Below are positions 1 to 64,000 of a DNA stretch of 64,000 bases, piece by piece. The stretch comes from Desulfatiglandales bacterium (GTDB lineage Bacteria > Desulfobacterota > DSM-4660 > Desulfatiglandales > Desulfatiglandaceae). Location of the stretch: positions 2,912,001 to 2,976,000 of the forward strand of contig OY762721.1 of assembly GCA_963666345.1 (NCBI GenBank). The letters run 5' to 3'. Within the stretch, counting starts at the first letter, position 1, and each line of letters opens with the position of its first letter. A program made the translations under genes and the position numbers. Below the pieces are notes generated by a model. That model made no database searches. It was not told the origin of the DNA and worked only from the letters and a program-made list of their open reading frames with translations.

Positions 1-600
1 TCCTCTGGTATCATTTCGACTCAAAGAGGTTAGTTCATAGCTGACAGTGATTCTTTCATTAAGCTGTCTAAGCGAAGGGCTGCTAAGGATAACTCCCAGT
101 TCAGGTTGACCAACAAGGACTATCTGTATAAGCTTTTCTCTCTCCGTTTCAAGATTTGACAGCATTCTAATCTGCTCGAGGACCTTGTGGGATAGGTTCT
201 GCGCCTCATCCAGGATCAAAACCGCGTTTCCACCCATACTGAATGTTTCAAGGAGAAACCCGTTTAACAAATCTACAAGGTTTTTTTTCGTACATTCCCC
301 TATGGGTGTCTCAATTCCAAATTCTTGATTTAATGTCCTGAGCAGTTCAAAATCATCAAGAAATGAACTAAAGACCAGCGCACTTTTGGTGTTCTCATCC
401 AGCTGGCCAAGCAGTGCCCTGCAAATAGTCGTTTTTCCGGTGCCTATTCCGCCTATGATTGATATGAAGCCTTTTCTTTCGTTTATCCCGTATAAAAGAT
501 GATCTATCGCCTCCCTGTGGTTGCTGCTTAAAAAGAGATAGCGAGGATCAGGGGTCAGATTGAAGGGGTTTTCCCTAAAACCAAAAAATGAATTATACAC
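1..600 (-). CDS. exeA: ExeA/GspA-family AAA ATPase (runs off the left edge of the window)
   Basis: Manual translation from GTG at 600 gives MYNSFFGFRENPFNLTPDPRYLFLS...GFISIIGGIGTGKTT, the typical ExeA N-terminus plus Walker A. It follows gspC. Confidence 0.85.
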   Translation of the reverse strand, partial: MYNSFFGFRENPFNLTPDPRYLFLSSNHREAIDHLLYGINERKGFISIIGGIGTGKTTICRALLGQLDENTKSALVFSSFLDDFELLRTLNQEFGIETPIGECTKKNLVDLLNGFLLETFSMGGNAVLILDEAQNLSHKVLEQIRMLSNLETEREKLIQIVLVGQPELGVILSSPSLRQLNERITVSYELTSLSRNDTRG

Positions 601-604
601 GGCC

Positions 605-1453
605 CTATCTGAATCTGTAGGTTAATGTTTTGCTTTCACCGTTTCTCAACATCTCCAGGGAAACATCGGAGCCAGCTTTGAGATTGCTATATAGTTCTAC
701 CAAATCATCCGGGCCTGATACGGCCTTTCCATTAACACCCTTTATTATGTCTCCCCTTTCAAGGCCGAGCGAGGAAAAAATGGAACCATCCTCTACATGG
801 ATCACAGATAAACCGTCAGGTTTTCCGTTCCTGAAATGGGGTTTTATGCGGACCTTAGAAAGAAGGTCATTCATGTTTTCAAGGGGGTTCTCCATTTTTG
901 CGCGATCCACATCAATTGTGGAGGACCTCCTGCGGACGGCCCTTGGGGGGCTGGACCTTCTCTTTTTGGATATGGGGACCTCTTGAATGGTAAGTATTTC
1001 ATCCTTGTTACCAACTCTTAGTATCACTTTTCCTCTTAGAATCATTTTAATGAATGCATTCTGAATAGAGTCGCCCACCCTGTAAATACCCTGCTCCTTT
1101 TTGCTTCCCTGTTCTTTTATAATCGCGCAGATGTTTTTTTTGTCTCCCGTGACAGTTCCTAACAGGGCGATCTTGAGACTTGTTGGGTCGAGTGTGTCAA
1201 GTCCCTTCATATCTAACTTTTTATCATCAGGTTTATCCTGTGAACCAAACAGGCTCCTTTCCGATACGATCTTGAAGCCGGAAAGCGGTTCCTTTTTTGT
1301 TCTATTGTTTTGGGTCGAATGCTGATAGACTATTTCTGCCTTTTTTACCTGCCAAAAGTTTATGTCAACAATCCTGTAAAATATGTCCACCCCGATATAT
1401 ATACATAGCGTAAGGGCAAAAATATTAAAAATAGTTGTATAATATTTTGTCAT
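605..1453 (-). CDS. gspC: Type II secretion protein GspC (PDZ)
   Basis: N-terminal TM, HR domain (LLGTVTG...YRVGD) and C-terminal PDZ (LGLERGDIIKGVNG). Confidence 0.88.
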   Translation of the reverse strand: MTKYYTTIFNIFALTLCIYIGVDIFYRIVDINFWQVKKAEIVYQHSTQNNRTKKEPLSGFKIVSERSLFGSQDKPDDKKLDMKGLDTLDPTSLKIALLGTVTGDKKNICAIIKEQGSKKEQGIYRVGDSIQNAFIKMILRGKVILRVGNKDEILTIQEVPISKKRRSSPPRAVRRRSSTIDVDRAKMENPLENMNDLLSKVRIKPHFRNGKPDGLSVIHVEDGSIFSSLGLERGDIIKGVNGKAVSGPDDLVELYSNLKAGSDVSLEMLRNGESKTLTYRFR

Positions 1454-1548
1454 ATTGTCTCGTATTTGCTAAATTAAAAACATGCCGTCGCACTTAAATT
1501 TGCTTCTGCAAATATCACCCGAGGCAAAAAGCTCCTGAAAAATTGCCT

Positions 1549-2445
1549 CTATGTAAAATTAAATCTGGGGGATTCGAAAGTACCTGAAATTCTAAAGGAA
1601 AGCCTTCCGTTTCTCAGGCGGCGCCTCAAAAGCTTCATGGAACGGGAACCTGATCCGAGCCTGCTCACCAAACCGCCCATGGGTTCCACAGTTCCCCTTA
1701 TATTCAGGGAGCTGTTGGAGATATCCTCCTTTAGTATAATGTTACCGGAAAGCGACCCTTGGATCTCCCGCCCTTTTATCTCTACCTCTCTGAGTTCCAC
1801 CCGTCCTTTTTCAATAAGTAGGTTCATTAAAAGGTTATCGAAATTAACAGAGTTTATTCCAATAATAGGCTTGACAACCTCCAGCCTTCCTTTTGAAATT
1901 GTTAGATTTATCTCCCCTTTTCCGTCAAAAAAAACGATTCCATGGTCTTTGATATCAATCCTGCCATTGAGAATGCCTTTTATTTCATGGCCCAACATTT
2001 TTGAAAAAACGGGGTATTTTTCAAGATCTATATCTGAAATACTTATTGAAGTGTCATAAATCGGTTCCGTGTTTGTTTCTTTGATACCAAAATACCCTGA
2101 TATATTGCCTTCATAGGCGGTGCAGTCAAATCTGAATCTCTGTCTGTCTCTAAATAGAGAAATTAAATCCGGCCTTGTCTTGAGATGTTTAGTTTCAAAA
2201 AATGCTATTTCAGGCAGGTGGTTTTTAAAAACCCGGGCATTAAGAAAACTGATCCCAGGTGGGAAATCAATGTCAGTTTTCTCAATAGAGAGGGTGTATC
2301 CTGGATATTTTTTTTGGAAGGTGGACTCAATATGGTTCATCAGTGCCGTTGAAGGAAAACGGTAATATAACAGAAAGAACATAAGCAGCATGCCGTATAT
2401 TATATATACAAGTAGGGCCCTTTTTTTTGTCCTTGTTTCCTGCAT
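1549..2445 (-). CDS. gspN: Type II secretion protein GspN
   Basis: N-terminal TM ending YYRFP, beta-rich body, C-terminal ISGTFESPR; position in the gsp cluster. Confidence 0.75.
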   Translation of the reverse strand: MQETRTKKRALLVYIIYGMLLMFFLLYYRFPSTALMNHIESTFQKKYPGYTLSIEKTDIDFPPGISFLNARVFKNHLPEIAFFETKHLKTRPDLISLFRDRQRFRFDCTAYEGNISGYFGIKETNTEPIYDTSISISDIDLEKYPVFSKMLGHEIKGILNGRIDIKDHGIVFFDGKGEINLTISKGRLEVVKPIIGINSVNFDNLLMNLLIEKGRVELREVEIKGREIQGSLSGNIILKEDISNSSLNIRGTVEPMGGLVSRLGSGSRSMKLLRRRLRNGRLSFRISGTFESPRFNFT

Positions 2446-2523
2446 ATTAATACCGTCTTGATAAGCTTATGAGTGACTAAATTTGTTTTTTGTTAATAAT
2501 GCGCTTGGTCTTTACCGGCCCTT

Positions 2524-3039
2524 TTACTGAAGGGTAAGCACCTGCACTATAGCGTCCAGGCAGCTTTTTTCTTTTTTGCTTTGCTTAATTGACATCCTCT
2601 TGATATGTATTACATTTTCAGGAGATTCAATCCTGTAGAGATATCCCACCAGCTGATCCAGGGTAATCCCTTCAAGTTTCATTTCCACCATGGATTCCTT
2701 GTAAGGCCCGGCACTTTCCGCCACTGATGGTTTCATATATTTAATTCTATCTTTTACCTTGGCTGTCCCAGCCTCTTTTTCCAGAAAGGAAAAAAGGGTA
2801 AAGCCCTTTCTCCGTTTATCAAGGAGGCGTGTGAGTGCCTGAGTGCCTTTCTCGCTGTTCCTGTATCTTGAACTCAATACAACCATTTCTTCTATTCCCT
2901 TCTCCCTGATCTTGATACCCCTTTTGAGTCTTTCTCTTTTATCAAAAAAGGGAAACAGAAGGGTTTGAAACAGCAGAAAGGCTGAAACGGCACAACCTAT
3001 TAATATTGAAAGATATTTCTCTCGTTTCGCAAGCTTCAT
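2524..3039 (-). CDS. gspM: Type II secretion protein GspM
   Basis: LAKREK plus TM, ferredoxin-like C-terminus (LEGITLDQLVGYLYRIE); follows gspL. Confidence 0.8.
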   Translation of the reverse strand: MKLAKREKYLSILIGCAVSAFLLFQTLLFPFFDKRERLKRGIKIREKGIEEMVVLSSRYRNSEKGTQALTRLLDKRRKGFTLFSFLEKEAGTAKVKDRIKYMKPSVAESAGPYKESMVEMKLEGITLDQLVGYLYRIESPENVIHIKRMSIKQSKKEKSCLDAIVQVLTLQ

Positions 3040-3046
3040 AGTAGAC

Positions 3047-4558
3047 CTAACCTATATCCTTCCTCCTTACTCGCCGAAGTTTTAGTTCAAACCGGACCTG
3101 CTTTCCGTTACGGTCAAGATTTGCAGCGCTTATGACCACAGAGTCAAAAAAATCGGATTGTTTGAGCGCGCCCTTTACGGCATCTACGTTGTTGAAATTA
3201 TCTGTTTTGCCGCTCATTCTTATAGATTCATCATCTATCGTCATTGATGTAATGATGACCGTCAGTGACTCAGGCAGCCTCACTGAGATATCCTTGAGCA
3301 GATCAAGGACCTTGGCATTTCCATATGGGGAAAGCTCCTGACCGGAGGCACCATTGAGTTCCCTCACCTTGATTTTCATCTGCTGAAGCGGATCAACTAT
3401 CCTTTTTACTTCAGGGAAGGTGGCTTTTAGTATGTCCGTCATCCCCCGCCCCAAGCGGGTGTGTTTCTTTTCCAGGAAATAATAATCAACACCAAAATCA
3501 ACAGCCAGCAAGGCTGCTATAATGAAAAGGAAAACAGAGGCCTTTTTCAGCTGCCTTTTAAACCCTGCATAATGTTTTTTTACCTCGAACTCTCCTTTTC
3601 TGAAATTGAAACCCTGATCTGTTTTTCCATCTCGAAGAGCAAGCGCCAGTGCTCCATCCATCAGTGGATGCCACCTTTCCCTGATGCTTTCTGAAATGTC
3701 GACCTTTGGATCAGTGCTCACGTCTACCAATGTGACGGGAAGGTCCAGATACCTTTCGAATAATTCATCTAATCCAGGGAAGTCAGAACCCAGACCCGCG
3801 ATATAGGCCTTTTCAGGACGAGAGATATTTCCATTTTGCCATATATTTGCATGTAGAGTTACCCTGACTTTATGACAAACGGTTTTTAGCTCTTCAGAAT
3901 TGATGGCCGCTTTTGCAGGATCAGAAGGCATCGAATGCGCTTCAGAGAGGGCTTCTAAAAATGTTTTTCCATCAAATGAGAAAACTCTAATAAGATTTAT
4001 TCGTCTTTTTACGCTAAATATGAGCGAAGCACTTTTCTCCTGCAGGTACAGGAGCATGAAATTAACCGGTGTTTCAGATTGTTTTATTAGCCAAGAAGCC
4101 AGAGGGACCCCACTTATTTCAAGGACATTCGGATCGATTCCATAATTATTAAAATGGGCAAGATAGCTTGAAATCACCTCTTTTTTGACCGATGCCGCCA
4201 CTATTTTGTTCTGTTCATCACCTTTGGTGACAAGGAAATCAGAACTCAGCTCTTCGATAGGGAAAGGAATAACAGTTTCAATTTCAAAGGGAAGAGTCTG
4301 TACTATCTTTTTTTTCTCCTTAAAAGGCATTTGAAGGTTATGGTAGGATAAGATGGTGGACGGGATCGCCGCTATACAAGAATCACTTCGAAGATCAAAG
4401 CTAACCGAGAGTTCTTTTAATGCATCACCAAAAAATTCCTTCCCCTTTAGCGGGACGCAGGCGCATGCGGTAATTTCATAACCCTTCAGTCCGCTCTTTA
4501 ACTGAACCGCGGTAACAGAGCTCTCAGATATTTCAAGGCCTAATATTTTACCTGGCAT
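3047..4558 (-). CDS. gspL: Type II secretion protein GspL (PilM/PilN-like domains)
   Basis: Actin-like N-terminus (ILGLEI...LPFEIE), TM, PilN-like C-terminus. Confidence 0.82.
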   Translation of the reverse strand: MPGKILGLEISESSVTAVQLKSGLKGYEITACACVPLKGKEFFGDALKELSVSFDLRSDSCIAAIPSTILSYHNLQMPFKEKKKIVQTLPFEIETVIPFPIEELSSDFLVTKGDEQNKIVAASVKKEVISSYLAHFNNYGIDPNVLEISGVPLASWLIKQSETPVNFMLLYLQEKSASLIFSVKRRINLIRVFSFDGKTFLEALSEAHSMPSDPAKAAINSEELKTVCHKVRVTLHANIWQNGNISRPEKAYIAGLGSDFPGLDELFERYLDLPVTLVDVSTDPKVDISESIRERWHPLMDGALALALRDGKTDQGFNFRKGEFEVKKHYAGFKRQLKKASVFLFIIAALLAVDFGVDYYFLEKKHTRLGRGMTDILKATFPEVKRIVDPLQQMKIKVRELNGASGQELSPYGNAKVLDLLKDISVRLPESLTVIITSMTIDDESIRMSGKTDNFNNVDAVKGALKQSDFFDSVVISAANLDRNGKQVRFELKLRRVRRKDIG

Positions 4559-4646
4559 TACAAATAATTACCCTAGGAAGGCCTGTAGTTAAGCAGCCTT
4601 TTGAATAATATAGGTAAATTTAAAAAAATATGCCAAAATTATAATT

Positions 4647-5621
4647 CTACTCGATCTTCCAGTATTTCATGTCGAATTCTTCACCCTTTCTTTCCACATG
4701 AGCTGTTACTGCTTTTTCCATGCCATCAAAAGCTGCTATAGACTGTATCTCAAAAAATGCGCTTGATGTCTTGATTAATTCTCCCGTAATTTCGATTCCG
4801 CTCATTCCCGGAACATCCTTATACCAGGTAGGAGAACTAAGGTCTGCTTCATCCTCCTGACGATAAGATGCCAATCCTTCAGCCATTTCCTGATCTATTT
4901 GATCCGACAGGGAACGAATCACAATCGGATCAGCAGTATTTATGTTTATTTTTCCATCTCCGTATACAGTCAAAAAGTGCAGGATTCCGGGTTGAACCTC
5001 ACCTCCGTATATCAATCCTTCTGTAACGCCTCTGACCAGCAGGAGTTCCTCCAACGTTTCAATCGGCCCGTTTCTACAGAAATAGGGACTTTCAAGGGAC
5101 GTATAATAGCTTTTCTCCGCTCCAAACCTGGTGACTTCGTCATCCCTGTCTATCCAGTCCTTTATAGCATCTATTATGTTTCCTATATCTTCTTCATTCA
5201 GATTGAACTCCTCCAGGCTCAGGAACTTTCTCAAGAGGCCATCCTGGGTTTCATTGTATTCTCCGGTTTCACCTATAAGCTTGTTGATGTTTATCCTGCC
5301 TGAATGATCGATTATACTCACCCGAAGCTTTCCCTTATCAAAAAGGGCATCCGCCCCGGAGGATAGGACCGCCGGATCAGCCCAAAACTCACTCAATGCG
5401 TCAAAGTCACTTTCAAGGCCGTCTTCATGAAGAACTGCGAGGCAGTAATCAAATCCTGATCTTGCCATTGAATCCAGGATTACGGCCTCTCCAAAATTAG
5501 TGGCTTCTGTAAGATCAGATCTCATTTCCTTATTGAAATCAATAGTCAATGCAACCAGGAGACTTACGATCATGATAGTTAGAATTAGAGCAAAGCCGTT
5601 TTTATTCCTAAATAAGCTCAT
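4647..5621 (-). CDS. gspK: Minor pseudopilin GspK
   Basis: G|FALILTI prepilin site, GRININ, DWIDRD and EELLLVRGV motifs. Confidence 0.92.
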   Translation of the reverse strand: MSLFRNKNGFALILTIMIVSLLVALTIDFNKEMRSDLTEATNFGEAVILDSMARSGFDYCLAVLHEDGLESDFDALSEFWADPAVLSSGADALFDKGKLRVSIIDHSGRININKLIGETGEYNETQDGLLRKFLSLEEFNLNEEDIGNIIDAIKDWIDRDDEVTRFGAEKSYYTSLESPYFCRNGPIETLEELLLVRGVTEGLIYGGEVQPGILHFLTVYGDGKININTADPIVIRSLSDQIDQEMAEGLASYRQEDEADLSSPTWYKDVPGMSGIEITGELIKTSSAFFEIQSIAAFDGMEKAVTAHVERKGEEFDMKYWKIE

Positions 5622-6312
5622 TTTTGGCCTTTGCCATCGGTATACGAACAGAAGTAAAAAACTTGAGTGTTGATCCAGGCGCTGCGCTATTCGAAAATTC
5701 CATTTCTATGGAAACCAGATTCGGCAACCTGTCTTTGAATTCCTCGCCCTCGGAATCCCATCTATCATATTCCATACCCTGCTCATCATAATAGGTGAAA
5801 TTCAACGAGATGAGGTTGTCGCACAGAAGAAAACCTGAGGTAGCTTTTTCAGGTGCTTCCTGAAAGATATGAGTGTCTGAACGAAAGAGCGACAGAAAAC
5901 CTTTTTCAGCTGACTGTAGCAAATAATACTCTATCTCGGAGGCATCGGGTTCAATACTTTCCTCTTCAAATATGATATGGGATCTTGAAAAAAATACGAT
6001 GCTATCGGCCCGATTGTTTTTTATTTCGCCATTTTCGCCCTTAAAGAAGGGTTTTTTCAACTGACTGTTATCTGATATTTCACCGCTCAAAGAACCAGCG
6101 ATATACGAAGACTCCAGATCCTCCCTGATTCTCTCGGATGCTATCCTCGCCATTGAGTAGATGTCACTTTGGGATTGAGTTTCATTAATAATTCTTATCC
6201 CTCCGGTATATGCGGTGAACACTATTGATACAATAACTGCCAGGATGGCAGTTGCGATGAGTATCTCGATCAGAGTAAAACCACGGGACTCTTTTTTTCC
6301 TGAAAAGATCAT
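5608..6312 (-). CDS. gspJ: Minor pseudopilin GspJ
   Basis: G|FTLIEILIA prepilin motif; lies between gspI and gspK. Confidence 0.85.
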   Translation of the reverse strand: MIFSGKKESRGFTLIEILIATAILAVIVSIVFTAYTGGIRIINETQSQSDIYSMARIASERIREDLESSYIAGSLSGEISDNSQLKKPFFKGENGEIKNNRADSIVFFSRSHIIFEEESIEPDASEIEYYLLQSAEKGFLSLFRSDTHIFQEAPEKATSGFLLCDNLISLNFTYYDEQGMEYDRWDSEGEEFKDRLPNLVSIEMEFSNSAAPGSTLKFFTSVRIPMAKAKNELI

Positions 6313-6316
6313 CCTC

Positions 6317-6775
6317 CTATCCTGTTTTCTGAAAAAAAAGATAACGTCTCAAGTTATATTGATATCTCTTATCTTCACCCCAATATACTGTAAGATCTAT
6401 CTGCTTTAGATAATCGGAAACTTTTTTAGGCTCGTAAAAAAAGGCGTCCTTTATTGTGATTTCCCAGACATAACCGCAAAAATCATCTCCAAAATCCCCG
6501 GAACCGCTGGAGAGTTTTTCAAGATCCGTGGAAGCCACTTCCGCTATCCTGCTCTGAGCCAGAAGAGCTGCAGTCGTGTTGAATTTTGCATCAGCGGCCA
6601 GATAAACGCTTTGGGACTGAGAACCCAATACGGCCGACAGGGCAATGGCGATTATAGACATGGCTACCATTACCTCCAGCAATGTGAACCCCGGCTGTAA
6701 TAGGTCCCCTTTTTTATTCCTGATGTAAGAACTTTTGTTATAGGTCCTCAAAATCCACATACCCATCCAGGACAC
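6317..6775 (-). CDS. gspI: Minor pseudopilin GspI (start uncertain)
   Basis: G|FTLLEVMVAM prepilin motif. Confidence 0.85.
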   Translation of the reverse strand: MSWMGMWILRTYNKSSYIRNKKGDLLQPGFTLLEVMVAMSIIAIALSAVLGSQSQSVYLAADAKFNTTAALLAQSRIAEVASTDLEKLSSGSGDFGDDFCGYVWEITIKDAFFYEPKKVSDYLKQIDLTVYWGEDKRYQYNLRRYLFFQKTG

Positions 6776-7241
6776 TTACCCCCGGCATAAAGGGACCAAT
6801 CAAAAGGGTGATGGTCCGTTCCCCCTGGTTGCTTAAGTGTATTGCCGTCTGCTGTGCGTAGCCCTTTCTATTGTACCTCATTACAACCTCGCCCATTACC
6901 TTTTTACCTGTGCCCCGCAACCAGATATCCTGGAATTCCACACCAACCGGAAGGGATGAAGCGTCTTCCCTTGCAGCAATTCGATCTTCCTCAGTCATAT
7001 CAGGTGATCCAACCCAATACATGTTGGAGTCAAGATCGATAAAGAGGAGTGTGGGTCTGTATTCCCTTACCGACTCACCCCTCAGAGTATTTATGACCGA
7101 AATTAACCTGCGGGTTGAACTTTTGAGACTGTCTGTCAAAAGAGTTGAGCGAACCCTCGGAACGGCTAAAGATAAAAAGACGCCTATCAAAATAACAACA
7201 ACCGTTAATTCAATGAAGGTGTATCCCCTGTTATCCTTCAT
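6738..7241 (-). CDS. gspH: Minor pseudopilin GspH
   Basis: MKDNRG|YTFIEL prepilin motif; start moved to the ATG at 7241 to avoid a long overlap with gspG. Confidence 0.82.
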   Translation of the reverse strand: MKDNRGYTFIELTVVVILIGVFLSLAVPRVRSTLLTDSLKSSTRRLISVINTLRGESVREYRPTLLFIDLDSNMYWVGSPDMTEEDRIAAREDASSLPVGVEFQDIWLRGTGKKVMGEVVMRYNRKGYAQQTAIHLSNQGERTITLLIGPFMPGVSVLDGYVDFEDL

Positions 7242-7263
7242 TGCGTTGAACTCAAAAAGGGAC

Positions 7264-7725
7264 TTATTCCAAGTCCCAGTTGTTAACGTCCTTATCTTCA
7301 CCATCTCCTCCAGGTTGTCCGTCAGGTCCGTAGGAAGTTAGGTCAAAATACCCGTGCATTCCCGGGCTGAGATATATGTAGTCATTTCCCCATGGGTCGG
7401 CGGGAACCTTTCCCTTTTCCAGATACCCTCCCTCTCTCCAGTTTTTCGGAAGAACTCCCACAGTGGGCGGTTCTATAAGGGCCTGAAGACCCTGCTCTGT
7501 AGTCGGGTATGCACCGCTATCCAGTTTGTAAAGCTTAAGTGCGGTCTCAATGCTCTCGATCTGCACCTTTGCCTTCATTCTTCTTGCCTCCTCGGGTCGT
7601 CCCATAATCCTGGGAATTATAAGTCCGGCAAGGATGCCCAGGATAACAATCACAACCATAAGCTCGATCAGGGTAAATCCCTTCAAGAATATATCTCCTT
7701 GAAAGGGTCCTTTTTGTCTTATCAT
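7264..7725 (-). CDS. gspG: Major pseudopilin GspG
   Basis: [38 protein letters not shown]. Confidence 0.96.
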
Positions 7726-7761
7726 TATTTTTTCCCTCCAGGATTCCGGATTTCAGCTGCA

Positions 7762-8988
7762 TTATCGTATCATCTGGTTCATTTCAAATATCGGCAAGAG
7801 TATCGACACTACTATAAAACCGACAACCAGCCCCATTACCAAAATCATTACCGGCTCAAGCATCGATGTCATTGCCATAATTTTGGACTCCGTTTCTCCT
7901 TCATAAATATCTGCTACCTTGTCCAGCATGCCTTCGATCTCACCGCTCTGCTCACCAACGGAAATCATCTGAACAGCAATACCGGGGAACCATCTGCTTA
8001 AAGACAGGGGAGCGGAAAGGCTTTTACCTGCCTCAATCTCTTCCATGGCGTTATCAACCACTTCTGCTATCAGAACATTGTTCACTATATTTTTGACAAT
8101 CCTGAGTGAGGTTATAAGTGGGACTCCGCTTCTAAGGAGACTCGCAAGTGTCCTTGAAAACCGGACCATTGCCATTTTTGTGTTGATAGCGCCAAGAACG
8201 GGCATACGCAACTTGATATCATCCCAGATGTGTCTACCCCTTGATGTCTTAATCAGTCCCCGTATTCCAAACCACGCAAGGCCTATGACACCGAGAAGCG
8301 CCCACCAAAAATACTTTAAAAATGAACTTATGCCTATCATTATTATGGTTACAAGGGGGAGGGTCTGCTTCATCTCCGTGAATATCCCCGTAATATTAGG
8401 CACAATGAATGTTATCAGAAAAAAGAGTATTAACGCTCCGATAAGAAACATAAACACCGGGTAGGCCATTGCAGCCTTGAAACGTCCTCTGAGTGCCTGC
8501 TGGCGTTCGCTGAAATCGGCAAGCCTTGAAAGTACCAGATCAAGTGAACCGGAGGCCTCACCCGCTTTAACCATATTGATATAGACCTGCGAAAAAACTT
8601 TCTTGTGCTGTGATAGTGCAAAAGCAAGACTGTTTCCTTCGTTCACCGATTCTTTGATCTGGGCCATAACCCTTTTTAGGAGTGGGTTGGAAATTTGGGA
8701 GATCAGTGCATCAAGTGAACCTACCAGTGTAACCCCCGCTCCAAGAAGAATTGCCAACTGCCTTGTTGTGACGGATAATTCGGCAGGCCTGATCCTTTTG
8801 AAAATTCCGGAAAAAGAGACCTGTTTTGAAACAATATCCTTTGGTTTTGAAGTCGTCTCCTTTATCTCTACCGGAAATGCACCCCTCCCTCTCAGCTTCT
8901 GTCTGGCAGCAACAGCGCTGTCCGCGTCAATAATTCCCTTTTTATTCTTGCCCGCCTTATCAAGTGCGGTATATTCATAAACAGGCAT
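7762..8988 (-). CDS. gspF: Type II secretion inner-membrane platform protein GspF
   Basis: AGEASGSLD, AMAYP, VGEQSG and LEPVMIL motifs. Confidence 0.95.
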   Translation of the reverse strand: MPVYEYTALDKAGKNKKGIIDADSAVAARQKLRGRGAFPVEIKETTSKPKDIVSKQVSFSGIFKRIRPAELSVTTRQLAILLGAGVTLVGSLDALISQISNPLLKRVMAQIKESVNEGNSLAFALSQHKKVFSQVYINMVKAGEASGSLDLVLSRLADFSERQQALRGRFKAAMAYPVFMFLIGALILFFLITFIVPNITGIFTEMKQTLPLVTIIMIGISSFLKYFWWALLGVIGLAWFGIRGLIKTSRGRHIWDDIKLRMPVLGAINTKMAMVRFSRTLASLLRSGVPLITSLRIVKNIVNNVLIAEVVDNAMEEIEAGKSLSAPLSLSRWFPGIAVQMISVGEQSGEIEGMLDKVADIYEGETESKIMAMTSMLEPVMILVMGLVVGFIVVSILLPIFEMNQMIR

Positions 8989-9011
8989 AATTAGTTAGTT
9001 TTCATCCATAA

Positions 9012-9193
9012 AAGGCTCTTTTTCACAATCTCTGCGTCAATCTGCAGGATCACTTGTGCGGCGTAGTCCACTACGCCTCCGCGCAATTACTTGATTTTCT
9101 TTGCTGGGCTCAGTTTCACCCCTTGACAGGCTCCCGGTTTCTTGATTTTAGACAAGATTTTTCATTCCTGATCCGGAAACTTGTCAGAGCCCT
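9012..9193. repeat. Small non-coding MITE/REP-like element
   Basis: Short inverted ends (AAGGCTCT...AGAGCCCT) and an internal perfect hairpin GGCGTAGT-CC-ACTACGCC at 9060-9077; more GC-rich than the adjacent AT-rich intergenic DNA. Confidence 0.45.
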
Positions 9194-9679
9194 TTATTTG
9201 ATTCATGGATGGGCTAATTATAAAAATTGTAAAATTTGTTTTTCATACTACAACTTATTAATATTACTGTTTATTTAGTGAAAAGTCAATTTTATTCCAT
9301 CACCTAGCATTTCACGCATTTAATTGATTATCAGCTTTATTTTGTTATCTAATTTAGCCTTTATGATTGATTTTTTGAACCTATGAAAATTTTTGTCATT
9401 ATATGAAAACAAGAGGTTGTAATAATATCGGATATATATCCGCTTAATCAAGGGAATGTTAAACTTGTGTTGGCAATGGCATATTGATATTAATTTTTTG
9501 AAAAACAAGAAGGATAGGTCCATCTATGCCGCTTGGCTTGACTTCTCGGTCTCCCTTAGATAATTTTTATAAAAATGACTATCCCTGTTTTGCCAGCAAC
9601 ATTCAAGAGCCATGCTGGATATTTGATCTGAAATGACGGCGCAATTATAATTATCAAGTCCTCTTGGGGGAATGGTTTT

Positions 9680-10615
9680 ATGTCAGAGTATATACGCAAA
9701 AATACATCCCTTTATGTAATTGTGCTGATGGCCCTTATCCTTTTCTGTCCTCCTGCTTATTCAGAGCGAATCATCCTAGACAGTGAAGAGATATTTTCTT
9801 CAGCTCAGTCCCATATTGAGGGGGGTGATTTCAAAGAGGGCCTTGGCGAGCTGGAAACATTCGTCCATTTTTTCCCTAAAAATAAAAAGATGGAAGAGGC
9901 ACTTTACCTTATTGGAGTCTGTTATCTGGAAATAGGCCTTCACGAAAAGGCAAGAGACTTATTTTCCAGGGTGCTAATGTCCTCTAAAAAGAAAGAGCTC
10001 AACACCAGGACCCTTTTTATGACCGGTGAATCCTATTATCAGCAGCGAATATACGCGGAAGCTGAATTTTATTTTACCAGGGTCATCAATTCTTCTCCAT
10101 CAAAAGAACTAAAAAATGCATCGTTTTACAGACTGGCGTGGACAAGAGTGCAGCAGGATAAATGGGAAGAAGCATCCTCCTTTTTCAAGAGAGTAGAAAA
10201 AGGCGACAACTACCATCCTTTATCTCAAAAACTGGCTGAAGAGAGCCTCAAAGGGAAAATCCTGATGCAAAAAGATCCTATAGCAGGCGGAACGCTGGCA
10301 GCCATGCTTCCCGGTCTGGGTCATGCCTATTGCTATCGTTATCGTGATGCCTTAATATCCTTTTTTTTAAATGGCCTGTTCATATGGGCGGCAGTTGAGT
10401 CCTTTGACGAGGACCATGACGCGCTGGGAGGGGTATTATCCTTTCTCGAACTCGGCTGGTATAGCGGTAACATTTACAGCGCTGTCAATGTCGCCCATAA
10501 ACATAACAAAAAGGTGCGGGAGGATTTTAAAAAAGGTCTTGAAGACAGGGTCGAGCTGCATTTTTTTACAGGAAAAAGTAATACAGCGGGTATAGCCTTT
10601 AGAGTTAACTTCTGA
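9680..10615 (+). CDS. Exported TPR-repeat protein
   Basis: Signal peptide, TPR-like repeats (EALYLIGVCY, TLFMTGESYY), C-terminal LPGLGHAY domain. Confidence 0.75.
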   Translation: MSEYIRKNTSLYVIVLMALILFCPPAYSERIILDSEEIFSSAQSHIEGGDFKEGLGELETFVHFFPKNKKMEEALYLIGVCYLEIGLHEKARDLFSRVLMSSKKKELNTRTLFMTGESYYQQRIYAEAEFYFTRVINSSPSKELKNASFYRLAWTRVQQDKWEEASSFFKRVEKGDNYHPLSQKLAEESLKGKILMQKDPIAGGTLAAMLPGLGHAYCYRYRDALISFFLNGLFIWAAVESFDEDHDALGGVLSFLELGWYSGNIYSAVNVAHKHNKKVREDFKKGLEDRVELHFFTGKSNTAGIAFRVNF

Positions 10616-11007
10616 AACGCCCCCCTCAAATTCCTTCGTATTTCATCAGGCTTAGGAGTTATGATTAAAAATTGTGTATAGAGGTAAAAGCGGTATATCC
10701 GCCGGTTGATTGTTTAGGCGCAGACGACCGGCCACATCAAAATCCTGGTTAATTTAACTACAGATGGATTTATGCCCCAAGTAGACGATACAGCTGACCG
10801 ATGGACTAATCCTAGGACATTTTATTTGAGTAATACAATCAGGTAAGGCTGGCTGGGCTACTGTACTGATGGCGTATTCTTTGGGAAAGACCTTATGGTT
10901 ACGCATGGTATCTACAGAACCAGGTTCTTTAATTACTATCGTCCATATTAATGATTAGTTATCTCTGCTGTCCCAAGGTTTTTGGATGACGCATGCCAGG
11001 TGGTATG

Positions 11008-11034
11008 AAAGGGGGAGGTCGTGAGACCTCCCCC
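11008..11034 (-). terminator. Probable rho-independent terminator of the DUF39 gene
   Basis: Perfect 10-bp stem GGGGGAGGTC-GTGA-GACCTCCCCC just after the stop, followed by TTT on the minus strand. Confidence 0.6.
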
Positions 11035-11051
11035 TATTAGGTTCAGCGGCC

Positions 11052-12227
11052 TTAAACCGAGACCGAAGGAAGCGGTTCTATGGGTTCCGAAAAAAAGAAT
11101 TTTCCTTCCTCCAACCACTGCCTGAGTATCTGAGCAATCTCTTTTGCCATCATGTATGAGGAAAGCGGGACAGTTGGGACATCCTTGTCGGCGAAACGAA
11201 TCGAGCCGCTTTTGAGCTCTGCATAGCTGACCTTCCGGAGACATTTCGCTTCCCCTTTCGGATAATCTTTCCCGTAATCTATCAGCTGGGTATAGATGTC
11301 ATCATCTGAGACACCTGTAAAACGGGCGATTTTTTCATTCAAGATAGGTATTGGTATGCCGATTCCTACCGCCAGGGAGCAGCCGTAGCCGAGCATGCTT
11401 ATCCCGACCAGCCATTTAGGATCCATTTCCTTGAGCTCTCCCTTTACCATGAGTGTGCCTCCCGGTGTAAGGGGTACTCCGTTTGCGCCTCTTTTTACGT
11501 CCGGATTGTGCTGAGTTCCGGGGCCTATCACATGACCTATGGCACCCCCCAGAAAGATACGGGTTCCCATTCCGATAGTCATGTAATAGGGGTCGTTCAA
11601 AAGAGGGCTCAATTGACCCGAGGTCGAGTAATTGGCATTGCCCCCGTTAGGTTTCAGGACTCCCATATAGGTATAAACGGTCTTTTTTGAAAGATTTATG
11701 GCACAGTTGTAATTCTGGTAACAGTTACGTGGGCTTACAAGCGCTGCAAAGGGCAGGTCCGACAATGTGAGTTTTTTCTTTGCCTCTTTGTTCGGATAAC
11801 AGTCCGTGCCGTATGATGTCGCCCTGAGCTCAACCCTTTTCCCTGCCAGCAGATCCTGAATGACATGACCTCCTCCGTATTTGAACTGCCCGGGGTGCAC
11901 CATGTTCAGCGGGTCGTCTTCCGCAGGCTCGGTTGCTCCTATGTAGGTGTCTACGGCCGCCAGTCCGCCATAGGCGGGAACGCCGTTTAACCATACGCGT
12001 GAGGCCCTTATCGCAGGTTTTGTATGACCGAAATTTATGAATGCCCCGGAAGAACACATCGGCGCAAATGTCCCTGTGGTTACAACATCGATTTCCTTTG
12101 CAGCTTTTTGGGGACCCTTTTTCCTTACAAGATCCGTCATTTCATCCGCTGTTATGATTACGGCCTTGCCCTGTTTCAGGCGGCGGTTGATTTCCTGAAT
12201 CGTTTTGGAATTCTTGCGTTCGGCCAT
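11052..12227 (-). CDS. Homocysteine biosynthesis protein / aspartate-semialdehyde sulfurtransferase (DUF39)
   Basis: DVVTTGTFAPMCSSGA, GGLAAVD.YIGAT, YGGGHVI and SPLLNDPY motifs. Confidence 0.88.
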   Translation of the reverse strand: MAERKNSKTIQEINRRLKQGKAVIITADEMTDLVRKKGPQKAAKEIDVVTTGTFAPMCSSGAFINFGHTKPAIRASRVWLNGVPAYGGLAAVDTYIGATEPAEDDPLNMVHPGQFKYGGGHVIQDLLAGKRVELRATSYGTDCYPNKEAKKKLTLSDLPFAALVSPRNCYQNYNCAINLSKKTVYTYMGVLKPNGGNANYSTSGQLSPLLNDPYYMTIGMGTRIFLGGAIGHVIGPGTQHNPDVKRGANGVPLTPGGTLMVKGELKEMDPKWLVGISMLGYGCSLAVGIGIPIPILNEKIARFTGVSDDDIYTQLIDYGKDYPKGEAKCLRKVSYAELKSGSIRFADKDVPTVPLSSYMMAKEIAQILRQWLEEGKFFFSEPIEPLPSVSV

Positions 12228-12388
12228 AAGATGCCCACTCCCTTTGAGATGATTTAAGAAGTGATGATAGTGCTTCTGTTTTTACATGACAAGCAAAACT
12301 TAAGAACCATACTGCATGAATTTGACTCAGGCTGATTTATTTTAAGCTTGGGTGAAATGATTTTCCCTGACTAGTGTTTGTCACTCAC

Positions 12389-12460
12389 GCTATCAGCAAT
12401 CAGCTCTCAGCAAAAGATCCGTAATATCAACTTATTGGCCGTTTACTGATTGCTGACAGC
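12389..12460. repeat. Short inverted heptamer-array hairpin
   Basis: GCTATCA-GCAATCA-GCTCTCA then CTGATTGCTGACAGC, a 14/15 inverted match. Confidence 0.6.
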
Positions 12461-12737
12461 GACATCAGGAAATGAACCATTTCCGGATTGGCACTAACTT
12501 AGGTTTCGACAAAGAGGCCCCTTAAACCAAGGCGGATAACCGATTGAGGCCGTATTATTTGATCCTGTTTGCAGTCATTCTGTTAGGGCGCACCGTAATA
12601 GATTATTTGAACAGGATGGGGTGGGTGATGGAACTTATGCCGGTTATGCCCTGGGGGTGACCCTGGGGCGGAAATATTGACTTTCTCCATCCCTTCCTAT
12701 AACAATACCTAGAAAAATAAGTATTGAAGCCTGGCGG

Positions 12738-13565
12738 ATGGAGACAATGGAAGAGCTATTTGATATAGGCAACTACAGGATCGGAAAAGGCGGACCTTTT
12801 TTCCTTATTTCAGGCCCCTGTGTGATAGAAAACAGGGATATTACCCTTGAAACAGCCGAGTTTTTAAAAGAAACCGCCGGAGATCTGGATATCCCGGTGA
12901 TATTCAAATCCTCCTATGATAAGGCAAACAGGACTTCCGTTACCTCATACAGGGGACCGGGCATCAAACAGGGTCTCGAGATCTTAAGTGAGGTGAAAAG
13001 GCTTACCGGACTTCCGGTCATATCCGACATACATGGTAGAGACGAAATTGAGAGAGCTTCGGATGTCCTTGACGTCATACAGATCCCGGCTTTTTTATGC
13101 CGTCAGACCGATCTGTTGCTTGAGGCCGGCCGTACGGGGGTCCCGGTGAATCTCAAAAAGGGCCAGTTTCTGTCTCCCTGGGACATGAAACAGGCGCTTG
13201 ACAAGGTGACTTCCACCGGCAATCGGTCAGTGCTGTTGACGGAACGAGGGACTTGCTTTGGTTATAATAACCTGGTCGTTGACATGAGGGCGATCCCGAT
13301 TATGGGCGATTCCGGTTTTCCGGTGGTTTTTGATGCTACTCACAGTGTCCAGCTACCCGGAGGTGAGGGAACATGTTCCGGGGGGCAGCGTGAATACGTG
13401 ACGCATCTTGCAAGGGCTGCAGTTTCAGCGGGTGCTGATGGGGTTTTTATGGAGGTTCATCCTGATCCTGACAAGGCACTTTGTGACGGCCCTAATTCTT
13501 TGCCTCTCAGCGAACTTAGGCCCCTCCTTCGCGTGCTCAAGCAAATCCATGGTTTAGTAAGGTAG
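12738..13565 (+). CDS. kdsA: KDO-8-phosphate synthase
   Basis: GPCVIE, KSSYDKANRTS, QIPAFLCRQTDL, DATHSVQ. Confidence 0.97.
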   Translation: METMEELFDIGNYRIGKGGPFFLISGPCVIENRDITLETAEFLKETAGDLDIPVIFKSSYDKANRTSVTSYRGPGIKQGLEILSEVKRLTGLPVISDIHGRDEIERASDVLDVIQIPAFLCRQTDLLLEAGRTGVPVNLKKGQFLSPWDMKQALDKVTSTGNRSVLLTERGTCFGYNNLVVDMRAIPIMGDSGFPVVFDATHSVQLPGGEGTCSGGQREYVTHLARAAVSAGADGVFMEVHPDPDKALCDGPNSLPLSELRPLLRVLKQIHGLVR

Positions 13566-13708
13566 AGCCCCCCCCGGTCTCCCTGTTCGGTTTTCGATTA
13601 TGAGTCTTATCCCGCAGGGGGCCTATTGGATCGTATTTATGCATTAAGTTAACCCGCCAGGGCATCCTTTACGAAGCAGTATTAATTTTTTTGATATCTT
13701 TGAGGTAA

Positions 13709-14209
13709 ATGACAATGAGCGGTTTTGATATGTCCGGAATAAAAATGCTGATTCTCGATGTGGACGGAGTGCTGACCGATGGAAAAATATTTATCAACCC
13801 CAGGGGGGAGGAGACAAAATCCTTTAATACGAGGGATGGCCTGGGCATAAAGATGCTGATCAAAAGCGGGGTCGAGGTGGCTATCATATCCGGCAGAAGC
13901 TCGGCAGCTGTTGATTTCCGGGCAAAGGAACTGGGGATCAAGGAGGTCCACCAGGGTATAAAGGACAAAAAGGGCGTCTGTATCAGGCTCATGAAGGACA
14001 GGGGGCTCAAGAAAGGAGAGGCGGCCGCTGTTGGCGACGATATAGTTGATCTGGATATGTTTGATGAATCAGGTCTCGGAATTGCGGTTGCCGATGCCCC
14101 TAAAGAGATCCTCGATGCAGCTGATCTGGTTACAGGCAGAAAGGGCGGCGAAGGAGCTGTGAGAGAAGTGTGTGAGTGGATACTCAAAGGCCATACTGAC
14201 GGAGGCTGA
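13709..14209 (+). CDS. kdsC: KDO-8-phosphate phosphatase (HAD)
   Basis: DVDGVLTDG, GDDIVD, GGEGAVRE. Confidence 0.95.
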   Translation: MTMSGFDMSGIKMLILDVDGVLTDGKIFINPRGEETKSFNTRDGLGIKMLIKSGVEVAIISGRSSAAVDFRAKELGIKEVHQGIKDKKGVCIRLMKDRGLKKGEAAAVGDDIVDLDMFDESGLGIAVADAPKEILDAADLVTGRKGGEGAVREVCEWILKGHTDGG

Positions 14210-14272
14210 AAATGCCCCTTGAAAATAGGCTTTGCAGAATAAATTTTGCACTGATATACTCAAAATTCTTAT

Positions 14273-14845
14273 ATGAAAAGGTTTTTTAAAAGACACTGGC
14301 CGCTTCTTGCCATAGGCGCCTTTCTCCTGGTAATTTCTTTGTATGCCCTTAGATCCGGCCTGGAGTTTGACACGGAAAAACCGTCGGATGTGACATCTGT
14401 CAAGGAGGGGCTGACACTTACAGAGGTGCATTATGTCCAGGACGATCAGGACAGGGGGCTGCACTGGGTTCTGGACGCGACTGATGTGCGGCTCTCAAGC
14501 GATAATAACGATATCGCATTCGACCGTTTTACCCTCAAAGTTGACAAAAAGGATACGACCAGCTTTGTCCTGAAGGGGGATCGCGGGGATTATTCAAGGA
14601 AAACCGGGGTGATAAACCTGTGGGGCAATGTACAGGGTGCCTCAGAGCGGGGATATAAGGTGATAAGCGAGCATTTTTTGATAAATGACAAAAAAGGTTT
14701 TATACAGACCGAGCAGCTAGTCAATCTGAAAGGCCCGTTTTTTGCCGTTTCAGGCAAGGGGCTTTTTATTGATCTTGAAACAGAGGATTTGAAGATCTTC
14801 TCAAAAGTGCATACTCTGATAGATGAAAAAAGAATGAATTTGTGA
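14273..14845 (+). CDS. lptC: LPS export protein LptC
   Basis: N-terminal TM and beta-jellyroll-like body; synteny kdsC-lptC-lptA-lptB. Confidence 0.8.
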   Translation: MKRFFKRHWPLLAIGAFLLVISLYALRSGLEFDTEKPSDVTSVKEGLTLTEVHYVQDDQDRGLHWVLDATDVRLSSDNNDIAFDRFTLKVDKKDTTSFVLKGDRGDYSRKTGVINLWGNVQGASERGYKVISEHFLINDKKGFIQTEQLVNLKGPFFAVSGKGLFIDLETEDLKIFSKVHTLIDEKRMNL

Positions 14846-14983
14846 AGGGCCTAGGGCAAGGCGATTTAAAAGGTAACTAAGGTGCAGAGGCGTCAAAAAT
14901 TTGATTGAAATGCCCGAAAGATACAGCCTTACACCCCTGACGGTAAAGCCCTTCTGTTAAACGAAACCGGAGAAAAACCAGCT

Positions 14984-15517
14984 ATGAAAATCAAGTATCG
15001 CGTTTTTTTTTCTTCTTTCTTCCTGCTTGCATCCCTTCTGGTTCCAGGAAGCGCCTTTTCCCAGGTCTTGGAAAATGAGGTAAAAAAGGCCGAAACCCTT
15101 TCAATCACCTCAGATACCCTTGAGGTTAAGCATGACAGTCAGGAGGTCATATTTAAAGGAGATGTTACCGCCAAAAAAAGCGAGTTCGTGATAAATTGTA
15201 AAGAGTTGGTAGTTCGTTATGCAGAGGACGAACCGGGAAAGAAAAGCGGTTCAACAGGCTCCTACAGAATAGACAGGGTGATCGGAACGGGCAACGTAAG
15301 GATAACACGCAAAAAAGGCGGTGTGGCTACGGCTGATAAGGCGATATACATTCAGGAGGGAGAACGACTTCTCCTTTCGGGTAATCCGGTTATACATCAT
15401 GGAGATGACATGGTCGAAGGAGACCGGATAACGCTTTTTCTAAAGGAAAACAGAAGTATCGTGGAGAGTTCGGGGGAAAAAAAGGTCAGGGCGGTTATAT
15501 TCCCAAGGGGCAAATAA
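14984..15517 (+). CDS. lptA: LPS transport periplasmic protein LptA
   Basis: Signal peptide, ITSDTL, FKGDV, LSGNP and GDRIT OstA-like motifs. Confidence 0.88.
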   Translation: MKIKYRVFFSSFFLLASLLVPGSAFSQVLENEVKKAETLSITSDTLEVKHDSQEVIFKGDVTAKKSEFVINCKELVVRYAEDEPGKKSGSTGSYRIDRVIGTGNVRITRKKGGVATADKAIYIQEGERLLLSGNPVIHHGDDMVEGDRITLFLKENRSIVESSGEKKVRAVIFPRGK

Positions 15518-15529
15518 AAGAAGAATTCA

Positions 15530-16318
15530 ATGGAGCAACTCAACCTCCTTTATGAAAATAAAAAAACGGGCGGTATCTCCTCGTTGGTATATTCAAGCAA
15601 AACGCTACGGGCCGAAAACCTGAGTAAGTTATATGGTAAAAAGAAGGTCGTAGACGGAATAAATATTGAGACCAAGAGATCCGAGATAGTCGGGCTTCTG
15701 GGGCCAAACGGGGCCGGAAAGACAACCACTTTTTATATGATGGTTGGGCTCACGAGACCCAACGGAGGGAGTGTCTTCCTCGATAGTGAGAATATCACCG
15801 GTGATCCTGTCTATATCAGGGCAAGAAAAGGGATCAATTATCTTGCCCAGGAACCCTCTGTCTTCAGGAAATTGACGGTAGAGGAAAATCTTCTGGCTAT
15901 CCTTGAAACTCTTGATATTACTCGGGAAGAGCGTGAAAAACGGCTTGAATCTCTTCTGGCCGAATTAAAGATCTCGCATCTTGCCAAACAGAAGGCAGCT
16001 TCTTTATCAGGGGGTGAACGACGCAGGTTGGAAATAACGAGGTCTCTGGTCACGGAACCCGAATTTATTTTGCTTGATGAGCCTTTCGCAGGGATAGATC
16101 CTCTCGCAATCAATGATATCCAGCAGATAATCAAACAGTTGAAAGACAGGGGTTTGGGTATTATTATATCTGACCACAATGTGAGAGAGACCTTGAACGT
16201 TTGTGACAGGGCCTATATCGTAAGCGAAGGAAAGATAATAGAGCATGGGGTGCCGGAAGAAATAGTAGAAAGTGAGGTTGCAAAGTGTGTCTATCTGGGG
16301 GAAAATTTTAATCTTTGA
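15530..16318 (+). CDS. lptB: LPS export ABC ATPase LptB
   Basis: [31 protein letters not shown]. Confidence 0.97.
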
Positions 16319-16427
16319 TACCCGTTTCAGGCAAAGGAATATATCGGGATAGCTGATATCGGCCGGCGCTCTTTAAAAGGTAATAAAATTATTTTAACCT
16401 GTTTTACTAGGGATCAAATTTAACGAC

Positions 16428-17867
16428 ATGGCCTTGGAATTGAGACAATCACTAAGCCTAACCCAGCAGCTTATCATGACACCGCAGCTGCAGCAGGCCA
16501 TTAAACTTCTTCAGCTATCAAGGCTCGAACTCCTTGAAAGCATTAATGAGGAAATGGAGGCAAATCCGATACTTGAAGAACAAGCTCCATCCGATTCCGA
16601 GGATGACGACTTCGATTATGATAAGCCTAATGAGCCTGAAAACAAACAGTCCGAGCTTAAGGAGGTAACTGTTGAAGAGCGGGCCAGAGATGATGTCGAC
16701 TGGGAGAATTATATCTCCGAATACAGCACGGTCAGGGCCGAGACACCCTACGAGGAAAGAGAGGGCCCTCCTCTTGAAAACATGTCCACGACAAAGACCT
16801 CTTTGCATTCGCATCTCCTGTGGCAGTTAAATATGAGCGATTTCGATGATGAGCAAAAGGAGATCGGTTTTTACATCATCGGGAATGTTGACGGGGACGG
16901 TTACCTGGATTTAGGCGTCGAAGAGATAGCCCGTGACACGGGACGTACTGTTGAAAAGGTTTCAGAGACCCTTAACCTTATAAAACATTTTGACCCTGTC
17001 GGTGTTGCATCAACCGACATGCGCGAGTGCCTGCTTACCCAGACAAGGTTTCAGAATCTTAGCGGTACTATCGTAGAAAAAATAATCGAAAACCATCTCG
17101 CTGATCTCGAATATAGAAAGTATGACCGTATAGCCAAGAAACTTTCCGTGCCCCTGGATGAGGTCTATTCGGCCGTTAATATTATCCTGGGTATGGAACC
17201 GAGGCCGGGAAGCATCTTTTCATCTGAAGAGACCATTTATATAACCCCGGATATCTATGTTTTTAAGGTGGGCGATGATTATGAAATCGTTCAGAATGAA
17301 GACGGAATGCCCAAGCTGCGGATAAATTCCTATTATAAGGAGGTGCTAAGCAACAAGGCCGCTCTTTCCGATAATGTCAAGGATTATATACATGAAAAGT
17401 TGAGATCGGCGGCGTGGCTCATAAAGAGCATTCATCAGAGGCAGAGGACCATATTTAAGGTCACGGAAAGCATTATCAAATTTCAGAGAGATTTTCTGGA
17501 CAATGGAATAACCAGCCTTAAACCGCTTGTGCTGAGAGATGTGGCGGAAGATATCGAGATGCATGAATCTACCGTCAGCAGGGTTACAACCAACAAATAT
17601 GTCCACACACCTCAAGGCCTTTTTGAGCTCAAATTTTTCTTTAACAGCTCTATAAGCAGTATCGAGGGAGACGCCGTTGCATCGGAGAGCGTAAAGGCGC
17701 ATATAAAAAACATCATAAAAGCGGAGAACAAAGCAAAACCCTACAGCGATCAGGACGTGGCTGATTTGCTTAAGAACCTGAATATAAAGGTGGCTCGCAG
17801 GACCGTCGCCAAGTATAGAGAGACGATGGGGATACTTCCATCAAGAAGGAGAAAGACCCCATACTGA
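16428..17867 (+). CDS. rpoN: RNA polymerase sigma-54 factor
   Basis: TPQLQQAIKLLQL, HESTVSRV and the RpoN box ARRTVAKYRE. Confidence 0.98.
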   Translation: MALELRQSLSLTQQLIMTPQLQQAIKLLQLSRLELLESINEEMEANPILEEQAPSDSEDDDFDYDKPNEPENKQSELKEVTVEERARDDVDWENYISEYSTVRAETPYEEREGPPLENMSTTKTSLHSHLLWQLNMSDFDDEQKEIGFYIIGNVDGDGYLDLGVEEIARDTGRTVEKVSETLNLIKHFDPVGVASTDMRECLLTQTRFQNLSGTIVEKIIENHLADLEYRKYDRIAKKLSVPLDEVYSAVNIILGMEPRPGSIFSSEETIYITPDIYVFKVGDDYEIVQNEDGMPKLRINSYYKEVLSNKAALSDNVKDYIHEKLRSAAWLIKSIHQRQRTIFKVTESIIKFQRDFLDNGITSLKPLVLRDVAEDIEMHESTVSRVTTNKYVHTPQGLFELKFFFNSSISSIEGDAVASESVKAHIKNIIKAENKAKPYSDQDVADLLKNLNIKVARRTVAKYRETMGILPSRRRKTPY

Positions 17868-17931
17868 GGATTTCGAGCCACCCACACGGGCCTGGTTTAG
17901 CTGTTTTAATCCCTGGCTTTAGGAGGTTTAA

Positions 17932-18471
17932 ATGGAAATAACCGTAACATTCAGACACACTGAACCGATGGAAAGCCTTAAGAAATATGCAGAGGAAAAG
18001 GTATCAAAATTAAAAAAGTATCTTGATATCCCTGTGGAGGCTCATATAGTCCTTAGCGTGGAGAAATTCAGGCATCAGGCGGATATAACCCTCAGCCTGA
18101 ACGGGACAAGGATCAAGGCTGTAGAGGAAACAGAGGATATGTATTCCGCTATTGATCAGGTCATGGACAAGATCGAGAAACAGGTAAAGAGACATATCTC
18201 CAAGACAAGGGACCACAGGCCGGAAAGTACAAGGGATGAGGACAGTTCAATGAACGATCTGGCTGAGCAGGATTCGGTTCTGGCCCAGGACGAGCCTGTT
18301 ATTGAGGTGGAAAAGATGGTGGCAAAGCCGATGGACCCTGAAGAGGCCGCCATGCAGCTCAACTTGTCAAAACAGGATTTCCTGGTTTTCAGAAATTCAA
18401 GGTCCAATGAGATAAATGTTATCTACAGGCGGGGAGATAACGATCTGAAACTGATAGAGCCGGGTAATTAG
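17932..18471 (+). CDS. hpf: Ribosome hibernation promoting factor (long form)
   Basis: DMYSAID motif and C-terminal KPMDPEEAAMQL domain; follows rpoN. Confidence 0.93.
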   Translation: MEITVTFRHTEPMESLKKYAEEKVSKLKKYLDIPVEAHIVLSVEKFRHQADITLSLNGTRIKAVEETEDMYSAIDQVMDKIEKQVKRHISKTRDHRPESTRDEDSSMNDLAEQDSVLAQDEPVIEVEKMVAKPMDPEEAAMQLNLSKQDFLVFRNSRSNEINVIYRRGDNDLKLIEPGN

Positions 18472-18612
18472 AATCAGGCTGTTGTTATACGGCTGAGCTG
18501 TTTGCTCAGCCCTGTCTTTTATTTTTTTCTGCGGAAGATATATATGCACGCTTTTATTCTTCTGCGACTCCCGCATTTGGGGGGGGGGAATCCACGTTAC
18601 AGGTCTATAAAG

Positions 18613-19074
18613 ATGAAATTAGGCGATATCATAAGAGAAGATTTTATAATTCCCGAATTAAGAGCAAAGGACAAGAAGGGAGTATTGGAAGAATTGGCCG
18701 AGGTTATCTGCAGCCACGGTGAATCGATTGAGAAGGCCTCTCTTGTCAAAGTCCTTGTGGAAAGGGAACGTCTCGGCACGACCGGAATAGGTGACGGGGT
18801 TGCAATCCCTCATGGAAAGCTGCCTGATCTGGATCAGCCGGTCGTGTCTTTCGGCAGATCCAAAAAGGATCTCGATTTTGACGCGATCGACGGTCAGCCC
18901 GTGCACCTTTTCTTTCTTCTTGTAGCACCGGAGAATTCTTCGGGTGCGCATCTTCAGGTACTTGCAAAGATAGCAAGAATACTTAAGAATAGTGCATTCA
19001 GAAAAAGGCTTTTAGAGGCCGAGACCAGACAGGATATTTATCAAACGATCATTCAAACCGACGAAGAAACTTAG
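18613..19074 (+). CDS. ptsN: PTS IIA(Ntr)-like protein
   Basis: RERLGTTGIGDGVAIPH; start moved to the ATG at 18613. Confidence 0.9.
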   Translation: MKLGDIIREDFIIPELRAKDKKGVLEELAEVICSHGESIEKASLVKVLVERERLGTTGIGDGVAIPHGKLPDLDQPVVSFGRSKKDLDFDAIDGQPVHLFFLLVAPENSSGAHLQVLAKIARILKNSAFRKRLLEAETRQDIYQTIIQTDEET

Positions 19075-19092
19075 CGTTGTATAAGGGATATC

Positions 19093-19494
19093 ATGATCGG
19101 ACTGCTTATTATTTCGCATTGTGACCTGGGCAAGGAGTTCCTGAATGCGGCAGAACTCATTTTAGGCAAGATTGAAAATGCCGATGCCATTTCCATAACC
19201 CAGACAACTGAGAGCGAGGAGAAGCTTAAGGAAATATCGGATAAAATAGGTGCCCTGGACAAAGGTAAGGGGGTGCTTGTTATGACGGATATGTTTGGCG
19301 GGACACCTTCAAACCTGAGCCTTTCTTTCCTGAAGGAAGAGAGGGTTGAAGTCCTTACCGGTATAAATCTGCCGATGCTCGTGGCTGTTGCACAGGATAG
19401 GAAAAGGCTTAACCTGAGCGAATTGGGAGAAAAGGCTCAACTGGCCGGCAGAAGAAGCATCGCGCTTGCAGGGAAATTGCTCAAGCCGGAATGA
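19093..19494 (+). CDS. PTS mannose/fructose-family EIIA component
   Basis: IISH, TDMFGGTPSN, TGINLPM. Confidence 0.9.
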   Translation: MIGLLIISHCDLGKEFLNAAELILGKIENADAISITQTTESEEKLKEISDKIGALDKGKGVLVMTDMFGGTPSNLSLSFLKEERVEVLTGINLPMLVAVAQDRKRLNLSELGEKAQLAGRRSIALAGKLLKPE

Positions 19495-19985
19495 TCACGC
19501 TGGTTGAAATAGATGCGGGCAACCTTTCGGGATTTCAGAAAGATATAATGAAAATCGAAAGGTCCTCTTTCCCTTCACCCTGGAGTTTAAGGGCGTTTTG
19601 GGAGGAGGTGCGCAACCCCCTGGCTTACTTTTTGGGGATGAAGTTTTCCGACAGATTTGCCGGTTATGCCTGCTTCTGGATGTTTTGTTCCGAGCTTCAT
19701 CTTCTCAATTTTGCCGTTAGAGGCGAATTCAGGGGTCAGGGCCTTGGGTCCTATCTCCTGAAGGTTATAATTGACAACGCAGTCGAACGTAAAGTGGAGA
19801 AGGCCTGGCTTGAGGTCAGGCCTTCCAACACCCCGGCCAGGAAGCTTTACAAAAAGGCCGGTTTTAAGGAAATAGCACGTAGGCCGCGTTATTACAGCGA
19901 TACCGATGAAGATGCCATTGTGATGTCGCTCGGCCTTGACGAAGAATTTTTAAATCATATAGAACCGCTCCAGGACTCTTGCTGA
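19491..19985 (+). CDS. rimI: Ribosomal-protein-alanine N-acetyltransferase
   Basis: SFPSPWS, FRGQGLG, LEVRPSN, RPRYY, EDAIVM. Confidence 0.9.
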   Translation: MITLVEIDAGNLSGFQKDIMKIERSSFPSPWSLRAFWEEVRNPLAYFLGMKFSDRFAGYACFWMFCSELHLLNFAVRGEFRGQGLGSYLLKVIIDNAVERKVEKAWLEVRPSNTPARKLYKKAGFKEIARRPRYYSDTDEDAIVMSLGLDEEFLNHIEPLQDSC

Positions 19986-20035
19986 TCAACAGATGAAGTC
20001 GAGAGGGTTCTTTTCAATTTCAAGGAGGAAAAGAG

Positions 20036-21034
20036 ATGTCGTTAAAGGTGGCAATCAATGGTTTCGGACGAATAGGCAGGATGGTCTTCAGGGCGGGATA
20101 TAAAAACGGCGATATCGATTTTATGGCAATAAATGATCTTACCGATCCCAGAACGCTCGCATATCTGCTTAAACATGATTCCGTCCATGGCGTATTGGAT
20201 TCGGAAATTACAAGTACGGATCACTCGATAATCGTTGACGGAAAAGAGATAGAGATCCTATCGCAAAGAGATCCCGCGGCGCTTCCCTGGGGCGAGCTGG
20301 GAGTGGAGACGGTTTTTGAGTGTACCGGTCTTTTCAGGGAGAGGGACAAGGCAGCTGCTCACCTGGAAGCGGGCGCGAAAAAAGTGATTATATCTGCACC
20401 GGCCAAAGGCCCTGATGTCACCATTGTCATGGGGGTCAACCATGAAGAATACGACCCTGAAAAACACCATGTAATATCTAATGCCTCCTGCACCACAAAC
20501 TGCCTCGCGCCGTGCTGCAAGGTCCTTCTGGACAGCTTTGGTATTGAAAAGGGGCTTATGACGACGACTCATTCCTATACCGGGGATCAGAGACTTCTGG
20601 ACTTCCCGCACAAGGACCTTAGAAGGGCGAGGGCGGCGGCGCTTTCCATGATACCGACTACGACCGGGGCGGCAAAGGCTGTATCACTAGTTCTGCCTCA
20701 GCTTAAAGGCAAACTTAACGGTATGGCCATCAGGGTTCCTACTCCGAATGTCTCTGTCGTTGATCTGGTCGCCCAGCTCGGTAAACCGGCATCAGTAGAA
20801 GAGATCAATAATGCCTTCAAAGAGGCCTCTGAAAATGAACTAAAGGGAATCCTCGCATATAGTGAGGAACCTCTCGTGTCTTCGGATTTCAACGGAACCA
20901 CGGTTTCCTCCACTGTAGACGGGCTTTGCACTATGGTCACGGGTGATATGGTCAAGGTGCTGGCCTGGTATGACAATGAATTCGGCTATTCCAGCCGCAT
21001 GGTTGATCTTGCCTTATACATGGCGGGTAAATAG
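20036..21034 (+). CDS. gap: Glyceraldehyde-3-phosphate dehydrogenase type I
   Basis: [26 protein letters not shown]. Confidence 0.98.
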
Positions 21035-21084
21035 GCCGGTAACAGGGAATTATTGCGGGCAGCGCCAGATTAGGGAGTTATCAT

Positions 21085-21849
21085 ATGACAGACCGAAGAC
21101 CGATGATCGCGGGCAACTGGAAGATGAACCTGGGCGGGGATGAGGCTGCGGTCCTTGTAAAAGATATATCTGAAGGCATAAAAGGGGTTCAAGGTGTTGA
21201 AGTCCTGGTAGCCCCCCCGTTTACGCTTTTGCAAACGGTAAGGGAGGCGATAGGAAGCTCGCCTGTTTTCCTGGCCGGGCAGAACATGCACTGGGAGCCC
21301 AGAGGTGCCTTTACCGGCGAGATTTCAGGAAGGATGCTTCAGGAGTCAGGTTGCACCCACGTCATACTGGGGCACTCGGAAAGGCGAAGCCTTTTTGGTG
21401 AGACCAGTGAAGATATAGACAAAAAGGCAAAGACAGCGGTCCTTTTAGGCCTTATCCCGGTCATCTGCATAGGTGAAACCCTGGAAGAGCGTGAGACCGG
21501 AAGGACTTTTAAGGTTATCAAGGATCAGCTTGACAGGTCTCTTGCCAATTTTATAAAGGACGGTCTGCTTCTGCCTTCCACGATCCTTGCGTATGAACCG
21601 GTCTGGGCCATAGGCACCGGTAAAACCGCCACTCCTGAGCAGGCTCAGGATGTCCATTCTTTTATAAGAAAATGGGTGGCGGATAATTTCAATACCGGCA
21701 CTGCCCAGCATGTGAGGATTCTTTACGGGGGAAGCGTCAAGCCCTCAAACGTCTCTGAGCTGATGTCTCAGACCGATATAGACGGGGCACTGGTGGGCGG
21801 GGCAAGCCTGACGGCTGATAATTTTATCCCTATTGTCTGCTATAAATAG
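21085..21849 (+). CDS. tpiA: Triosephosphate isomerase
   Basis: AGNWKMN, GHSERR, AYEPVWAIGTG, YGGSV. Confidence 0.98.
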   Translation: MTDRRPMIAGNWKMNLGGDEAAVLVKDISEGIKGVQGVEVLVAPPFTLLQTVREAIGSSPVFLAGQNMHWEPRGAFTGEISGRMLQESGCTHVILGHSERRSLFGETSEDIDKKAKTAVLLGLIPVICIGETLEERETGRTFKVIKDQLDRSLANFIKDGLLLPSTILAYEPVWAIGTGKTATPEQAQDVHSFIRKWVADNFNTGTAQHVRILYGGSVKPSNVSELMSQTDIDGALVGGASLTADNFIPIVCYK

Positions 21850-21901
21850 TCCAATCAGGCTTTTCGGCTTATTTTATTTTGTTTTCGGGGCATGTTTTCT
21901 A

Positions 21902-21929
21902 TTGCAAAAAAAATAATTTCAGGTACAAT
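21902..21929 (+). promoter_or_regulatory. Putative sigma70 promoter for secG-tRNA
   Basis: TTGCAA-N16-TACAAT upstream of secG. Confidence 0.4.
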
Positions 21930-21976
21930 GCAGTGCTTTAAATAAATATCCCCCGGCAAACGTTTCTGAGGTTTTT

Positions 21977-22309
21977 ATGCAAGCAGTCTTTATCTTTTTA
22001 CATATAGCCGCGTGCCTGGCGCTCATATTCATAGTCCTTCTTCAGAAGGGAAAAGGCGCCGGTATGGGAGCCGCATTTGGAGGGTCGAGCCAGACGGTAT
22101 TCGGAAGTTCGGGAGCGACATCTCTTTTACACAAGGTTACTACATTTGTTGCTATAATTTTTATGGTGACGTCCCTTGGGCTGACACTGTTTTTCGGGCA
22201 GGGCAAGACCACTTCCGTCATGGAGGGGGTCGAACAGACCGGTACCCCGCCGGCAGCCCAGACCGGTGAAGCCCCGAGTGCGCCTGCAGCAGAGGGGCAG
22301 AGCAAGTGA
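21977..22309 (+). CDS. secG: Preprotein translocase subunit SecG
   Basis: VLLQKGKGAGMGAAFGGSSQTVFGS; tpiA-secG-tRNA-Leu synteny. Confidence 0.96.
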   Translation: MQAVFIFLHIAACLALIFIVLLQKGKGAGMGAAFGGSSQTVFGSSGATSLLHKVTTFVAIIFMVTSLGLTLFFGQGKTTSVMEGVEQTGTPPAAQTGEAPSAPAAEGQSK

Positions 22310-22319
22310 TTTCCAATGT

Positions 22320-22406
22320 GCCGAAGTGGTGGAACCTGGTAGACACGCTATCTTGAGGGGGTAGTGGCCGACGGCCGTGCGGGTTCAAGTCCCGCCTTCG
22401 GCACCA
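22320..22406 (+). tRNA. tRNA-Leu (anticodon GAG)
   Basis: Acceptor stem GCCGAAG/CTTCGGC, anticodon arm CTATC-TTGAGGG-GGTAG, long variable arm, GTTCAAGT T-loop, encoded CCA. Confidence 0.96.
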
Positions 22407-22425
22407 TTTTTCCTATAATTTCAAG

Positions 22426-23121
22426 CTACTTATCAATCGTCCTTCCATTTAAAATCATGTGCAGATGATGTGCAGGTCGGTGCAGGTTATTTGACTGTCC
22501 TCTTATCTTAGCTGTAGCTTGCCTTTGACGCACTGCATCAACCAATAGATAGCGGTCAAAGGCTTTATTGGTTTTGTGCTCTGTGAGTTCCATTCTTATT
22601 TCTTCTGGACTCATGCCTACCTCAAACCGGGCGGCAGTGGTCGTCGAATGTTTTGTGCCGGGATAGACCGATACGCCGTCAATTCCGAGATTTTGGCAGG
22701 CTTTCCTCCAATATTTATAAAAATAGTCTTTGCCAAACATCCCTCCAGCTTTAAGCAATTTCGCTGATACACCTTTCCGCTTCTCATGCCTGAAAAATGG
22801 CATTGAGGGAACACCTCTTACGCATCCCTTGATAAATTCTACATCTTCAGGTAGGAGATAGAGCTTTTTTTCCTCGCCGGTCTTGGTCTTAGATACTTTT
22901 ATTTCACCCACCTGAAGGTTGATATCTCCTTCCTTGATCTGCCTTAACTCCCCTGGCCTTACCTTAGGATAACTCGCCAGGAGAAATACCCCGAACCATA
23001 TTTTAGGATTAAAGGCTGTGATCCGCTTGACCTCATCTATAATCTCGCCCTGGGTTTTTTTATCTACTAACTCCCGGTAACCTAATTCATAATTCACAGT
23101 AGGAAACTCCGGTGTTTCTGT
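22426..23121 (-). pseudogene. Tyrosine recombinase/integrase, C-terminal catalytic part only (N-terminus cut by IS21)
   Basis: VRPGELRQI, KTKTG, YPGTKHS, HKTNKAFDRY; converges on the tRNA 3' end; the frame runs into the IS21 end. Confidence 0.8.
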
Positions 23122-23224
23122 TGTCAATAGGCGTTGAAAATTGACCCATCATCGGCGTCCAAAATTGACCCACCCCTGAGAAAAAAATATGGTTAAATAG
23201 TTGAGTAGTTGATCCCTTCTTTAT

Positions 23225-23956
23225 CTATGAAGCTGCGTGTTTCATTCTCCAGCTTTCGTTACCTGTTTCTATAATTTCACAATGATGAGTCAACCGATCA
23301 AGCATGGCCGTAGTCATTTTTTTATCTCCAAAGACTTGGGGCCATTCACCGAAGGTCAAGTTGGTGGTGATTACTATGGATGTCTGTTCGTAGAGTTTTG
23401 ATATAAGATGAAAGAGCAGTTGACTGCCGTTTTTGGAAAAAGGCAGATAACCCAGTTCATCGAGGACCACAAGATCAAATCGAAGTAGTCTTGCTGTGAT
23501 TTTGCCGGCCAATCCAATCATTTTCTCCTGCTCAAGCTCATTTGCCAGATCCACCAGGTTATAAAACTTGCACTTCCTGCCATTCCTTATGGCCTGGGCC
23601 GCTATAGTTATGGCTAAATGGGTTTTGCCCGTACCGGTGCCACCTACAAAAATCAGGTTGATATGTTCGGCTATAAAATCACCCTGATAAATAGACCTAA
23701 TCTGGGCTTCATCAACACAGGCCCCGTTAAAATCAAAGCCATCGATATCTTTAAGGACAGGAAACCTGGCCTGTCCCATACGATATCGGATACTCCTTAT
23801 ATATCTTTCGGCAGCTTCAGCCTTGAGCAGTTCCAGGATTACCTTTTCAGGCGTTGAATGGCTCTTGCGTCCATTGGAGACAACTTCATCATAAATGGAC
23901 TGCATACCCCGCAACTTTAGTTTTTCCATCTGGTCCATGATATCATTGCGCAGCAT
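23225..23956 (-). CDS. istB: IS21 helper ATPase IstB
   Basis: [36 protein letters not shown]. Confidence 0.96.
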
Positions 23957-25460
23957 GGTATCCCTCCCTTACCAAACGTTCATAGCGGCGGCAGTCTGCT
24001 ATGGGCTCTTGCTTGAGAATCAGATGGGAGGGGATACCCAAATCAGGCGTGCAATCCTGATCCTGATCCCTGTTTAAAAGATTGAGAACCACCTCTTTAC
24101 TTACGGCCCTTATCTTTAGGGCCTCCTTACAGGCTTTACTTACAGCCTCAAGTCCGTAGAAAGGAACAGCATTTAGAATGGCCACAAACTGACGGTCCCA
24201 GTCGGAAAAACGGTTTTGAAGCCCATTTAGGACGCCTTCGACAGGATCGGGAAGTTGCCAGTCTTTAAAGGGGGCTCCATTACGGAGAGCCCCGGGCTTA
24301 CGTTCAAGGACCGGGACATAATGCCAGGGATTAAAAATAGTCTTGTTCTTTCCAAAATGCCTATCATGCTCTCCTACGATACAACCGTTATTTACTATCA
24401 CTATCCGATCGGCATATACTCTCATATAGACCGCTTTACCCACCTGGCTGCAATTAACGCTGTATCGGTTCCGGTCATAGGTTACAAGTGAGCTGGGGGT
24501 AACCCTGGCTGGACGTTGTGCATATCCATCAAAGAGAGGTGGTAGATTTATCAGATAGGGTCTCTCTTCACTGTAGACCTGCCAAACCGTCTTATCAGAT
24601 ATTGTTGGATGCTTACGGGTCTTTGCCCAGGTGATGCATTGTTCTCTAAGCAGCTCGTTTAGGTGTGTGAAATCCCTGGCCTTGATTCGGGGAGTGAAAA
24701 ATCTCCTTCTGACCACACCTACCTGGTTTTCCACCTGACCCTTTTCCCAACCTGCAGCAGGGGTGCAGCTTACCGGTTCAAATAAATAATGGGAACACAG
24801 TTGGCTGAAGCGGCTGTTGAACTGTCTTTCCCTTCCTCCCAGGATCTTGTTAACCACTGTTTTGAGATTGTCATAGATGCCTTTACGGCAAACTCCCCCA
24901 AAAAACTCAAAGGCCCTGATATGGGCATCAAACACCATCTCCTGGGTTTCTCTGGGGTAGGCAATACAAAGGAAGTAGCGGCTGTGACATAACCTTATAT
25001 GTGCAACCTTTGCCTTTACTCTGCTTCCGTCCAGATCTACCCACTCATGACTCCAGTCAAACTGAAAGGCTTCTGCAGGATCAAATACCAAAGGTATAAA
25101 TACCTCCTTTGGCAAGCTCCTTTGATCCTGGCGCCATCTTTGAACATATCTCCGTACGCTGTCATAGCCACCTTCGTAGCCGTTGAGTTGCAGCTCTTCA
25201 AAAAGTATCTGGGCTGTCCTGCGCAGTTTTTTGGGCAGTTTCTCGTCTTCTTCCAGAAAGCCTTTCAGCATGTCTATAAACGGCCCCAGCTTGGGTCTTG
25301 GCTGGTTGCTTCGTTCGTACTGAAAAGATGTTTCTCCGCTCCTTATCGCCTTTTTTACTGTATTTTTGCTAAGGCGCAGATCCTTCGCTGTCTGACGTAT
25401 GGATTTGCCATCTCTGAGAACAGCTAATCGTATCTTACGGATTGTTTCCACTGTGAGCAT
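23943..25460 (-). CDS. istA: IS21 transposase IstA
   Basis: N-terminal HTH, QFDW, YDNLK, WEKGQVE. Confidence 0.96.
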
Positions 25461-25574
25461 CCCTTTCCGCCTCCTTCTACCATAGTCACAGCAGAATAGA
25501 AGGCTTTCAGGGGTGGGTCAATTTTGGACGCCGATTCGCCCTATAGGTGGGTCATTTTTGCATGCCGATTCACA

Positions 25575-25769
25575 GACCAGGTCTATCTCAAAGATTTCAC
25601 ACAACCGGGCCAGGGTTTCAATTGTAGGGTTTACCAGGCCTCGTTCCATCTTTCCGTAATAGCGGTAGGAGAAACCCCAGGTTTCCAGGTCTTCCTGTTT
25701 CAGGCCTTTGGCCATTCGCAATGCCTTGAGGCGATAGCCCAGTTGTCTTTTAAGGTTTTCCTTGTCCAT
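25575..25769 (-). pseudogene. XRE-family HTH regulator, C-terminus replaced by IS21 sequence
   Basis: LGYRLKALRMAKGLKQEDL...MERGLVNPTIETL; the frame enters the IS end at 25574. Confidence 0.75.
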
Positions 25770-25824
25770 ATCTGGCCTCCTTTGACTTTATACTGGTTTA
25801 AAGGGACCTGATACAGGCATTCAT

Positions 25825-25865
25825 AGGTAATATTAACCTTGACAATATTACCTTAAAGTAATATT
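25825..25865. promoter_or_regulatory. Overlapping palindromic operators around a TTGACA box between divergent genes
   Basis: AGGTAATATT-N9-AATATTACCT and AATATTAC-N6-GTAATATT, with TTGACA at 25839. Confidence 0.55.
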
Positions 25866-25867
25866 TA

Positions 25868-26662
25868 TTGCCTCAGTTAATTATTAATCATGGCTTTTCC
25901 CATGAGGCAAGAAATATGAAGATCGATATCAACAGGGCTGAAAAGACCCTTGCTGACTATGATGATTTAATAAGTTCAGCTATCGAGTTAATCGATCAGT
26001 TTAACCGGCTCGATATATGGAATGACTATCAGAAACACATAAATAGAAAGTTCACTGCCTCGAAAAAATTGATTGAGGCTTATGAAGCAAGCGGCCTTTA
26101 CAATAGTTATGACATCCTGAGGATAGCTGGATTTGTTGCAACTGAAGAGAGTCTGAGTAATGCCGTTGCATCCCTGCTGGACCCCAATAGACCTCACCAA
26201 CTTGGAATAGTACCCCTTAAAAGCCTGCTGACGAGCTTAAGAAACAGGAAAAAGGAAACCATCTCTGCCATCTTGAAAATCCTTGATGATCCATGGATCA
26301 AGATCAAAGTTCAGAGGGAGTTACACTTAAGAAATACCATCCCTGACATCGTAATAGAATCAAAGGATTTTATAATCTTTATTGAAAACAAGCTCAGGGG
26401 AAATGTTGAGACCGGAAACGGTACCCAAACCATACGTCAATGGGAGGCCCTTAAATTACGTGGCCAGAGATATGGGATATCAAATCTCCTTGGAATTTTC
26501 CTAACCCCTGAAGGCAAGTCTCCCAGTTCAAAAGACTTTATTCCCTTATCTGTCCATGAACTGGTATCAGCCCTTAGGAAGGTCTTGGAAAAACCAAAAG
26601 CCCCTGACCACATGGACATAATTTATGCTTTTTTAGGATTCTACGACTGGCATGATTGCTAA
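25868..26662 (+). CDS. PD-(D/E)XK nuclease superfamily protein (true start may be the ATG at 25916)
   Basis: EESLSNAVASLLDP..H, QRE...PDIVIE...IENK. Confidence 0.72.
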   Translation: MPQLIINHGFSHEARNMKIDINRAEKTLADYDDLISSAIELIDQFNRLDIWNDYQKHINRKFTASKKLIEAYEASGLYNSYDILRIAGFVATEESLSNAVASLLDPNRPHQLGIVPLKSLLTSLRNRKKETISAILKILDDPWIKIKVQRELHLRNTIPDIVIESKDFIIFIENKLRGNVETGNGTQTIRQWEALKLRGQRYGISNLLGIFLTPEGKSPSSKDFIPLSVHELVSALRKVLEKPKAPDHMDIIYAFLGFYDWHDC

Positions 26663-27284
26663 GGAGGATACCATGACTGAGTTTACAGGAGACAAAGGGC
26701 TGAATTTTGTTATTGACCATTACAAAAATATTGAAGCCATAAATGAAATCTACAAGACGGCTAAGACCAAACTACCGGAGCGTGTAAACTTAGCAATCGT
26801 TGATAGCATAAAAGGCTTGGAGAACTATTTTCATTCAAAAAAGCTTATCTGTGAAACTATTGATGGCCAAATTTACTGGTTTGATCCTGACCTTTACGAC
26901 ACTCAAGCTGGACTAGGACTATTTTTGGCATTTGATTATATTTCTAGTTGGGCTGAATTAAGCCCAGAAGGCTATGAACCTGATCGGCCGTTCTTATATG
27001 CCTGTTATGAACCATCAGGAAAGACCAAAGCAGACCGAAAAGAGGATTTAAATAGATGGAAAAATGAAATTAAAAAACATAAGTCCAGCTTATTAAAAAA
27101 AGACATTTTTTTAGCCAAACCTGATGATGATGATCCCGGATGGCTGGTGACATATTATATCGATAAAGAAGTGAATATTGAAGTTTTGAAAACCCCGGGG
27201 GAACTAAGAAAAAAAGTCCAGACGGCTGTCAAGAATTTTACCTCGACAATCTTGCCAATCATTAGAAAGATCGCAAAAACCTAG
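26652..27284 (+). CDS. Hypothetical protein
   Basis: 210-aa ORF; an AAGGAGG RBS before the ATG near 26673; coupled to the nuclease gene. Confidence 0.65.
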   Translation: MIAKEDTMTEFTGDKGLNFVIDHYKNIEAINEIYKTAKTKLPERVNLAIVDSIKGLENYFHSKKLICETIDGQIYWFDPDLYDTQAGLGLFLAFDYISSWAELSPEGYEPDRPFLYACYEPSGKTKADRKEDLNRWKNEIKKHKSSLLKKDIFLAKPDDDDPGWLVTYYIDKEVNIEVLKTPGELRKKVQTAVKNFTSTILPIIRKIAKT

Positions 27285-27359
27285 CATTTATTATAGCCGT
27301 ATCAATCACTATTATCCATTTCACCATCAATCCTACCAAAAGGTAAGAAAGGAGGAGCT

Positions 27360-28151
27360 ATGCCCAGCTATAGAGAAGCAAAAGCAAGATCTGAAAGAAA
27401 GCTTCAGAAGGCTTTTAAGCTTGGTGAGGTACCCAAGGTTTATGAAGTCAATTGCCCTTATTATGGACAAAAAAAGTTTTCAAGACCTGGTAAAAGAAAA
27501 ATCAAAATCTGTAGTTTCCACAGGCCAGATCAAGGAATAGAATTATTTGAATACACTGAGCTAAGAAATACCCCTATAAAAGAACTCCATCAATCCTATT
27601 GCCAGCTTGATAACGACAGGATCAAAGATGGAAAAAATAACAGCTTTATGATAGAAGTCCGAGTGGAATTTCCAAGGAAATTAACTATACTAGCAGGCTA
27701 TGAGTGGGCCTTTCTTGGAAGGCTGACAACTGGGGATAAATTCTTGGCCGTCTTAAAGCTTAAGGTAAGAAAAATTTTTAGGGGTTGCGGGTTGTCAAGT
27801 TTGATCAAGTTTAAAGAGCTTGACCTTGCAAGAAAACAAACTTGTGATTTTATCCAGACATACCATGCGGCAGATAACCCCTATTTTCTTTCAGCAATCA
27901 CCCCCAGCCTGAACCAGGGCTTTGTCCTTTATCATGGAAGACCCACCGGGATCGAAGCCTATGAAGAGGAAGGCTATATCCACTTAAGGAAATACCTCAA
28001 AAGGAAAACAAGACCTGACATTAAAGTTACCTTCAAAGACGGCACAGTCTTTAAATCCAATAAGGAAAACCATCTTATCCTTGAGCATTTGAAAAATGCT
28101 AAAGGCCTGCCTGGAAGGCATATCCTTAAGATTGAAGAATATGGGGAATAG
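27360..28151 (+). CDS. Hypothetical protein with possible GNAT-like domain
   Basis: Strong RBS AGGAGG; LKVRKIFRGCGLSS resembles the acetyl-CoA-binding motif A. Confidence 0.55.
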   Translation: MPSYREAKARSERKLQKAFKLGEVPKVYEVNCPYYGQKKFSRPGKRKIKICSFHRPDQGIELFEYTELRNTPIKELHQSYCQLDNDRIKDGKNNSFMIEVRVEFPRKLTILAGYEWAFLGRLTTGDKFLAVLKLKVRKIFRGCGLSSLIKFKELDLARKQTCDFIQTYHAADNPYFLSAITPSLNQGFVLYHGRPTGIEAYEEEGYIHLRKYLKRKTRPDIKVTFKDGTVFKSNKENHLILEHLKNAKGLPGRHILKIEEYGE

Positions 28152-28719
28152 AAATATCAAAGGGAGATTGATCTTAAAACTTCATATAGCTTCACTCACT
28201 TTTTCTCGCAATTCTAATTTTTTTGCAATTTTTTTCGCTTTTTTCTTTTTGAACCTTCCTTAAGCCTCCTTTTCGAATTAATTTCACAATTATTCTAAGG
28301 CCTTACAGAATAGAAAAAGCTTGACATTCCAACCTAAATTTATTAATATTTTAACATAAATTATAGAGTTTATTATTATTGATTTTCGATCAAAGTTTTT
28401 CACAATATTTCCAGCTATCGCCACCTTGGAAATTTTTCTTTTCTTAGTAAAGCCTCCAAACCTAAAGTCCTTTTATCTAAATATTTATCTAAGAATAATT
28501 CCTGTCAAAACCACACTATAACTTTGCCATTCATAATTTGACTTTGTACCAAGTAAATATATTTGGAAGGGAGATGGAACAACCAAGATAATATAGAAAT
28601 TTGCAAAGAATATTTCTATTTAAACCGCCACGCCTCGGGAGTTTTTCAGATATGTTCCGGGGCGTTTCTGCGTTTTGGAGATTTGGCTATTTTCCAATAA
28701 AGGAGAAAGGAGAAAAATT

Positions 28720-30939
28720 ATGCCTTTGAAAAGAAACAGAAGGAAGAGAAGAAATATCGTAAGGGCCGAGCAGCCATCCGATCTAACTGATATGTTCGTG
28801 ATCAAGAAGACAGCAACTTATCTTTATCGTCACCTTGCTGCCTTTCCCTGCACTGAACTTGATGAGGAATTTTTTGATTTACTTTCATTTGGAATGAACG
28901 AAAGCCTTGAGGGGATAATAGAACGGAGTTTAAATCGGTTCGAAAGCCCGAGGAAAGACCAGTATTTACCTATTGTCCAAAAATGCCTTGATTCAAACAG
29001 CAGGTTCAATGACATCATACCCTGTATCCTCGAAAGGGCACCGAACGCCTTTTGTGTAGCTATCAGGCAATCCATTCTTGAAGCATTAAAAAATAGTATT
29101 GAAAAGCATAAATACAGGTGTAAATCTGATCTGGAAAAAAATCTTTACAGGATAAAAAAGACTTTTAAGTTGAATAAAGCTGAGGTTGAGTTTGCCCTTT
29201 TTCTTTATATAATATTTTGCAACTCAAAGCTTGATACTTTCTTTATAGATGAACTTCATTGCCAGAGGCTGAGTGGAAAGAAGTACCTGGCAAATGTCCT
29301 AGAATTGACTAGAGGAGAGTTAGATCAGGTTATGAACGGCACCCTTAAAAAGATTGATTTCTTCTCTTTTGACATGGAGGGTCTGGTAGTTGAATCCGAA
29401 TTTGTTAACATCTTTGAGTATGGCACACTGTCTGATCCCTCTCGGTTATATTTCAATAAAATCAAAAGACCTGCTATTCCTCTTGATTACCATTTAACCG
29501 TTCAAAAGGTGATTCCTCATATAATCAGTTTATTTAAGAAAAAGCCTGTGTCATCAACTCATATATTGCTGTATGGAGCCCCAGGAACGGGAAAGACATC
29601 CTTTGCTGAGGGTCTGGCAAAAGAATTGAAAATACCAGCATATACCATCACAAAAGATGCTGACAACAAGACTAAGCGTGCGAGACTTGCAATTATGGCC
29701 TGCTTAAACATTACAAACAGTGGAGATGGGTCCCTGGTAGTCGTAGATGAGGCTGACAACCTCCTTAACACAAGGTTCTCATGGTTTTCAAGGGGTGAGA
29801 CTCAAGATAAGGGCTGGCTAAATAAACTGATGGAAGAGCCAGGGGTAAGGATGATCTGGATAACCAATGAGATAGATGACATTGCCCCATCGGTTTTAAG
29901 GAGATTTTCCTATAGCCTACACTTTAAACCCTTTAACAAGCGTCAGAGAGTGCTTCTATGGGAGAACATCTTAAGATATAACAGGGTCAAGAGGTTTTTC
30001 ACCAGTGATGAGGTAAATAGCCTTGCCGTCAGGTATAGGGTAAATGCCGGGGTCATAGATCTAGCGGTCAAGAAGGCTAAAGAGACGGGTATTACATCAA
30101 AGCCTGATTATCAAAATGCCTTAAGACTTGCCTTGGATGCCTACCTGGCTTTGGAAAATGGCGGGGAGAAGGAAATAGACAGGGAAAGAATCGAAGAAAC
30201 CTATTCCTTGGAGGGTCTTAATATCAAGGGGGATCTTAAAGGAGCCTTAGGTCAGCTGGAAGCCTTTGATCAGTTTTTAAGGAAGGCTGATGATGACAGG
30301 GTATTAACCATTAATCTCTTGCTTTATGGACCACCTGGTACTGGAAAGAGCGAGTTTGCCAGATACCTTGGAAGGCACCTTGATAGGGAAATTATTGTCA
30401 AACGGATAAGTGACCTACAGAGCAAATGGGTAGGTGATTCAGAGAAGAATATCAGGGATGCCTTTTATGAAGCAGAAAGAGAAGAGGCAATCCTTATCAT
30501 GGATGAGGCAGATAGCTTGGTTTTTAGCAGGGATTATGCCCTTCACTCATGGGAGATATCATTTACCAATGAATTTTTGGCCAGGTTGGAAAGGTTCAAA
30601 GGGATTCTTATTTGCACTACCAATAGGCTGAAAGACCTTGATCAGGCGAGTATCAGGCGGTTTCAGCATAAGCTTGGGTTTGATTATCTGGATGCTGAAG
30701 GTAATCTGATTTTCTATCAAAAGCTTTTAGAAGGGCTGGTTGATGAACCATTGGATGATGAGAATATCGCTAAGCTAAAAGATATCCGTAACCTTGCTCC
30801 AGGAGATTTTAAGACGGTAAGGGATAGGTTTATCTTTATTTCCGATGATGGCCTGAACCATCAGACCCTTGTTGAGGCTTTAAGAAATGAGTCTGAAATC
30901 AAGAAGGTCTTCCTTAAAACCGGCTCGATTGGCTTTTAA
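28720..30939 (+). CDS. Tandem AAA+ ATPase
   Basis: Two modules: GAPGTGKT/VVDEAD and GPPGTGKS/IMDEAD with an SRH-like RRF; AAGGAG RBS before the ATG at 28720. Confidence 0.88.
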   Translation: MPLKRNRRKRRNIVRAEQPSDLTDMFVIKKTATYLYRHLAAFPCTELDEEFFDLLSFGMNESLEGIIERSLNRFESPRKDQYLPIVQKCLDSNSRFNDIIPCILERAPNAFCVAIRQSILEALKNSIEKHKYRCKSDLEKNLYRIKKTFKLNKAEVEFALFLYIIFCNSKLDTFFIDELHCQRLSGKKYLANVLELTRGELDQVMNGTLKKIDFFSFDMEGLVVESEFVNIFEYGTLSDPSRLYFNKIKRPAIPLDYHLTVQKVIPHIISLFKKKPVSSTHILLYGAPGTGKTSFAEGLAKELKIPAYTITKDADNKTKRARLAIMACLNITNSGDGSLVVVDEADNLLNTRFSWFSRGETQDKGWLNKLMEEPGVRMIWITNEIDDIAPSVLRRFSYSLHFKPFNKRQRVLLWENILRYNRVKRFFTSDEVNSLAVRYRVNAGVIDLAVKKAKETGITSKPDYQNALRLALDAYLALENGGEKEIDRERIEETYSLEGLNIKGDLKGALGQLEAFDQFLRKADDDRVLTINLLLYGPPGTGKSEFARYLGRHLDREIIVKRISDLQSKWVGDSEKNIRDAFYEAEREEAILIMDEADSLVFSRDYALHSWEISFTNEFLARLERFKGILICTTNRLKDLDQASIRRFQHKLGFDYLDAEGNLIFYQKLLEGLVDEPLDDENIAKLKDIRNLAPGDFKTVRDRFIFISDDGLNHQTLVEALRNESEIKKVFLKTGSIGF

Positions 30940-31532
30940 TGTTTTTTCTTTTGGAGATGTGAGTTTACGGGAAAGGGATTAAATATCCTAGGCATACATG
31001 CAACATTTTGCTTTAGCTAAATACTGGCATAACTTAGAGATATCAATGGTTTTGCTGCTTTTCGGGTACATGGCAAATATCTCAGGTCTGCCCATCTAAC
31101 ATTTTAAGGCAAAACATGTCCCTTCTGGCCAATAAAAAAAGCCGTGTCTATCAAACATATCGCAGGATTTCAGTGCGGCTGATATCTTGGTGTGTACAGG
31201 GCGTATCACAAGAAGAGTATATTCTGAATGAAGAAGGTATTGTACGGGTTTATGGTGGCAAGTCGATCTGAAATCCCATTCTGCCAAAGCGATCTATAAT
31301 ATTTTCGGGATTTTGAAATTAAACTTATTTTGATGTATAGTAGAGACCATATTTGAACGGTTTTAGTAATCATCAGTATTATTGAATCTGCTTGGGCTCA
31401 AAAATGATGCAAGAATGGCTGGGTTTTCAAAGGCCCAAAAAAATCAATGATACAGCGAGTATGCTTGACACTCAAAAGCCCCATTTATTCAAACAAAATA
31501 AAGTCAAGGCTTGATGTAGAGGGGAGAGCACT

Positions 31533-33464
31533 ATGGTAGCGATTCAGACAGACCAGATATTCGAAGATATCGTAGAGACAATACGCGAACCCCTTTTGGT
31601 GCTGGCTTCAGACCTGAGGGTTATCTCAGCAAACCGAAGTTTCTATGATTTATTCAAGGTAAATCCTGAAAAGACCGTGGGGCAGCTTATCTATGACCTC
31701 GGCAATAAACAGTGGGATATCCCTAAGCTGCGGGAGCTGTTGGAAAACATCCTTCCCGAAAAGACAAGCTTTGACAACTATGAGGTTGAACACGACTTTG
31801 CCACCATCGGCAGGCGCGTCATGTTGTTGAATGCCCGGCAGATTGAACAAGCGATGGGCAAGGAGCGGATCATCCTGTTGGCCATTGAGGACATTACCGA
31901 GCGCAGGCAATTAGAAGACCTGCTGGAAGAGTCTGCAGAACAAGTACTCAAAGAATCAGAAGAAAGGTATAGGATAATATTTGAAGGAGCTACAGAGGGC
32001 ATACTGGTGGCGGACATGGAGACCCGGAGATTCAGATACTGCAATCCAGCCATATGCGAGATGTTGGGGTATGCCGAAGAAGAGCTCATAGAGCTGGGCG
32101 TTACGGATATCCACCCCAAAGAGTCGCTCGGTCACGTCCTGGCCGAGTTCGAGGCCCAGGCGCGTGGCGATAGGCTTCTCGCTCCGAATCTTCCCTGCCT
32201 CCGGAAAGATGGCAGCGTCATCTTTGCGGACATCCAAACGACCTCGGCCGTCATCGACGGCCTGGAGTGCAACGTGGGGTTCTTCACCGATGTCACCAAA
32301 CGCATGCAGATCGAGGAGCAGTTCAGGCAGGCCCAGAAGATGGAAGCCATCGGCACCCTGGCAGGCGGTGTGGCCCATGATTTCAACAATATACTGACCA
32401 CCATCATCGGGTATGCTGACCTTATGTTAATGACTGTCGAAACCGATAAACCCTTAACTGAGGAGATAGAGGAGATCAAGTTAGCCGGGGAAAGGGCAGC
32501 CGCTTTGACCCGCCAGCTCCTCGCCTTCAGCCGCAAACAGATTGTCCAGCCTAAGATTCTGGATCTGAATAAATTATTGACAGGTATAGAAAAGATGCTT
32601 GTCCGCCTGATTGGAGAGGATATTGAAATTCTGATAATCCCGAAATCTGACTTATGGAAGATAGAGATAGACCCCGGACAAATGGAGCAGGTGATCATGA
32701 ACCTGGTGGTCAATGCCAAGGACGCCATGCCCAATGGAGGCAAGCTCACCATTGAAACGGTCAACATGGATCTGGGCGAGAACTATTTTACCGATCACGG
32801 CATTGTTGAAAAGCATCCAGGCTCTTATGTGGTGCTGACTGTAAGCGATACCGGCATCGGGATGGACAAAGAAGCCCAGGAACGTATCTTTGATCCTTTC
32901 TATACCACCAAAGAGAAAGGCAAGGGCACCGGATTGGGCTTGTCCACGATCTACGGCATTGTCAAACAAAACAATGGTTTTATTTGGGTCTACAGCGAAC
33001 CTGGACAGGGTTCCACCTTCAAGGTTTACCTGCCCAAGGTGAAGGGAGATGTTAAGGGGGAGGAGAAAGAACGAACCCCAGTAATCAAACTTGCCGGTTT
33101 TGAGACCGTTTTAATTGTAGAAGATGATGATAGCCTTCGGAAACTTACTCAAAAGTCTCTCCAGCCCCATGGATACAGAATACTTGTGGCTGAAAACGGC
33201 GAAGATGCCTTGAGAGTAAGCAAGGAGCACGAGGGAACGATTGATCTGCTGATCACTGATGTGGTGATGCCCAGGATGGGCGGTAAGGAAGTCGCAGAAC
33301 GGCTGCAACCTCTCCACCCACAAATGAAGATAATTTACATGTCCGGATATACTGACGACTCTATTGTTCATCGCGGTGTTCTGGCACCGGGACTTAATTT
33401 TCTCGAAAAGCCTTTTTCACCGGCAGGTTTGGCGCGCAAAGTGCGGGAGGTGCTGGACAAATGA
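31533..33464 (+). CDS. PAS-PAS hybrid histidine kinase with receiver
   Basis: Two PAS domains, H-box AHDFNN, HATPase (DTGIGM, GTGLGL), REC (TDVVMP). Confidence 0.92.
   Translation: MVAIQTDQIFEDIVETIREPLLVLASDLRVISANRSFYDLFKVNPEKTVGQLIYDLGNKQWDIPKLRELLENILPEKTSFDNYEVEHDFATIGRRVMLLNARQIEQAMGKERIILLAIEDITERRQLEDLLEESAEQVLKESEERYRIIFEGATEGILVADMETRRFRYCNPAICEMLGYAEEELIELGVTDIHPKESLGHVLAEFEAQARGDRLLAPNLPCLRKDGSVIFADIQTTSAVIDGLECNVGFFTDVTKRMQIEEQFRQAQKMEAIGTLAGGVAHDFNNILTTIIGYADLMLMTVETDKPLTEEIEEIKLAGERAAALTRQLLAFSRKQIVQPKILDLNKLLTGIEKMLVRLIGEDIEILIIPKSDLWKIEIDPGQMEQVIMNLVVNAKDAMPNGGKLTIETVNMDLGENYFTDHGIVEKHPGSYVVLTVSDTGIGMDKEAQERIFDPFYTTKEKGKGTGLGLSTIYGIVKQNNGFIWVYSEPGQGSTFKVYLPKVKGDVKGEEKERTPVIKLAGFETVLIVEDDDSLRKLTQKSLQPHGYRILVAENGEDALRVSKEHEGTIDLLITDVVMPRMGGKEVAERLQPLHPQMKIIYMSGYTDDSIVHRGVLAPGLNFLEKPFSPAGLARKVREVLDK
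32328..32990 (+). repeat. Direct repeat copy 1 (kinase core), matches 63338-64000
   Basis: Identical on manual comparison, offset 31010. Confidence 0.9.
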
Positions 33465-33688
33465 AGCAGGTTACTCGTTGCCGGTGACTGGATACTGGTT
33501 GAAAAGAAAAACGAGGAACGTGTTTTCCGAAAGTCAAGTATCATTATCGAATGGTTGAGAATTTGGCCGCTTTGAAAACTCAAAGATACTGGATGTATCT
33601 TTTCGACATGGTCGGTGTAAATATCATTATCCTAACCTGGACTATTCGCGGGTCCCTATTTTCAAGAATACCGGAACAGGAGGAAACG

Positions 33689-35023
33689 ATGGTAAAAATT
33701 AAGAAATCACCTGACGATTCCGGACTCAGGCGACGGGCCGAGGAAAAACTGAAAGAAGCGTCCAGACGTAGCGAAGATCTCTCCGGAGTGTCGCCCGAAA
33801 AAATGGCACATCTCATCCACGACCTTCAGGTTCATCAGATCGAGTTAGAAATGCAGAATGATGAACTCCGGCGCATCCAAGGGGAACTTGAACTAACGCG
33901 GGACAAGTATGCTCATCTGTACAACTTTGCGCCGGTCGGTTATTTTACAATGAGTGAAACTGGGGCCATCGAAGAGGCCAATCTCACCATCTCTTCCATG
34001 TTAGGGTTAGAACGGAGCGCCTTGATCGGAAAACCCTTCAACCGCTTTGTTCTGAGAGAAGACAAGGACATTTTCTATAAACATCGGCGACGTCTTTTGG
34101 AGACAGAGGCGCCCCAATCCTGTGATCTACGGCTAATGAAAAAAGACGGTCATGAGTTTAATGTCCGTATGGAAGGCATGGTCATAAAAAACAGGGGTAA
34201 CGATTTAAGGCAGATCAGGTCGGCGGTCAACGACATTACTGAACTCAAACAGGCAGAGAAAACGATAAAGGAACATTCTGAGACACTGGAGAAACGGGTC
34301 GATTTTTTACAGAGGATGGAAGCCATGGGTATATTTGCCGGGGGCATTGCGCATGATTTCACCAATCTACTGACAGTCATCATAAGTTACTCAAATTTTG
34401 CGTTAGACGGAGTTGGGCCGGAAAATGACATTCGAGAGGATATTGAAAAAATTATCCAGAATGCGAAACTCGGCGTATCGTTAGCTCATCAGCTCCTGCT
34501 TTTCAGTTGCAATATCCCGGTTGAGCAAAAAATTACGAATCTCAATGAATTGATAAGCGACATGGAAAAGATGCTAAGGCGTGTTATTACAAAGAAGATA
34601 GATCTGATGATTTTGCTGGAACCGGAGTTAGGCCGGGTCTTAGTCGATTCTGGCAAGGTGCAACTAATGATAATAAACCTTGTGGTCAATGCAGTCGATG
34701 CGATGCCCGAAGGGGGGCTGCTTACAATTGCGACTGCAAATGAGGAATCAGGCGAGCGCCCCATTCAAAAGGACAGCTCCGGTCATCAGGGGCCGAAAAT
34801 TGTGCTGTCGGTAAGTGACACGGGTATCGGTATGGACGAAGAGACCGTATTAAAAATATTTGAACCTTTCTTTACGACCAAAAAAAAGGGGGTGGGGACA
34901 GGGCTGGGCCTGGCCATTGCTTTCGATGCTGTTAAAGAAAACGACGGATTCATAAGGGTTTACAGCCGGCCGGGACATGGATCGACCTTTAAGATCTATC
35001 TGCCAAGAGTGCACGAGAAATGA
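33689..35023 (+). CDS. PAS histidine kinase
   Basis: LQVHQIELEMQN coiled coil, PAS, AHDFTN H-box, HATPase; AGGAGG RBS before the ATG at 33689. Confidence 0.88.
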   Translation: MVKIKKSPDDSGLRRRAEEKLKEASRRSEDLSGVSPEKMAHLIHDLQVHQIELEMQNDELRRIQGELELTRDKYAHLYNFAPVGYFTMSETGAIEEANLTISSMLGLERSALIGKPFNRFVLREDKDIFYKHRRRLLETEAPQSCDLRLMKKDGHEFNVRMEGMVIKNRGNDLRQIRSAVNDITELKQAEKTIKEHSETLEKRVDFLQRMEAMGIFAGGIAHDFTNLLTVIISYSNFALDGVGPENDIREDIEKIIQNAKLGVSLAHQLLLFSCNIPVEQKITNLNELISDMEKMLRRVITKKIDLMILLEPELGRVLVDSGKVQLMIINLVVNAVDAMPEGGLLTIATANEESGERPIQKDSSGHQGPKIVLSVSDTGIGMDEETVLKIFEPFFTTKKKGVGTGLGLAIAFDAVKENDGFIRVYSRPGHGSTFKIYLPRVHEK

Positions 35024-35123
35024 GCGGTCGGGACTGGGCGAAGCGATTATTATCTTTGGGGTTGGAGTCTCTTGATGTCAGATCCTGAACAACGGCTTTA
35101 TTAACCTGGCAAGAGCGTTTTAT

Positions 35124-35139
35124 TGGCATGAAGAATGCT
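35124..35139 (+). promoter_or_regulatory. Putative sigma54 promoter of the gas-vesicle regulatory operon
   Basis: TGGCATGAAGAATGCT = GG-N10-GC. Confidence 0.55.
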
Positions 35140-35268
35140 TCCCTTATAGTTTTTAACACACCGTCCACTTGCCGTTCGACCCTGAGGCTCACAATGGGAG
35201 GCGGGGAGCCTCATTCATGGAACGATTGCCTTCACACGTTTTCCACACGGATGGACACATCGCTCTGT

Positions 35269-35320
35269 ATGGAGGTTGCTCCATAAAAATATGGAGCTAT
35301 CACTATGGAATAAATTCCAT
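35269..35320. promoter_or_regulatory. ATGGA-N6-TCCAT palindromes (candidate enhancer-binding-protein sites)
   Basis: Perfect copies at 35269-35284 and 35305-35320, half-site at 35291. Confidence 0.55.
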
Positions 35321-35346
35321 ATATTTTTACAAAAGGCTGACTCTCG

Positions 35347-36000
35347 ATGAAAAAAACAAACAAAGGCGCCGGTCCGGAAGTTATAGATAAAAAGCTTATA
35401 CACATTCCCATCATCCATACCGAAGCCGATATGGGAAGACTGAGCGGACCGGTGCGGCAAGCAGCCCTTCAAAAACTGGGAATAAGGGGCATAAAAAGAA
35501 AGGTCGATTTAATCGATAAAATCTGGACGGTAATTGAAAAGACCGTCGAGGGACTGGACCTGTCGTTTGAAAAAGTTCGCCTCTATCAGGACGGGTTACC
35601 TGTTTGCGGCAATGAGTCCGGGATTGTTACTGACTTGGCTGCGTCAGGAAGCAGAAACCACCGGCTACTTATGCGTTTGATGGATAAAGGGGCCCTGATT
35701 ATGGGGACCGAATCGCCGGAACTCCTCCTGGAAGAATATGAACTCACAAAAAAAAATCTTACTGCAGGCGGGAATTTGAAATCGATGAAGATCGAAGCGC
35801 ACCAGAAGCCGGTGAGTGATTCCCTGCTGAAAAGGCGTGATCAATTCATCGCGGATCGAATCAACGATACACTGTGTCCGGGGGAAACGGGAATATTGTT
35901 TTTAGGTATGCTTCACTCGTTGGGGCCTTTGCTGGACGAGCAAATCAAGGTTGTTTATCCGATTCCCGGACCGTTTAATCGATGGAGCCGAATGGCATGA
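35347..36000 (+). CDS. Hypothetical protein of the gas vesicle locus (position equivalent to Serratia gvpY)
   Basis: 217-aa ORF overlapping the NtrC-type gene by ATGA; the identity is inferred from position only. Confidence 0.55.
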   Translation: MKKTNKGAGPEVIDKKLIHIPIIHTEADMGRLSGPVRQAALQKLGIRGIKRKVDLIDKIWTVIEKTVEGLDLSFEKVRLYQDGLPVCGNESGIVTDLAASGSRNHRLLMRLMDKGALIMGTESPELLLEEYELTKKNLTAGGNLKSMKIEAHQKPVSDSLLKRRDQFIADRINDTLCPGETGILFLGMLHSLGPLLDEQIKVVYPIPGPFNRWSRMA

Positions 36001-37409
36001 AAGAAAACGACATAAAGGTTGTGGTCGCTGATGACGAGAAAGAGATCTGCACCCTTCTATCCCGTCTTCTGGAACGAGAAGGCTGCAGGGTCCTGATGGC
36101 CAACAATGGGGTTGATGCGCTGAAATTGATCAAATCCGAATTACCTGAAATTCTGTTTACAGATTTCAAGATGCCGGGCATGGATGGGATTCAATTGATG
36201 ACGAAGGCAAAAAAATGGGATCCGGACCTTCCGGTCATTCTCATTACCGCCTATGCGGATGTCCCAAGCGCTGTCATGGCAATCAAAAAGGGGGCCCATG
36301 ATTACCTGCCGAAACCTTTTGACCACATTGAAATTGCCAGGGTCCTGCACCGGGCATTGGCCGAACGGAAACTCAAAAGACAAGTCACGGTACTTTCCGG
36401 CCAATTGCAGGAAAAACTCTCCCTGCGGCAGAGCATGGGGCCAAGTGAGGAGATCGACCGCATAATATCCGATGTGAAGAAAGTCGCAGGATCGGATTTC
36501 ACAGTAGTCATTCAGGGAGAGACCGGGTCCGGAAAGGAGCTTGTTTCCCGGGCGATCCATAACGCCAGTTGCCGCTCCGGCGGCCCATTTGTAGCCATCG
36601 ATTGCGGGGCCATTCCGGAGACGCTTTTGGAAAGTGAATTGTTCGGCCACGAAAAAGGCTCTTTCACAGGGGCTCTATTTCAAAAGCCGGGTAAATTCGA
36701 AATGGCCAAAGGGGGCACCCTGCTGTTGGACGAAATATCAAACCTGTCCCTGAATTCTCAGGTCGTCCTCTTGCGGGTGCTGCAGGAAAAGAAGGCCTTT
36801 CGGGTGGGCGGACACAAACCTTATAACGTGGACATACGGCTTTTGGCTGCCAGTAACCAGCCCATTGAAAAGGCTGTCGAATCAGGCTTGTTCCGCCGGG
36901 ATCTTTTTTACCGGCTGAATGAATTCAGCATCAGGATTCCACCGCTTCGGGAACGCCCGAGCGACATACCTTACCTGGCTAACCGGTTTTTAAAGATTAC
37001 CAACTTTGAGTTGGAGAAAAACGTAAAACGACTTTCCAAGTCCGCCATCGATATTTTGCTCGCCTACAAGTGGCCCGGCAATGTCAGGCAGCTTCGATCC
37101 ACCATTCGGCGGGCCGTACTCTTAGCGGATGACATCATCACCGATAAACACCTGGATATAGACAGGGCGCCCGTTTCCGAACGAAGTTCGTCCCCGAAAA
37201 TGACAAGAATTTTACAAAAAGACTTTTCATACAAAGGTATACTACACCAGCAAACTGCTGCCTTGGAGCGGGAAATAATATCTAAGGCGCTTGAGCATAC
37301 CGGAGGAAACAAGGCAAAAGCGGCACGCTTATTGCGTATCGATTATAAAACGATTCATACCAAAGTCAAACATCTGGGAATTAAGATGAAGGGGAAAGAC
37401 CATGAGTGA
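35997..37409 (+). CDS. Sigma54-dependent NtrC-family response regulator (GvrA-like)
   Basis: REC (TDFKMP), GETGSGKE, ESELFGHEKGSFTGA, WPGNVRQL, Fis HTH. Confidence 0.92.
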   Translation: MKENDIKVVVADDEKEICTLLSRLLEREGCRVLMANNGVDALKLIKSELPEILFTDFKMPGMDGIQLMTKAKKWDPDLPVILITAYADVPSAVMAIKKGAHDYLPKPFDHIEIARVLHRALAERKLKRQVTVLSGQLQEKLSLRQSMGPSEEIDRIISDVKKVAGSDFTVVIQGETGSGKELVSRAIHNASCRSGGPFVAIDCGAIPETLLESELFGHEKGSFTGALFQKPGKFEMAKGGTLLLDEISNLSLNSQVVLLRVLQEKKAFRVGGHKPYNVDIRLLAASNQPIEKAVESGLFRRDLFYRLNEFSIRIPPLRERPSDIPYLANRFLKITNFELEKNVKRLSKSAIDILLAYKWPGNVRQLRSTIRRAVLLADDIITDKHLDIDRAPVSERSSSPKMTRILQKDFSYKGILHQQTAALEREIISKALEHTGGNKAKAARLLRIDYKTIHTKVKHLGIKMKGKDHE

Positions 37410-37914
37410 AAAAAACGGGAAGAAGATGGGGTTTGGAGGGATACTCGAAGGTTTTACCGATCTTGTTGGAAAACTCGGTGAACTGGCGGAAAAGGGGGAG
37501 GAGCTCTCGAAAAGCGGTGAAATCAAGTTTAAGGGCAATGGAGAAGACCTTAAGGGGGTCATGGGGTTCTCCGTCAAGATGGGCCTGGGCGGTGAAGGGG
37601 TCAAGGTTGAGCCTTTCGGCAACGTACGAAAGGATGAGAAAACCGGAGAGTCGGTGGTCCAGGAAATCCGCGAACCGGTGGTGGATATCTTTGAAGAGGA
37701 AGACCACACCCTTGTACTGGCTGAAATGCCGGGAGTAAGTGCCGAGGATGTTCGTATTGAGGTCAAAGATGACCTGCTTAGTATCTATGCTGAAAAAAGG
37801 GGAAAAAAGTACAGGAAGGAAGTCCTTCTGCCCCGGAACTATCCCAAAGAGAAAATGCTGATTTCATGCAATAACGGTATTTTGGAGATAAAGTGTATGA
37901 ATCAACAATCATAG
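37402..37914 (+). CDS. gvpH: Hsp20/alpha-crystallin protein, GvpH-like
   Basis: REPVVDIFEE, AEMPGV, NNGILEI; within the gvp locus. Confidence 0.7.
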   Translation: MSEKNGKKMGFGGILEGFTDLVGKLGELAEKGEELSKSGEIKFKGNGEDLKGVMGFSVKMGLGGEGVKVEPFGNVRKDEKTGESVVQEIREPVVDIFEEEDHTLVLAEMPGVSAEDVRIEVKDDLLSIYAEKRGKKYRKEVLLPRNYPKEKMLISCNNGILEIKCMNQQS

Positions 37915-37923
37915 GGGTTATCA

Positions 37924-40047
37924 ATGGCTGACAAGAAAGAGGTTGCTCTAAAGTTGAAGGTAGCTGAGGCGCTCGGCAAAGATATGGGGCGGGCATTCGC
38001 CCGTATGGGCCCTGAAGACCTTGAAAAACTGAAAGTCGCCATTGGCGATATCGTTGAAGTCTCAGGAAAACGGAATACCGTATGCAAGGCCATGCCGGCC
38101 TATAAAGAACTTCGAGGTCAATCCAGAATTCAACTTGACGGGCTCATCCGGGAAAATGCGGGGGCCGGGATCGATGAATTCGTTCTGGTTAAAAAAAATG
38201 CATGTCGGCCCGCTCAACGGGTCCACCTCGCCCCGACTACCATAACCCCGGATACCCGGGACTTGAAATACATCGGCAGCCTTTTAGACGGTCTGCCCGT
38301 GATGGAAGGAAATCGAATTCGGGCCACCCTGTTTGGGAGCCGCAGCGCCGATTTCAAAGTGGAAAACACCGCCCCAAAAGGGCCCGTGATCATCAACCCC
38401 ACAACTCAGCTTGTGATCGGAAAGGGGCCAAAGGAGGAGGCCAGGACCTCGGTGTCCTATGAGGATATCGGGGGACTCAAACGGCAGGTGCAGCGTATAC
38501 GGGAAATGATCGAACTTCCCCTGCGCTATCCGGAGATCTTCAAAACGCTGGGGATCGATCCACCCAAAGGGGTTCTTCTTCTTGGCCCGCCGGGTTGCGG
38601 AAAGACTCTCATCGCCCGGGCTATCGCCCATGAAACAGAGGCAATCTTTTTTTCGGTGAGCGGTCCTGAGGTGGTGCATAAGTTTTACGGAGAGAGCGAG
38701 GCTCACCTTCGGAAGATTTTTGAGGAAGCCTCCCAGAAGGGGCCCAGCATAGTCTTTCTGGATGAGATCGATGCGATTGCTCCCAGAAGGGAGAAGGTCG
38801 TGGGGGATGTGGAAAAACGTGTGGTGGCGCAACTCCTTGCCCTGATGGACGGGCTGACCAAACGACAGAACGTCATTGTCATTGCCGCCACTAATATCCC
38901 CAATGCCCTGGACCCGGCGCTGCGACGGCCGGGCCGTTTCGACAGGGAGATTTCCATCCCGATTCCCGACCGGACCAGCAGGCTGGAAATCCTGGAAATC
39001 CACAGCCGCGGGATGCCGTTGTCCCAGGATGTGGACATGGGCCATCTCGCAGAGATCACGCACGGTTTTGTCGGGGCCGACCTTGAGGCCCTGTGTCGGG
39101 AAGCGGCAATGATCTGCCTGAGACGTATCATACCCGACATCGATTTCGGCTTAACCCGGATTCCCTATGAGCAGCTCGCGAATCTCGAGGTGCACATGGA
39201 CGATTTCCTCGGTGCGATGCGGGAGGTTGAACCATCCGCCATTCGGGAGGTCTTTGTTGAAGTCCCTGATGTACGCTGGCACGACGTGGGGGGCCTTGGG
39301 GCGGTCAAAGACCGTCTTGTAGAAGCGGTGGAGTGGCCCTTGAAATACCCTCATCTCTTTGAGCAGGCAGGTATCCGGCCTCCGAAAGGCATCCTGCTAT
39401 CGGGAGCGCCCGGGTGCGGCAAGACGTTGCTGGCCAAGGCCATTGCCACCGAAAGCAAGGTAAACTTTATCTCCGTGAAAGGCCCAGCCCTGCTTTCACA
39501 ATATGTAGGAGAATCGGAGAGGGCGGTGCGGGAGGTGTTTCACAAGGCAAGGCAGGCCGCGCCGTGTATTGTGTTTTTCGATGAAATTGATGCGCTGGTT
39601 CCCATTAGGAGTGCCGGTTCATCAGATTCCCATGTGGCGGAGAGAGTGCTCAGTCAGTTCCTGGCGGAATTGGACGGGATCGAAGACCTGAAGGGGGTCC
39701 TGGTGCTCGGAGCGACGAACAGGGTGGATATGCTCGACGCTGCAGCGCTCCGGCCAGGACGGTTTGATGAGATGGTGGAGATTTCCATGCCGGATGAAAA
39801 AGATCGCAAGGAAATCTTCGAGATACATCTTCGAAACAAGCCCCTTGCGAAAGGGGTCAGCCCTAATGATTTGGCCGCCGGGACCGAGGGTTTCAGCGGC
39901 GCGGATATCGCCGGGGTCTGCCACAAGGCTGCGCTCAAGGCCCTTCGCAGAGTAGTGCAGGGAGGGGGCGGCGAAAAGAGTGGCAAGGCTGTCGACCTGC
40001 GGATTCGGAGGAAAGACTTGTCTAATACCATAGAAGAGGTGAAGTGA
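37924..40047 (+). CDS. CDC48/VCP-type AAA+ ATPase (GvpZ-like)
   Basis: Double-psi-barrel-like N-domain, D1 GPPGCGKT, D2 GAPGCGKT, RRPGRFDRE. Confidence 0.92.
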   Translation: MADKKEVALKLKVAEALGKDMGRAFARMGPEDLEKLKVAIGDIVEVSGKRNTVCKAMPAYKELRGQSRIQLDGLIRENAGAGIDEFVLVKKNACRPAQRVHLAPTTITPDTRDLKYIGSLLDGLPVMEGNRIRATLFGSRSADFKVENTAPKGPVIINPTTQLVIGKGPKEEARTSVSYEDIGGLKRQVQRIREMIELPLRYPEIFKTLGIDPPKGVLLLGPPGCGKTLIARAIAHETEAIFFSVSGPEVVHKFYGESEAHLRKIFEEASQKGPSIVFLDEIDAIAPRREKVVGDVEKRVVAQLLALMDGLTKRQNVIVIAATNIPNALDPALRRPGRFDREISIPIPDRTSRLEILEIHSRGMPLSQDVDMGHLAEITHGFVGADLEALCREAAMICLRRIIPDIDFGLTRIPYEQLANLEVHMDDFLGAMREVEPSAIREVFVEVPDVRWHDVGGLGAVKDRLVEAVEWPLKYPHLFEQAGIRPPKGILLSGAPGCGKTLLAKAIATESKVNFISVKGPALLSQYVGESERAVREVFHKARQAAPCIVFFDEIDALVPIRSAGSSDSHVAERVLSQFLAELDGIEDLKGVLVLGATNRVDMLDAAALRPGRFDEMVEISMPDEKDRKEIFEIHLRNKPLAKGVSPNDLAAGTEGFSGADIAGVCHKAALKALRRVVQGGGGEKSGKAVDLRIRRKDLSNTIEEVK

Positions 40048-40610
40048 GGGACCATGGATTTATCAAACCACAAAAAAGATCCAGGTTGCTCGGATCCGGT
40101 TTCTTGGCTGTCATGAAGCGATCTATTCCCCCCAGGACCATGCGGGATGTCTCCCGCTCACATCGGAAACATGGAGGTCCGGTCAAAACAAACCGGGTCG
40201 TTTCAGGTTTCGGCATAACGGGGCGAATCTCCGGAGCAAGGCAATCGGGGCCCCAGGGGCATGAGAATCCTGTTACCACCCCTTTGCCGACGGGGCGCTT
40301 TCAGAAGCCCAGGAACTGGAAATTCCAGACGAAACCGTTCTTCAAAAAAATCAAAGGTCCCCTGGTGGATGTTTTTCACGAGGCGGAGGAAGTGCTTATT
40401 GTCGTTGATCTTTATGGTTTTTCACGGCGGGATGTTTCCTTGAGCATGAGCGAGAACAGATATTTGATTTCCGCATGCACGGAGGATCAAAGTTTTCTGG
40501 AGGAAATACCGCTGCCGCCGGAGTTCGATTTAGAAAAGTGCGTTGAAAATTTCAGGAACGGCATCCTTGAGATCGTCATTCCACGAAAGAAAGTGAAGGA
40601 TTTAACATAG
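40044..40610 (+). CDS. Second Hsp20-domain protein with basic N-terminal extension
   Basis: PLVDVFHE...FRNGILEIVIP. Confidence 0.7.
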   Translation: MRDHGFIKPQKRSRLLGSGFLAVMKRSIPPRTMRDVSRSHRKHGGPVKTNRVVSGFGITGRISGARQSGPQGHENPVTTPLPTGRFQKPRNWKFQTKPFFKKIKGPLVDVFHEAEEVLIVVDLYGFSRRDVSLSMSENRYLISACTEDQSFLEEIPLPPEFDLEKCVENFRNGILEIVIPRKKVKDLT

Positions 40611-40678
40611 AGAGGGTCGTCCTTCATGGGAAGCAAAGGACTCAAAACGCCGGAATCCGGGGAAAAGGACTCTACAGG

Positions 40679-41101
40679 ATGAAAAAAAATCGTACTCAAC
40701 GAAAACAGATAGTCCTCGTTATTGAGGACGAAAAGGAAGTCCTGACTATCTTAGCCCGATTACTCAACAACGAGGGTTATAATGTCTTAGAGGCGGAAAA
40801 CGGTGCCCATGCAGTGCAAATTGCCGGTAGAATTAAACCGGACGTGGCTTTACTGGATCTGAATCTGCCCGACTGTAACGGTATCCGGCTGTTGGGAGAA
40901 CTTAAGGCGATGGACAAGACCCTTCAGGTGATTATCCTGACCGCTCACGGCACGCAGGAGGCGGTTCGGAGCGCGATGGAACTCGGGGCCTTTAATTTCC
41001 TGACCAAACCCTTTGAATTTAACGAATTGTGCGAGGCGGTGCGGGAGGCCTTTGAAACAAAATACGGTTTGGTCAAGCAGGATGAACAACATGTCCAATG
41101 A
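40679..41101 (+). CDS. Single-domain response regulator
   Basis: IEDE, LLDLNLP, LTAHG, TKPF. Confidence 0.9.
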   Translation: MKKNRTQRKQIVLVIEDEKEVLTILARLLNNEGYNVLEAENGAHAVQIAGRIKPDVALLDLNLPDCNGIRLLGELKAMDKTLQVIILTAHGTQEAVRSAMELGAFNFLTKPFEFNELCEAVREAFETKYGLVKQDEQHVQ

Positions 41102-41903
41102 TTCCAGCGCCATTTACCTTTTCTGTTTTGCACGACGCCACAGACTGCCGGTTTTTGAGGTCGGCGGTCTGGATCATCGACATCCTGTTTCATTCTGGGC
41201 ATTCAAAGATATCGTTGCGGTGCTGGGCATGTCATCCCTCGAGGATTTTTGCGGCCCGGAAGCTGAAAACAGGATGAAGGACCTGGCATGGATCGGACCT
41301 CGTGTCTGCCGCCACGAAGAGGTCGTGGAGGAAGTCATGCGCCGTTCTCCGGCATTTCCAGCCCGGTTCGGAACCATTTTTTCCTCGCTTGACGCCCTTG
41401 AGAAACTCCTTGACGTCCACTACGATAAAATATCCCGGTTCCTGGATAAGGCAGCGGACAAGGAAGAATGGGCCGTAAAGGGGCTGTTGAACAGGGTGCA
41501 GACCAGGACAAGTTTTTCGACACTTATGCTTTCAAGGGAAGAAGGGCGACTGGCCTCACTTTCGCCGGGAAAGCGATATCTTGCCGAGCAGCGAATCAGA
41601 AGCAGTGCCGACAGGGAACTGAACATCTGGTTGAATGGGATCATTAAGGGTATCGGGGACGACTTGTGTCGGCATTCCTCTGAATTTCGTGAACGCAAGG
41701 TGCTTTCCCCTGACAGCGAAGCAATGGAGATGGTCCTGAACTGGGCATTTTGGACAGCGCGGGAAGATGCCGATGATTTTCGGGCCAGGGTCGACAGGGC
41801 AAATGAACAGAATGACCGGCAGGGACTGCTGTTACAACTATCGGGGCCATGGCCCCCTTACAGCTTTCTACCCAACCTTGATTTGGTGACCGGTGAACAG
41901 TGA
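41091..41903 (+). CDS. gvpL: GvpL/GvpF-family gas vesicle protein
   Basis: IYLFCF, HEEVVEEVM..PARFGTIF, EEWAVK, SGPWPPYSF. Confidence 0.85.
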   Translation: MSNDSSAIYLFCFARRHRLPVFEVGGLDHRHPVSFWAFKDIVAVLGMSSLEDFCGPEAENRMKDLAWIGPRVCRHEEVVEEVMRRSPAFPARFGTIFSSLDALEKLLDVHYDKISRFLDKAADKEEWAVKGLLNRVQTRTSFSTLMLSREEGRLASLSPGKRYLAEQRIRSSADRELNIWLNGIIKGIGDDLCRHSSEFRERKVLSPDSEAMEMVLNWAFWTAREDADDFRARVDRANEQNDRQGLLLQLSGPWPPYSFLPNLDLVTGEQ

Positions 41904-41926
41904 TCGGTAATCAGTGAACAGTGGGG
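41885..41926. repeat. Heptamer array, left arm of four-helix-bundle element 1
   Basis: GGTGACC GGTGAAC AGTGATC GGTAATC AGTGAAC AGTGGGG. Confidence 0.8.
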
Positions 41927-41932
41927 ACGAAA

Positions 41933-42328
41933 ATGAGTGAATTGGGACATGCAGAAAGTTTTCGAGACTTGATTGTATATCAAAAAGCCAGGAAAGTTGC
42001 CAGTAGGATCTTTGAGATTACCAGGGGCTTTCCGAAGGAAGAGATGTATTCATTAACTGATCAGATAAGACGATCATCAAGGTCGATTGGTGCCCAAATA
42101 GCAGAGGCGTGGGTAAAGCGACGCTATGAAAAACATTTTGTAAGCAAACTTACCGATGCTGACGGTGAGCAATTGGAGACACAACATTGGATCGACACAG
42201 CAATGGATTGCGGATATCTTGATGATGCCCAAGCGGTCGACTTGAACGATGAACTCTCTAAGATTGGCCGAATGCTAAACTCAATGATCAAAAAGTCTGA
42301 ACAATTCTGCGGAAAAGATCACAGGTAA
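41933..42328 (+). CDS. Four helix bundle protein (23S rRNA IVS / bAvd-like family)
   Basis: SFRDLIVYQKA, FPKEEMYSLTDQIRRSSRSIGAQIAEAW, ETQHWID. Confidence 0.92.
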   Translation: MSELGHAESFRDLIVYQKARKVASRIFEITRGFPKEEMYSLTDQIRRSSRSIGAQIAEAWVKRRYEKHFVSKLTDADGEQLETQHWIDTAMDCGYLDDAQAVDLNDELSKIGRMLNSMIKKSEQFCGKDHR

Positions 42329-42358
42329 CCGATCACCGATTACCGATTACCGATCACT
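42317..42358. repeat. Heptamer array, right (inverted) arm of element 1
   Basis: GATCACA GGTAACC GATCACC GATTACC GATTACC GATCACT, complementary to the left-arm units. Confidence 0.8.
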
Positions 42359-42380
42359 GTACAGTGGGGATTTACAAAGC

Positions 42381-43184
42381 GTGTATTTACTGTATTGCAT
42401 ATTTCACGGCATTGAAGTCCAAAGGCAAGCGACCCTTAAGGGGGTTGGCGGTCAACCTGTCTTTCCGGTTGCGATAAACGGCATCGGCGCTGCCGTATCC
42501 GAAATTAGCGATGCGCATTTGACGCCTGATGTTCCGCAGGTCATGGCATACAAAAAGGTTGTAGAATCATTTCACAGCGATCGAACGGTCATTCCCATGC
42601 GATACGGCTGTGTGCTCAGGGACAGGCCTCAGGTTGTTCAGCTTTTGAAGAGAAACGCCCGTCGGTATGAATCGCTTCTCAAAGAACTGGATGGCTGCGT
42701 GGAGATGGGGATTCGATTGATGATTGATGATTGCCGATTGTCGATTGAAGATTTAAGGAAATCGGAGTTAGAAAATTTCGATCCGCAATCCGCAATCCAG
42801 AATCCAAAATCCAAAATCACGGGACGGGCATATCTGGCCGCCCGAAAAGAGCATTATGCCCAAGAAGAATGCATCACGGAAGCGAACAATGAAATCGCCG
42901 AGCAATTCCGTGCCGCGTTGGCCGGTCTCTTCGTGAAATGTAAAGTTGAGACTGCTGCAATCGCCAATCGCCAATCCGCAATCCACAATCCACTTCTTTC
43001 CCTTTATTTTCTCGTGCCTAAAAAATCCATTGATCCGTTCCGGCGGGTTTTTCGGCACATGCGCCGCAGGATGGAAACCACGAAGCTTCTTTTGAGCGGG
43101 CCATGGCCTCCTTACAGTTTTGTGCTGCCTGACAAGAAAGAGCGCCGGTCGGGGCTTCAGGACAAAGAGGTAAAAGAAAGGTAA
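42381..43184 (+). CDS. gvpF: GvpL/GvpF-family gas vesicle protein with in-frame heptamer insertions
   Basis: YLLYCI, TVIPMRYG, VEMGIR, GRAYL, SGPWPPYSF. Confidence 0.82.
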   Translation: MYLLYCIFHGIEVQRQATLKGVGGQPVFPVAINGIGAAVSEISDAHLTPDVPQVMAYKKVVESFHSDRTVIPMRYGCVLRDRPQVVQLLKRNARRYESLLKELDGCVEMGIRLMIDDCRLSIEDLRKSELENFDPQSAIQNPKSKITGRAYLAARKEHYAQEECITEANNEIAEQFRAALAGLFVKCKVETAAIANRQSAIHNPLLSLYFLVPKKSIDPFRRVFRHMRRRMETTKLLLSGPWPPYSFVLPDKKERRSGLQDKEVKER

Positions 43185-43193
43185 CCCTGGACC

Positions 43194-44666
43194 ATGAATG
43201 CCGAATCCGTGAACGCCTCCGATATATCCTCAAAACATGAAGGTCTCTATGAAATGCTTTTAGAGTCCATTCCCTCTTCTGTCCTGCTGATCGACAAAAC
43301 GCTGTCCATCGTATCCGCAAATCGAAATTTCCTTGAAAAAAACGACCTGTCCTTATCCGAGACAATCGGGCAAAAGCTGGAAAAAGTGTTCCCGGACGTA
43401 ATCCTCCACCGGTTGCCTGTCCTGGATCAAATCCGGGGTGTTTTTCAAACCAGCGAACCGACCAATGGCCAGCGGTTGACCTATCGGGCCCCCGGGGTCC
43501 CCATGAGGGTTTATTACTATAAAATGATCCCGGTCATTCGGCAGGGCGTGATTGAAAACGTGATGTTTCTGATGGATGATATCACCCAGCAGGTGAAATT
43601 GAGCGAGAAGATCCAGCAGGTTGAACGTCACCTCGCGAGTGTCGTTGAGAGTGCCACTGACATCGTTCTATCCCTTGATACGGGGGGGCGGTTTTTGTCC
43701 ATGAACCCGGCCGCGGAAAAAATTTTCGGGTTCTCCATCGAGGATAACGATGGCCCGCTGTTTCAGGACTGTTTGCTTAAAGATGAAAAAAAAGAAATGC
43801 AGAAGGTTTTTTCTGAAGTGATGCACGGTAATAAAGCAAAAGCAGTCGAATGGGACCTGATTACAAAAGAGAAAGTGAGCATTCGCGTCTCCTGGATTTT
43901 TTCACCCATGAAGGATGAAATGTCGAAACCGATCGGCATCGTGGCGGTGGGAAGAGACTTAACCGAGCAGCGCAAATTGGAGATGGAGCTTTTTCAGTCA
44001 CAGAAACTCTCCGCCCTGGGCGTTATGGCTGGAGGTGTTGCCCATGAAATCAGAAATCCGCTGGCCATCAGTTCTTCCGCCGCCCAATTTCTCATGGATG
44101 ATGATATTACCGCTGAGTTTCGCAAGGAGTGTGCGGCTAAAGTTAATTTGGGCATTCAGAGAGCTGCCGCCATCATTGATAACCTTATAAAATTTGCCCG
44201 GCCGGCGTCAAAGCACAGGGTTGAGCCTGTTGAACTCATCTCTCTTCTGCAGGAAACAGTATCTCTGGTCTCCAATCAGGCCGGGATACAAAAAATCGAA
44301 ATAATATCGCATCTCTCCGGGGAATCCTTTACGGTCCAGGGGGTTTACGGACTTCTCCAGCAATTGTTCCTAAACCTTTTCCTGAACGCCATTGCGGCCA
44401 TGCCGCACGGAGGTATCCTGACCCTCTCTGCAGAAAGTCGGGTCGGGGACGTTTTGCTTCGGATAACGGATACGGGGGGCGGTATACCGGGAAAAAACAT
44501 CGATAAAATATTCGACCCTTTTTTTACGACCGGTTCCATAGGAGAAGGCATAGGATTGGGGCTTTCCATCGCCTATGCCATCGTGAAACAGCACGTCGGC
44601 ACTATTGAGGTGCATAGTGCCAGAGGAAAGGGAAGCACCTTCATCGTGAAGCTGCCCACACAGTGA
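43194..44666 (+). CDS. PAS-PAS histidine kinase (GvrB-like)
   Basis: Two PAS domains, AHEIRNPL, DTGGGI, GIGLGL. Confidence 0.9.
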   Translation: MNAESVNASDISSKHEGLYEMLLESIPSSVLLIDKTLSIVSANRNFLEKNDLSLSETIGQKLEKVFPDVILHRLPVLDQIRGVFQTSEPTNGQRLTYRAPGVPMRVYYYKMIPVIRQGVIENVMFLMDDITQQVKLSEKIQQVERHLASVVESATDIVLSLDTGGRFLSMNPAAEKIFGFSIEDNDGPLFQDCLLKDEKKEMQKVFSEVMHGNKAKAVEWDLITKEKVSIRVSWIFSPMKDEMSKPIGIVAVGRDLTEQRKLEMELFQSQKLSALGVMAGGVAHEIRNPLAISSSAAQFLMDDDITAEFRKECAAKVNLGIQRAAAIIDNLIKFARPASKHRVEPVELISLLQETVSLVSNQAGIQKIEIISHLSGESFTVQGVYGLLQQLFLNLFLNAIAAMPHGGILTLSAESRVGDVLLRITDTGGGIPGKNIDKIFDPFFTTGSIGEGIGLGLSIAYAIVKQHVGTIEVHSARGKGSTFIVKLPTQ

Positions 44667-44711
44667 GGCGTTCCATTGACGATTGATGATTGGTGATTGA
44701 GGGCTGAAAAC

Positions 44712-45092
44712 ATGAAAACCAAAGAGCGGACCGTTCTCATTGTAGATGACGAGCCGGATATATTCTGGGTTATGGAACACCTCCTGAAGCAGGAAGGATT
44801 TGTCCTGATCGGGGCCTTGAACGGGCTGGAAACCCTGGTGGTCATGGAAAAAAAACATTTTGAACTGATTTTGCTTGACGCCAAACTGCCTGATATTGAG
44901 GGTTTGGCGCTGGCAAAAAAAATAAGGGAGATGGATTCAACGATTCCCATTGTGCTGATATCCGGATATCTTAGCCGGGATGACGAAATCGTTCAGGACG
45001 CACTCTCCAGCGGATTGATCTCGGAGTATATCTCCAAACCTTTTCAGCACACCGAGATCCTGAATGCAGTGAAAAATCTGTTGCTTTTGTAA
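44712..45092 (+). CDS. Single-domain response regulator (GvrC-like)
   Basis: IVDDE, LLDAKLP, ISGY, SKPF. Confidence 0.88.
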   Translation: MKTKERTVLIVDDEPDIFWVMEHLLKQEGFVLIGALNGLETLVVMEKKHFELILLDAKLPDIEGLALAKKIREMDSTIPIVLISGYLSRDDEIVQDALSSGLISEYISKPFQHTEILNAVKNLLLL

Positions 45093-45109
45093 ACCCCGGT
45101 CTCTGAAAT

Positions 45110-45147
45110 ATGGAATGGATTCCATTTTATAATGGCGCCTGTTCCAT
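45110..45147. promoter_or_regulatory. Tandem ATGGA-N6-TCCAT sites (candidate UAS for gvpA)
   Basis: Perfect copy at 45110-45125 and a 1-mismatch copy at 45132-45147, 22 bp apart. Confidence 0.6.
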
Positions 45148-45266
45148 AGCCCCTATTTCCTGTTTTTTATCCTTTGAGAATCAATTCCCCCGTCCTCCGT
45201 TCAAATTACCCTTGATTTCAGCCGGTTGAAAGGGATTAAAGCTTCCACCACAAATGTACGTGTCTC

Positions 45267-45282
45267 CGGCACGGTTAATGCA
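45267..45282 (+). promoter_or_regulatory. Sigma54 promoter of gvpA
   Basis: CGGCACGGTTAATGCA = GG-N10-GC, about 70 bp upstream of gvpA. Confidence 0.7.
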
Positions 45283-45354
45283 ATAAATATTGTCTGCATG
45301 CATGCATATGGCAAAATCAGTTTAACCGACAAAAAACCAGAAAGGAGAAACATC

Positions 45355-45573
45355 ATGGCAAAAGTACAAAAATCGACAGATTCCTCGAGCCTGGCAGAGG
45401 TTGTGGACAGAATCCTCGACAAAGGCATTGTAATCGATGCATGGGCCAAGGTATCGCTTGTTGGGATAGAATTGCTGTCTATCGAAGCGCGTGTGGTGAT
45501 CGCTTCAGTGGAAACCTATTTGAAGTATGCCGAAGCCATCGGCCTCACAGCCTCCGCTGCAGCTCCTGCCTGA
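45355..45573 (+). CDS. gvpA: Major gas vesicle shell protein GvpA
   Basis: [63 protein letters not shown]. Confidence 0.98.
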
Positions 45574-45735
45574 AAGATCGGTGTGAAGGCAGCTTAGGCG
45601 GAATGAAACGACCCGCAACCGTTGCCCTTCCCCGTTAAACCCATATGGGCAATCTTTACGCGAGGAGCCGATCCCAAGGCTCCTCACGTTCAGACAACAT
45701 CTGTTTCCATTATAAACCGAGAAAGGAGAAGGACC

Positions 45736-46830
45736 ATGGGGCGATTAACGGAAGATATGACAAATCTGCGTGATGGAATAGACGCCCTCCGCAACGGGCG
45801 GGTGGAATTCATCGCCGGTTTAAAACACGGCATGTCTGAACTCAAGTCCGATGTGGCGGACATGCAGCAAGGTTTCCGCAAAGATTACACCCGGATGGCC
45901 GGAAACATGAAAGACAATTTGAAGGCCTTCATGGCTGAAACAGAAGCATATGTCTCAAACCTGAAAAATGACGTGGTGGACATGCAGGATAATTTCCGCA
46001 GCGATCACGCCGATATGGCCCGTAAGTTGAAAGACGATCTTAGTGGGTTTGCATCCGGGATAACATCCTCCGTGGCCGACCTGATGGATCTCTTCAGTGA
46101 CGACCGTGCCAAGATGGCCGGAAACATGAAAGACAGTTTGAAGGCCTTCATGGCTGAAACAGAAGCATATGTCTCAAACTTGAAAAATGACGTGGCGGAC
46201 ATGCAGGATAATTTCCGCAACGACCACGCCGATATGGCCGGCAAGTTGAAAAAGAATCTTCGGATGTTCGCAGCCGGCATAAAGTCCACCGTGTCCGATC
46301 TGGAAAAGCAATTTCGAGATGAGCATATCGAGATGACCGGCAAGGCCGGGGCTGAACGCCAAATGTTTTTTTCAAACGTGAAACAATCGCTTGCCGACCT
46401 GAAACTGAAAACAACCGATCTTCTTCAGGATATTAGCGATGATCTTGCCGGGGCCCGCAGGGCATGGTCCGGCACAACACCAACACCGTCCAGGAAAAGG
46501 ACTGCCGAAAAGGTCCCCAGGCCTGCCAAAAAACAGGCAGAACCGGAGAAGGTTGCACTTCCGGTCAAAGATCAGGAAGCGCAAGAGAGTACCGAAGATG
46601 TGCCTTTAAAGGTACGCCAACCCGCCAAAGCACAGGCAAAATCGGATGATCTCACACAGATCAATGGAATTGGTCCCGTCATGAGCAGGTGTCTGAACAA
46701 GGCCGGTATTTTTACGTTCGCAAAATTGGCTTCAAGCACCACTGAGGAAATCCGGGGAGCGCTGGGGCAATCGGCAAAGTTTGCCAACTTTGAGAGGTGG
46801 GTCAAGGAGGCCGGGAAATTGAGCAGCTAA
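45736..46830 (+). CDS. gvpC: GvpC-like helical repeat protein with C-terminal helix-hairpin-helix domain
   Basis: Lies between gvpA and gvpN; 33/40-aa amphipathic repeats (DNA duplication 45895/46114, offset 219); DDLTQINGIGP. Confidence 0.7.
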   Translation: MGRLTEDMTNLRDGIDALRNGRVEFIAGLKHGMSELKSDVADMQQGFRKDYTRMAGNMKDNLKAFMAETEAYVSNLKNDVVDMQDNFRSDHADMARKLKDDLSGFASGITSSVADLMDLFSDDRAKMAGNMKDSLKAFMAETEAYVSNLKNDVADMQDNFRNDHADMAGKLKKNLRMFAAGIKSTVSDLEKQFRDEHIEMTGKAGAERQMFFSNVKQSLADLKLKTTDLLQDISDDLAGARRAWSGTTPTPSRKRTAEKVPRPAKKQAEPEKVALPVKDQEAQESTEDVPLKVRQPAKAQAKSDDLTQINGIGPVMSRCLNKAGIFTFAKLASSTTEEIRGALGQSAKFANFERWVKEAGKLSS

Positions 46831-46912
46831 ACAGCGTGTTCGCCTCAGGTCCCGGTCTTTTTTTGTCAAATTCACGATTTTCAAGAAAATTTTCAATGTC
46901 GGGAGAGTTTCA

Positions 46913-47878
46913 ATGAAGACTAAATCTTTGAATCGCACCTCGGAAGCAATCCAGATAATGCCGATGCCAAATGATAACGTTCTGCCCGAGCCCAGCAAGG
47001 AATTCGTCAACACCTCTTACATCCGGGATGTGACGGAGCGTGCCCTTGCTTATCTCAATGTGGGATATCCGGTACACTTTTCCGGCCCGGCAGGCACGGG
47101 AAAAACAACCCTTGCCTTTCATATTGCCGCACAGCTCGGCAGGCCGGTCTCTCTCATTCACGGAGATGACGAGTTCGGAAGCTCCGACCTGATTGGACGG
47201 GATTCGGGATACCGAAAGTATAAACTTTATGACAATTATATCCATTCCGTCATGAAAACCGAGGAGCATTTGAATACACAGTGGGAGGACAACCGGTTGA
47301 CCACGGCATGCAAAAACGGGAATACGCTCATTTACGATGAGTTTACCCGGTCTAGACCGGAGGCCAATAATGCGCTTCTCAGCGTCCTAGAAGAAAAATT
47401 TTTAAATCTGCCAAGGCTTCGAAGGGCCGATAAGGGGTACATGGAAGTGCATCCCGATTTCCGGGCGATCTTTACTTCCAACCCCGAGGAGTATGCAGGG
47501 GTCCACAAAACCCAGGACGCACTGATGGACCGTCTAATCACCATTCATCTGGGCCATTTTGACAGGGAGACGGAGGTGCAGGTTGCAATGGCCAGGTCGG
47601 GTCTGAAACTCAGCGATGCCGAAACCATTGTCGACATCGTGAGAGGGTTGCGAAATACGGGAGTAAATAACAACCGGCCCACCATTCGTGCCAGCATCGC
47701 CATTGTCCGCATCCTGGCAAACCTTGGCGGGCACGCCCGGATGGACGACCCCGTTTTCATCCGCACATGCCGTGACGTCCTGAGCACCAATACGGCCAAG
47801 GTTACCCGCGGGGGCCAGCCACTCATGCCCGAGGTGCTGGAGGAGGTTATGCAGAAGGTCTGCGGAACCCGGACATAA
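46913..47878 (+). CDS. gvpN: Gas vesicle AAA+ ATPase GvpN
   Basis: GYPVHFSGPAGTGKTTLA, YDEFTRSRPEANN, NPEEYAGVHKTQDALMDR. Confidence 0.96.
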   Translation: MKTKSLNRTSEAIQIMPMPNDNVLPEPSKEFVNTSYIRDVTERALAYLNVGYPVHFSGPAGTGKTTLAFHIAAQLGRPVSLIHGDDEFGSSDLIGRDSGYRKYKLYDNYIHSVMKTEEHLNTQWEDNRLTTACKNGNTLIYDEFTRSRPEANNALLSVLEEKFLNLPRLRRADKGYMEVHPDFRAIFTSNPEEYAGVHKTQDALMDRLITIHLGHFDRETEVQVAMARSGLKLSDAETIVDIVRGLRNTGVNNNRPTIRASIAIVRILANLGGHARMDDPVFIRTCRDVLSTNTAKVTRGGQPLMPEVLEEVMQKVCGTRT

Positions 47879-47903
47879 CCGGCCGGAGACCGTTGGCCGC
47901 TCA

Positions 47904-48025
47904 TATTGGCGATTGCAGATTTGTGATTGATGATTTGCGATTGTCGATTGAAGGAATTCTATATTTTATCAAAAAAGAAAGAGCGAAGCGATTCCACAAA
48001 TCAACAATCAACAATCGACAATAAA
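47904..48025. repeat. Empty inverted heptamer element between gvpN and the gvpV-like gene
   Basis: 7 GATTGnn-type units, a core containing GAGCGAAGCGATTCC, then 4 CAATCnn-type units. Confidence 0.8.
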
Positions 48026-48038
48026 AAGGAGCCAAAAG

Positions 48039-48362
48039 ATGCCTTTACCCAAAAAAATCATTCGAGGTTTGGCAAACATCCGCACACGCTCGGGAACCCG
48101 CGACCAGGTATCCGAGCCGTACAAGGCTTTTCTTAGAATCGGATCACTGGAGATGGAGAAAGCCCGGCGGGGCAAGGAAAAGGAAAGCGCAATGAACCGT
48201 GTGCATAATATAGATGACCGTTTCCTGGAAATCGAGGCTGAAAAATCTGAACTTCTAAAGGCAATCGGCATAACGGCCAGCGGCGATGCTTGCGGTAATC
48301 CGGCCAATGGGTCGAAGCGTGAGACGGCCCAAAATAATGGCGGATTCAAAATATCTTACTGA
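48039..48362 (+). CDS. GvpV-like gas vesicle protein
   Basis: Coiled-coil protein (RGLANIRT, LEMEKARR) directly after gvpN. Confidence 0.6.
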   Translation: MPLPKKIIRGLANIRTRSGTRDQVSEPYKAFLRIGSLEMEKARRGKEKESAMNRVHNIDDRFLEIEAEKSELLKAIGITASGDACGNPANGSKRETAQNNGGFKISY

Positions 48363-48770
48363 GTATCAGTATGGATTATAGGATTGATGATTGACTATTG
48401 GTGATTGTCGATTGAAAAGCGCCTTAAAAGCTAAAGCATACAATATCCAAACACCAAAAACATTATTTTAAGGGTTATATATGAGGTAAACCGATGCCAA
48501 GGTTGAAGGGGGCGGCCTATATCCACACCAGCCGAACGATCCGAGGTTTTCGGTCCTGTCGGCACTTTACCGGGATATCTCTCACCTACTTTGAGTCCGG
48601 CCGGATCGGATTCGAAAAAGAGAAAATAGCCGTCAGGGAAGCGTTGAACAGAAGACACGGTCAAAGTCACCGTGCAGGTTCTCGTCTGCTGTCCGAGGGT
48701 GTTCCGGTTCATGACAGGAAGACGCTTATTGGAGATAGAAACAAGAAAGGGCAAAGAAAGGGGTCAAGAT

Positions 48771-48956
48771 ATGAAAATCAACTGTCTTTCCTGCGGGCAC
48801 AAAGTAGACCTGGACGATGTTTACGATGATTATCAAGGCCAGATCAGGTGTTTGACCTGCGCCGCGATGCTGGAAATCAAAACCGAGGAAGGTCAACTCA
48901 GATCTGTCATATGGGCTAATGTTCCGCCCTCCCCTTTGGAAGAGAAAACCGCCTGA
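48771..48956 (+). CDS. Small zinc-ribbon protein
   Basis: CLSC...CLTC, 61 aa, purine-rich RBS. Confidence 0.65.
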   Translation: MKINCLSCGHKVDLDDVYDDYQGQIRCLTCAAMLEIKTEEGQLRSVIWANVPPSPLEEKTA

Positions 48957-49007
48957 GGGCGCTTTGACAATTACCCGCAAACGTAAGAAAAGGATTGGGA
49001 AAGCAAA

Positions 49008-49772
49008 ATGGCTGCGCAATCTCCGGATCATAAAGGAAGATACTTATACGCCGTAATCGCCGGGGCCGGCGGGCAAAACCTGGAAACACAGGGAATTGAC
49101 AACGGCGCCCTCTATACCATTTCTGAAGGGAAAATCTCGGCTGTTGTCAGCGATGTCCCCAACAAAAAGCTGCGACCGGAACGGAGACACCTGGCGGCCC
49201 ACCAGGGTGTGCTTCGGCGGTTGATGGAAGAGGGCACGCCGCTCCCCATGACATTCGGTATCATTGCGGACGGTTCCCGGGCAATCAGGCGGATACTGAC
49301 CCTAAACGAAAAAGCTTTTCAGGAAGCGCTTGACCATGTCAACGGGAAAGTGGAAATGGGACTGCGGGTCACCTGGGATGTACCGAATATATTCGATTAT
49401 TTTATCAACACCCATCCGGAACTCAGAGCGGTACGAGATCGGTATTTCGGCACCAATCTGGAACCGGCGCACGCGGATAAGTTAGCGCTGGGGCGTATGT
49501 TCGACAACCTGTTGAATGAAGAAAGGGAGATCCACACCGAAAAGGTAGAAGAGATTCTTGCCGGTGTCTGCTTCGAGATCAACCGAAACCCATGCCGAAG
49601 CGAACTGGAAGTCATGAGCCTGGCCTGCCTTGTGGGACGGGATAAGGCGAAACAAAAAGCGTTTGAAAAAGGCATTTTGGAAGCAGCCAATCCGTTCGAC
49701 AACAATTATGCCTTCGATTACAACGGCCCCTGGGCTCCCCATAATTTCGTGGATATAGAGCTTAAGTTATGA
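49008..49772 (+). CDS. gvpF: Gas vesicle protein GvpF
   Basis: GRYLYAVI, AHQGVL, LPMTFG, GKVEMGLRV, GPWAPHNFV. Confidence 0.9.
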   Translation: MAAQSPDHKGRYLYAVIAGAGGQNLETQGIDNGALYTISEGKISAVVSDVPNKKLRPERRHLAAHQGVLRRLMEEGTPLPMTFGIIADGSRAIRRILTLNEKAFQEALDHVNGKVEMGLRVTWDVPNIFDYFINTHPELRAVRDRYFGTNLEPAHADKLALGRMFDNLLNEEREIHTEKVEEILAGVCFEINRNPCRSELEVMSLACLVGRDKAKQKAFEKGILEAANPFDNNYAFDYNGPWAPHNFVDIELKL

Positions 49773-49792
49773 ATGAAGAGAAAACAATTTTT

Positions 49793-49933
49793 GATTGGCG
49801 ATTGGCGATTGGCGATTGACGATTTAAGGAAGTCGCTTCGCTCCATTATTATTTTTATAAATATAGAGCGATATTCCTCAATTTTTCAAACGGTGTTATT
49901 CAATCAACAATCGCCAATCAACAATCAACAATG
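49793..49933. repeat. Empty inverted heptamer element between gvpF and gvpG
   Basis: (GATTGGC)3 GATTGAC GATTTAA, a core GGAAGTCGCTTCGCTC, then CAATCAA CAATCGC CAATCAA CAATCAA CA-ATG. Confidence 0.85.
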
Positions 49934-50212
49934 CTTATAGTCGATGACATACTGTTTTTTCCGATGCGTAGTATCCTCTGGATATTTCGCGAACTGCACA
50001 ACTCCGTCCGGCAGGAGATGGAAAACGAGGCCGAGTCCATCACGGCGGAACTGAGCGATCTTTATATGATGTTAGAGACGGAAAGAATAACGGAAGACGA
50101 GTTCGACGCCCGTGAAAAACAGCTCCTTGACCGGCTGGAAATGATACAGGAGCGCAATACCGGTATCGAAGATGATGAAGAAGACCCTGATCCGGATAAA
50201 CCGGGAGAGTGA
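49931..50212 (+). CDS. gvpG: Gas vesicle protein GvpG
   Basis: DDILFFP...LWIF, ITEDEFDAREKQLLDRL. Confidence 0.9.
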   Translation: MLIVDDILFFPMRSILWIFRELHNSVRQEMENEAESITAELSDLYMMLETERITEDEFDAREKQLLDRLEMIQERNTGIEDDEEDPDPDKPGE

Positions 50213-50334
50213 CAACTGATCAGTAACCGGCCTCCGGCCCAGAGGGACCTACGCCCCGGAGGATGATCAGTGAAAAAAGATCGGTGACCGATAACCTATG
50301 ACTGATATCCGGTACCAGATTAAAGGGCTAAATA

Positions 50335-52422
50335 GTGACGGGAGAGCAACCGGAAGGATGTCAAAGTTTGAACACAGAACCACACAAGGACTCACCTCTT
50401 TTCCTTCGCAACAGCCATTTGCGAATCCTTTTTTTCGGCGGCAAAGGCGGTGTCGGCAAGACAACGTGCGCTACGGCCACGGTGCTCAGACTGGCCAAGC
50501 GCACCGCGGAAGCCTCCTTTCTCTTAGTCTCGACAGATCCGGCCCATTCTCTGGCCGATAGCCTGGCCGACACCACCCTTCCTTGCAATTTAAACGTTAT
50601 CGAACTCGACGCAGGAAAATCCCTAACCGCTTTCAAGAAAAACCACACCCGGAAACTCAGGGAGATTGCATCCCGCGGAACTTTCTTTGACGGAGAAGAT
50701 ATCAATGAGATCCTGGACCTCTCCCTGCCGGGCATGGACGAGCTGATGGCCTTTCTCGAGATCGCGGGGTGGGTGGAAAATGAGACGTATGACTGCATTG
50801 TGGTGGATACCGCTCCAACGGGACACACTCTCAGACTGCTGGCCATGCCGGCGTTGATCAAAAGGTGGCTTGATGCGCTGGATGCGCTGTTAGCCAAGCA
50901 TCGTTATATGAAGAAGCTGTTCAGCGGTTCTTATCGGCCTGATGATCTGGATAAATTCCTGTCCGGGATGGCCGGTTCGGTCAAACAGATGGAGGCGCTG
51001 CTGCAGGATCCGGAACGATGCTGTTTTGTTCCCGTTATGCTTGCCGAAGCCTTGAGCGTCACAGAGACCTCGAGGCTGTTGGAGGGATTGAAACAATCAA
51101 AGATACCGGTCACCGATATCGTGGTGAACAGGCTTTACCCGGAAAGTATTTGTATGGTTTGTTCGGACCGGCACATCCGACAGATGGGAGAGCTCGGTCA
51201 ACTTGAAAAGAAAATATCCGCTTATTCCCTATGGGGAATTCAACAATACCCGGAAGAAATTCGCGGTCCGGCTCCTCTCGAGGTATTCTGGGATGGACTT
51301 GTTGCATTGAACAATCAACCCCGGTTGAATATTCTAAAGATTCAACGGGGCAAGCAATCAGCAATCCATGGCCCAGACCTGGCCGGCCCAGATCCTGCGG
51401 TCAAGGGAAGTACATGGAGAACCAACAGAAGTAAAAGCATGCTCAGAGCATGTCGCGCCAGGGCGGGCATCAATCGCCAATCAACAATCGCCAATCAACA
51501 ATCCAAACCGCCTGTTCCTGAAAAGAGGCTCCTGGTTTTTGCCGGAAAGGGGGGAGTTGGAAAGACCACCCTGGCCTGTGCCACGGCAGTCAGGATGGCC
51601 CGGACATTTCCGGATAAGGGGGTTTTTCTATTCTCTACGGATCCGGCCCATTCCCTGTCGGACTGTCTAAGGAAACGGATCGGACCGGAGCCGACAGAGC
51701 TTATTCCCGGACTGACAGCCATGGAGATCGACGCACAGGCAGAGTTCGATGGCTTGAAAAAAAAGTATGCGGCAGAACTGGAGAGGTTTCTTGTCGCCCT
51801 CTCGCCCGATCTTGATCTGACATTTGATCGCGAAGTGATGGAACGCGTCATGGATCTCTCTCCCCCCGGCCTGGATGAAGTGATGGCCCTCACCCTAGCC
51901 ATGGGTTTTCTCGCCGAGGATCAATACCAGGTCTTCGTGCTCGATTCGGCCCCGACTGGGCACCTGATCCGGCTTTTGGAAACCCCGGAGCTCATTCAGC
52001 AGTGGCTCAAGATGTTTTTCAACCTTTTTCTGAAGTATAAGCGCGTTTTTCGGCTTCCCGGGGTCTCGGAGCAAATGATCCGGATATCAAAAGATCTCAA
52101 ACGCCTGCTTGCCCTGTTAAAGGATTTCGACCGGTCGGCGCTATATGCGGTGACCATACTGACGGAGATGGCATTTCAGGAGACAGCGGACCTGGTGGCT
52201 GCCTGCCTGCGAATGGGGATAAATGTGCCGACGCTTTTTCTCAATCTTGCCACACCGGTCAGTGAGTGCCCTCTTTGCTCGGCCCTTTACCGGAACGAGG
52301 AGCAGATCAGAAAAAAGTTTGAGCGAACCTTTCCCGGAAAGTCCCAGGTCCTGGTCCATTACATGGGGGAAACGCGGGGCATGCAGCGAATCGAGGCGCT
52401 GGGAGATGAGATTTATGATTGA
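50335..52422 (+). CDS. ArsA/Get3-family ATPase with two nucleotide-binding domains
   Basis: Two sets of GKGGVGKTT, STDPAHSL, D(T/S)APTGH and CxxC. Confidence 0.9.
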   Translation: MTGEQPEGCQSLNTEPHKDSPLFLRNSHLRILFFGGKGGVGKTTCATATVLRLAKRTAEASFLLVSTDPAHSLADSLADTTLPCNLNVIELDAGKSLTAFKKNHTRKLREIASRGTFFDGEDINEILDLSLPGMDELMAFLEIAGWVENETYDCIVVDTAPTGHTLRLLAMPALIKRWLDALDALLAKHRYMKKLFSGSYRPDDLDKFLSGMAGSVKQMEALLQDPERCCFVPVMLAEALSVTETSRLLEGLKQSKIPVTDIVVNRLYPESICMVCSDRHIRQMGELGQLEKKISAYSLWGIQQYPEEIRGPAPLEVFWDGLVALNNQPRLNILKIQRGKQSAIHGPDLAGPDPAVKGSTWRTNRSKSMLRACRARAGINRQSTIANQQSKPPVPEKRLLVFAGKGGVGKTTLACATAVRMARTFPDKGVFLFSTDPAHSLSDCLRKRIGPEPTELIPGLTAMEIDAQAEFDGLKKKYAAELERFLVALSPDLDLTFDREVMERVMDLSPPGLDEVMALTLAMGFLAEDQYQVFVLDSAPTGHLIRLLETPELIQQWLKMFFNLFLKYKRVFRLPGVSEQMIRISKDLKRLLALLKDFDRSALYAVTILTEMAFQETADLVAACLRMGINVPTLFLNLATPVSECPLCSALYRNEEQIRKKFERTFPGKSQVLVHYMGETRGMQRIEALGDEIYD

Positions 52423-52441
52423 TGATTGGAGGAAATAAATT

Positions 52442-52705
52442 ATGGCTGATTTTTCCATCGAGGAAACGGAACATATCTCTCTTTGCGAGACCCTGGATCG
52501 CATTCTCAACAAAGGCGCCGTTATTTTCGGTGAAGTGGTGATTTCCGTTGCCAATGTGGATTTGATCTACATTGCCTTGCAGGTGCTGGTTGGTTCAGTC
52601 GAAACGGTGCGGGGGGAAATGCCGATAAGTGGTTCTAATCCTCCTCCCATAAGACTTGGGATCAGGGCAGACAATGTCGGCAAATTAGAGATTGGCGATT
52701 GTTGA
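52442..52705 (+). CDS. GvpA-family minor protein (GvpJ/GvpS-like)
   Basis: SLCETLDRILNKGAVIFGEVVISVANVDL. Confidence 0.85.
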   Translation: MADFSIEETEHISLCETLDRILNKGAVIFGEVVISVANVDLIYIALQVLVGSVETVRGEMPISGSNPPPIRLGIRADNVGKLEIGDC

Positions 52706-52788
52706 TTGGCGATTTACGATTGAATCCGGTTTTGAGTTTTTCAATCAACAATCCAGAAGTCATCAATCCAAAGGAGGACGTTGGTAAA

Positions 52789-53184
52789 ATGATCAATCAT
52801 CAATCATCAATCATCAATCATCAATCAAAAAAGGTTGAATCCGAAACCCTCAGCGATTTTGCCAGAGTCATGGGTAAGGACACCGTGCAGGCTCAATCGC
52901 ATTGCGAAGTGAACGACCGTCGCGCCCGGATCGAACTTGATCCGGAAAAGGCAAAAAACGGGCTCGGTCAACTGGTGCTCACCCTAATGAAAGTCATTCA
53001 CGAACTCCTGGAACTTCAGGCGATCCGTCGAATCGACGCGGGGTCACTCATGGATGAAGAGGTTGAAAACATCGGGATGACTTTGATGAAGCAGGCCGAG
53101 GAGATTGACAGGCTCAGAAAAGAGTTCAACCTGGAGGAGGATGATCTCAATATTGACTTGGGGCCACTGGGGAAACTCTTATAA
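52789..53184 (+). CDS. gvpK: Gas vesicle protein GvpK
   Basis: GLGQLVLTLMKVIHELLELQAIRR, DLNIDLGPLGKLL; AAGGAGG RBS before the ATG at 52789. Confidence 0.92.
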   Translation: MINHQSSIINHQSKKVESETLSDFARVMGKDTVQAQSHCEVNDRRARIELDPEKAKNGLGQLVLTLMKVIHELLELQAIRRIDAGSLMDEEVENIGMTLMKQAEEIDRLRKEFNLEEDDLNIDLGPLGKLL

Positions 53185-53217
53185 TTGTTGATTGACGATT
53201 GTTGATTGATGATTGAA
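53183..53217. repeat. Heptamer array, left arm of four-helix-bundle element 2
   Basis: AATTGTT GATTGAC GATTGTT GATTGAT GATTGAA. Confidence 0.8.
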
Positions 53218-53245
53218 AGAAACAAATCTTATTTAAGAGGAGGAT

Positions 53246-53626
53246 ATGGAGTTAGATCCTGAAGAATTGAAAAAAAGGACAAAAGATTTCGCTCATAGGT
53301 GTGTAAAGCTTGCTATTTCATTGCCACGAACCACACTGGGAAAGCACATTGAATCTCAGTTAATCAGGTGTTCGACATCTGTAGCATCAAATTATCGAGC
53401 CAGTATTCATGCCCAGTCAAAAGCTGCATTTATAGCGAAAATAAGTATTGTAATTGAAGAATCAGACGAATCTGAGCTTTGGTTGGAATTCGTGATGGAT
53501 GAAAAGCTAATGGAAAGAAAGAAGGTTTTGCCGCTTTTCAATGAAGCACATGAACTATCTTCCATTTTTATAACCACAAGAAGGACAGCTCAGAAAAAGA
53601 AAAAAATCAACAATCATAAATCATAA
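53246..53626 (+). CDS. Four helix bundle protein (23S rRNA IVS / bAvd-like family)
   Basis: LKKRTKDFA, QLIRCSTSVASNYR, SKAAFIAKISIVIEESDESELWLE. Confidence 0.92.
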   Translation: MELDPEELKKRTKDFAHRCVKLAISLPRTTLGKHIESQLIRCSTSVASNYRASIHAQSKAAFIAKISIVIEESDESELWLEFVMDEKLMERKKVLPLFNEAHELSSIFITTRRTAQKKKKINNHKS

Positions 53627-53638
53627 ATCAACAATCAA
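53604..53638. repeat. Heptamer array, right (inverted) arm of element 2
   Basis: AAATCAA CAATCAT AAATCAT AAATCAA CAATCAA. Confidence 0.8.
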
Positions 53639-53654
53639 AACCGGAGGTTTTCAT

Positions 53655-53984
53655 ATGGCCATTCAACGTGCAGCACAGCATTCCATCGCGAGCACCAACC
53701 TTGCCGATTTGCTCGAACGTATTTTGGACAAGGGGATCGTGATAGCGGGGGATATCAAGATCAGCCTGGTCGACGTCGAACTGCTGACCATCCAGCTTCG
53801 CCTGGTCATATGTTCCGTGGATAAGGCCAGGGAGATGGGCATGGACTGGTGGGTAAATAACCCCTGCTTCACCCGGGGGGCAAAAAATGATCAAGTCGTT
53901 GATTCCCTTGAAAGGATCGAGAAAAGACTCGAAAGACTGGAATCTTCCCCTTTGAAAGAATCCGGAAGTGATTCAGCACCTTAA
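53655..53984 (+). CDS. gvpJ: Gas vesicle protein GvpJ
   Basis: [52 protein letters not shown]. Confidence 0.9.
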   Translation: MAIQRAAQHSIASTNLADLLERILDKGIVIAGDIKISLVDVELLTIQLRLVICSVDKAREMGMDWWVNNPCFTRGAKNDQVVDSLERIEKRLERLESSPLKESGSDSAP

Positions 53985-54072
53985 GCCCGCGGTTTCCATT
54001 TGCGAAATTAAGCGTTGGATACATGGTTTTCGCCCGCAAGGGCAAAGCGACTGAAGACGAGGAGGTCGAATT

Positions 54073-54321
54073 ATGGGTCGGATTACTGACGTTTTGAATT
54101 ATCGACTGAAGAATAAAGGGTTTGAGCCAGTTGCGATCCCCAGGTTTATAAAGGATGTGGTCCATGCCGTTTCCGTTAATCACCAAATCGGACTGACGGA
54201 GATGAATAGACGATTGTGCCTGTTAGGCTGGGACCCCATCGAATTGGATCACCACACGCTGCAATTGATCATCGCGAGCAATGAAAAGGATTCGGTCCTC
54301 CCGGAGAGAATGTTGACTTAA
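54073..54321 (+). CDS. Hypothetical protein
   Basis: GGAGG RBS, 82-aa ORF. Confidence 0.6.
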   Translation: MGRITDVLNYRLKNKGFEPVAIPRFIKDVVHAVSVNHQIGLTEMNRRLCLLGWDPIELDHHTLQLIIASNEKDSVLPERMLT

Positions 54322-54362
54322 TATTGGTCCGGTATTCATTGTGATGAAGAAAAAGAGGTATT

Positions 54363-54500
54363 ATGGCGGCAGTCATCAAACACTATTTGAATCCTTTGCA
54401 TATCTATTGCCGGTTGAGGAACATAGGAATCCGAAAAACCATGGCAATATCACCCTGCCGTTGTTATGAGCGGGTCCTTTTCAAGCGTTTTTTAAAATAG
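54363..54500 (+). CDS. Small hypothetical protein (45 aa; below the ORF-track cutoff)
   Basis: AGAGG RBS; MAAVIKHYLNPLHIYCRLRNIG... Confidence 0.5.
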   Translation: MAAVIKHYLNPLHIYCRLRNIGIRKTMAISPCRCYERVLFKRFLK

Positions 54501-55255
54501 AAAAGGGGAGAGGAAGGGAAGATTTCCAGGTGATGTGAAGGCCGGATCCTTAAGAGGAAGATCAAGACGGAGATGACATATCCGAAAAGGGAGCTTGAAA
54601 AACAAAAAAGTATGGAAGGTGTGGCATAATTATCAACGCACCGGTACGGTATGGGTATTTTTGGACAAGAAAGGTATTAGGAATGGCTGAAAAACCTGCC
54701 TATGAAGAATTGAAGCAAAGGCTTAAGGAGTTAGAGAAAACAGCCCTTAGGTGCAAGCGGGCAGAGGAGGACGAAAAGGATAAGCTGCAGGCGCAGTTGG
54801 TAAACGCCTTGGAAATGGCCCATTTAGGCCGATGGGAATATGATGTCGCCAATGACCTCTTCACGTTCAATGACCATTTCTACAAAATATTTCGCACCAC
54901 AGCCAAGCAAATCGGCGGGTATACGATGTCATCGGCTGAATACGCCCGTCGCTTTGTCCATCCTGACAATATGACTGTTGTCGAAGAAGAAAATCGAAAG
55001 GCGATTGAAGCAACCGATCCCAACTTTAGCCGGCAACTGGAACACCGCATACTTTATGACGACGGTACCATAGGACATATTTCCGTTCGGTTTTTCATCG
55101 TCAAGGACGCCCAAGGCCTTACAGTCAGTACCTATGGAGTGAATCAGGATATCACAGACCGCAAGAGGATGGAGGAGGCGTTGCGGAAGAGCGAGGAACA
55201 CTACCGCAGCATTTTCGAGGATTCGAGAGATGCAGTCTATATTACCACTCGAGAT

Positions 55256-56531
55256 CAATACTGTCCGGTTAACAAATGTCTAATTTAAGCTGAGCTGAAC
55301 AGCTACCCTTATTTGAAATAGCAGGTGGCGGTTCAAATAGCTCCCTTAAGGAACAACTCCTAAAAAGATTGAGTTGCAGAATCCTAAGAAGATTCTGCAG
55401 GCTGACTTTAATGCGAAATAATAATTTCAGGTAACACAGTAGAAGATACGCGATTAATGCAACATAAATCTGTGAGAGGACCGCGTTTTTAGAATTGCCT
55501 ATGAAAGCCTTGATTTTAAGGTTCTGTTTGATCCAGCGGAAGAATATCTCTATTTTCCATCGCTCTTTGTAGATATCGGCAATTGTTTTTGCAGCCAGCT
55601 TGAAGTTATTGGTAATAAATACATAGTGATGTCCCGTTTGGGGGTCACGATAGCCTATCCTCCTTAATTGATAAGGGCACTGTTGTATTCCTTTTACACC
55701 GTTAAGCAAGATGGTCTGATCTGATGTCAAGCCCTGCTTTTTTTTAATCTCACGGCGTTCAGTGACCCTGTAAACGGCATTACGCTTTTGTCTTGTGACA
55801 AAAAACAGGTTGTTTTTCTCAAGGGATGCAAACCAGCTGTAATCGGTGTAAGCCCGATCAGCAACCACAATGGAGCCTTTGGGCAATCTAAGACATCGAG
55901 CGATCTCTATCTCATGTGTTTTAGCCTCTGAGATGGAGACAAAACTGGGTAGATAGCCATCATGATCCAACACGGTGTGCAGCTTAATGCCCGCCTTGGT
56001 CCTTCTGAAGGATGCCCAGGGAAATACACTGAGGCATAGATCGATCACAGAGGCATCCATACTGTAGAGTTTGTTTTTAAACTTAAATTTATGCTTAGGG
56101 GCGATACCGGAGCATTTACGATACATACGGTAAAATAAAGCCTCATAGAAAGAGGCTGGGCGGTTGTTGTTGGCATCGGAAAAGGTTGAGCGGGCAACGG
56201 GCGTGGCTCCCAGGTGATAAAGGCTGCTGGATCTGGCCTTTAAGCTTTGGATACCGTCTCTGAGGCTTACTCTGGAGGTCAGTTGCATAAACATCAGATG
56301 GACGAACTGATTCCATCGGCTAAAGGAGCGGGGTTTTCTGCCTGTGCCGTGCTGATTTTCAAGGGTTGAAAAAACATGTCTTGGTATAATTTTAAGCATA
56401 GAATTAAAAAGTGTGGTATGATGAGCCATAGTCCGGATTCTCCTTTCTGTTTAGTGTGTTATGGCTAACATCATTATAACAGATTACGCGGAGAGTTCGG
56501 ACTTTTTTTATCCCTTAACCGGACACTATTG
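55256..56531 (-). mobile_element. IS4-family insertion sequence with 9-bp TSD
   Basis: TIR CAATA(C/G)TGTCCGGTTAA (16/17); TSD ACTCGAGAT at 55247-55255 and 56532-56540. Confidence 0.95.
55269..56429 (-). CDS. IS4-family transposase
   Basis: DASVI, ADRAY, YKERWKIEIFFRWIKQ (YREK). Confidence 0.95.
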   Translation of the reverse strand: MAHHTTLFNSMLKIIPRHVFSTLENQHGTGRKPRSFSRWNQFVHLMFMQLTSRVSLRDGIQSLKARSSSLYHLGATPVARSTFSDANNNRPASFYEALFYRMYRKCSGIAPKHKFKFKNKLYSMDASVIDLCLSVFPWASFRRTKAGIKLHTVLDHDGYLPSFVSISEAKTHEIEIARCLRLPKGSIVVADRAYTDYSWFASLEKNNLFFVTRQKRNAVYRVTERREIKKKQGLTSDQTILLNGVKGIQQCPYQLRRIGYRDPQTGHHYVFITNNFKLAAKTIADIYKERWKIEIFFRWIKQNLKIKAFIGNSKNAVLSQIYVALIAYLLLCYLKLLFRIKVSLQNLLRILQLNLFRSCSLRELFEPPPAISNKGSCSAQLKLDIC

Positions 56532-58269
56532 ACTCGAGATGGTAAGTTTATTGACGCAAACCAATCTGCACTTGATCTCTTTGGCTATAGTAGAGAAGAG
56601 ATGGCATCGGTGAATGCCCTTCAACTATATATGCATCCTGTTGATGCAAGCAGGTTTCAGAAGGAGATAGAGGAAAAGGGATTTTTGAGCGACTATGAAG
56701 TAACGTTCCGTAAGAAAGATGGTACGGAGATAAACAGTTTGTTTAGTACGACTCTCCGACGAGCAAATGATGGAAGCATTCTGGCATACCAGGGCATTAT
56801 ACGTGATATGACTGAGCACAAGAAACTTGAAGCCCAGTTCATCCAGTCCCAGAAGCTGGAGGCCATAGGCAATCTGACAGGGGGGATTGCCCACGACTTC
56901 AACAATCTCTTGACCGCCATCATCGGAAATGCCGATCTGGCGATCGGAGATGCGGGGAAGGATTCGCCCCTCTATGAGTTATTAGAAGAGATCAGGGAGG
57001 CAGGGGCAAGGGCGGCAGGGCTCACCAGGCAGCTCCTGGCCTTCAGCCGGAAGCAGGCCCTTCAACCCGAAGTGGTGAACCTCAATGAGGCGCTGGGTAA
57101 TATGGACAGGATGCTGCGGCGTCTCATCCGGGAGGATATTGAAGTGGAAACCCTCTTGAGGCCTGATTTGGGACGGGTCGAGGCGGACGTCGGGCAGTTG
57201 GAGCAGATCCTCATGAACCTGGCGGTCAATGCCGGAGATGCCATGCCCGATGGAGGAAAGCTGACTGTTGAGACAGGTAACGTGGATCTGGATGAAGGTT
57301 ATGCCCGGAACCACATCGCCGTGATGCCGGGTCCTTATGTGATGTTAGCCGTGAGCGACACGGGCATCGGAATGACGAAGGAGGTACAGGATCGTCTCTT
57401 TGAGCCCTTTTTCACCACCAAGGAGAAGGGGAAAGGAACGGGTCTGGGGCTCTCCACCGTGTACGGGATCGTCAAGCAGAGTAAAGGCAACATCTGGGTC
57501 TACAGTGAGCCGGGCAAAGGGAGCACCTTCAAAATCTACCTCCCCAGGATAGAAGAGACGGTTTGTATCATTGGGAAAGCAGAGAAAAAGGGAGTATCCC
57601 TTCAGGGTTCGGAAACCATCCTGGTGGTTGAAGATGACGACATGGTCAGGAATTTGGCACTCAAGGCCCTGAAGCAGTACGGGTACAAGGTCCTGTGCGC
57701 CGGGGACGGTCAGGATGCCTTTCATGTGTGCCGGGAACACAAGGAACCGGTTCACTTGATGTTGACAGACGTGGTCATGCCGGGGATGGGCGGCATAGAA
57801 CTGGCGAAGAGTCTGGAAAAACTGCGGCCTGAGATAAAGGTCCTTTTCATGTCGGGCTACACTGACAGTGCTATCTCTCACCATGGGATTTTAGCGCCAC
57901 ATGTTAATTTTATTGAAAAACCTTTTTTACCGGAGACTCTTGCAGGCAAAGTGCGCAAAGTTCTTGATGCCGGTCGGAGCGGAGCGTAGATCCCGCTGAA
58001 AGCGGGGATGAGGCCAAAGCTACCGACCCATGATTAATTATCCTTATTTGTAAGTTTTTTAGGTTCTTGTTTTTATTCGATAAATGACGACTATCTTCGC
58101 TGCATCCTCTATCGAATACAGTATTCGATAGTTTCCGACACGAATGCGATAATCATCTTTTTCGGTGAGCTTTTTAGAAGATTGAGGTCTATGGTTGACG
58201 GGCAGAGCGAGATTTTTTTGTCGATCGCAATGCGATCTTTCGGGGGATTGGGAGAAGAGGGGGAAGAGA

Positions 58270-59962
58270 ATGGATGCGAAGGAATTAAAAGCGAAGGAAA
58301 ATCAGGGAGATTTTGAACTCAGGCAAGGAGCCGAGGAAAAACTGAAAGAAGCGTCCAGACGTAGCGAAGATCTCTCCGGAGTGTCGCCCGAAAAAATGGC
58401 ACATCTCATCCACGACCTTCAGGTTCATCAGATTGAGTTGGAAATGCAGAACGATGAACTCCGGCGTATCCAGGGTGAACTTGAGAGGACGCGGGACAGG
58501 TATTCTGATCTGTATGACTTTTCGCCGGTCGGGCATTTTACAATGAGTGAAACGGAGATTATCGAAGAGGCCAATCTCACTATCTCTTCCATGTTAGGCA
58601 TAGAACGCAGCGCCTTGATCGGAAAATCCTTTACCCGTTTTGTTCTGAGAGAAGACCAGGACATTTTCTATAAACAACGGCAGCGCCTTCTGGAAACAGA
58701 GACACCCCGGTCCTGCGAGATACGTCTTGTAAGAAATGAAGGTCATGAGTTTCATGCCCGTATTGAATGCATGGTCATAAAAAACAGGGGTGGCGATCTA
58801 AGGCAGATCAGGGCGGCGGTCAGCGATATCTCCGACGTCAAGAGAATGGAAGAGGAGCTTTTAAGGTCCCAAAAACTTGAATCGGTAGGGTTGCTTGCAG
58901 GGGGCATCGCCCATGATTTCAACAATATCCTGACAGCGATTATAGGTAATGTTTCCATGGCCAAGATGCAGGTGAGGCCGGAGGATGAGATGTTTGACCT
59001 GTTAAGTGGCGCAGAGACTGACCGGACAGTTGGTGACCTTTGCCAGAGGGGGAGCGCCGGTAAAGGAGACCGCTTCAATCAAAGATGTTATCAGGGAATC
59101 ATCCCTCCTTGTTTTGCGAGGTTCAAAAACCAGGTGCGATTTTTCCTTAGCTGAAGACCTCTGGCCGGCTGAGGTTGACGTCGGGCAGATGAGCCAGGGC
59201 ATCAATAATATTGTTTTCAATGCAGACCGGGCCATGCCGGAAGGGGGAATCATTCAGGTTGCTGCAGAAAATCTAATAATAGGTGACGGACATGGGGTGC
59301 CCCTCAGGCCGGGCAGATACATCAAAATATCCATCACGGATCATGGGGTTGGCATAGCCGAAAAATATCTTTCAAAGGTATTTGATCCTTATTTTACGAC
59401 AAAGCAGGAAGGGAACGGTCTCGGGCTTGCCATGACCTATTCCATCATCAGGAAACACGATGGGCACATCACGGTGGAATCCCAGTTGGGGGTTGGGACC
59501 GCATTTCACATCTATTTGCCTGCTTCCGATAAAGCAGTCCCAGAAAAAGAGGAAGTTAAGATAATAAAAGGCCAAGGCAGGATTCTGGTGATGGATGATG
59601 AAGCGTCGTTACGGAAAATGGTCGGGAGGATGCTGAAAAACCTTGGCTATGAGTCAGAATTTGCAAAGGACGGTGCTGAAACGATTGAGATGTACAAGGA
59701 AGCCAAAGAAGCTGAAAAGCCTTATGATGCCGTCATTCTGGATTTGACCATTCCCGGCGGAATGGGCGGCAAAGAAGCGATTAACAAATTACTTGAGATT
59801 GATCCTGAAGTAAAAGCTATTGTCTCAAGCGGATACTCCGATGACTCGGTCTTGGCGAATCTCCAGGAATATGGTTTTAAAGGTACGATGCCCAAACCAT
59901 TTGAATCCCGATCACTGAGCAAAGTGTTACATGAAGTGCTCGAGGGGAAAGGGAAGTATTGA
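58270..59962 (+). pseudogene. PAS hybrid histidine kinase, frameshifted near 59010
   Basis: PAS and AHDFNN are in one frame, HATPase and REC in another; the junction is within the HisKA helix. Confidence 0.82.
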
Positions 59963-60462
59963 TGCCTGCCCTGGCGCGACTCCGCCGAAATTTGTTTGTT
60001 TCGTGATAAGTATTTAGAATTAGAGTCCCGGACGTCACGTTCATTAAAGCCAGGTCTGGGCCAGGGATTGGTGATTGAGAAGAATTGAACCCTGGAGAAC
60101 TGAAAGAGCGAAAAGATGGGAAAATTTGTCAGACGGAGAATTCATTATTCTGAAATTCAAGGATCATTATCCGAAATAAGATTTAAGAATACCTTAACTA
60201 TACTGAATTTTTAGCAAAGTCATACTTATGCAAGCAATGTTAAAACTATCACACTTTTGAACATTATCAATCCCTTTGACATCCGCAATATATCCAGTCA
60301 TAAAAAAATTACGCTGATGATCGGGGAGAATTAACCACGCTTTTCGCCCCGAATATATTGTGGGATTGCAGGAGATGGTCACGTGAGAGAATGAGATAAT
60401 CGCCTTTTGAAACCTTCTGCGACTTGTGACAGCAAAATACCGCTATTTTGAAAGGAGAAATC

Positions 60463-62181
60463 ATGAACGGCAATCAACTGACACTTCAGCCGCATGGTAC
60501 TGAAAAAATGTCCACCGGCATTGAAGGGCTTGATGAGATCACCGGCGGCGGGCTGCCGCGCAACCAGACCTCGCTCGTCATCGGCGGACCCGGCTCCGGC
60601 AAAACCGTCTTTGCCTTGCAGACGCTGATCAATGGCGCGCGCCAATCGGGCGAGCCGGGCATCTTTGTCGCCTTTGAGGAGAACGCGCATCAGATCATCG
60701 CCAACGCGGCATCCTTCGGCTGGGATTTGCCCACGCTGGAGAAGGAAGGGAAAATTTTCTTTCTCGAAGGGCGCTTGTCCGCCGACGTCGTTCAAAGCGG
60801 CCAGTTTGACCTGGCTGGACTGTTAGCGGGGCTCAAGGCAAAAACCGATGAAATGGGAGCCAGGCGAATTGTTTTCGATTCGGTTGACGTCCTACTGATG
60901 CTTCTGAATAATCCCATCATAGAACGGCGCGAAATTTACCGCATCCGTGATTGGTTAGCCCAAGCCAACATCTCCGGCATCATCACCGCCAGAATTGAGG
61001 GGAGCGATCCGCTGTTGTCGGCACACTATAGCTTTATGCAGTTCATGGCGGATTGCGTGGTCTTGCTGCACCATCGCCTTGTCGACCGCGTTTCGCTGCG
61101 TGAATTGCGCGTCATGAAATACCGGGGTTCACATTTTGCCGAAGCCGAGTTCCCGATGGTGGTCGGTCCTCAGGGAATTGAAGTGATCAATTTCGGTCCG
61201 GAGCAAACCAGCGTCGAGGCCTCCACCGAACGCGTTTCCACCGGCGTCGAGCGACTCGACCTGATGCTTGACGGCGGTTACTTTCGTGGGTCCACTGTGC
61301 TGATCACGGGCACGCCGGGTACGGCAAAATCAACTCTTGCCGCGGCGTTTACGCACGCTACGTGCCAAAACAACGAGAAAGCACTCTATGTCTCTTTCGA
61401 TGAAGTAGCCAATGTGATGGTGCGCAACCTGTCTTCTGTGGGCATCCGCCTGAGTCCGCATATCGAGTCCGGGCTGCTCAGGATGTATTCGGCGCATACG
61501 GCGGCGCAGAGCGCACAAGAACACTTGCTGAAAATCAGAGCGTTAATCAGAGCACACAAACCGTGCTGCCTTGTGATAGACCCAATCTCGGCGATGACCA
61601 GAGCTGGAGGATCCGTATCCGGACAGGGATTTGCCGAGCAGTTGCTTCACATCACGCATTTGGAAGGAATCACGCTGGTCTGTGTCAGTCTTGTATCAGG
61701 GAACGATCCATTGATAGAAATGTCAGCCGCGCAAATCTCGACGATGGCAGACACCTGGATGCACGTCACCTTTATTGGATATCAAGGGGAACGAAACCGC
61801 GCGCTGACCATCATCAAGTCGCGCGGCACCAGGCATTCCAATCAGATGCGCGAACTCACCCTAAACGACCAGGGCATTACGTTGACGGACGTCTACACCG
61901 CCGGGGGTGAGGTGCTGTTGGGTTCGATGCGTTGGGAAAAGGAGCGCGCGATGGAATTGGAGGCCAAACTCCTGCTTGCGGATGCAGAACTCAAACGGAG
62001 CAATCTGAAACTGGCGGAATCGGAGATGTTGGCGCGCATCGAAACACTCAAACGCGAATTGAAAGCGAAACGCGCTGAAGTCGCCTTGCTGGATGCGCAG
62101 CAGGAGGAGCAACTGGAACGGTTGAAGGCGGAGCACAAAGACTTGGGTTTATTGCGAGGCGCAGACAAGGAGACGACATGA
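60463..62181 (+). CDS. kaiC: Circadian clock protein KaiC homologue
   Basis: Two RecA-like domains (GGPGSGKT, GTPGTAKS), ISTMADTW phosphosite region, IKSRGTRHSNQMRE, coiled-coil tail. Confidence 0.95.
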   Translation: MNGNQLTLQPHGTEKMSTGIEGLDEITGGGLPRNQTSLVIGGPGSGKTVFALQTLINGARQSGEPGIFVAFEENAHQIIANAASFGWDLPTLEKEGKIFFLEGRLSADVVQSGQFDLAGLLAGLKAKTDEMGARRIVFDSVDVLLMLLNNPIIERREIYRIRDWLAQANISGIITARIEGSDPLLSAHYSFMQFMADCVVLLHHRLVDRVSLRELRVMKYRGSHFAEAEFPMVVGPQGIEVINFGPEQTSVEASTERVSTGVERLDLMLDGGYFRGSTVLITGTPGTAKSTLAAAFTHATCQNNEKALYVSFDEVANVMVRNLSSVGIRLSPHIESGLLRMYSAHTAAQSAQEHLLKIRALIRAHKPCCLVIDPISAMTRAGGSVSGQGFAEQLLHITHLEGITLVCVSLVSGNDPLIEMSAAQISTMADTWMHVTFIGYQGERNRALTIIKSRGTRHSNQMRELTLNDQGITLTDVYTAGGEVLLGSMRWEKERAMELEAKLLLADAELKRSNLKLAESEMLARIETLKRELKAKRAEVALLDAQQEEQLERLKAEHKDLGLLRGADKETT

Positions 62182-62504
62182 GCAAGCCAAACGCACAAAG
62201 CGCCCGCGTCGAGCCTGCGCGCGGAGAGCCCTTCCTGTTCCGGCTTTACATCGCGGCGGGGACGCCCAACTCGGGTTACGCCATCGCCAACCTCGAAGCC
62301 GTCTGCAGGGAATATCTGCGAGACCGTCACCAGATCGAAATCGTGGACTTTCTGCAAGAGCCGTTGCGCTCGTTGGGCGAGGGAGTTCTCGTGACACCCA
62401 CGCTGGTCAAACTTTCGCCGTTGCCAATGCGGACAATTGTGGGCGATCTGAGTGATACATCAATCGTGTTGCATGAACTGGGATTGGAAGAAGGCGCGAA
62501 ATGA
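62178..62504 (+). CDS. kaiB: KaiB homologue
   Basis: FRLYIAAGTPNS..AIANL, VTPTLVKLSPLPMRTIVGDLS. Confidence 0.93.
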   Translation: MSKPNAQSARVEPARGEPFLFRLYIAAGTPNSGYAIANLEAVCREYLRDRHQIEIVDFLQEPLRSLGEGVLVTPTLVKLSPLPMRTIVGDLSDTSIVLHELGLEEGAK

Positions 62505-64000
62505 GCAAACGCAAATCGAACGTCGGCATCTCCGAGCGTAAGGAAACAGAAAAGGCGCAGCAAAGTATGGATGAATTGTTCCGCGCGCTCATCGAGAACT
62601 CTTCGGACATCATTACGATCCTCGACCCCGAGGGGATCATCCGCTATGAAAGCCCTTCCGTTGAACGGGGGCTGGGATACAAACCTGCGGAATTGATCGG
62701 CACAAACATCGTTGAACGGCTTCACCCGGACGATGTGTCAAAAGTCATCGAGGCCTATGGGGCAATAAATGCCCAACGAACTCCCAGCGGAACTTCTTGG
62801 ATTGGTCATTTCATAGAGGCGCGTCTTTGTCACAAAGATGGCTTGTGGCGGACGATGGAATGCATCTTTAATGCGCTTCCCAGGGACCTGCTCGTGACGG
62901 GAATTGTAATCAATTTCCACGACATCACCAAGCGCAAGCAGGCAGATGAAGCTCTCCGTGAGAGCGAGGAGAAATTTCGCTCTATGGTGGACAACGTCGG
63001 TATAGGGGTGGCACTGATCAGTCCAGCAATGGAGATACTTGATCTGAACCGCCAGATGCGTGTGTGGTTTCCAGATATCGACTCGAGCAAGCGCTTAATT
63101 TGTTACCGTGCCTTCAACAACCCGCCGCGTGAAGAGATCTGCGATTACTGCCCGACGTGTAGGACGCTTCAAGACGGCAACGTGCATGAGGCCACAACCG
63201 TAACGCCAACGGCGGACGGCCCCCGAAACTATCGCACCGTCTCGTCACCCGTCTTCGACGCAAATCGAAAAGTGACGGCTTGCATCGAAATGGTCGATGA
63301 CATAACTGAGCGTGTATCGCTGGAAGCCCAGCTCCGCCAGGCCCAGAAGATGGAAGCCATCGGCACCCTGGCAGGCGGTGTGGCCCATGATTTCAACAAT
63401 ATACTGACCACCATCATCGGGTATGCTGACCTTATGTTAATGACTGTCGAAACCGATAAACCCTTAACTGAGGAGATAGAGGAGATCAAGTTAGCCGGGG
63501 AAAGGGCAGCCGCTTTGACCCGCCAGCTCCTCGCCTTCAGCCGCAAACAGATTGTCCAGCCTAAGATTCTGGATCTGAATAAATTATTGACAGGTATAGA
63601 AAAGATGCTTGTCCGCCTGATTGGAGAGGATATTGAAATTCTGATAATCCCGAAATCTGACTTATGGAAGATAGAGATAGACCCCGGACAAATGGAGCAG
63701 GTGATCATGAACCTGGTGGTCAATGCCAAGGACGCCATGCCCAATGGAGGCAAGCTCACCATTGAAACGGTCAACATGGATCTGGGCGAGAACTATTTTA
63801 CCGATCACGGCATTGTTGAAAAGCATCCAGGCTCTTATGTGGTGCTGACTGTAAGCGATACCGGCATCGGGATGGACAAAGAAGCCCAGGAACGTATCTT
63901 TGATCCTTTCTATACCACCAAAGAGAAAGGCAAGGGCACCGGATTGGGCTTGTCCACGATCTACGGCATTGTCAAACAAAACAATGGTTTTATTTGGGTC
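62501..64000 (+). CDS. PAS-PAS histidine kinase (runs off the right edge), coupled to kaiB
   Basis: ATG overlaps the kaiB stop (ATGA); FRALIENSSDIITIL PAS; in frame with the AHDFNN kinase core. Confidence 0.88.
   Translation, partial: MSKRKSNVGISERKETEKAQQSMDELFRALIENSSDIITILDPEGIIRYESPSVERGLGYKPAELIGTNIVERLHPDDVSKVIEAYGAINAQRTPSGTSWIGHFIEARLCHKDGLWRTMECIFNALPRDLLVTGIVINFHDITKRKQADEALRESEEKFRSMVDNVGIGVALISPAMEILDLNRQMRVWFPDIDSSKRLICYRAFNNPPREEICDYCPTCRTLQDGNVHEATTVTPTADGPRNYRTVSSPVFDANRKVTACIEMVDDITERVSLEAQLRQAQKMEAIGTLAGGVAHDFNNILTTIIGYADLMLMTVETDKPLTEEIEEIKLAGERAAALTRQLLAFSRKQIVQPKILDLNKLLTGIEKMLVRLIGEDIEILIIPKSDLWKIEIDPGQMEQVIMNLVVNAKDAMPNGGKLTIETVNMDLGENYFTDHGIVEKHPGSYVVLTVSDTGIGMDKEAQERIFDPFYTTKEKGKGTGLGLSTIYGIVKQNNGFIWV
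63338..64000 (+). repeat. Direct repeat copy 2 (kinase core), matches 32328-32990
   Basis: Identical to the window end on manual comparison. Confidence 0.9.

Follow-up and report, generated by a model that had tools for sequence, protein, structure and literature searches.

A gas-vesicle operon as a hot spot for hairpin cassettes that carry four-helix-bundle genes between mirrored heptamer arrays

In the gas-vesicle (gvp) operon of a Desulfatiglandales bacterium, two small genes for four-helix-bundle proteins each lie between arrays of seven-base words, and gene-less arrays with the same period are scattered over the same operon. How are these arrays and genes related, and how did they come to occupy the junctions between gvp genes? 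We analysed a window of 64,000 nucleotides, in which the operon spans the region 41000-54500 and is a hot spot for hairpin cassettes. Arrays were detected with Tandem Repeats Finder (TRF) and our own scans (Table 1).

Table 1. Arrays, hairpins and four-helix-bundle genes in the window
Feature	Position	Strand	Details
Two-word right-arm remnant	37899..37915	+	ATCAACAATCATA; Hsp20 / CDC48-like junction
Cassette 1, left arm	41886..41923	+	TRF period 7, 4.4 copies; GGTGACC GGTGAAC AGTGATC GGTAATC AGTGAAC ...
IVP1, four-helix-bundle gene	41933..42328	+	131 aa; profile and PDB matches
Cassette 1, right arm	42317..42359	+	TRF 5.9 copies; GATCACC GATTACC ...
ORF-less hairpin	42713..42819	+	GATTGnn x5, short loop, nnCAATC/AATCC x5; TRF arms 42714-42753 / 42781-42818
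Solo right-type array	42955..42994	+	CAATCGC ... CAATCCA; TRF 42958-42991
Solo left-type array	44675..44700	+	TRF; between histidine-kinase and response-regulator genes
ORF-less hairpin	47905..48023	+	TRF arms 47905-47950 / 47999-48022; fold z -2.2
Solo left-type array	48382..48415	+	TRF
ORF-less hairpin	49791..49932	+	TRF arms 49793-49824 / 49901-49932; ends at gvpG ATG
Degenerate hairpin, cassette 1 word type	50215..50316	+	Not called by TRF; fold z -2.4
Right-type words and small hairpin	51312..51505	+	TRF array 51471-51503; inter-domain linker of ArsA-like gene
Short left-type array	52410..52428	+	TRF; supplies TGA stop of ArsA-like gene
ORF-less hairpin	52690..52827	+	TRF arms 52690-52722 / 52788-52827; fold z -2.8
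Cassette 2, left arm	53184..53216	+	TRF; GATTGnn; begins right after gvpK stop
IVP2, four-helix-bundle gene	53246..53626	+	126 aa; profile and PDB matches
Cassette 2, right arm	53602..53640	+	TRF; nnCAATC

IVP1 and IVP2 were matched by the profiles PF05635 (113.8 and 49.2 bits, respectively; cut-off 33.8) and TIGR02436 (108.3 and 67.5 bits; cut-off 24), and by structures in the PDB (IVP1: 2RLD, E 2.8e-10, and 2GSC, E 1.5e-6; IVP2: 2RLD, E 2.9e-12). TRF, our own scans and the profile matches confirmed two claims of the preliminary description of this DNA, namely that both genes lie between mirrored heptamer arrays and that the two cassettes use different word types, GGTGAAC/AGTGATC and GATTGnn. 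A full cassette consists, in this order, of a left array of about four to six words, a ribosome-binding site, the PF05635/TIGR02436 gene and a right array reverse-complementary to the left one. The words have five conserved and two free positions. In cassette 1 the left words stand against GATCACC/GATTACC on the right; apart from this cassette, arms have the form GATTGnn on the left and nnCAATC on the right. No promoter is visible in the cassette, which follows the direction of the operon and fills precisely the gap from a stop codon to the start after it. The left arm of cassette 1 begins 3 nt past the stop of the upstream GvpL/F gene; the right arm of cassette 2 encodes the final residues of IVP2 and is followed by a ribosome-binding site and the start of the next gvpA/J-type gene. 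All 16 cassettes found in five operons share the orientation of their operon. As had been expected, the arms fold: they are reverse complements, and in both ORF-bearing cassettes the MFE structure is closed by them (z -3.2 and -1.2); in cassette 1, 41886-41923 pairs with 42326-42359.

At a threshold of 16/21 matches, the genome contains 67 period-7 arrays, of which 13 lie in the region 41000-54500 (13.5 kb, 0.32% of the genome; about 0.2 expected). The genome scan gave no array of period 5, 6, 8, 9 or 10 in this region, and eight of the genome's nine GATTG runs (at least three units, period 7) are found in the window. The suspected tie between such arrays and the gene family held genome-wide: 32 of 130 period-7/8 arrays lie 250 bp or less from one of the 36 PF05635 matches, compared to 0.84 expected. 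Flank complementarity exceeded the 99th percentile of 1000 random sites for 17 of these 36 matches and the control maximum for 11. Left and right words are reverse complements of each other, with at most one mismatch, in 20 of 44 cassettes, whereas permuting the partners 2000 times gave a mean of 1.3 and a maximum of 6. Across 57 further genomes of this phylum, the cassettes mostly had the same build. Outside the order, in 28 genomes of the phylum, the words match with at most one mismatch in 13 and at most two in 19. Arrays of period 7-9 were called by TRF on 112 of 136 flanks. None of the 36 PF05635 copies lies in the single 23S gene of the genome. We found no paper tying the PF05635/TIGR02436 family to heptamer arrays.

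The gene-less arrays are made of the same word families as the cassettes, and from their sequence they look like ORF-less or eroded members that keep an empty hairpin, one arm or one or two words. ORF-bearing, ORF-less and eroded members thus coexist, as had been proposed. Most of the gene-less sites listed in the preliminary description were called by TRF; the degenerate one at 50215-50316 was not. Four of them, 42714-42820, 42958-42992, 51312-51505 and 52690-52827, turned out not to be intergenic, as they lie in or overlap gvp or ArsA-like genes. The hairpin at 42713 is translated in frame within the linker of the GvpL/F gene 42381-43184, where the unit in the dangerous frame is GATTGCC (TGC) and not GATTGA (TGA), and the solo array at 42955 is in frame inside the same gene. 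In the hairpin at 52690, the left arm contains the end of the upstream gvpA/J-type gene and the right arm the likely gvpK start (ATG 52790). The hairpin at 47905 is located between a GvpN-like AAA gene and the next ORF. Fold z-scores of the ORF-less hairpins were -6.2, -2.8, -2.4, -2.2 and -0.8, the strongest being that of the hairpin in front of gvpG (-46.8 kcal/mol; not equalled by any of 200 shuffles). A solo array (at 44675, z -0.5) and one of the intragenic hairpins folded no better than shuffles. No gene remnant was recognisable in the loops of the heptamer ORF-less hairpins, and descent of such hairpins from full cassettes was shown for the octamer family only (see below).

We compared the gvp cluster with three syntenic clusters of 80-90% identity (G009, L014 and L015) and with a more distant one (L028). 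Orthologous empty sites, which had been predicted, were present: cassette 1 (41887-42375) is wholly missing from G009 and L015, and its site is occupied in L014 by another PF05635 cassette, whose arms are GACGAGGG. The cassette 2 junction carries no more than word remnants in L015 and an empty hairpin in L014. IVP2-like cassettes occur at two other junctions of L014, at one of which the window keeps just two words. The Hsp20 / CDC48-like junction carries a complete IVP2-like cassette in L014, a right-type array of five units in G009 and about two words of the left type in L015. Empty sites, remnants, an empty hairpin or another cassette at the same junctions show that the cassettes turn over, being gained, replaced and eroded at the same places in related genomes. 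Much of the presence/absence pattern reflects differential loss and not fresh insertion, because remnants persist at 'empty' sites.

The gene-less arrays vary between the relatives as well. G009, L014 and the distant L028 share the hairpin at 42713, and the solo array at 42955 is found in G009, L014 and L015. In the G009 counterpart of the hairpin at 47905 the 51-nt loop (47950-48000) is missing and the arms abut. Also missing from G009 are 48384-48480, 49786-49930, where L014 has a hairpin of another word, and 50216-50290, where L014 has clear GGTGAAC/CCGATAA arrays. An insert of 109 bp at 51369-51477 is found in the window only. G009 carries 30 bp more in the array at 52410 (after 52427), and unit numbers in intragenic arrays differ by 15 and 12 bp between relatives. 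The loop of the hairpin at 52690 recurs in two L014 hairpins.

Purifying selection keeps the intact cassette proteins: pN was far below pS in eight of eight pairs, and dN/dS was 0.08-0.24 for the pairs with unsaturated dS. It is very improbable that the IVP genes encode Avd accessory proteins of a diversity-generating retroelement. IVP1 is also matched by the bAvd profile PF22296 (47 bits, cut-off 40), but the NCBIfam Avd equivalog gave 45.3 against a cut-off of 80, IVP2 has no Avd match, and the only two RVT_1 matches in the genome are about 61 kb and 31 kb away from the nearest PF05635 matches.

The same genome harbours a sister family of about 38 copies, 35 of them paired elements, with 8-base arms inside terminal inverted repeats and without a transposase of its own. 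The flanking 8-mers are at least 7/8 identical in 26 of the 35 elements, compared to 0-1 of 35 in shifted registers, and these 8-bp target duplications are 84% A+T (genome 52%). The shorter copies derive from the full element by internal deletion, and intact genes are found in 2 of 19 members versus all five operon-borne copies (Fisher p 0.0005). These hallmarks indicate that the octamer family moves by ordinary transposition. ISL3 family elements typically duplicate 8 bp of their target, and the resident ISL3 element, present in three identical copies, is flanked by 8-bp AT-rich duplications in all three. Its ends start with GGTTCATC and those of the octamer cassettes with GGATCATC and GGTTCTTC; the likeness covers 7/8 terminal bases, duplication length and target composition, and the ends differ past the first 8 bases. 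Since the octamer family has terminal inverted repeats and ISL3-like 8-bp AT-rich duplications, we infer that the resident ISL3 is its candidate transposase, acting in trans. The earlier suggestion of a spread with no recognisable transposase thus fails for this family, and that of autonomous-like members has no basis, as nothing indicates that the cassette protein moves the cassette. The terminal repeats, 8-bp duplications and internal deletions resemble those of MITEs that an IS transposase moves in trans. Unlike MITEs, the octamer family has inner arms of tandem words and a passenger gene that is conserved, and the heptamer cassettes differ further: no terminal repeats or target duplications were found around those of the window or 12 others inspected.

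Taking these data together, we consider it reasonably probable that hairpin cassettes have colonised, as passengers, the gvp gene junctions and three tolerant intragenic linkers; this reading includes both an RNA stem and the role of ISL3. The arms would pair in the operon transcript to form a long stem whose loop contains the gene; this is the build of the ORF-bearing 23S rRNA intervening sequences excised by RNase III. With such a stem, the cassette could be carried along by host transcription while doing little damage. The resident ISL3 transposase would mobilise the octamer sister family in trans, and the heptamer cassettes may spread by another route, perhaps by recombination between same-word arms. 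RNase III is encoded in the genome, and by analogy the cassettes might be excised at the RNA level. On the sense strand, mismatches in the arms of 58 cassettes were not biased toward G·U (94) over A·C (75; p 0.17), and this counts against an RNA stem because selection on such a stem should produce the bias.

Whole-cassette fold z-scores were modest, and in many stems the two variable positions per word split the pairing into 5-bp blocks, a non-ideal RNase III substrate. An RNA 'joint' 41886>42380, seen in the contigs of one RNA run, was rejected as a product of excision, because it contains the letters of the empty DNA site of G009; the contigs come from a G009-like relative whose DNA lacks the cassette.

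Intervening sequences in 23S rRNA, cited also for Leptospira, Brucella and Xanthomonas, are described for Coxiella burnetii with a 28-bp terminal stem, mapped RNase III cuts and an S23p ORF in the loop; two to three tandem heptamers, varying between strains, lie 5′ of the ORF (PMC4990558). The cassettes of the operon are alike in the protein family in the loop, the complementary termini that form a stem and the variable number of tandem heptamers beside the ORF. They differ in that their host is a protein-coding operon and their arms are whole word arrays and not a unique 28-bp stem. Selfishness and a tendency of the ORF to decay are ascribed to the Coxiella element (PMC4990558), and its ORF is reported as decaying, whereas the proteins here are under purifying selection; RNase III cuts have been mapped in that element and are putative in the present cassettes.

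The arms could instead be handles for DNA recombination or transposition and not RNA stems; cassettes and empty hairpins of the same word would then swap their loops when like arms undergo ectopic gene conversion or a double crossover. We regard this as possible but unlikely. It would explain local spread without target duplications, which the heptamer cassettes lack, and it agrees with the missing G·U bias. Words cluster strongly by locus, as seen for the GATTG runs and for the CGCGGAA/TTCCGCG arrays, all of which lie within 1.623-1.635 Mb; the empty hairpin of L014 at the IVP2 site has the same word and the loop of the neighbouring junction's hairpin; and the outer stem of the octamer elements is at the same time the terminal inverted repeat of a unit that transposes. 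However, at least three different words occur at the gvpF1/gvpF2 junction among four relatives, so that entry into sites without matching arms is needed. The uniform orientation of the 16 cassettes and their abutment on stop and start codons are better explained by dependence on expression. Less probable still is that a pentameric four-helix-bundle protein binds its own arm words, about one word per subunit, in which case same-word ORF-less arrays would be targets in trans and the protein could tune or mark its operon. The selection on the proteins and the five conserved and two free positions per word fit this, structures of relatives were deposited as five chains (2RLD, 2GSC), and the Xanthomonas protein is termed a homopentamer (PMC4990558). 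Arm copy number peaks at 4-5 (median 4.6), each cassette is surrounded by same-word gene-less arrays, and 9 of 18 pairs of proteins at least 60% identical share a word versus about 2% below 50% identity. On the other hand, the copy-number distribution is broad (2 to 22) with a lower end set by detection, some pairs 64-73% identical have unrelated words, and a Mantel test gave a weak correlation (r -0.11, a value as low as this arising in 37 of 1000 permutations). As a group, the proteins are not basic (median pI 6.7; above 8 in 16 of 42), and inheritance of each cassette as one piece accounts for shared words with no need for binding.

Tandem 7-nt words at gene junctions, often just 5′ of start codons and sometimes in inverted pairs with hairpin potential, are also known as the STRR of cyanobacteria (PMC2670836), the GGGAATC arrays of Xanthomonas (PMC4692102) and the TAACTGA repeats of Beggiatoaceae (PMC4679880), and like the arrays here they vary in length between relatives. 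The sections of these accounts drawn on here make no tie to a gene family, and the term 'S23' has no occurrence in the available text of PMC4692102; the arrays of the operon, in contrast, are arms, partly eroded, of PF05635 cassettes. STRR hairpins were proposed to act in mRNA stability, translational coupling and differential decay (PMC2670836). It is quite improbable that the present arrays are likewise host simple-sequence repeats, made by polymerase slippage and serving the operon in these ways, with the genes incidental. The unit-number differences between relatives would fit slippage, and gene-free heptamer hairpins between hupS and hupL (PMC2670836) and gene-free paired inverted GGGAATC arrays (PMC4692102) have been described. 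However, the arrays are about 38-fold closer to PF05635 genes than by chance, an association that recurs across the phylum. The junctions of the more distant L028 cluster lack arrays, arrays and genes were lost or swapped together, and the octamer family transposes as a unit.

Two genes of the gas-vesicle (gvp) cluster, IVP1 and IVP2, encode four-helix-bundle proteins and pass both the PF05635 profile (113.8 and 49.2 bits, respectively; cut-off 33.8) and TIGR02436 (108.3 and 67.5 bits; cut-off 24). The window is G000:C1:2912001-2976000, in a genome of 4.16 Mb on one contig. By sequence similarity, IVP1 is related to the toroidal pentamers 2RLD and 2GSC (E 2.8e-10 and 1.5e-6), entries of five chains each, and IVP2 to solved five-chain entries (E 2.9e-12). 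Each gene had been described as bracketed by mirrored arrays of 7-base words (heptamers), and the arm sequences bear this out. In cassette 1, that is IVP1 with its arms, GGTGAAC-type words stand opposite GATCACC-type words, and in cassette 2, around IVP2, GATTGnn stands opposite nnCAATC. A possible GvpC analogue of the cluster, an apolipoprotein-like repeat protein of 402 aa, has internal repeats of about 190 bp in its gene.

Arrays were mapped with Tandem Repeats Finder (TRF) and two scans of our own. The genome scan, at a threshold of 16/21 matches, returned 67 period-7 arrays, 13 of them in a 13.5-kb stretch of the gvp cluster, and no array of period 5, 6, 8, 9 or 10 in that cluster. Eight of the nine period-7 GATTG runs of at least three units in the genome fall in the window, and the GATTG word is found at about ten gvp junctions around IVP2. 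The window arrays thus show the trait of STRR-type repeats, tandem 7-nt units at gene junctions in varying number. Their coordinates in the preliminary description were reproduced by TRF and our scans, except that 50215-50316 is a degenerate hairpin. What the preliminary description missed is that several arrays sit inside genes and are translated in frame. The linker of one GvpL/F gene holds a complete hairpin without an ORF and a solo array, both in frame, and the ArsA linker holds further in-frame words. Within the intragenic left arm, TGC replaces TGA in the unit exposed to the stop-prone frame; arm words in general are not enriched in stop triplets (9/25 and 11/24 vs 0.31 for random heptamers). 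At the GvpL/F site, homologues in other lineages carry a variable linker of unrelated sequence, and a more distant gvp cluster (L028) has a similar hairpin-encoded peptide there. Such in-frame hairpins matter when gvp and other operons are annotated. When the loops of heptamer ORF-less hairpins were searched for remnants of PF05635 genes, only matches of 9-17 nt were obtained, the best being arm-boundary words.

Other word types were seen elsewhere in the studied genome (G000). GCTGAnn-type heptamers form a near-identical 30-nt block at about 14 places, e.g. G000:C1:246074, 971581, 1239281, 1564297 and 1672533, and repeated GGTTATT/GGTTACT arrays are spread over the interval from 1.65 to 2.08 Mb.

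The association of arrays with the protein family, put forward from the sequence of the window, was upheld genome-wide: among 130 period-7/8 arrays, 32 are no more than 250 bp away from a PF05635 match, where 0.84 would be expected. G000 has 36 such matches, 24 above the cut-off, and 17 of these 24 carry internal stops. Cassettes could not be told from random sites by the RNA duplex energies between their flanks (control mean -72 kcal/mol), and complementarity was scored by local alignment instead. It exceeded the 99th percentile of 1000 random sites for 17 of the 36 matches (16 of the 24 above the cut-off) and the control maximum for 11 of the 36. A PF05635 match is present in 32 of 40 relatives, with 0 to 24 per genome compared to 36 in G000. 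In 20 of 44 pooled cassettes, the left and right consensus words were reverse complements of each other when up to one mismatch was allowed; after shuffling of partners, such agreement averaged 1.3 and never exceeded 6 in 2000 trials. This pool drew on 28 relatives, each represented by its best locus (29 had yielded one, and L060 was dropped), on seven copies from L014 and from the gvp clusters L071 and L072 of other genera, and on seven G000 copies; one G013 copy was counted twice (L045 and L072). Among 28 genomes from other families of the phylum, left and right words agreed in 13 (at most one mismatch) or 19 (at most two), and period 7 was dominant in 19 left and 22 right flanks, one left flank containing Ns. 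Of 136 flanks, 112 had an array of period 7-9 according to TRF, and 46 of 68 cassettes had one on each side. The intact PF05635 gene at G000:C1:1645777-1646064 has flanks with 9-base words (CTAAAGTGA type) and resembles a 9-mer-armed copy of G010 (L064), with 64% identity between the two proteins. A single genome therefore contains arms of all three periods, 7, 8 and 9.

To follow single junctions, we compared the window to syntenic gvp clusters of relatives (G009 on two contigs, L014 and L015) with 80-90% nucleotide identity. An orthologous empty site had been named as a check, and cassette 1 is indeed absent from G009 and L015.

Features of the window and their state in syntenic gvp clusters of relatives
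Feature	Window coordinates	Window	G009	L015	L014
Gas-vesicle cluster	41000-54200	3 GvpL/F, 3 GvpA/J-type, GvpG, GvpK, GvpN-like AAA gene, two-domain ArsA-like ATPase, histidine kinase, response regulators
IVP1 gene	41933-42328
IVP2 gene	53246-53626
gvpF1/gvpF2 junction (cassette 1)	41887-42375	full cassette	cassette absent; a single word-like remnant of the same type in a 20-nt spacer	cassette absent; two GATTG-type words	different PF05635 gene between GACGAGGG-type arms
gvpK/gvpA junction (cassette 2)		full cassette	contigs stop short of junction	short remnants of both arms	empty GATTG hairpin; loop equals that of hairpin at neighbouring junction
Hsp20/CDC48-like junction		two right-arm words	five right-arm units	about two left-arm words	full IVP2-like cassette (71% nucleotide identity)
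Upstream junction of L014 (compared in L014 alone)					second IVP2-like cassette
GvpL/F gene with in-frame hairpin and array	42381-43184
Loop	47950-48000		loop alone missing
Segment	48384-48480		absent
Hairpin	49786-49930		absent
Segment	50216-50290		absent
Unit number	after 52427		30 bp longer
Hairpin	52690-52827	spans one gene's end and probable gvpK start
GCTGAnn-type array	12392-12413
Apolipoprotein-like gene	45622-46830	block 45902-46021 (120 bp) in window only, vs G009	block absent
IS4-family element	55269-56429	ends near 55255 and 56530

Intragenic arrays also differ between G009 and the window, by 15 and 12 bp, and the junctions of L028 are plain. The gvp junctions have been colonised repeatedly, one of them by at least three different words, and have later eroded in different ways. 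Because sites without a cassette usually retain one or two words, much of the presence/absence pattern reflects loss and not fresh gain. The proposal of a mobile cassette is supported in this form, but much of the variation is erosion, and for one family a transposase candidate exists. DNA contigs from three sediment metagenomes matched the window exactly among the positions listed, with cassette 1 present; short-sided joints at the arms in these contigs (sides of 20-32 nt) most likely stem from same-word hairpins of other organisms and were left unused. G009 (L011) moreover lacks a second Hsp20-like gene, a response regulator and 790 bp of a PAS kinase (window 40041-41111 and 43541-44330), all of them common to the window, L015 and L014; this gap would stem from a deletion in G009 or else from faulty assembly of its short contigs.

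The transposase candidate concerns a sister family. Most other PF05635 copies in G000 have arms of 8-base words (GGGTTCGA and TCGAACCC types) and, outside the arms, ends that are inverted repeats of each other. This octamer family consists of 35 paired elements of 87-603 bp without a transposase of their own. The flanking 8-mers are identical at at least seven of eight positions in 26 of the 35, and in 0-1 of 35 when the boundary is shifted by 1-3 bases. These target duplications are 84% A+T, compared to 48% G+C for the genome. The 30-nt left end occurs 38 times in G000 (reversed control 0). Shorter copies derive from the full element by internal deletion, and in some of them the deletion joins two copies of a short direct repeat, one from each end of the ORF. 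The octamer family shows the four hallmarks of MITEs, which are non-autonomous elements mobilised by DDE transposases: inverted repeats at the termini, a duplicated target site, a high copy number and the lack of a transposase. Its terminal repeats and 8-bp duplications indicate that it moves as DNA through a transposase making staggered cuts. A resident insertion element of the ISL3 type (1349 bp) is present in three identical copies, each with an 8-bp AT-rich duplication. ISL3 ends start with GGTTCATC, octamer ends with GGATCATC and GGTTCTTC, each followed by a palindrome; seven of the eight terminal bases are common, and the sequences differ further in. The duplications are of equal length (8) and similarly rich in A+T (21 of 24 bases vs 0.84). 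The ISL3 transposase is thus, from sequence, a candidate mobiliser of the octamer family, where the preliminary description had seen no recognisable transposase, and the duplications make it testable. An autonomous partner flanked by the cassette ends was also sought; the search with 13-mer ends and 2 mismatches was too loose, and the ORFs of the first three candidate pairs had no evident transposase.

The octamer left end was found in none of 40 relatives with up to 3 mismatches. One G005 copy has recognisably similar, diverged ends, and we therefore do not claim the octamer shell as unique to G000. A module of about 55 nt with about 60 genome hits (e.g. G000:C1:2710064-2710118 and the downstream flank at 2066743) lies to the left of some octamer elements and, reverse-complemented, to the right of others, which suggests a nested or invertible sub-element.

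The PF05635 proteins are under purifying selection, with pN far below pS in all eight pairs tested and dN/dS of 0.08-0.24 where dS was unsaturated, which indicates that the protein works. Intact copies make up five of five operon-borne genes in G000 compared to two of 19 in the octamer family. The proteins are not basic as a rule. The arm word was shared in nine of 18 protein pairs with at least 60% identity and in about 2% of those below 50%; some pairs of 64-73% identity differ altogether in their words, and overall, word and protein correlate weakly. These sequence comparisons fit cassettes that descend as units and change their words fairly fast.

What the arms do can be read in three ways, among which an RNA stem is the most likely role, at moderate odds. 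The arms would pair in the operon transcript, and such a role would account for the absence of promoters, the strict co-orientation (16 of 16 cassettes in five operons are co-directional with their neighbours) and the snug fit from stop to start, the window arrays directly adjoining the neighbouring stop codon and ribosome-binding site. As proposed earlier, the arms can pair, and in both ORF cassettes the minimum-energy fold is closed by them (41880-42372, z -3.2; 53178-53648, z -1.2); hairpins without an ORF gave z of -6.2, -2.8, -2.4, -2.2 and -0.8. An RNase III (rnc homologue), which would have to carry out any putative excision from the transcript, is encoded in G000. Stem positions other than Watson-Crick pairs gave no signal on the sense strand of 58 cassettes (94 G·U vs 75 A·C, p 0.17). 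The groundwater metatranscriptome X18, the only RNA run covering the region and available as contigs only, carries a G009-like relative. Its joints 41886>42380 and 48367>48483 were considered as excision and rejected, since they are letter for letter the empty DNA sites of G009. In the X18 contigs, word depth was about 460-600 over the first gvpA-type gene (window 45013-45926) and 0-43 elsewhere in the gvp cluster; being from contigs only, it is not an expression measure.

A live rival is that the arms serve as handles on the DNA, a mode of movement for which the octamer family speaks. In the window cassettes, empty-site comparisons revealed neither terminal inverted repeats outside the arms nor a target-site duplication, and twelve further heptamer cassettes inspected had no octamer-like ends or duplications. 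The hairpin 49786/49930 has only a 6-bp AACAAT microhomology, and the 10-bp direct repeat ACAGTGGGGA of cassette 1 lies inside, not outside, the left arm. Recognition of the word by the protein is the other live rival; the word-protein results are compatible with word-specific binding and neither require nor exclude it. TRAP reads GAG repeats, and by analogy a five-fold ring of the four-helix-bundle protein might read about five tandem copies of its own word as an address in single-stranded RNA or DNA, with ORF-less arrays of the same word as targets in trans. Arms most often have 4-5 units (range 2 to 22). We consider this address reading improbable. If true, a cassette would plant a private word-addressed network of control or propagation in its host operon, and an orphan protein family would have its binding sites in the heptamer repeats known from many bacterial phyla.

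As in a 23S rRNA intervening sequence (IVS), complementary termini of both window cassettes are predicted to pair into a stem that loops out the ORF. In contrast to an IVS, no PF05635 match lies inside the 23S rRNA gene of G000: the single LSU rRNA gene (606500-609522) holds none of the 36, and since this sole 23S gene has no copy, the cassettes are not true rRNA intervening sequences. The Avd protein of diversity-generating retroelements was rejected as well (NF033474 45.3 vs cut-off 80; nearest RVT_1 matches tens of kb off), and the two reverse transcriptases of G000 are each tens of kb from any PF05635 copy. Rfam returned no family, apart from one sub-threshold chance hit to a miRNA precursor model (23 bits vs 90), and PADLOC no defence model, with hits only at E near 0.001-0.01.

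In the parts of the literature consulted, RNase III cuts are mapped for the Coxiella IVS, which has a terminal stem, an ORF of the same kind in its loop, and heptamers before the ORF that vary among strains (PMC4990558). Heptamer repeats are described for Beggiatoaceae (PMC4679880) and for Nostoc hup/hox regions (PMC2670836), and 70-75 inverted pairs of GGGAATC arrays for Xanthomonas and Nostoc, with no gene named between them in the portion seen (PMC4692102). We found no paper tying PF05635 genes to inverted word arrays outside rRNA in a search that mostly did not reach subscription journals. The known relatives are the rRNA intervening sequence and the heptamer repeats, and none of these papers draws the link between both. 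The finding is of real interest because of this connection. It joins two puzzles, an orphan family with solved structures that is in print only within 23S rRNA, and the heptamer tandem repeats of cyanobacteria, Xanthomonas and Beggiatoaceae, which were published without explanation. If such arrays are arms or eroded arms of PF05635 cassettes, much intergenic repeat DNA would be the trace of one kind of passenger element. The four syntenic operons offer defined full, empty and swapped sites.

The gvp operons look like preferred habitats of the cassettes. Gvp clusters of two other genera contain many heptamer arrays of several words together with PF05635 genes: five of the 16 matches of G007 lie on a 25-kb contig (G007:C43, L071) and four of the 12 of G013 on a 34-kb contig (G013:C28, L072). 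These contigs and G017:C8, which is likewise dense in PF05635 genes and heptamer arrays, are gvp clusters of other genera in the family, with GvpF only about 25% identical to that of the window. A CheB/CheR/hybrid histidine-kinase operon forms a second heptamer island in G000 (G000:C1:1621000-1640000, L070); it contains three PF05635 genes, many CGCGGAA/TTCCGCG arrays, some within kinase ORFs, and one GATTGAC x5 array. The IS4-family element of the window (NF033592, 280 bits) was rejected as a mobiliser of the cassettes, its ends being unrelated to theirs. It interrupts a PAS/kinase gene and has the 9-bp direct repeat ACTCGAGAT on both sides.

Follow-up and report, generated by a model that had tools for sequence, protein, structure and literature searches.

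A patchily distributed family of short, probably mobile DNA elements with conserved ends and near-constant length in Desulfobacterota

Two copies in the window and their host genes

The window analysed here (the whole stretch of 64,000 nucleotides) contains two related short segments, at 51362–51474 (+) and 59958–60070 (−), which is where the original prediction had placed them. The features of the two loci are as follows.

50335–52422 (+): ORF for a double ArsA/GET3-like ATPase of 695 aa, in a gas vesicle cluster; copy 1 lies in the inter-domain linker
51319–51350 (+): hairpin CCCCGGTTGAAT..ATTCAACGGGG, upstream of copy 1
51355–51366 (+): heptamer units CAATCAG CAATC, adjoining copy 1 on the left; the insertion point is after CAATC
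51367–51468 (+): copy 1, element proper, 102 nt (boundaries by analogy with filled and empty sites); left end CATGGCCCAGACC, 51367–51379; 72-nt core, 51380–51451; right end GTCGCGCCAGGGCGGGC, 51452–51468
51469–51506 (+): remainder of the heptamer array, AT CAATCGC CAATCAA CAATCGC CAATCAA CAATCCA, right of copy 1
59006–59962 (+): 3' part of a gene for a hybrid histidine kinase/receiver, preceding copy 2
59958–59963 (−): ATCAAT, flanking copy 2 on its right
59964–60065 (−): copy 2, element proper, 102 nt; left end, 60065–60053; 72-nt core, 60052–59981; right end, 59980–59964

Comparisons of filled and empty insertion sites (see below) put the element at 102 nt, and the outer CAATC and ATCAAT letters correspond to flanking heptamer sequence. 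The ends of the two copies matched at 21/22 positions on the left and 22/23 on the right (strand beginning CAATCC), and the complementarity between CCTGGC and GCCAGG was present, both as predicted. The right-end 23-mer occurred twice in the window with up to three mismatches, versus no occurrence expected from 100 shuffles, and the left 14-mer was found exactly twice. The contact with heptamers was also confirmed: copy 1 lies within a CAATCNN array and copy 2 behind two such units. The array right of copy 1, reported by TRF at genome positions 2963471–2963503, is in phase with the left part after removal of the 102 nt. The two cores, delimited at 68 nt in the original prediction, had been described as equal in length and unrelated. 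Their length is indeed equal and their pairwise identity is at chance level (17/68 identical; shuffles gave a mean of 17.5, and 60% of them reached 17), but the cores of the family are weakly alignable by position, so the term "unrelated" does not hold.

Copy 1 constitutes an in-frame insertion of 34 codons, corresponding to residues 345–378 of the ArsA-like protein. The orthologous gene of G009 (87–89% identical) has a linker without the element and an uninterrupted heptamer array. The upstream hairpin is also present in this element-free ortholog and is therefore outside the element. In a contig of run X7, position 51314 is joined to 51479 through 19 different letters. Reads from four DNA runs were examined; copy 1 was unchanged in the contigs of three near-identical metagenome runs carrying it, among which no insertion polymorphism was seen. 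The run reads also contained an opposite-strand joint between 51312 and 60076, best explained as deriving from a paralogous locus at genome position 1618755, where the upstream hairpin resembles that of copy 1 and the core that of copy 2. At copy 2, the stop codon of the histidine kinase/receiver gene falls within the ATTGAT flank, 1 nt before the element. The same flank (ATCAAT on the element strand) adjoins a copy in G005, and we read it as a preferred target or a flank that moved with the element.

Family consensus, core length and core sequence

The family consensus reads CCTGGCCCAGACC-core-GTCGCG(C/A)CAGGGC(G/A)GGC, with an unstructured core of about 72 nt and 39% G+C. The right end also occurs in a long form, whose G+C-rich hairpin lies 9 nt short of the tip, and this long end is 94–98% conserved across families; plain short-form units are commoner (135 plain left–right units). 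Most units were single (135/169 with the arrangement left end, core, right end), and the multi-unit forms were nested or tandem pairs, including L-core-R-core-R forms and head-to-tail copies without a spacer.

Genome G000 carries the element at seven loci. In five copies the ends are separated by exactly 72 nt; the other two loci are a doublet and a decayed copy. The exact family pattern was present in 8/41 relatives, in 11/401 genomes sampled from the phylum Desulfobacterota and in at least 121 stretches of public genome contigs, and four copies were found on three viral contigs. The element is spread patchily through Desulfobacterota, where it is common in sulfate-reducing members, and it is also present in some phage-like contigs.

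The cores of 96 non-redundant copies had a mean length of 71.4 nt (sd 1.4), and those of 145 unique copies measured 72 nt (50 copies), 71 nt (36), 73 nt (16) and 70 nt (15), the figures outside G023 and G000 coming from scans restricted to gaps of 57–87 or 60–85 nt. In a sample from G023 anchored on the left end, with unlimited distance to the right end, all ten uninterrupted copies had cores of 69–76 nt. Both datasets agree that the constant length is not a coincidence of the two copies in the window. Rare short forms with cores of 33–34 and 45–46 nt were also observed. A ruler set by helical phase was rejected, because these short forms differ from 72 nt by non-integral numbers of turns.

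Aligned by position across the family, the cores were 35.2% identical, versus 24.8–25.8% in controls, with identities of 0.30–0.43 in all six 12-nt blocks. The cores could be aligned inside subfamilies, and whole subfamilies recurred elsewhere: a relative of the copy 1 core was found in a different context in G023, and a subfamily with a TATAAT-like box was 75–86% conserved across G000, G005 and G015. The five G000 copies have near-perfect ends and cores that could not be aligned with one another.

Insertion sites and mobility

Filled and empty sites placed the boundaries of the element at CCTGG...RGGC, with an uncertainty of ±1 nt. A host repeat of G110 provided 15 empty sites with the sequence TGGTTATGCC^CTRTGAC (where ^ is the insertion point) and, among the loci examined, six filled sites with at least two core types. 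An ORF for an IS91-like transposase was split by the element at TATC^TTGA, and seven homologues without the element were intact at this site, three of them with exactly TATC^TTGA. Furthermore, five independent nested copies were all inserted at CCCAGACC^TGG/TGA. The nested sites thus read GACC^TGG, and the empty sites TATC^TTGA and TGCC^CTRT. For the other G000 copies, no orthologous empty sites were obtained, because the relatives were too distant (65–70% DNA identity in flanking genes).

The target logo before the element (A 56%, A 70%, Y 86%, C 99%) indicated a loose word, usually AAYC, in which only the C is near-invariant. The repeated use of one host-repeat site implies more target information than this four-base logo contains. 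No target-site duplication was present in the three filled/empty comparisons (nested copies, IS91-like gene and host repeat), and the best combination of boundary and length gave a duplication in 20% of 95 copies, versus 6% in permutations. The flanks shared at least 8 nt in 21% of copies and 2.9% of shuffled pairs, so that the predicted placement in short tandem-repeat arrays exceeds chance. The element therefore inserts whole, after a C, in one orientation relative to the target and without target duplication; frequent targets are short tandem-repeat arrays, a particular host repeat and the position that immediately follows another copy's left end.

Copy 2 (59958–60069 of the window) was identical at 112/112 positions to a copy on contig G005:C340, from another genus, with unrelated flanks. 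Core and ends therefore move as one unit. In total, 18 pairs of copies were at least 93% identical and had unrelated far flanks. The empty host-repeat sites also lack the ends, indicating that ends and core arrive together. We consider it probable that both stretches in the window represent a mobile DNA element that is non-autonomous, measures about 102 bp and belongs to a family patchily distributed across Desulfobacterota.

The orientation of the copies relative to neighbouring genes was random (19 ++, 14 −−, 12 +− and 8 −+), and these neighbours were unrelated housekeeping genes (117 ORFs scanned). Both results are difficult to reconcile with a DNA site serving the host (for example a promoter cassette, a linker module, or a site of terminator-like or nucleoid-protein type) that selection maintains locus by locus and that multiplies through duplication and recombination instead of transposition. 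Such a site would accommodate the near-perfect ends of the G000 copies despite their unalignable cores, the identity of copy 1 in the three metagenome runs, the TATAAT-like subfamily and a weak common core pattern near the right end, which we read as −35/−10-like. However, an identical copy lies in an unrelated context in another genus, one copy destroys a transposase ORF, and 15/21 of the counted host-repeat sites are empty. Some copies have decayed, with degenerate ends at genome position 1618822 and in G023, which argues against selection at each locus. A host-serving site is therefore improbable, and no host function of the elements is indicated.

The ends can pair: RNAalifold gave a 7-bp terminal stem, and the whole element folded with z values of −1.1 (forward strand) and −1.4 (reverse strand). 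Together with a constant length and a variable middle, which resemble those of guide RNAs, this would suit a family of structured or guide-like small RNA genes with the ends as closing stem. The structure signal was absent from the cores, however (mean z −0.15). At gathering score, Rfam recognised only a tRNA elsewhere in the window, and a focused search on copy 1 (E up to 10) returned one chance-level match (E 8.8). Moreover, cores were no more identical or complementary to their own flanks than other cores were, orientation to genes is not fixed, the element is translated inside an ORF, and precise insertion is shown at the DNA level. We regard an RNA gene family as very improbable.

The original prediction, measured capture or templated replacement of spacer-like segments within a fixed frame of two ends, would explain why copies 1 and 2 have equal core lengths at chance-level identity and why one flanking host repeat holds different cores in G110 and several MAGs, but it is scarcely tenable, since the cores are homologous by position, travel with the ends, are missing together with the ends from empty sites, and have no match in the phage collection (both cores) or elsewhere in genome G000 beyond chance-level words and the decayed paralogue, and since the search for linked RT, Cas or IS110 genes was negative. 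Copy 2 also had no match in the plasmid collection, and no case of the same ends with replaced cores at one orthologous site was seen in close strains.

Possible mechanism and comparison with known systems

The element is probably mobilised in trans by an enzyme that recognises nothing but its two ends and a few bases of the target. Continued spread would then be limited to lineages keeping both ends and their spacing, so that ends and length would remain fixed while the core drifted to near-random sequence. The best candidate, although less likely than not, is an HUH-type nick-and-join mechanism (IS200/IS605- or IS91/Helitron-like); it would fit insertion without duplication behind a short target word, as well as the asymmetry of the ends and the subterminal hairpin on the 3' side. 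It is possible, although doubtful, that the enzyme lies outside the known insertion-sequence families, perhaps as a host-resident single-copy gene, with a ruler of about 72 bp between the ends and a wider target choice. Such wider target reading would explain the repeated use of the host-repeat site and the insertions at the element's own left end.

An autonomous version, with the same ends around a gene, was not found in G000, in G110 or among 40 regions with such ends sampled from G023 and G005. The co-occurring enzyme that the original prediction had proposed to look for was likewise not encountered: there was no linked RT, CRISPR-like or IS110 partner, and the candidate HUH/RAYT genes share no ends with the element. 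The IS4-type insertion sequence in the window has other ends, the ends of the IS200-like copies of G000 differ, and the Y1+DnaA_C genes of this genome are located in other repeats. The loci surrounding IS91-like transposases lacked the end motifs in 29/30 cases, the remaining one being the insertion into the gene, and the termini of the IS91-like elements of the order, including an insertion sequence of G174, are unrelated to the element ends. No IS110 genes turned up in G015 or G023, and such genes carry none of these ends. Among all these candidate enzymes, none tracks the element.

No description of the family was found in the literature; among the matches listed, the end motifs matched only unrelated entries such as primers. 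Nothing relevant was found on MITEs of Desulfobacter, and a 2024 review of prokaryote MITEs contains no occurrence of "Desulfo", "IS200" or "REPIN". With this family, a widespread and undescribed kind of miniature mobile DNA is added to a phylum with little-studied repeats. It offers clean natural cases of site-preferring insertion without duplication, including in-frame insertion into a protein linker and insertion into phage-like DNA. It also poses the puzzle of why length is kept within ±2 nt while sequence is free, and of which enzyme moves the element. Because many copies lie at contig ends, the elements break MAG assemblies, and they can be confused with RNA genes or with units of a CRISPR-like kind.

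Two known systems were set aside. The end sequences differ from the RYYYAAC...GTTRRRY of integron attC sites, the core is unstructured and the copies are dispersed singly. A CRISPR-like array is not consistent with the predominance of single units, and no cas family was detected among the 117 neighbouring ORFs.

The element resembles bacterial MITEs (Correia, ERIC and Rickettsia palindromic elements) in being about 100 bp long, non-coding, multi-copy and mostly intergenic, with subfamilies and partly complementary ends; in the element, the complementarity extends over about 8–13 imperfect bases (GGCCC..CCTGGC versus GCCAGG..GGGCC) between unequal ends of 13 and 17 nt. The occasional in-frame insertion adding a peptide is also shared, and passages of PMC10969869 describe such insertions for the Rickettsia elements. 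The element differs from MITEs in the shortness of this complementarity and the inequality of its ends, in the lack of target-site duplication and of a parent insertion sequence found with the same ends, and in keeping its length within ±2 nt while the core drifts.

Miniature elements derived from IS200/IS605 (PATEs) are moved by Y1 HUH transposases. They are similar to our element in inserting 3' of a short word, without duplication or true inverted repeats, and in the hairpin near the right tip (long form of the element). However, the element has no left-end hairpin, its short form has no hairpin at all, and the IS200 ends of G000 are unrelated. Y1 genes are present in all eight element-bearing relatives but also in 25/33 genomes without the element (33/41 overall), so their presence does not discriminate. 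Furthermore, the 54 exact left ends of G110 (34 + and 20 −) showed 24 strand changes, versus 26 expected at random, when switches were counted along the chromosome rather than against a mapped origin and terminus; this lack of replichore bias argues against a lagging-strand mechanism of the IS200/IS605 type.

IS91 has a fixed flanking word, GAAC/CAAG. IS91/Helitron elements share with the family described here a fixed word at one end (GAAY for the element), the lack of duplication, a subterminal hairpin some 10 nt short of the 3' tip (restricted in the family to the less common long form), spacer-free head-to-tail copies, L-core-R-core-R forms, and members with only the termini in common. They differ in that the IS91-like ends of the order are unrelated and one such insertion sequence is itself a victim of insertion. 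Moreover, Y2 transposase genes were not detected in G000 or G023, and G110 contained only fragments of them.

REP/REPIN sequences are short repeats, about 100 bp in length, that lie between genes and depend for their movement on RAYT, a single-copy host gene acting in trans. The whole unit of the element, unlike a REPIN, forms no long hairpin. The RAYT-like genes of G000, which have other repeats on their flanks, scored below the family cut-off (58–63 versus 80 bits), and no element copies were found near the two Y1+HTH genes of this genome. The element is nevertheless similar to REPINs in its length of about 100 bp and in having two conserved parts at fixed spacing, and a single-copy host gene acting in trans, as RAYT does, would explain the absence of an autonomous element.

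The element, its boundaries and its two window copies

Both copies of the mini-element described in the original prediction were verified, at 51362–51474 (+, copy 1) and 59958–60070 (−, copy 2), and on the strand starting with CAATCC their left ends agree at 21 of 22 positions and their right ends at 22 of 23. Within the window, the right-end 23-mer (three mismatches or fewer) is confined to the two copies, with none expected from 100 shuffles. The 68-nt cores of the two copies are alike at 17 of 68 positions, with a mean of 17.5 in shuffled cores.

Four independent kinds of comparison between filled and empty sites were concordant on the boundaries, and we define the unit as CCTGGCCCAGACC...RGGC, with an ambiguity of one base because a C is present on both sides. 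In G110, a compared genome assembled as a single 5.1-Mb contig with 54 exact left ends, a host repeat of about 170 nt provided 15 empty sites (TGGTTATGCC^CTRTGACATGGCCC) and, among the loci examined, six filled ones; the three filled sites aligned carry two different core types, with the element exactly at ^. At two loci (L100 and L243) the element interrupts an IS91-like transposase ORF between ..VIYRY and LDCG.., where seven intact homologues read ..TATC^TTGA.. (three) or have synonymous differences (four); the same insertion, with an adjacent deletion, was found in L055 and G110. Five independent loci (L064, L069, L099, L128 and L082) contain an element within an element, the site always being ..CCCAGACC^TGG/TGA. 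The fourth comparison concerns copy 1, which is located between the two halves of an open frame encoding a double ArsA/GET3-like ATPase of 695 aa. The frame is unbroken, and the copy is 102 nt (34 codons) long and starts on a codon boundary, with CA in place of CC as its first two bases. Its removal gives CAATCAG CAATC|AT CAATCGC..., in perfect heptamer phase. The ortholog in G009 (87–89% identical, one 680-aa open frame) has the same upstream hairpin and a CAATCNN array that is unbroken at this position, and a contig from sequencing run X7, of a more distant relative, joins 51314 to 51479 via 19 other letters. Copy 2 is found on the opposite strand and closely follows the stop codon of a gene for a hybrid histidine kinase. 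Target duplication was not seen in any of these four kinds of comparison, nor was it found when all choices of boundary and length were considered (best choice 20% of 95 copies, versus 6% in permutations).

Copies of the element in the source genome (window positions for the first two, genome positions for the others)
51367–51468, + strand: copy 1, element proper, boundaries applied from the filled/empty comparisons; 72-nt spacing
59964–60065, − strand: copy 2, element proper, boundaries applied in the same way; 72-nt spacing
2566351, 2475871 and 1161120: further copies with 72-nt spacing
1607365: doublet
1618822: copy with a decayed right end

Copy 1 belongs to a gas vesicle gene cluster (window 41000–54000) with three GvpL/F, three GvpA-like, an AAA_5 GvpN-like, GvpG and GvpK genes and the double ArsA-like gene. 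Nearly all of its intergenic gaps contain CAATCNN/GATTGNN heptamer arrays (TRF, window 41886–53640), and it includes two small ORFs (41921–42328 and 53246–53626) of the 23S rRNA intervening-sequence protein/bAvd-like four-helix family. The hairpin conserved in G009 (32 nt, CCCCGGTTGAAT..ATTCAACGGGG, window 51319–51350, within the ArsA-like ORF) occurs again at genome positions 1618770–1618800, upstream of the decayed copy, and a second heptamer-array patch, with some CAATCNN and a majority of other units, covers 1618800–1635100. The histidine kinase region upstream of copy 2 (window 58195–59962) consists of two overlapping frames, 58195–59154 and 59006–59962, suggesting a frameshift or two genes.

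Core length, core sequence and end forms

In scans in which gaps of 57–87 nt were visible, the core length in 145 unique copies was mostly 72 nt (50 copies) or 71 nt (36), followed by 73 (16), 70 (15), 69 (5) and 68 nt (4). In cores of an 84/85-nt class the 13-nt left end is present once more in tandem, which marks nested or tandem forms. After removal of 19 copies without flanking CCC/GC marks and collapsing of copies more than 80% alike, the 96 remaining cores had, within the same range of gaps, a mean length of 71.4 nt (sd 1.4). In a sample of 20 regions of the genome G023, chosen by the left end alone and searched for a right end over a distance of as much as 3.5 kb, the core measured 69–76 nt in all 10 copies whose right end was uninterrupted; in 10 others the right end was hairpin-interrupted, truncated or unseen, and one left-end match was due to chance, inside a gene. 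A helical-phase ruler for core length is unsupported by the rare forms of 33–34 and 45–46 nt.

The cores had been taken to be unrelated, but an ungapped, position-for-position comparison of 34 cores of 72 nt gave 35.2% identity, versus 24.8% with one of each pair reversed and 25.8% after shuffling; all six 12-nt blocks (0.30–0.43) exceeded the controls, and distinct core subfamilies recur in several genera. The original prediction of spacer capture into fixed ends, for which the equal length of two dissimilar cores had been the starting point, is thus refuted, several tests contradicting it.

The cores have a G+C content of 39%, and no folding signal was found in them (mean z −0.15). Whole units reached z values of −1.1/−1.4, owed to end-to-end pairing, and the terminal stem was the sole structure detected by RNAalifold; the interpretation of the element as an RNA gene is contradicted by several tests and considered improbable. 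Short (17 nt) and long (47 nt) forms of the right end occur, and in the latter a G+C-rich hairpin separates GTCGCGCC from AGGGCRGGC. Identity within the long form is 94–98% across four genomes (G031, G010, G015 and G005); this form is also common in G110, and G023 has a different hairpin at this position. Multi-unit forms comprise head-to-tail pairs with no spacer and an arrangement of one left end followed by two core–right end segments (L-core-R-core-R).

Distribution, mobility and target choice

The window comes from a single contig of 4.16 Mb, and in a scan of this genome with both end motifs, TGGCCCAGACC and GTCGCG were separated by exactly 72 nt in five copies. The exact end pattern (57–87 nt between the ends) was detected in 8 of 41 related genomes, the source genome included, in 11 of 401 genomes sampled from the phylum and, within the collection of species representatives, in at least 121 stretches. 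Among the matches listed, nearly all titles referred to MAGs of Desulfobacterales, Desulfobacteraceae, Desulfatiglandales or "Deltaproteobacteria"; a few matches from other taxa (L039, L097, L108 and L126), with no CCC before the pattern and no GCRGGC after it, look like chance matches. IMG/VR contributed four copies on three contigs, including a phage-like contig (L212) with two copies (2775–2865 and 5350–5440) that have different cores and lie between the genes of a structural module (portal, MuF-like, protease/capsid). Such a phage could possibly be a vehicle for spread between genera.

Insertion is recent and has occurred in many lineages, and some copies have decayed. Copy 2 has a twin identical at 112 of 112 positions in G005, a genome of a different genus, and the flanks of this twin match nowhere in the source genome except over short stretches (73–82%). 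A relative of the copy 1 core was found in another context in G023, and the match of the ArsA-like protein to that locus is confined to the translated element. Among 163 copies, 18 pairs are at least 93% identical in the unit, yet their far flanks are unrelated. The copies are randomly oriented with respect to neighbouring ORFs (19 ++, 14 −−, 12 +− and 8 −+), six of 96 copies lie inside an ORF of at least 100 aa, and the nearest ORFs (117 scanned) are ordinary, mutually unrelated genes. A role as a DNA site serving the host is contradicted by several tests and considered unlikely.

Across 96 copies, the tetranucleotide preceding the unit reads A (56%), A (70%), T/C (86%) and C (99%), and the bases after it show a weak bias. 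The target information exceeds four bases, because a single site in the G110 host repeat has been hit repeatedly, as has the position behind the element's own left end. In 55% of copies the left and right flanks have repeat units of at least 6 nt in common (18% in shuffled pairs), and in 21% units of at least 8 nt (2.9%). The source genome has 164 arrays of period 7, its CAATCNN arrays being clustered in the gas vesicle cluster. Targeting to heptamer arrays, as originally proposed, was therefore right in substance, and arrays rich in AAYC may offer the element many harmless sites.

The favoured G110 target, ..GGGTATGGGTATCTTTTTTTTGGTTATGCC CTRTGACATGGCCCC.., has a long internal inverted repeat (e.g., 168355, 597094 and 1238834; L300–L309) and at least 21 copies in G110, and is also present in several MAGs. 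This repeat could be an RNA gene or a small mobile element in its own right. A 14-nt unit, AAANCCCTKGAAAG, is paired at no fewer than 10 dispersed sites of the source genome (e.g., 539519, 3502314 and 3927087); it flanks one of three copies with CCTTGA-type flanks and shares AATCCCTGG with the element's left junction.

Mechanism and relationship to known mobile elements

What inserts is a complete, discrete unit of about 102 bp that has a defined orientation to the target word and leaves no target duplication. We consider it quite likely that it is a non-autonomous element mobilised in trans. Since it encodes nothing, an enzyme acting in trans would be required, which presumably recognises the two ends; spread would then continue solely for copies retaining both ends and their spacing. 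Ends and length would thereby be held while the core drifts, with selection acting among element lineages rather than at individual host loci.

Longer versions of the element were not detected in the source genome, in G110 or in the sampled regions of G023 and G005. No enzyme could be linked to it among the candidates examined (IS200-like copies, Y1+DnaA_C genes, IS91-like elements and IS110 genes), all of which differ from it in their ends or fail to co-occur with it. Two Y1 (IS200-like) genes of the source genome (2026896–2027915 and 1930193–1931134; L298 and L299; 313–339 aa) carry a DnaA_C-type or other HTH; one is bracketed by a 29-nt inverted repeat (11–14 times in the genome) and the other by REP-like hairpins, and Y1-matching frames of similar length (about 320–380 aa) are common among relatives. 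An IS91-like element of about 1.65 kb (L273–L275, from the genome G174), carried by 50 of 201 genomes from the order, has TCTCATC heptamer runs on its 3′ side and, in one copy, a duplicated end segment. The IS4-type IS in the window (55255–56532; DUF4372 + DDE_Tnp_1, 386 aa; 18-bp inverted ends TCAATACTGTCCGGTTAA), with one full copy and two fragments in the genome, is unrelated to the element.

In the available portions of the sources, searches with the end motifs and keywords gave no description of this family among the literature matches listed, and "Desulfo", "IS200" and "REPIN" do not occur in the accessible text of one review (PMC10969869). By kind, it is a miniature non-autonomous mobile element. 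It differs from MITEs in the absence of two defining features, target duplication and a parent IS. It also lacks several features of PATE, REPIN, IS91-type, attC and CRISPR systems. The remaining picture is that of a clean, widespread and duplication-free element with a strict length rule.

The element resembles HUH-type elements (IS200/IS605 or IS91/Helitron), which move by single-strand nick-and-join, in several respects: the target is not duplicated, a short word flanks the 5′ side, the two ends differ, the long form has a hairpin about 9 nt from the 3′ tip, and tandem units are joined with no spacer. IS200/IS605 elements have a lagging-strand bias, and the 24 strand changes among the 54 copies along the G110 chromosome (26 expected at random) speak against such a bias. 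By analogy, an HUH-type mover can be proposed tentatively, at less than even odds.
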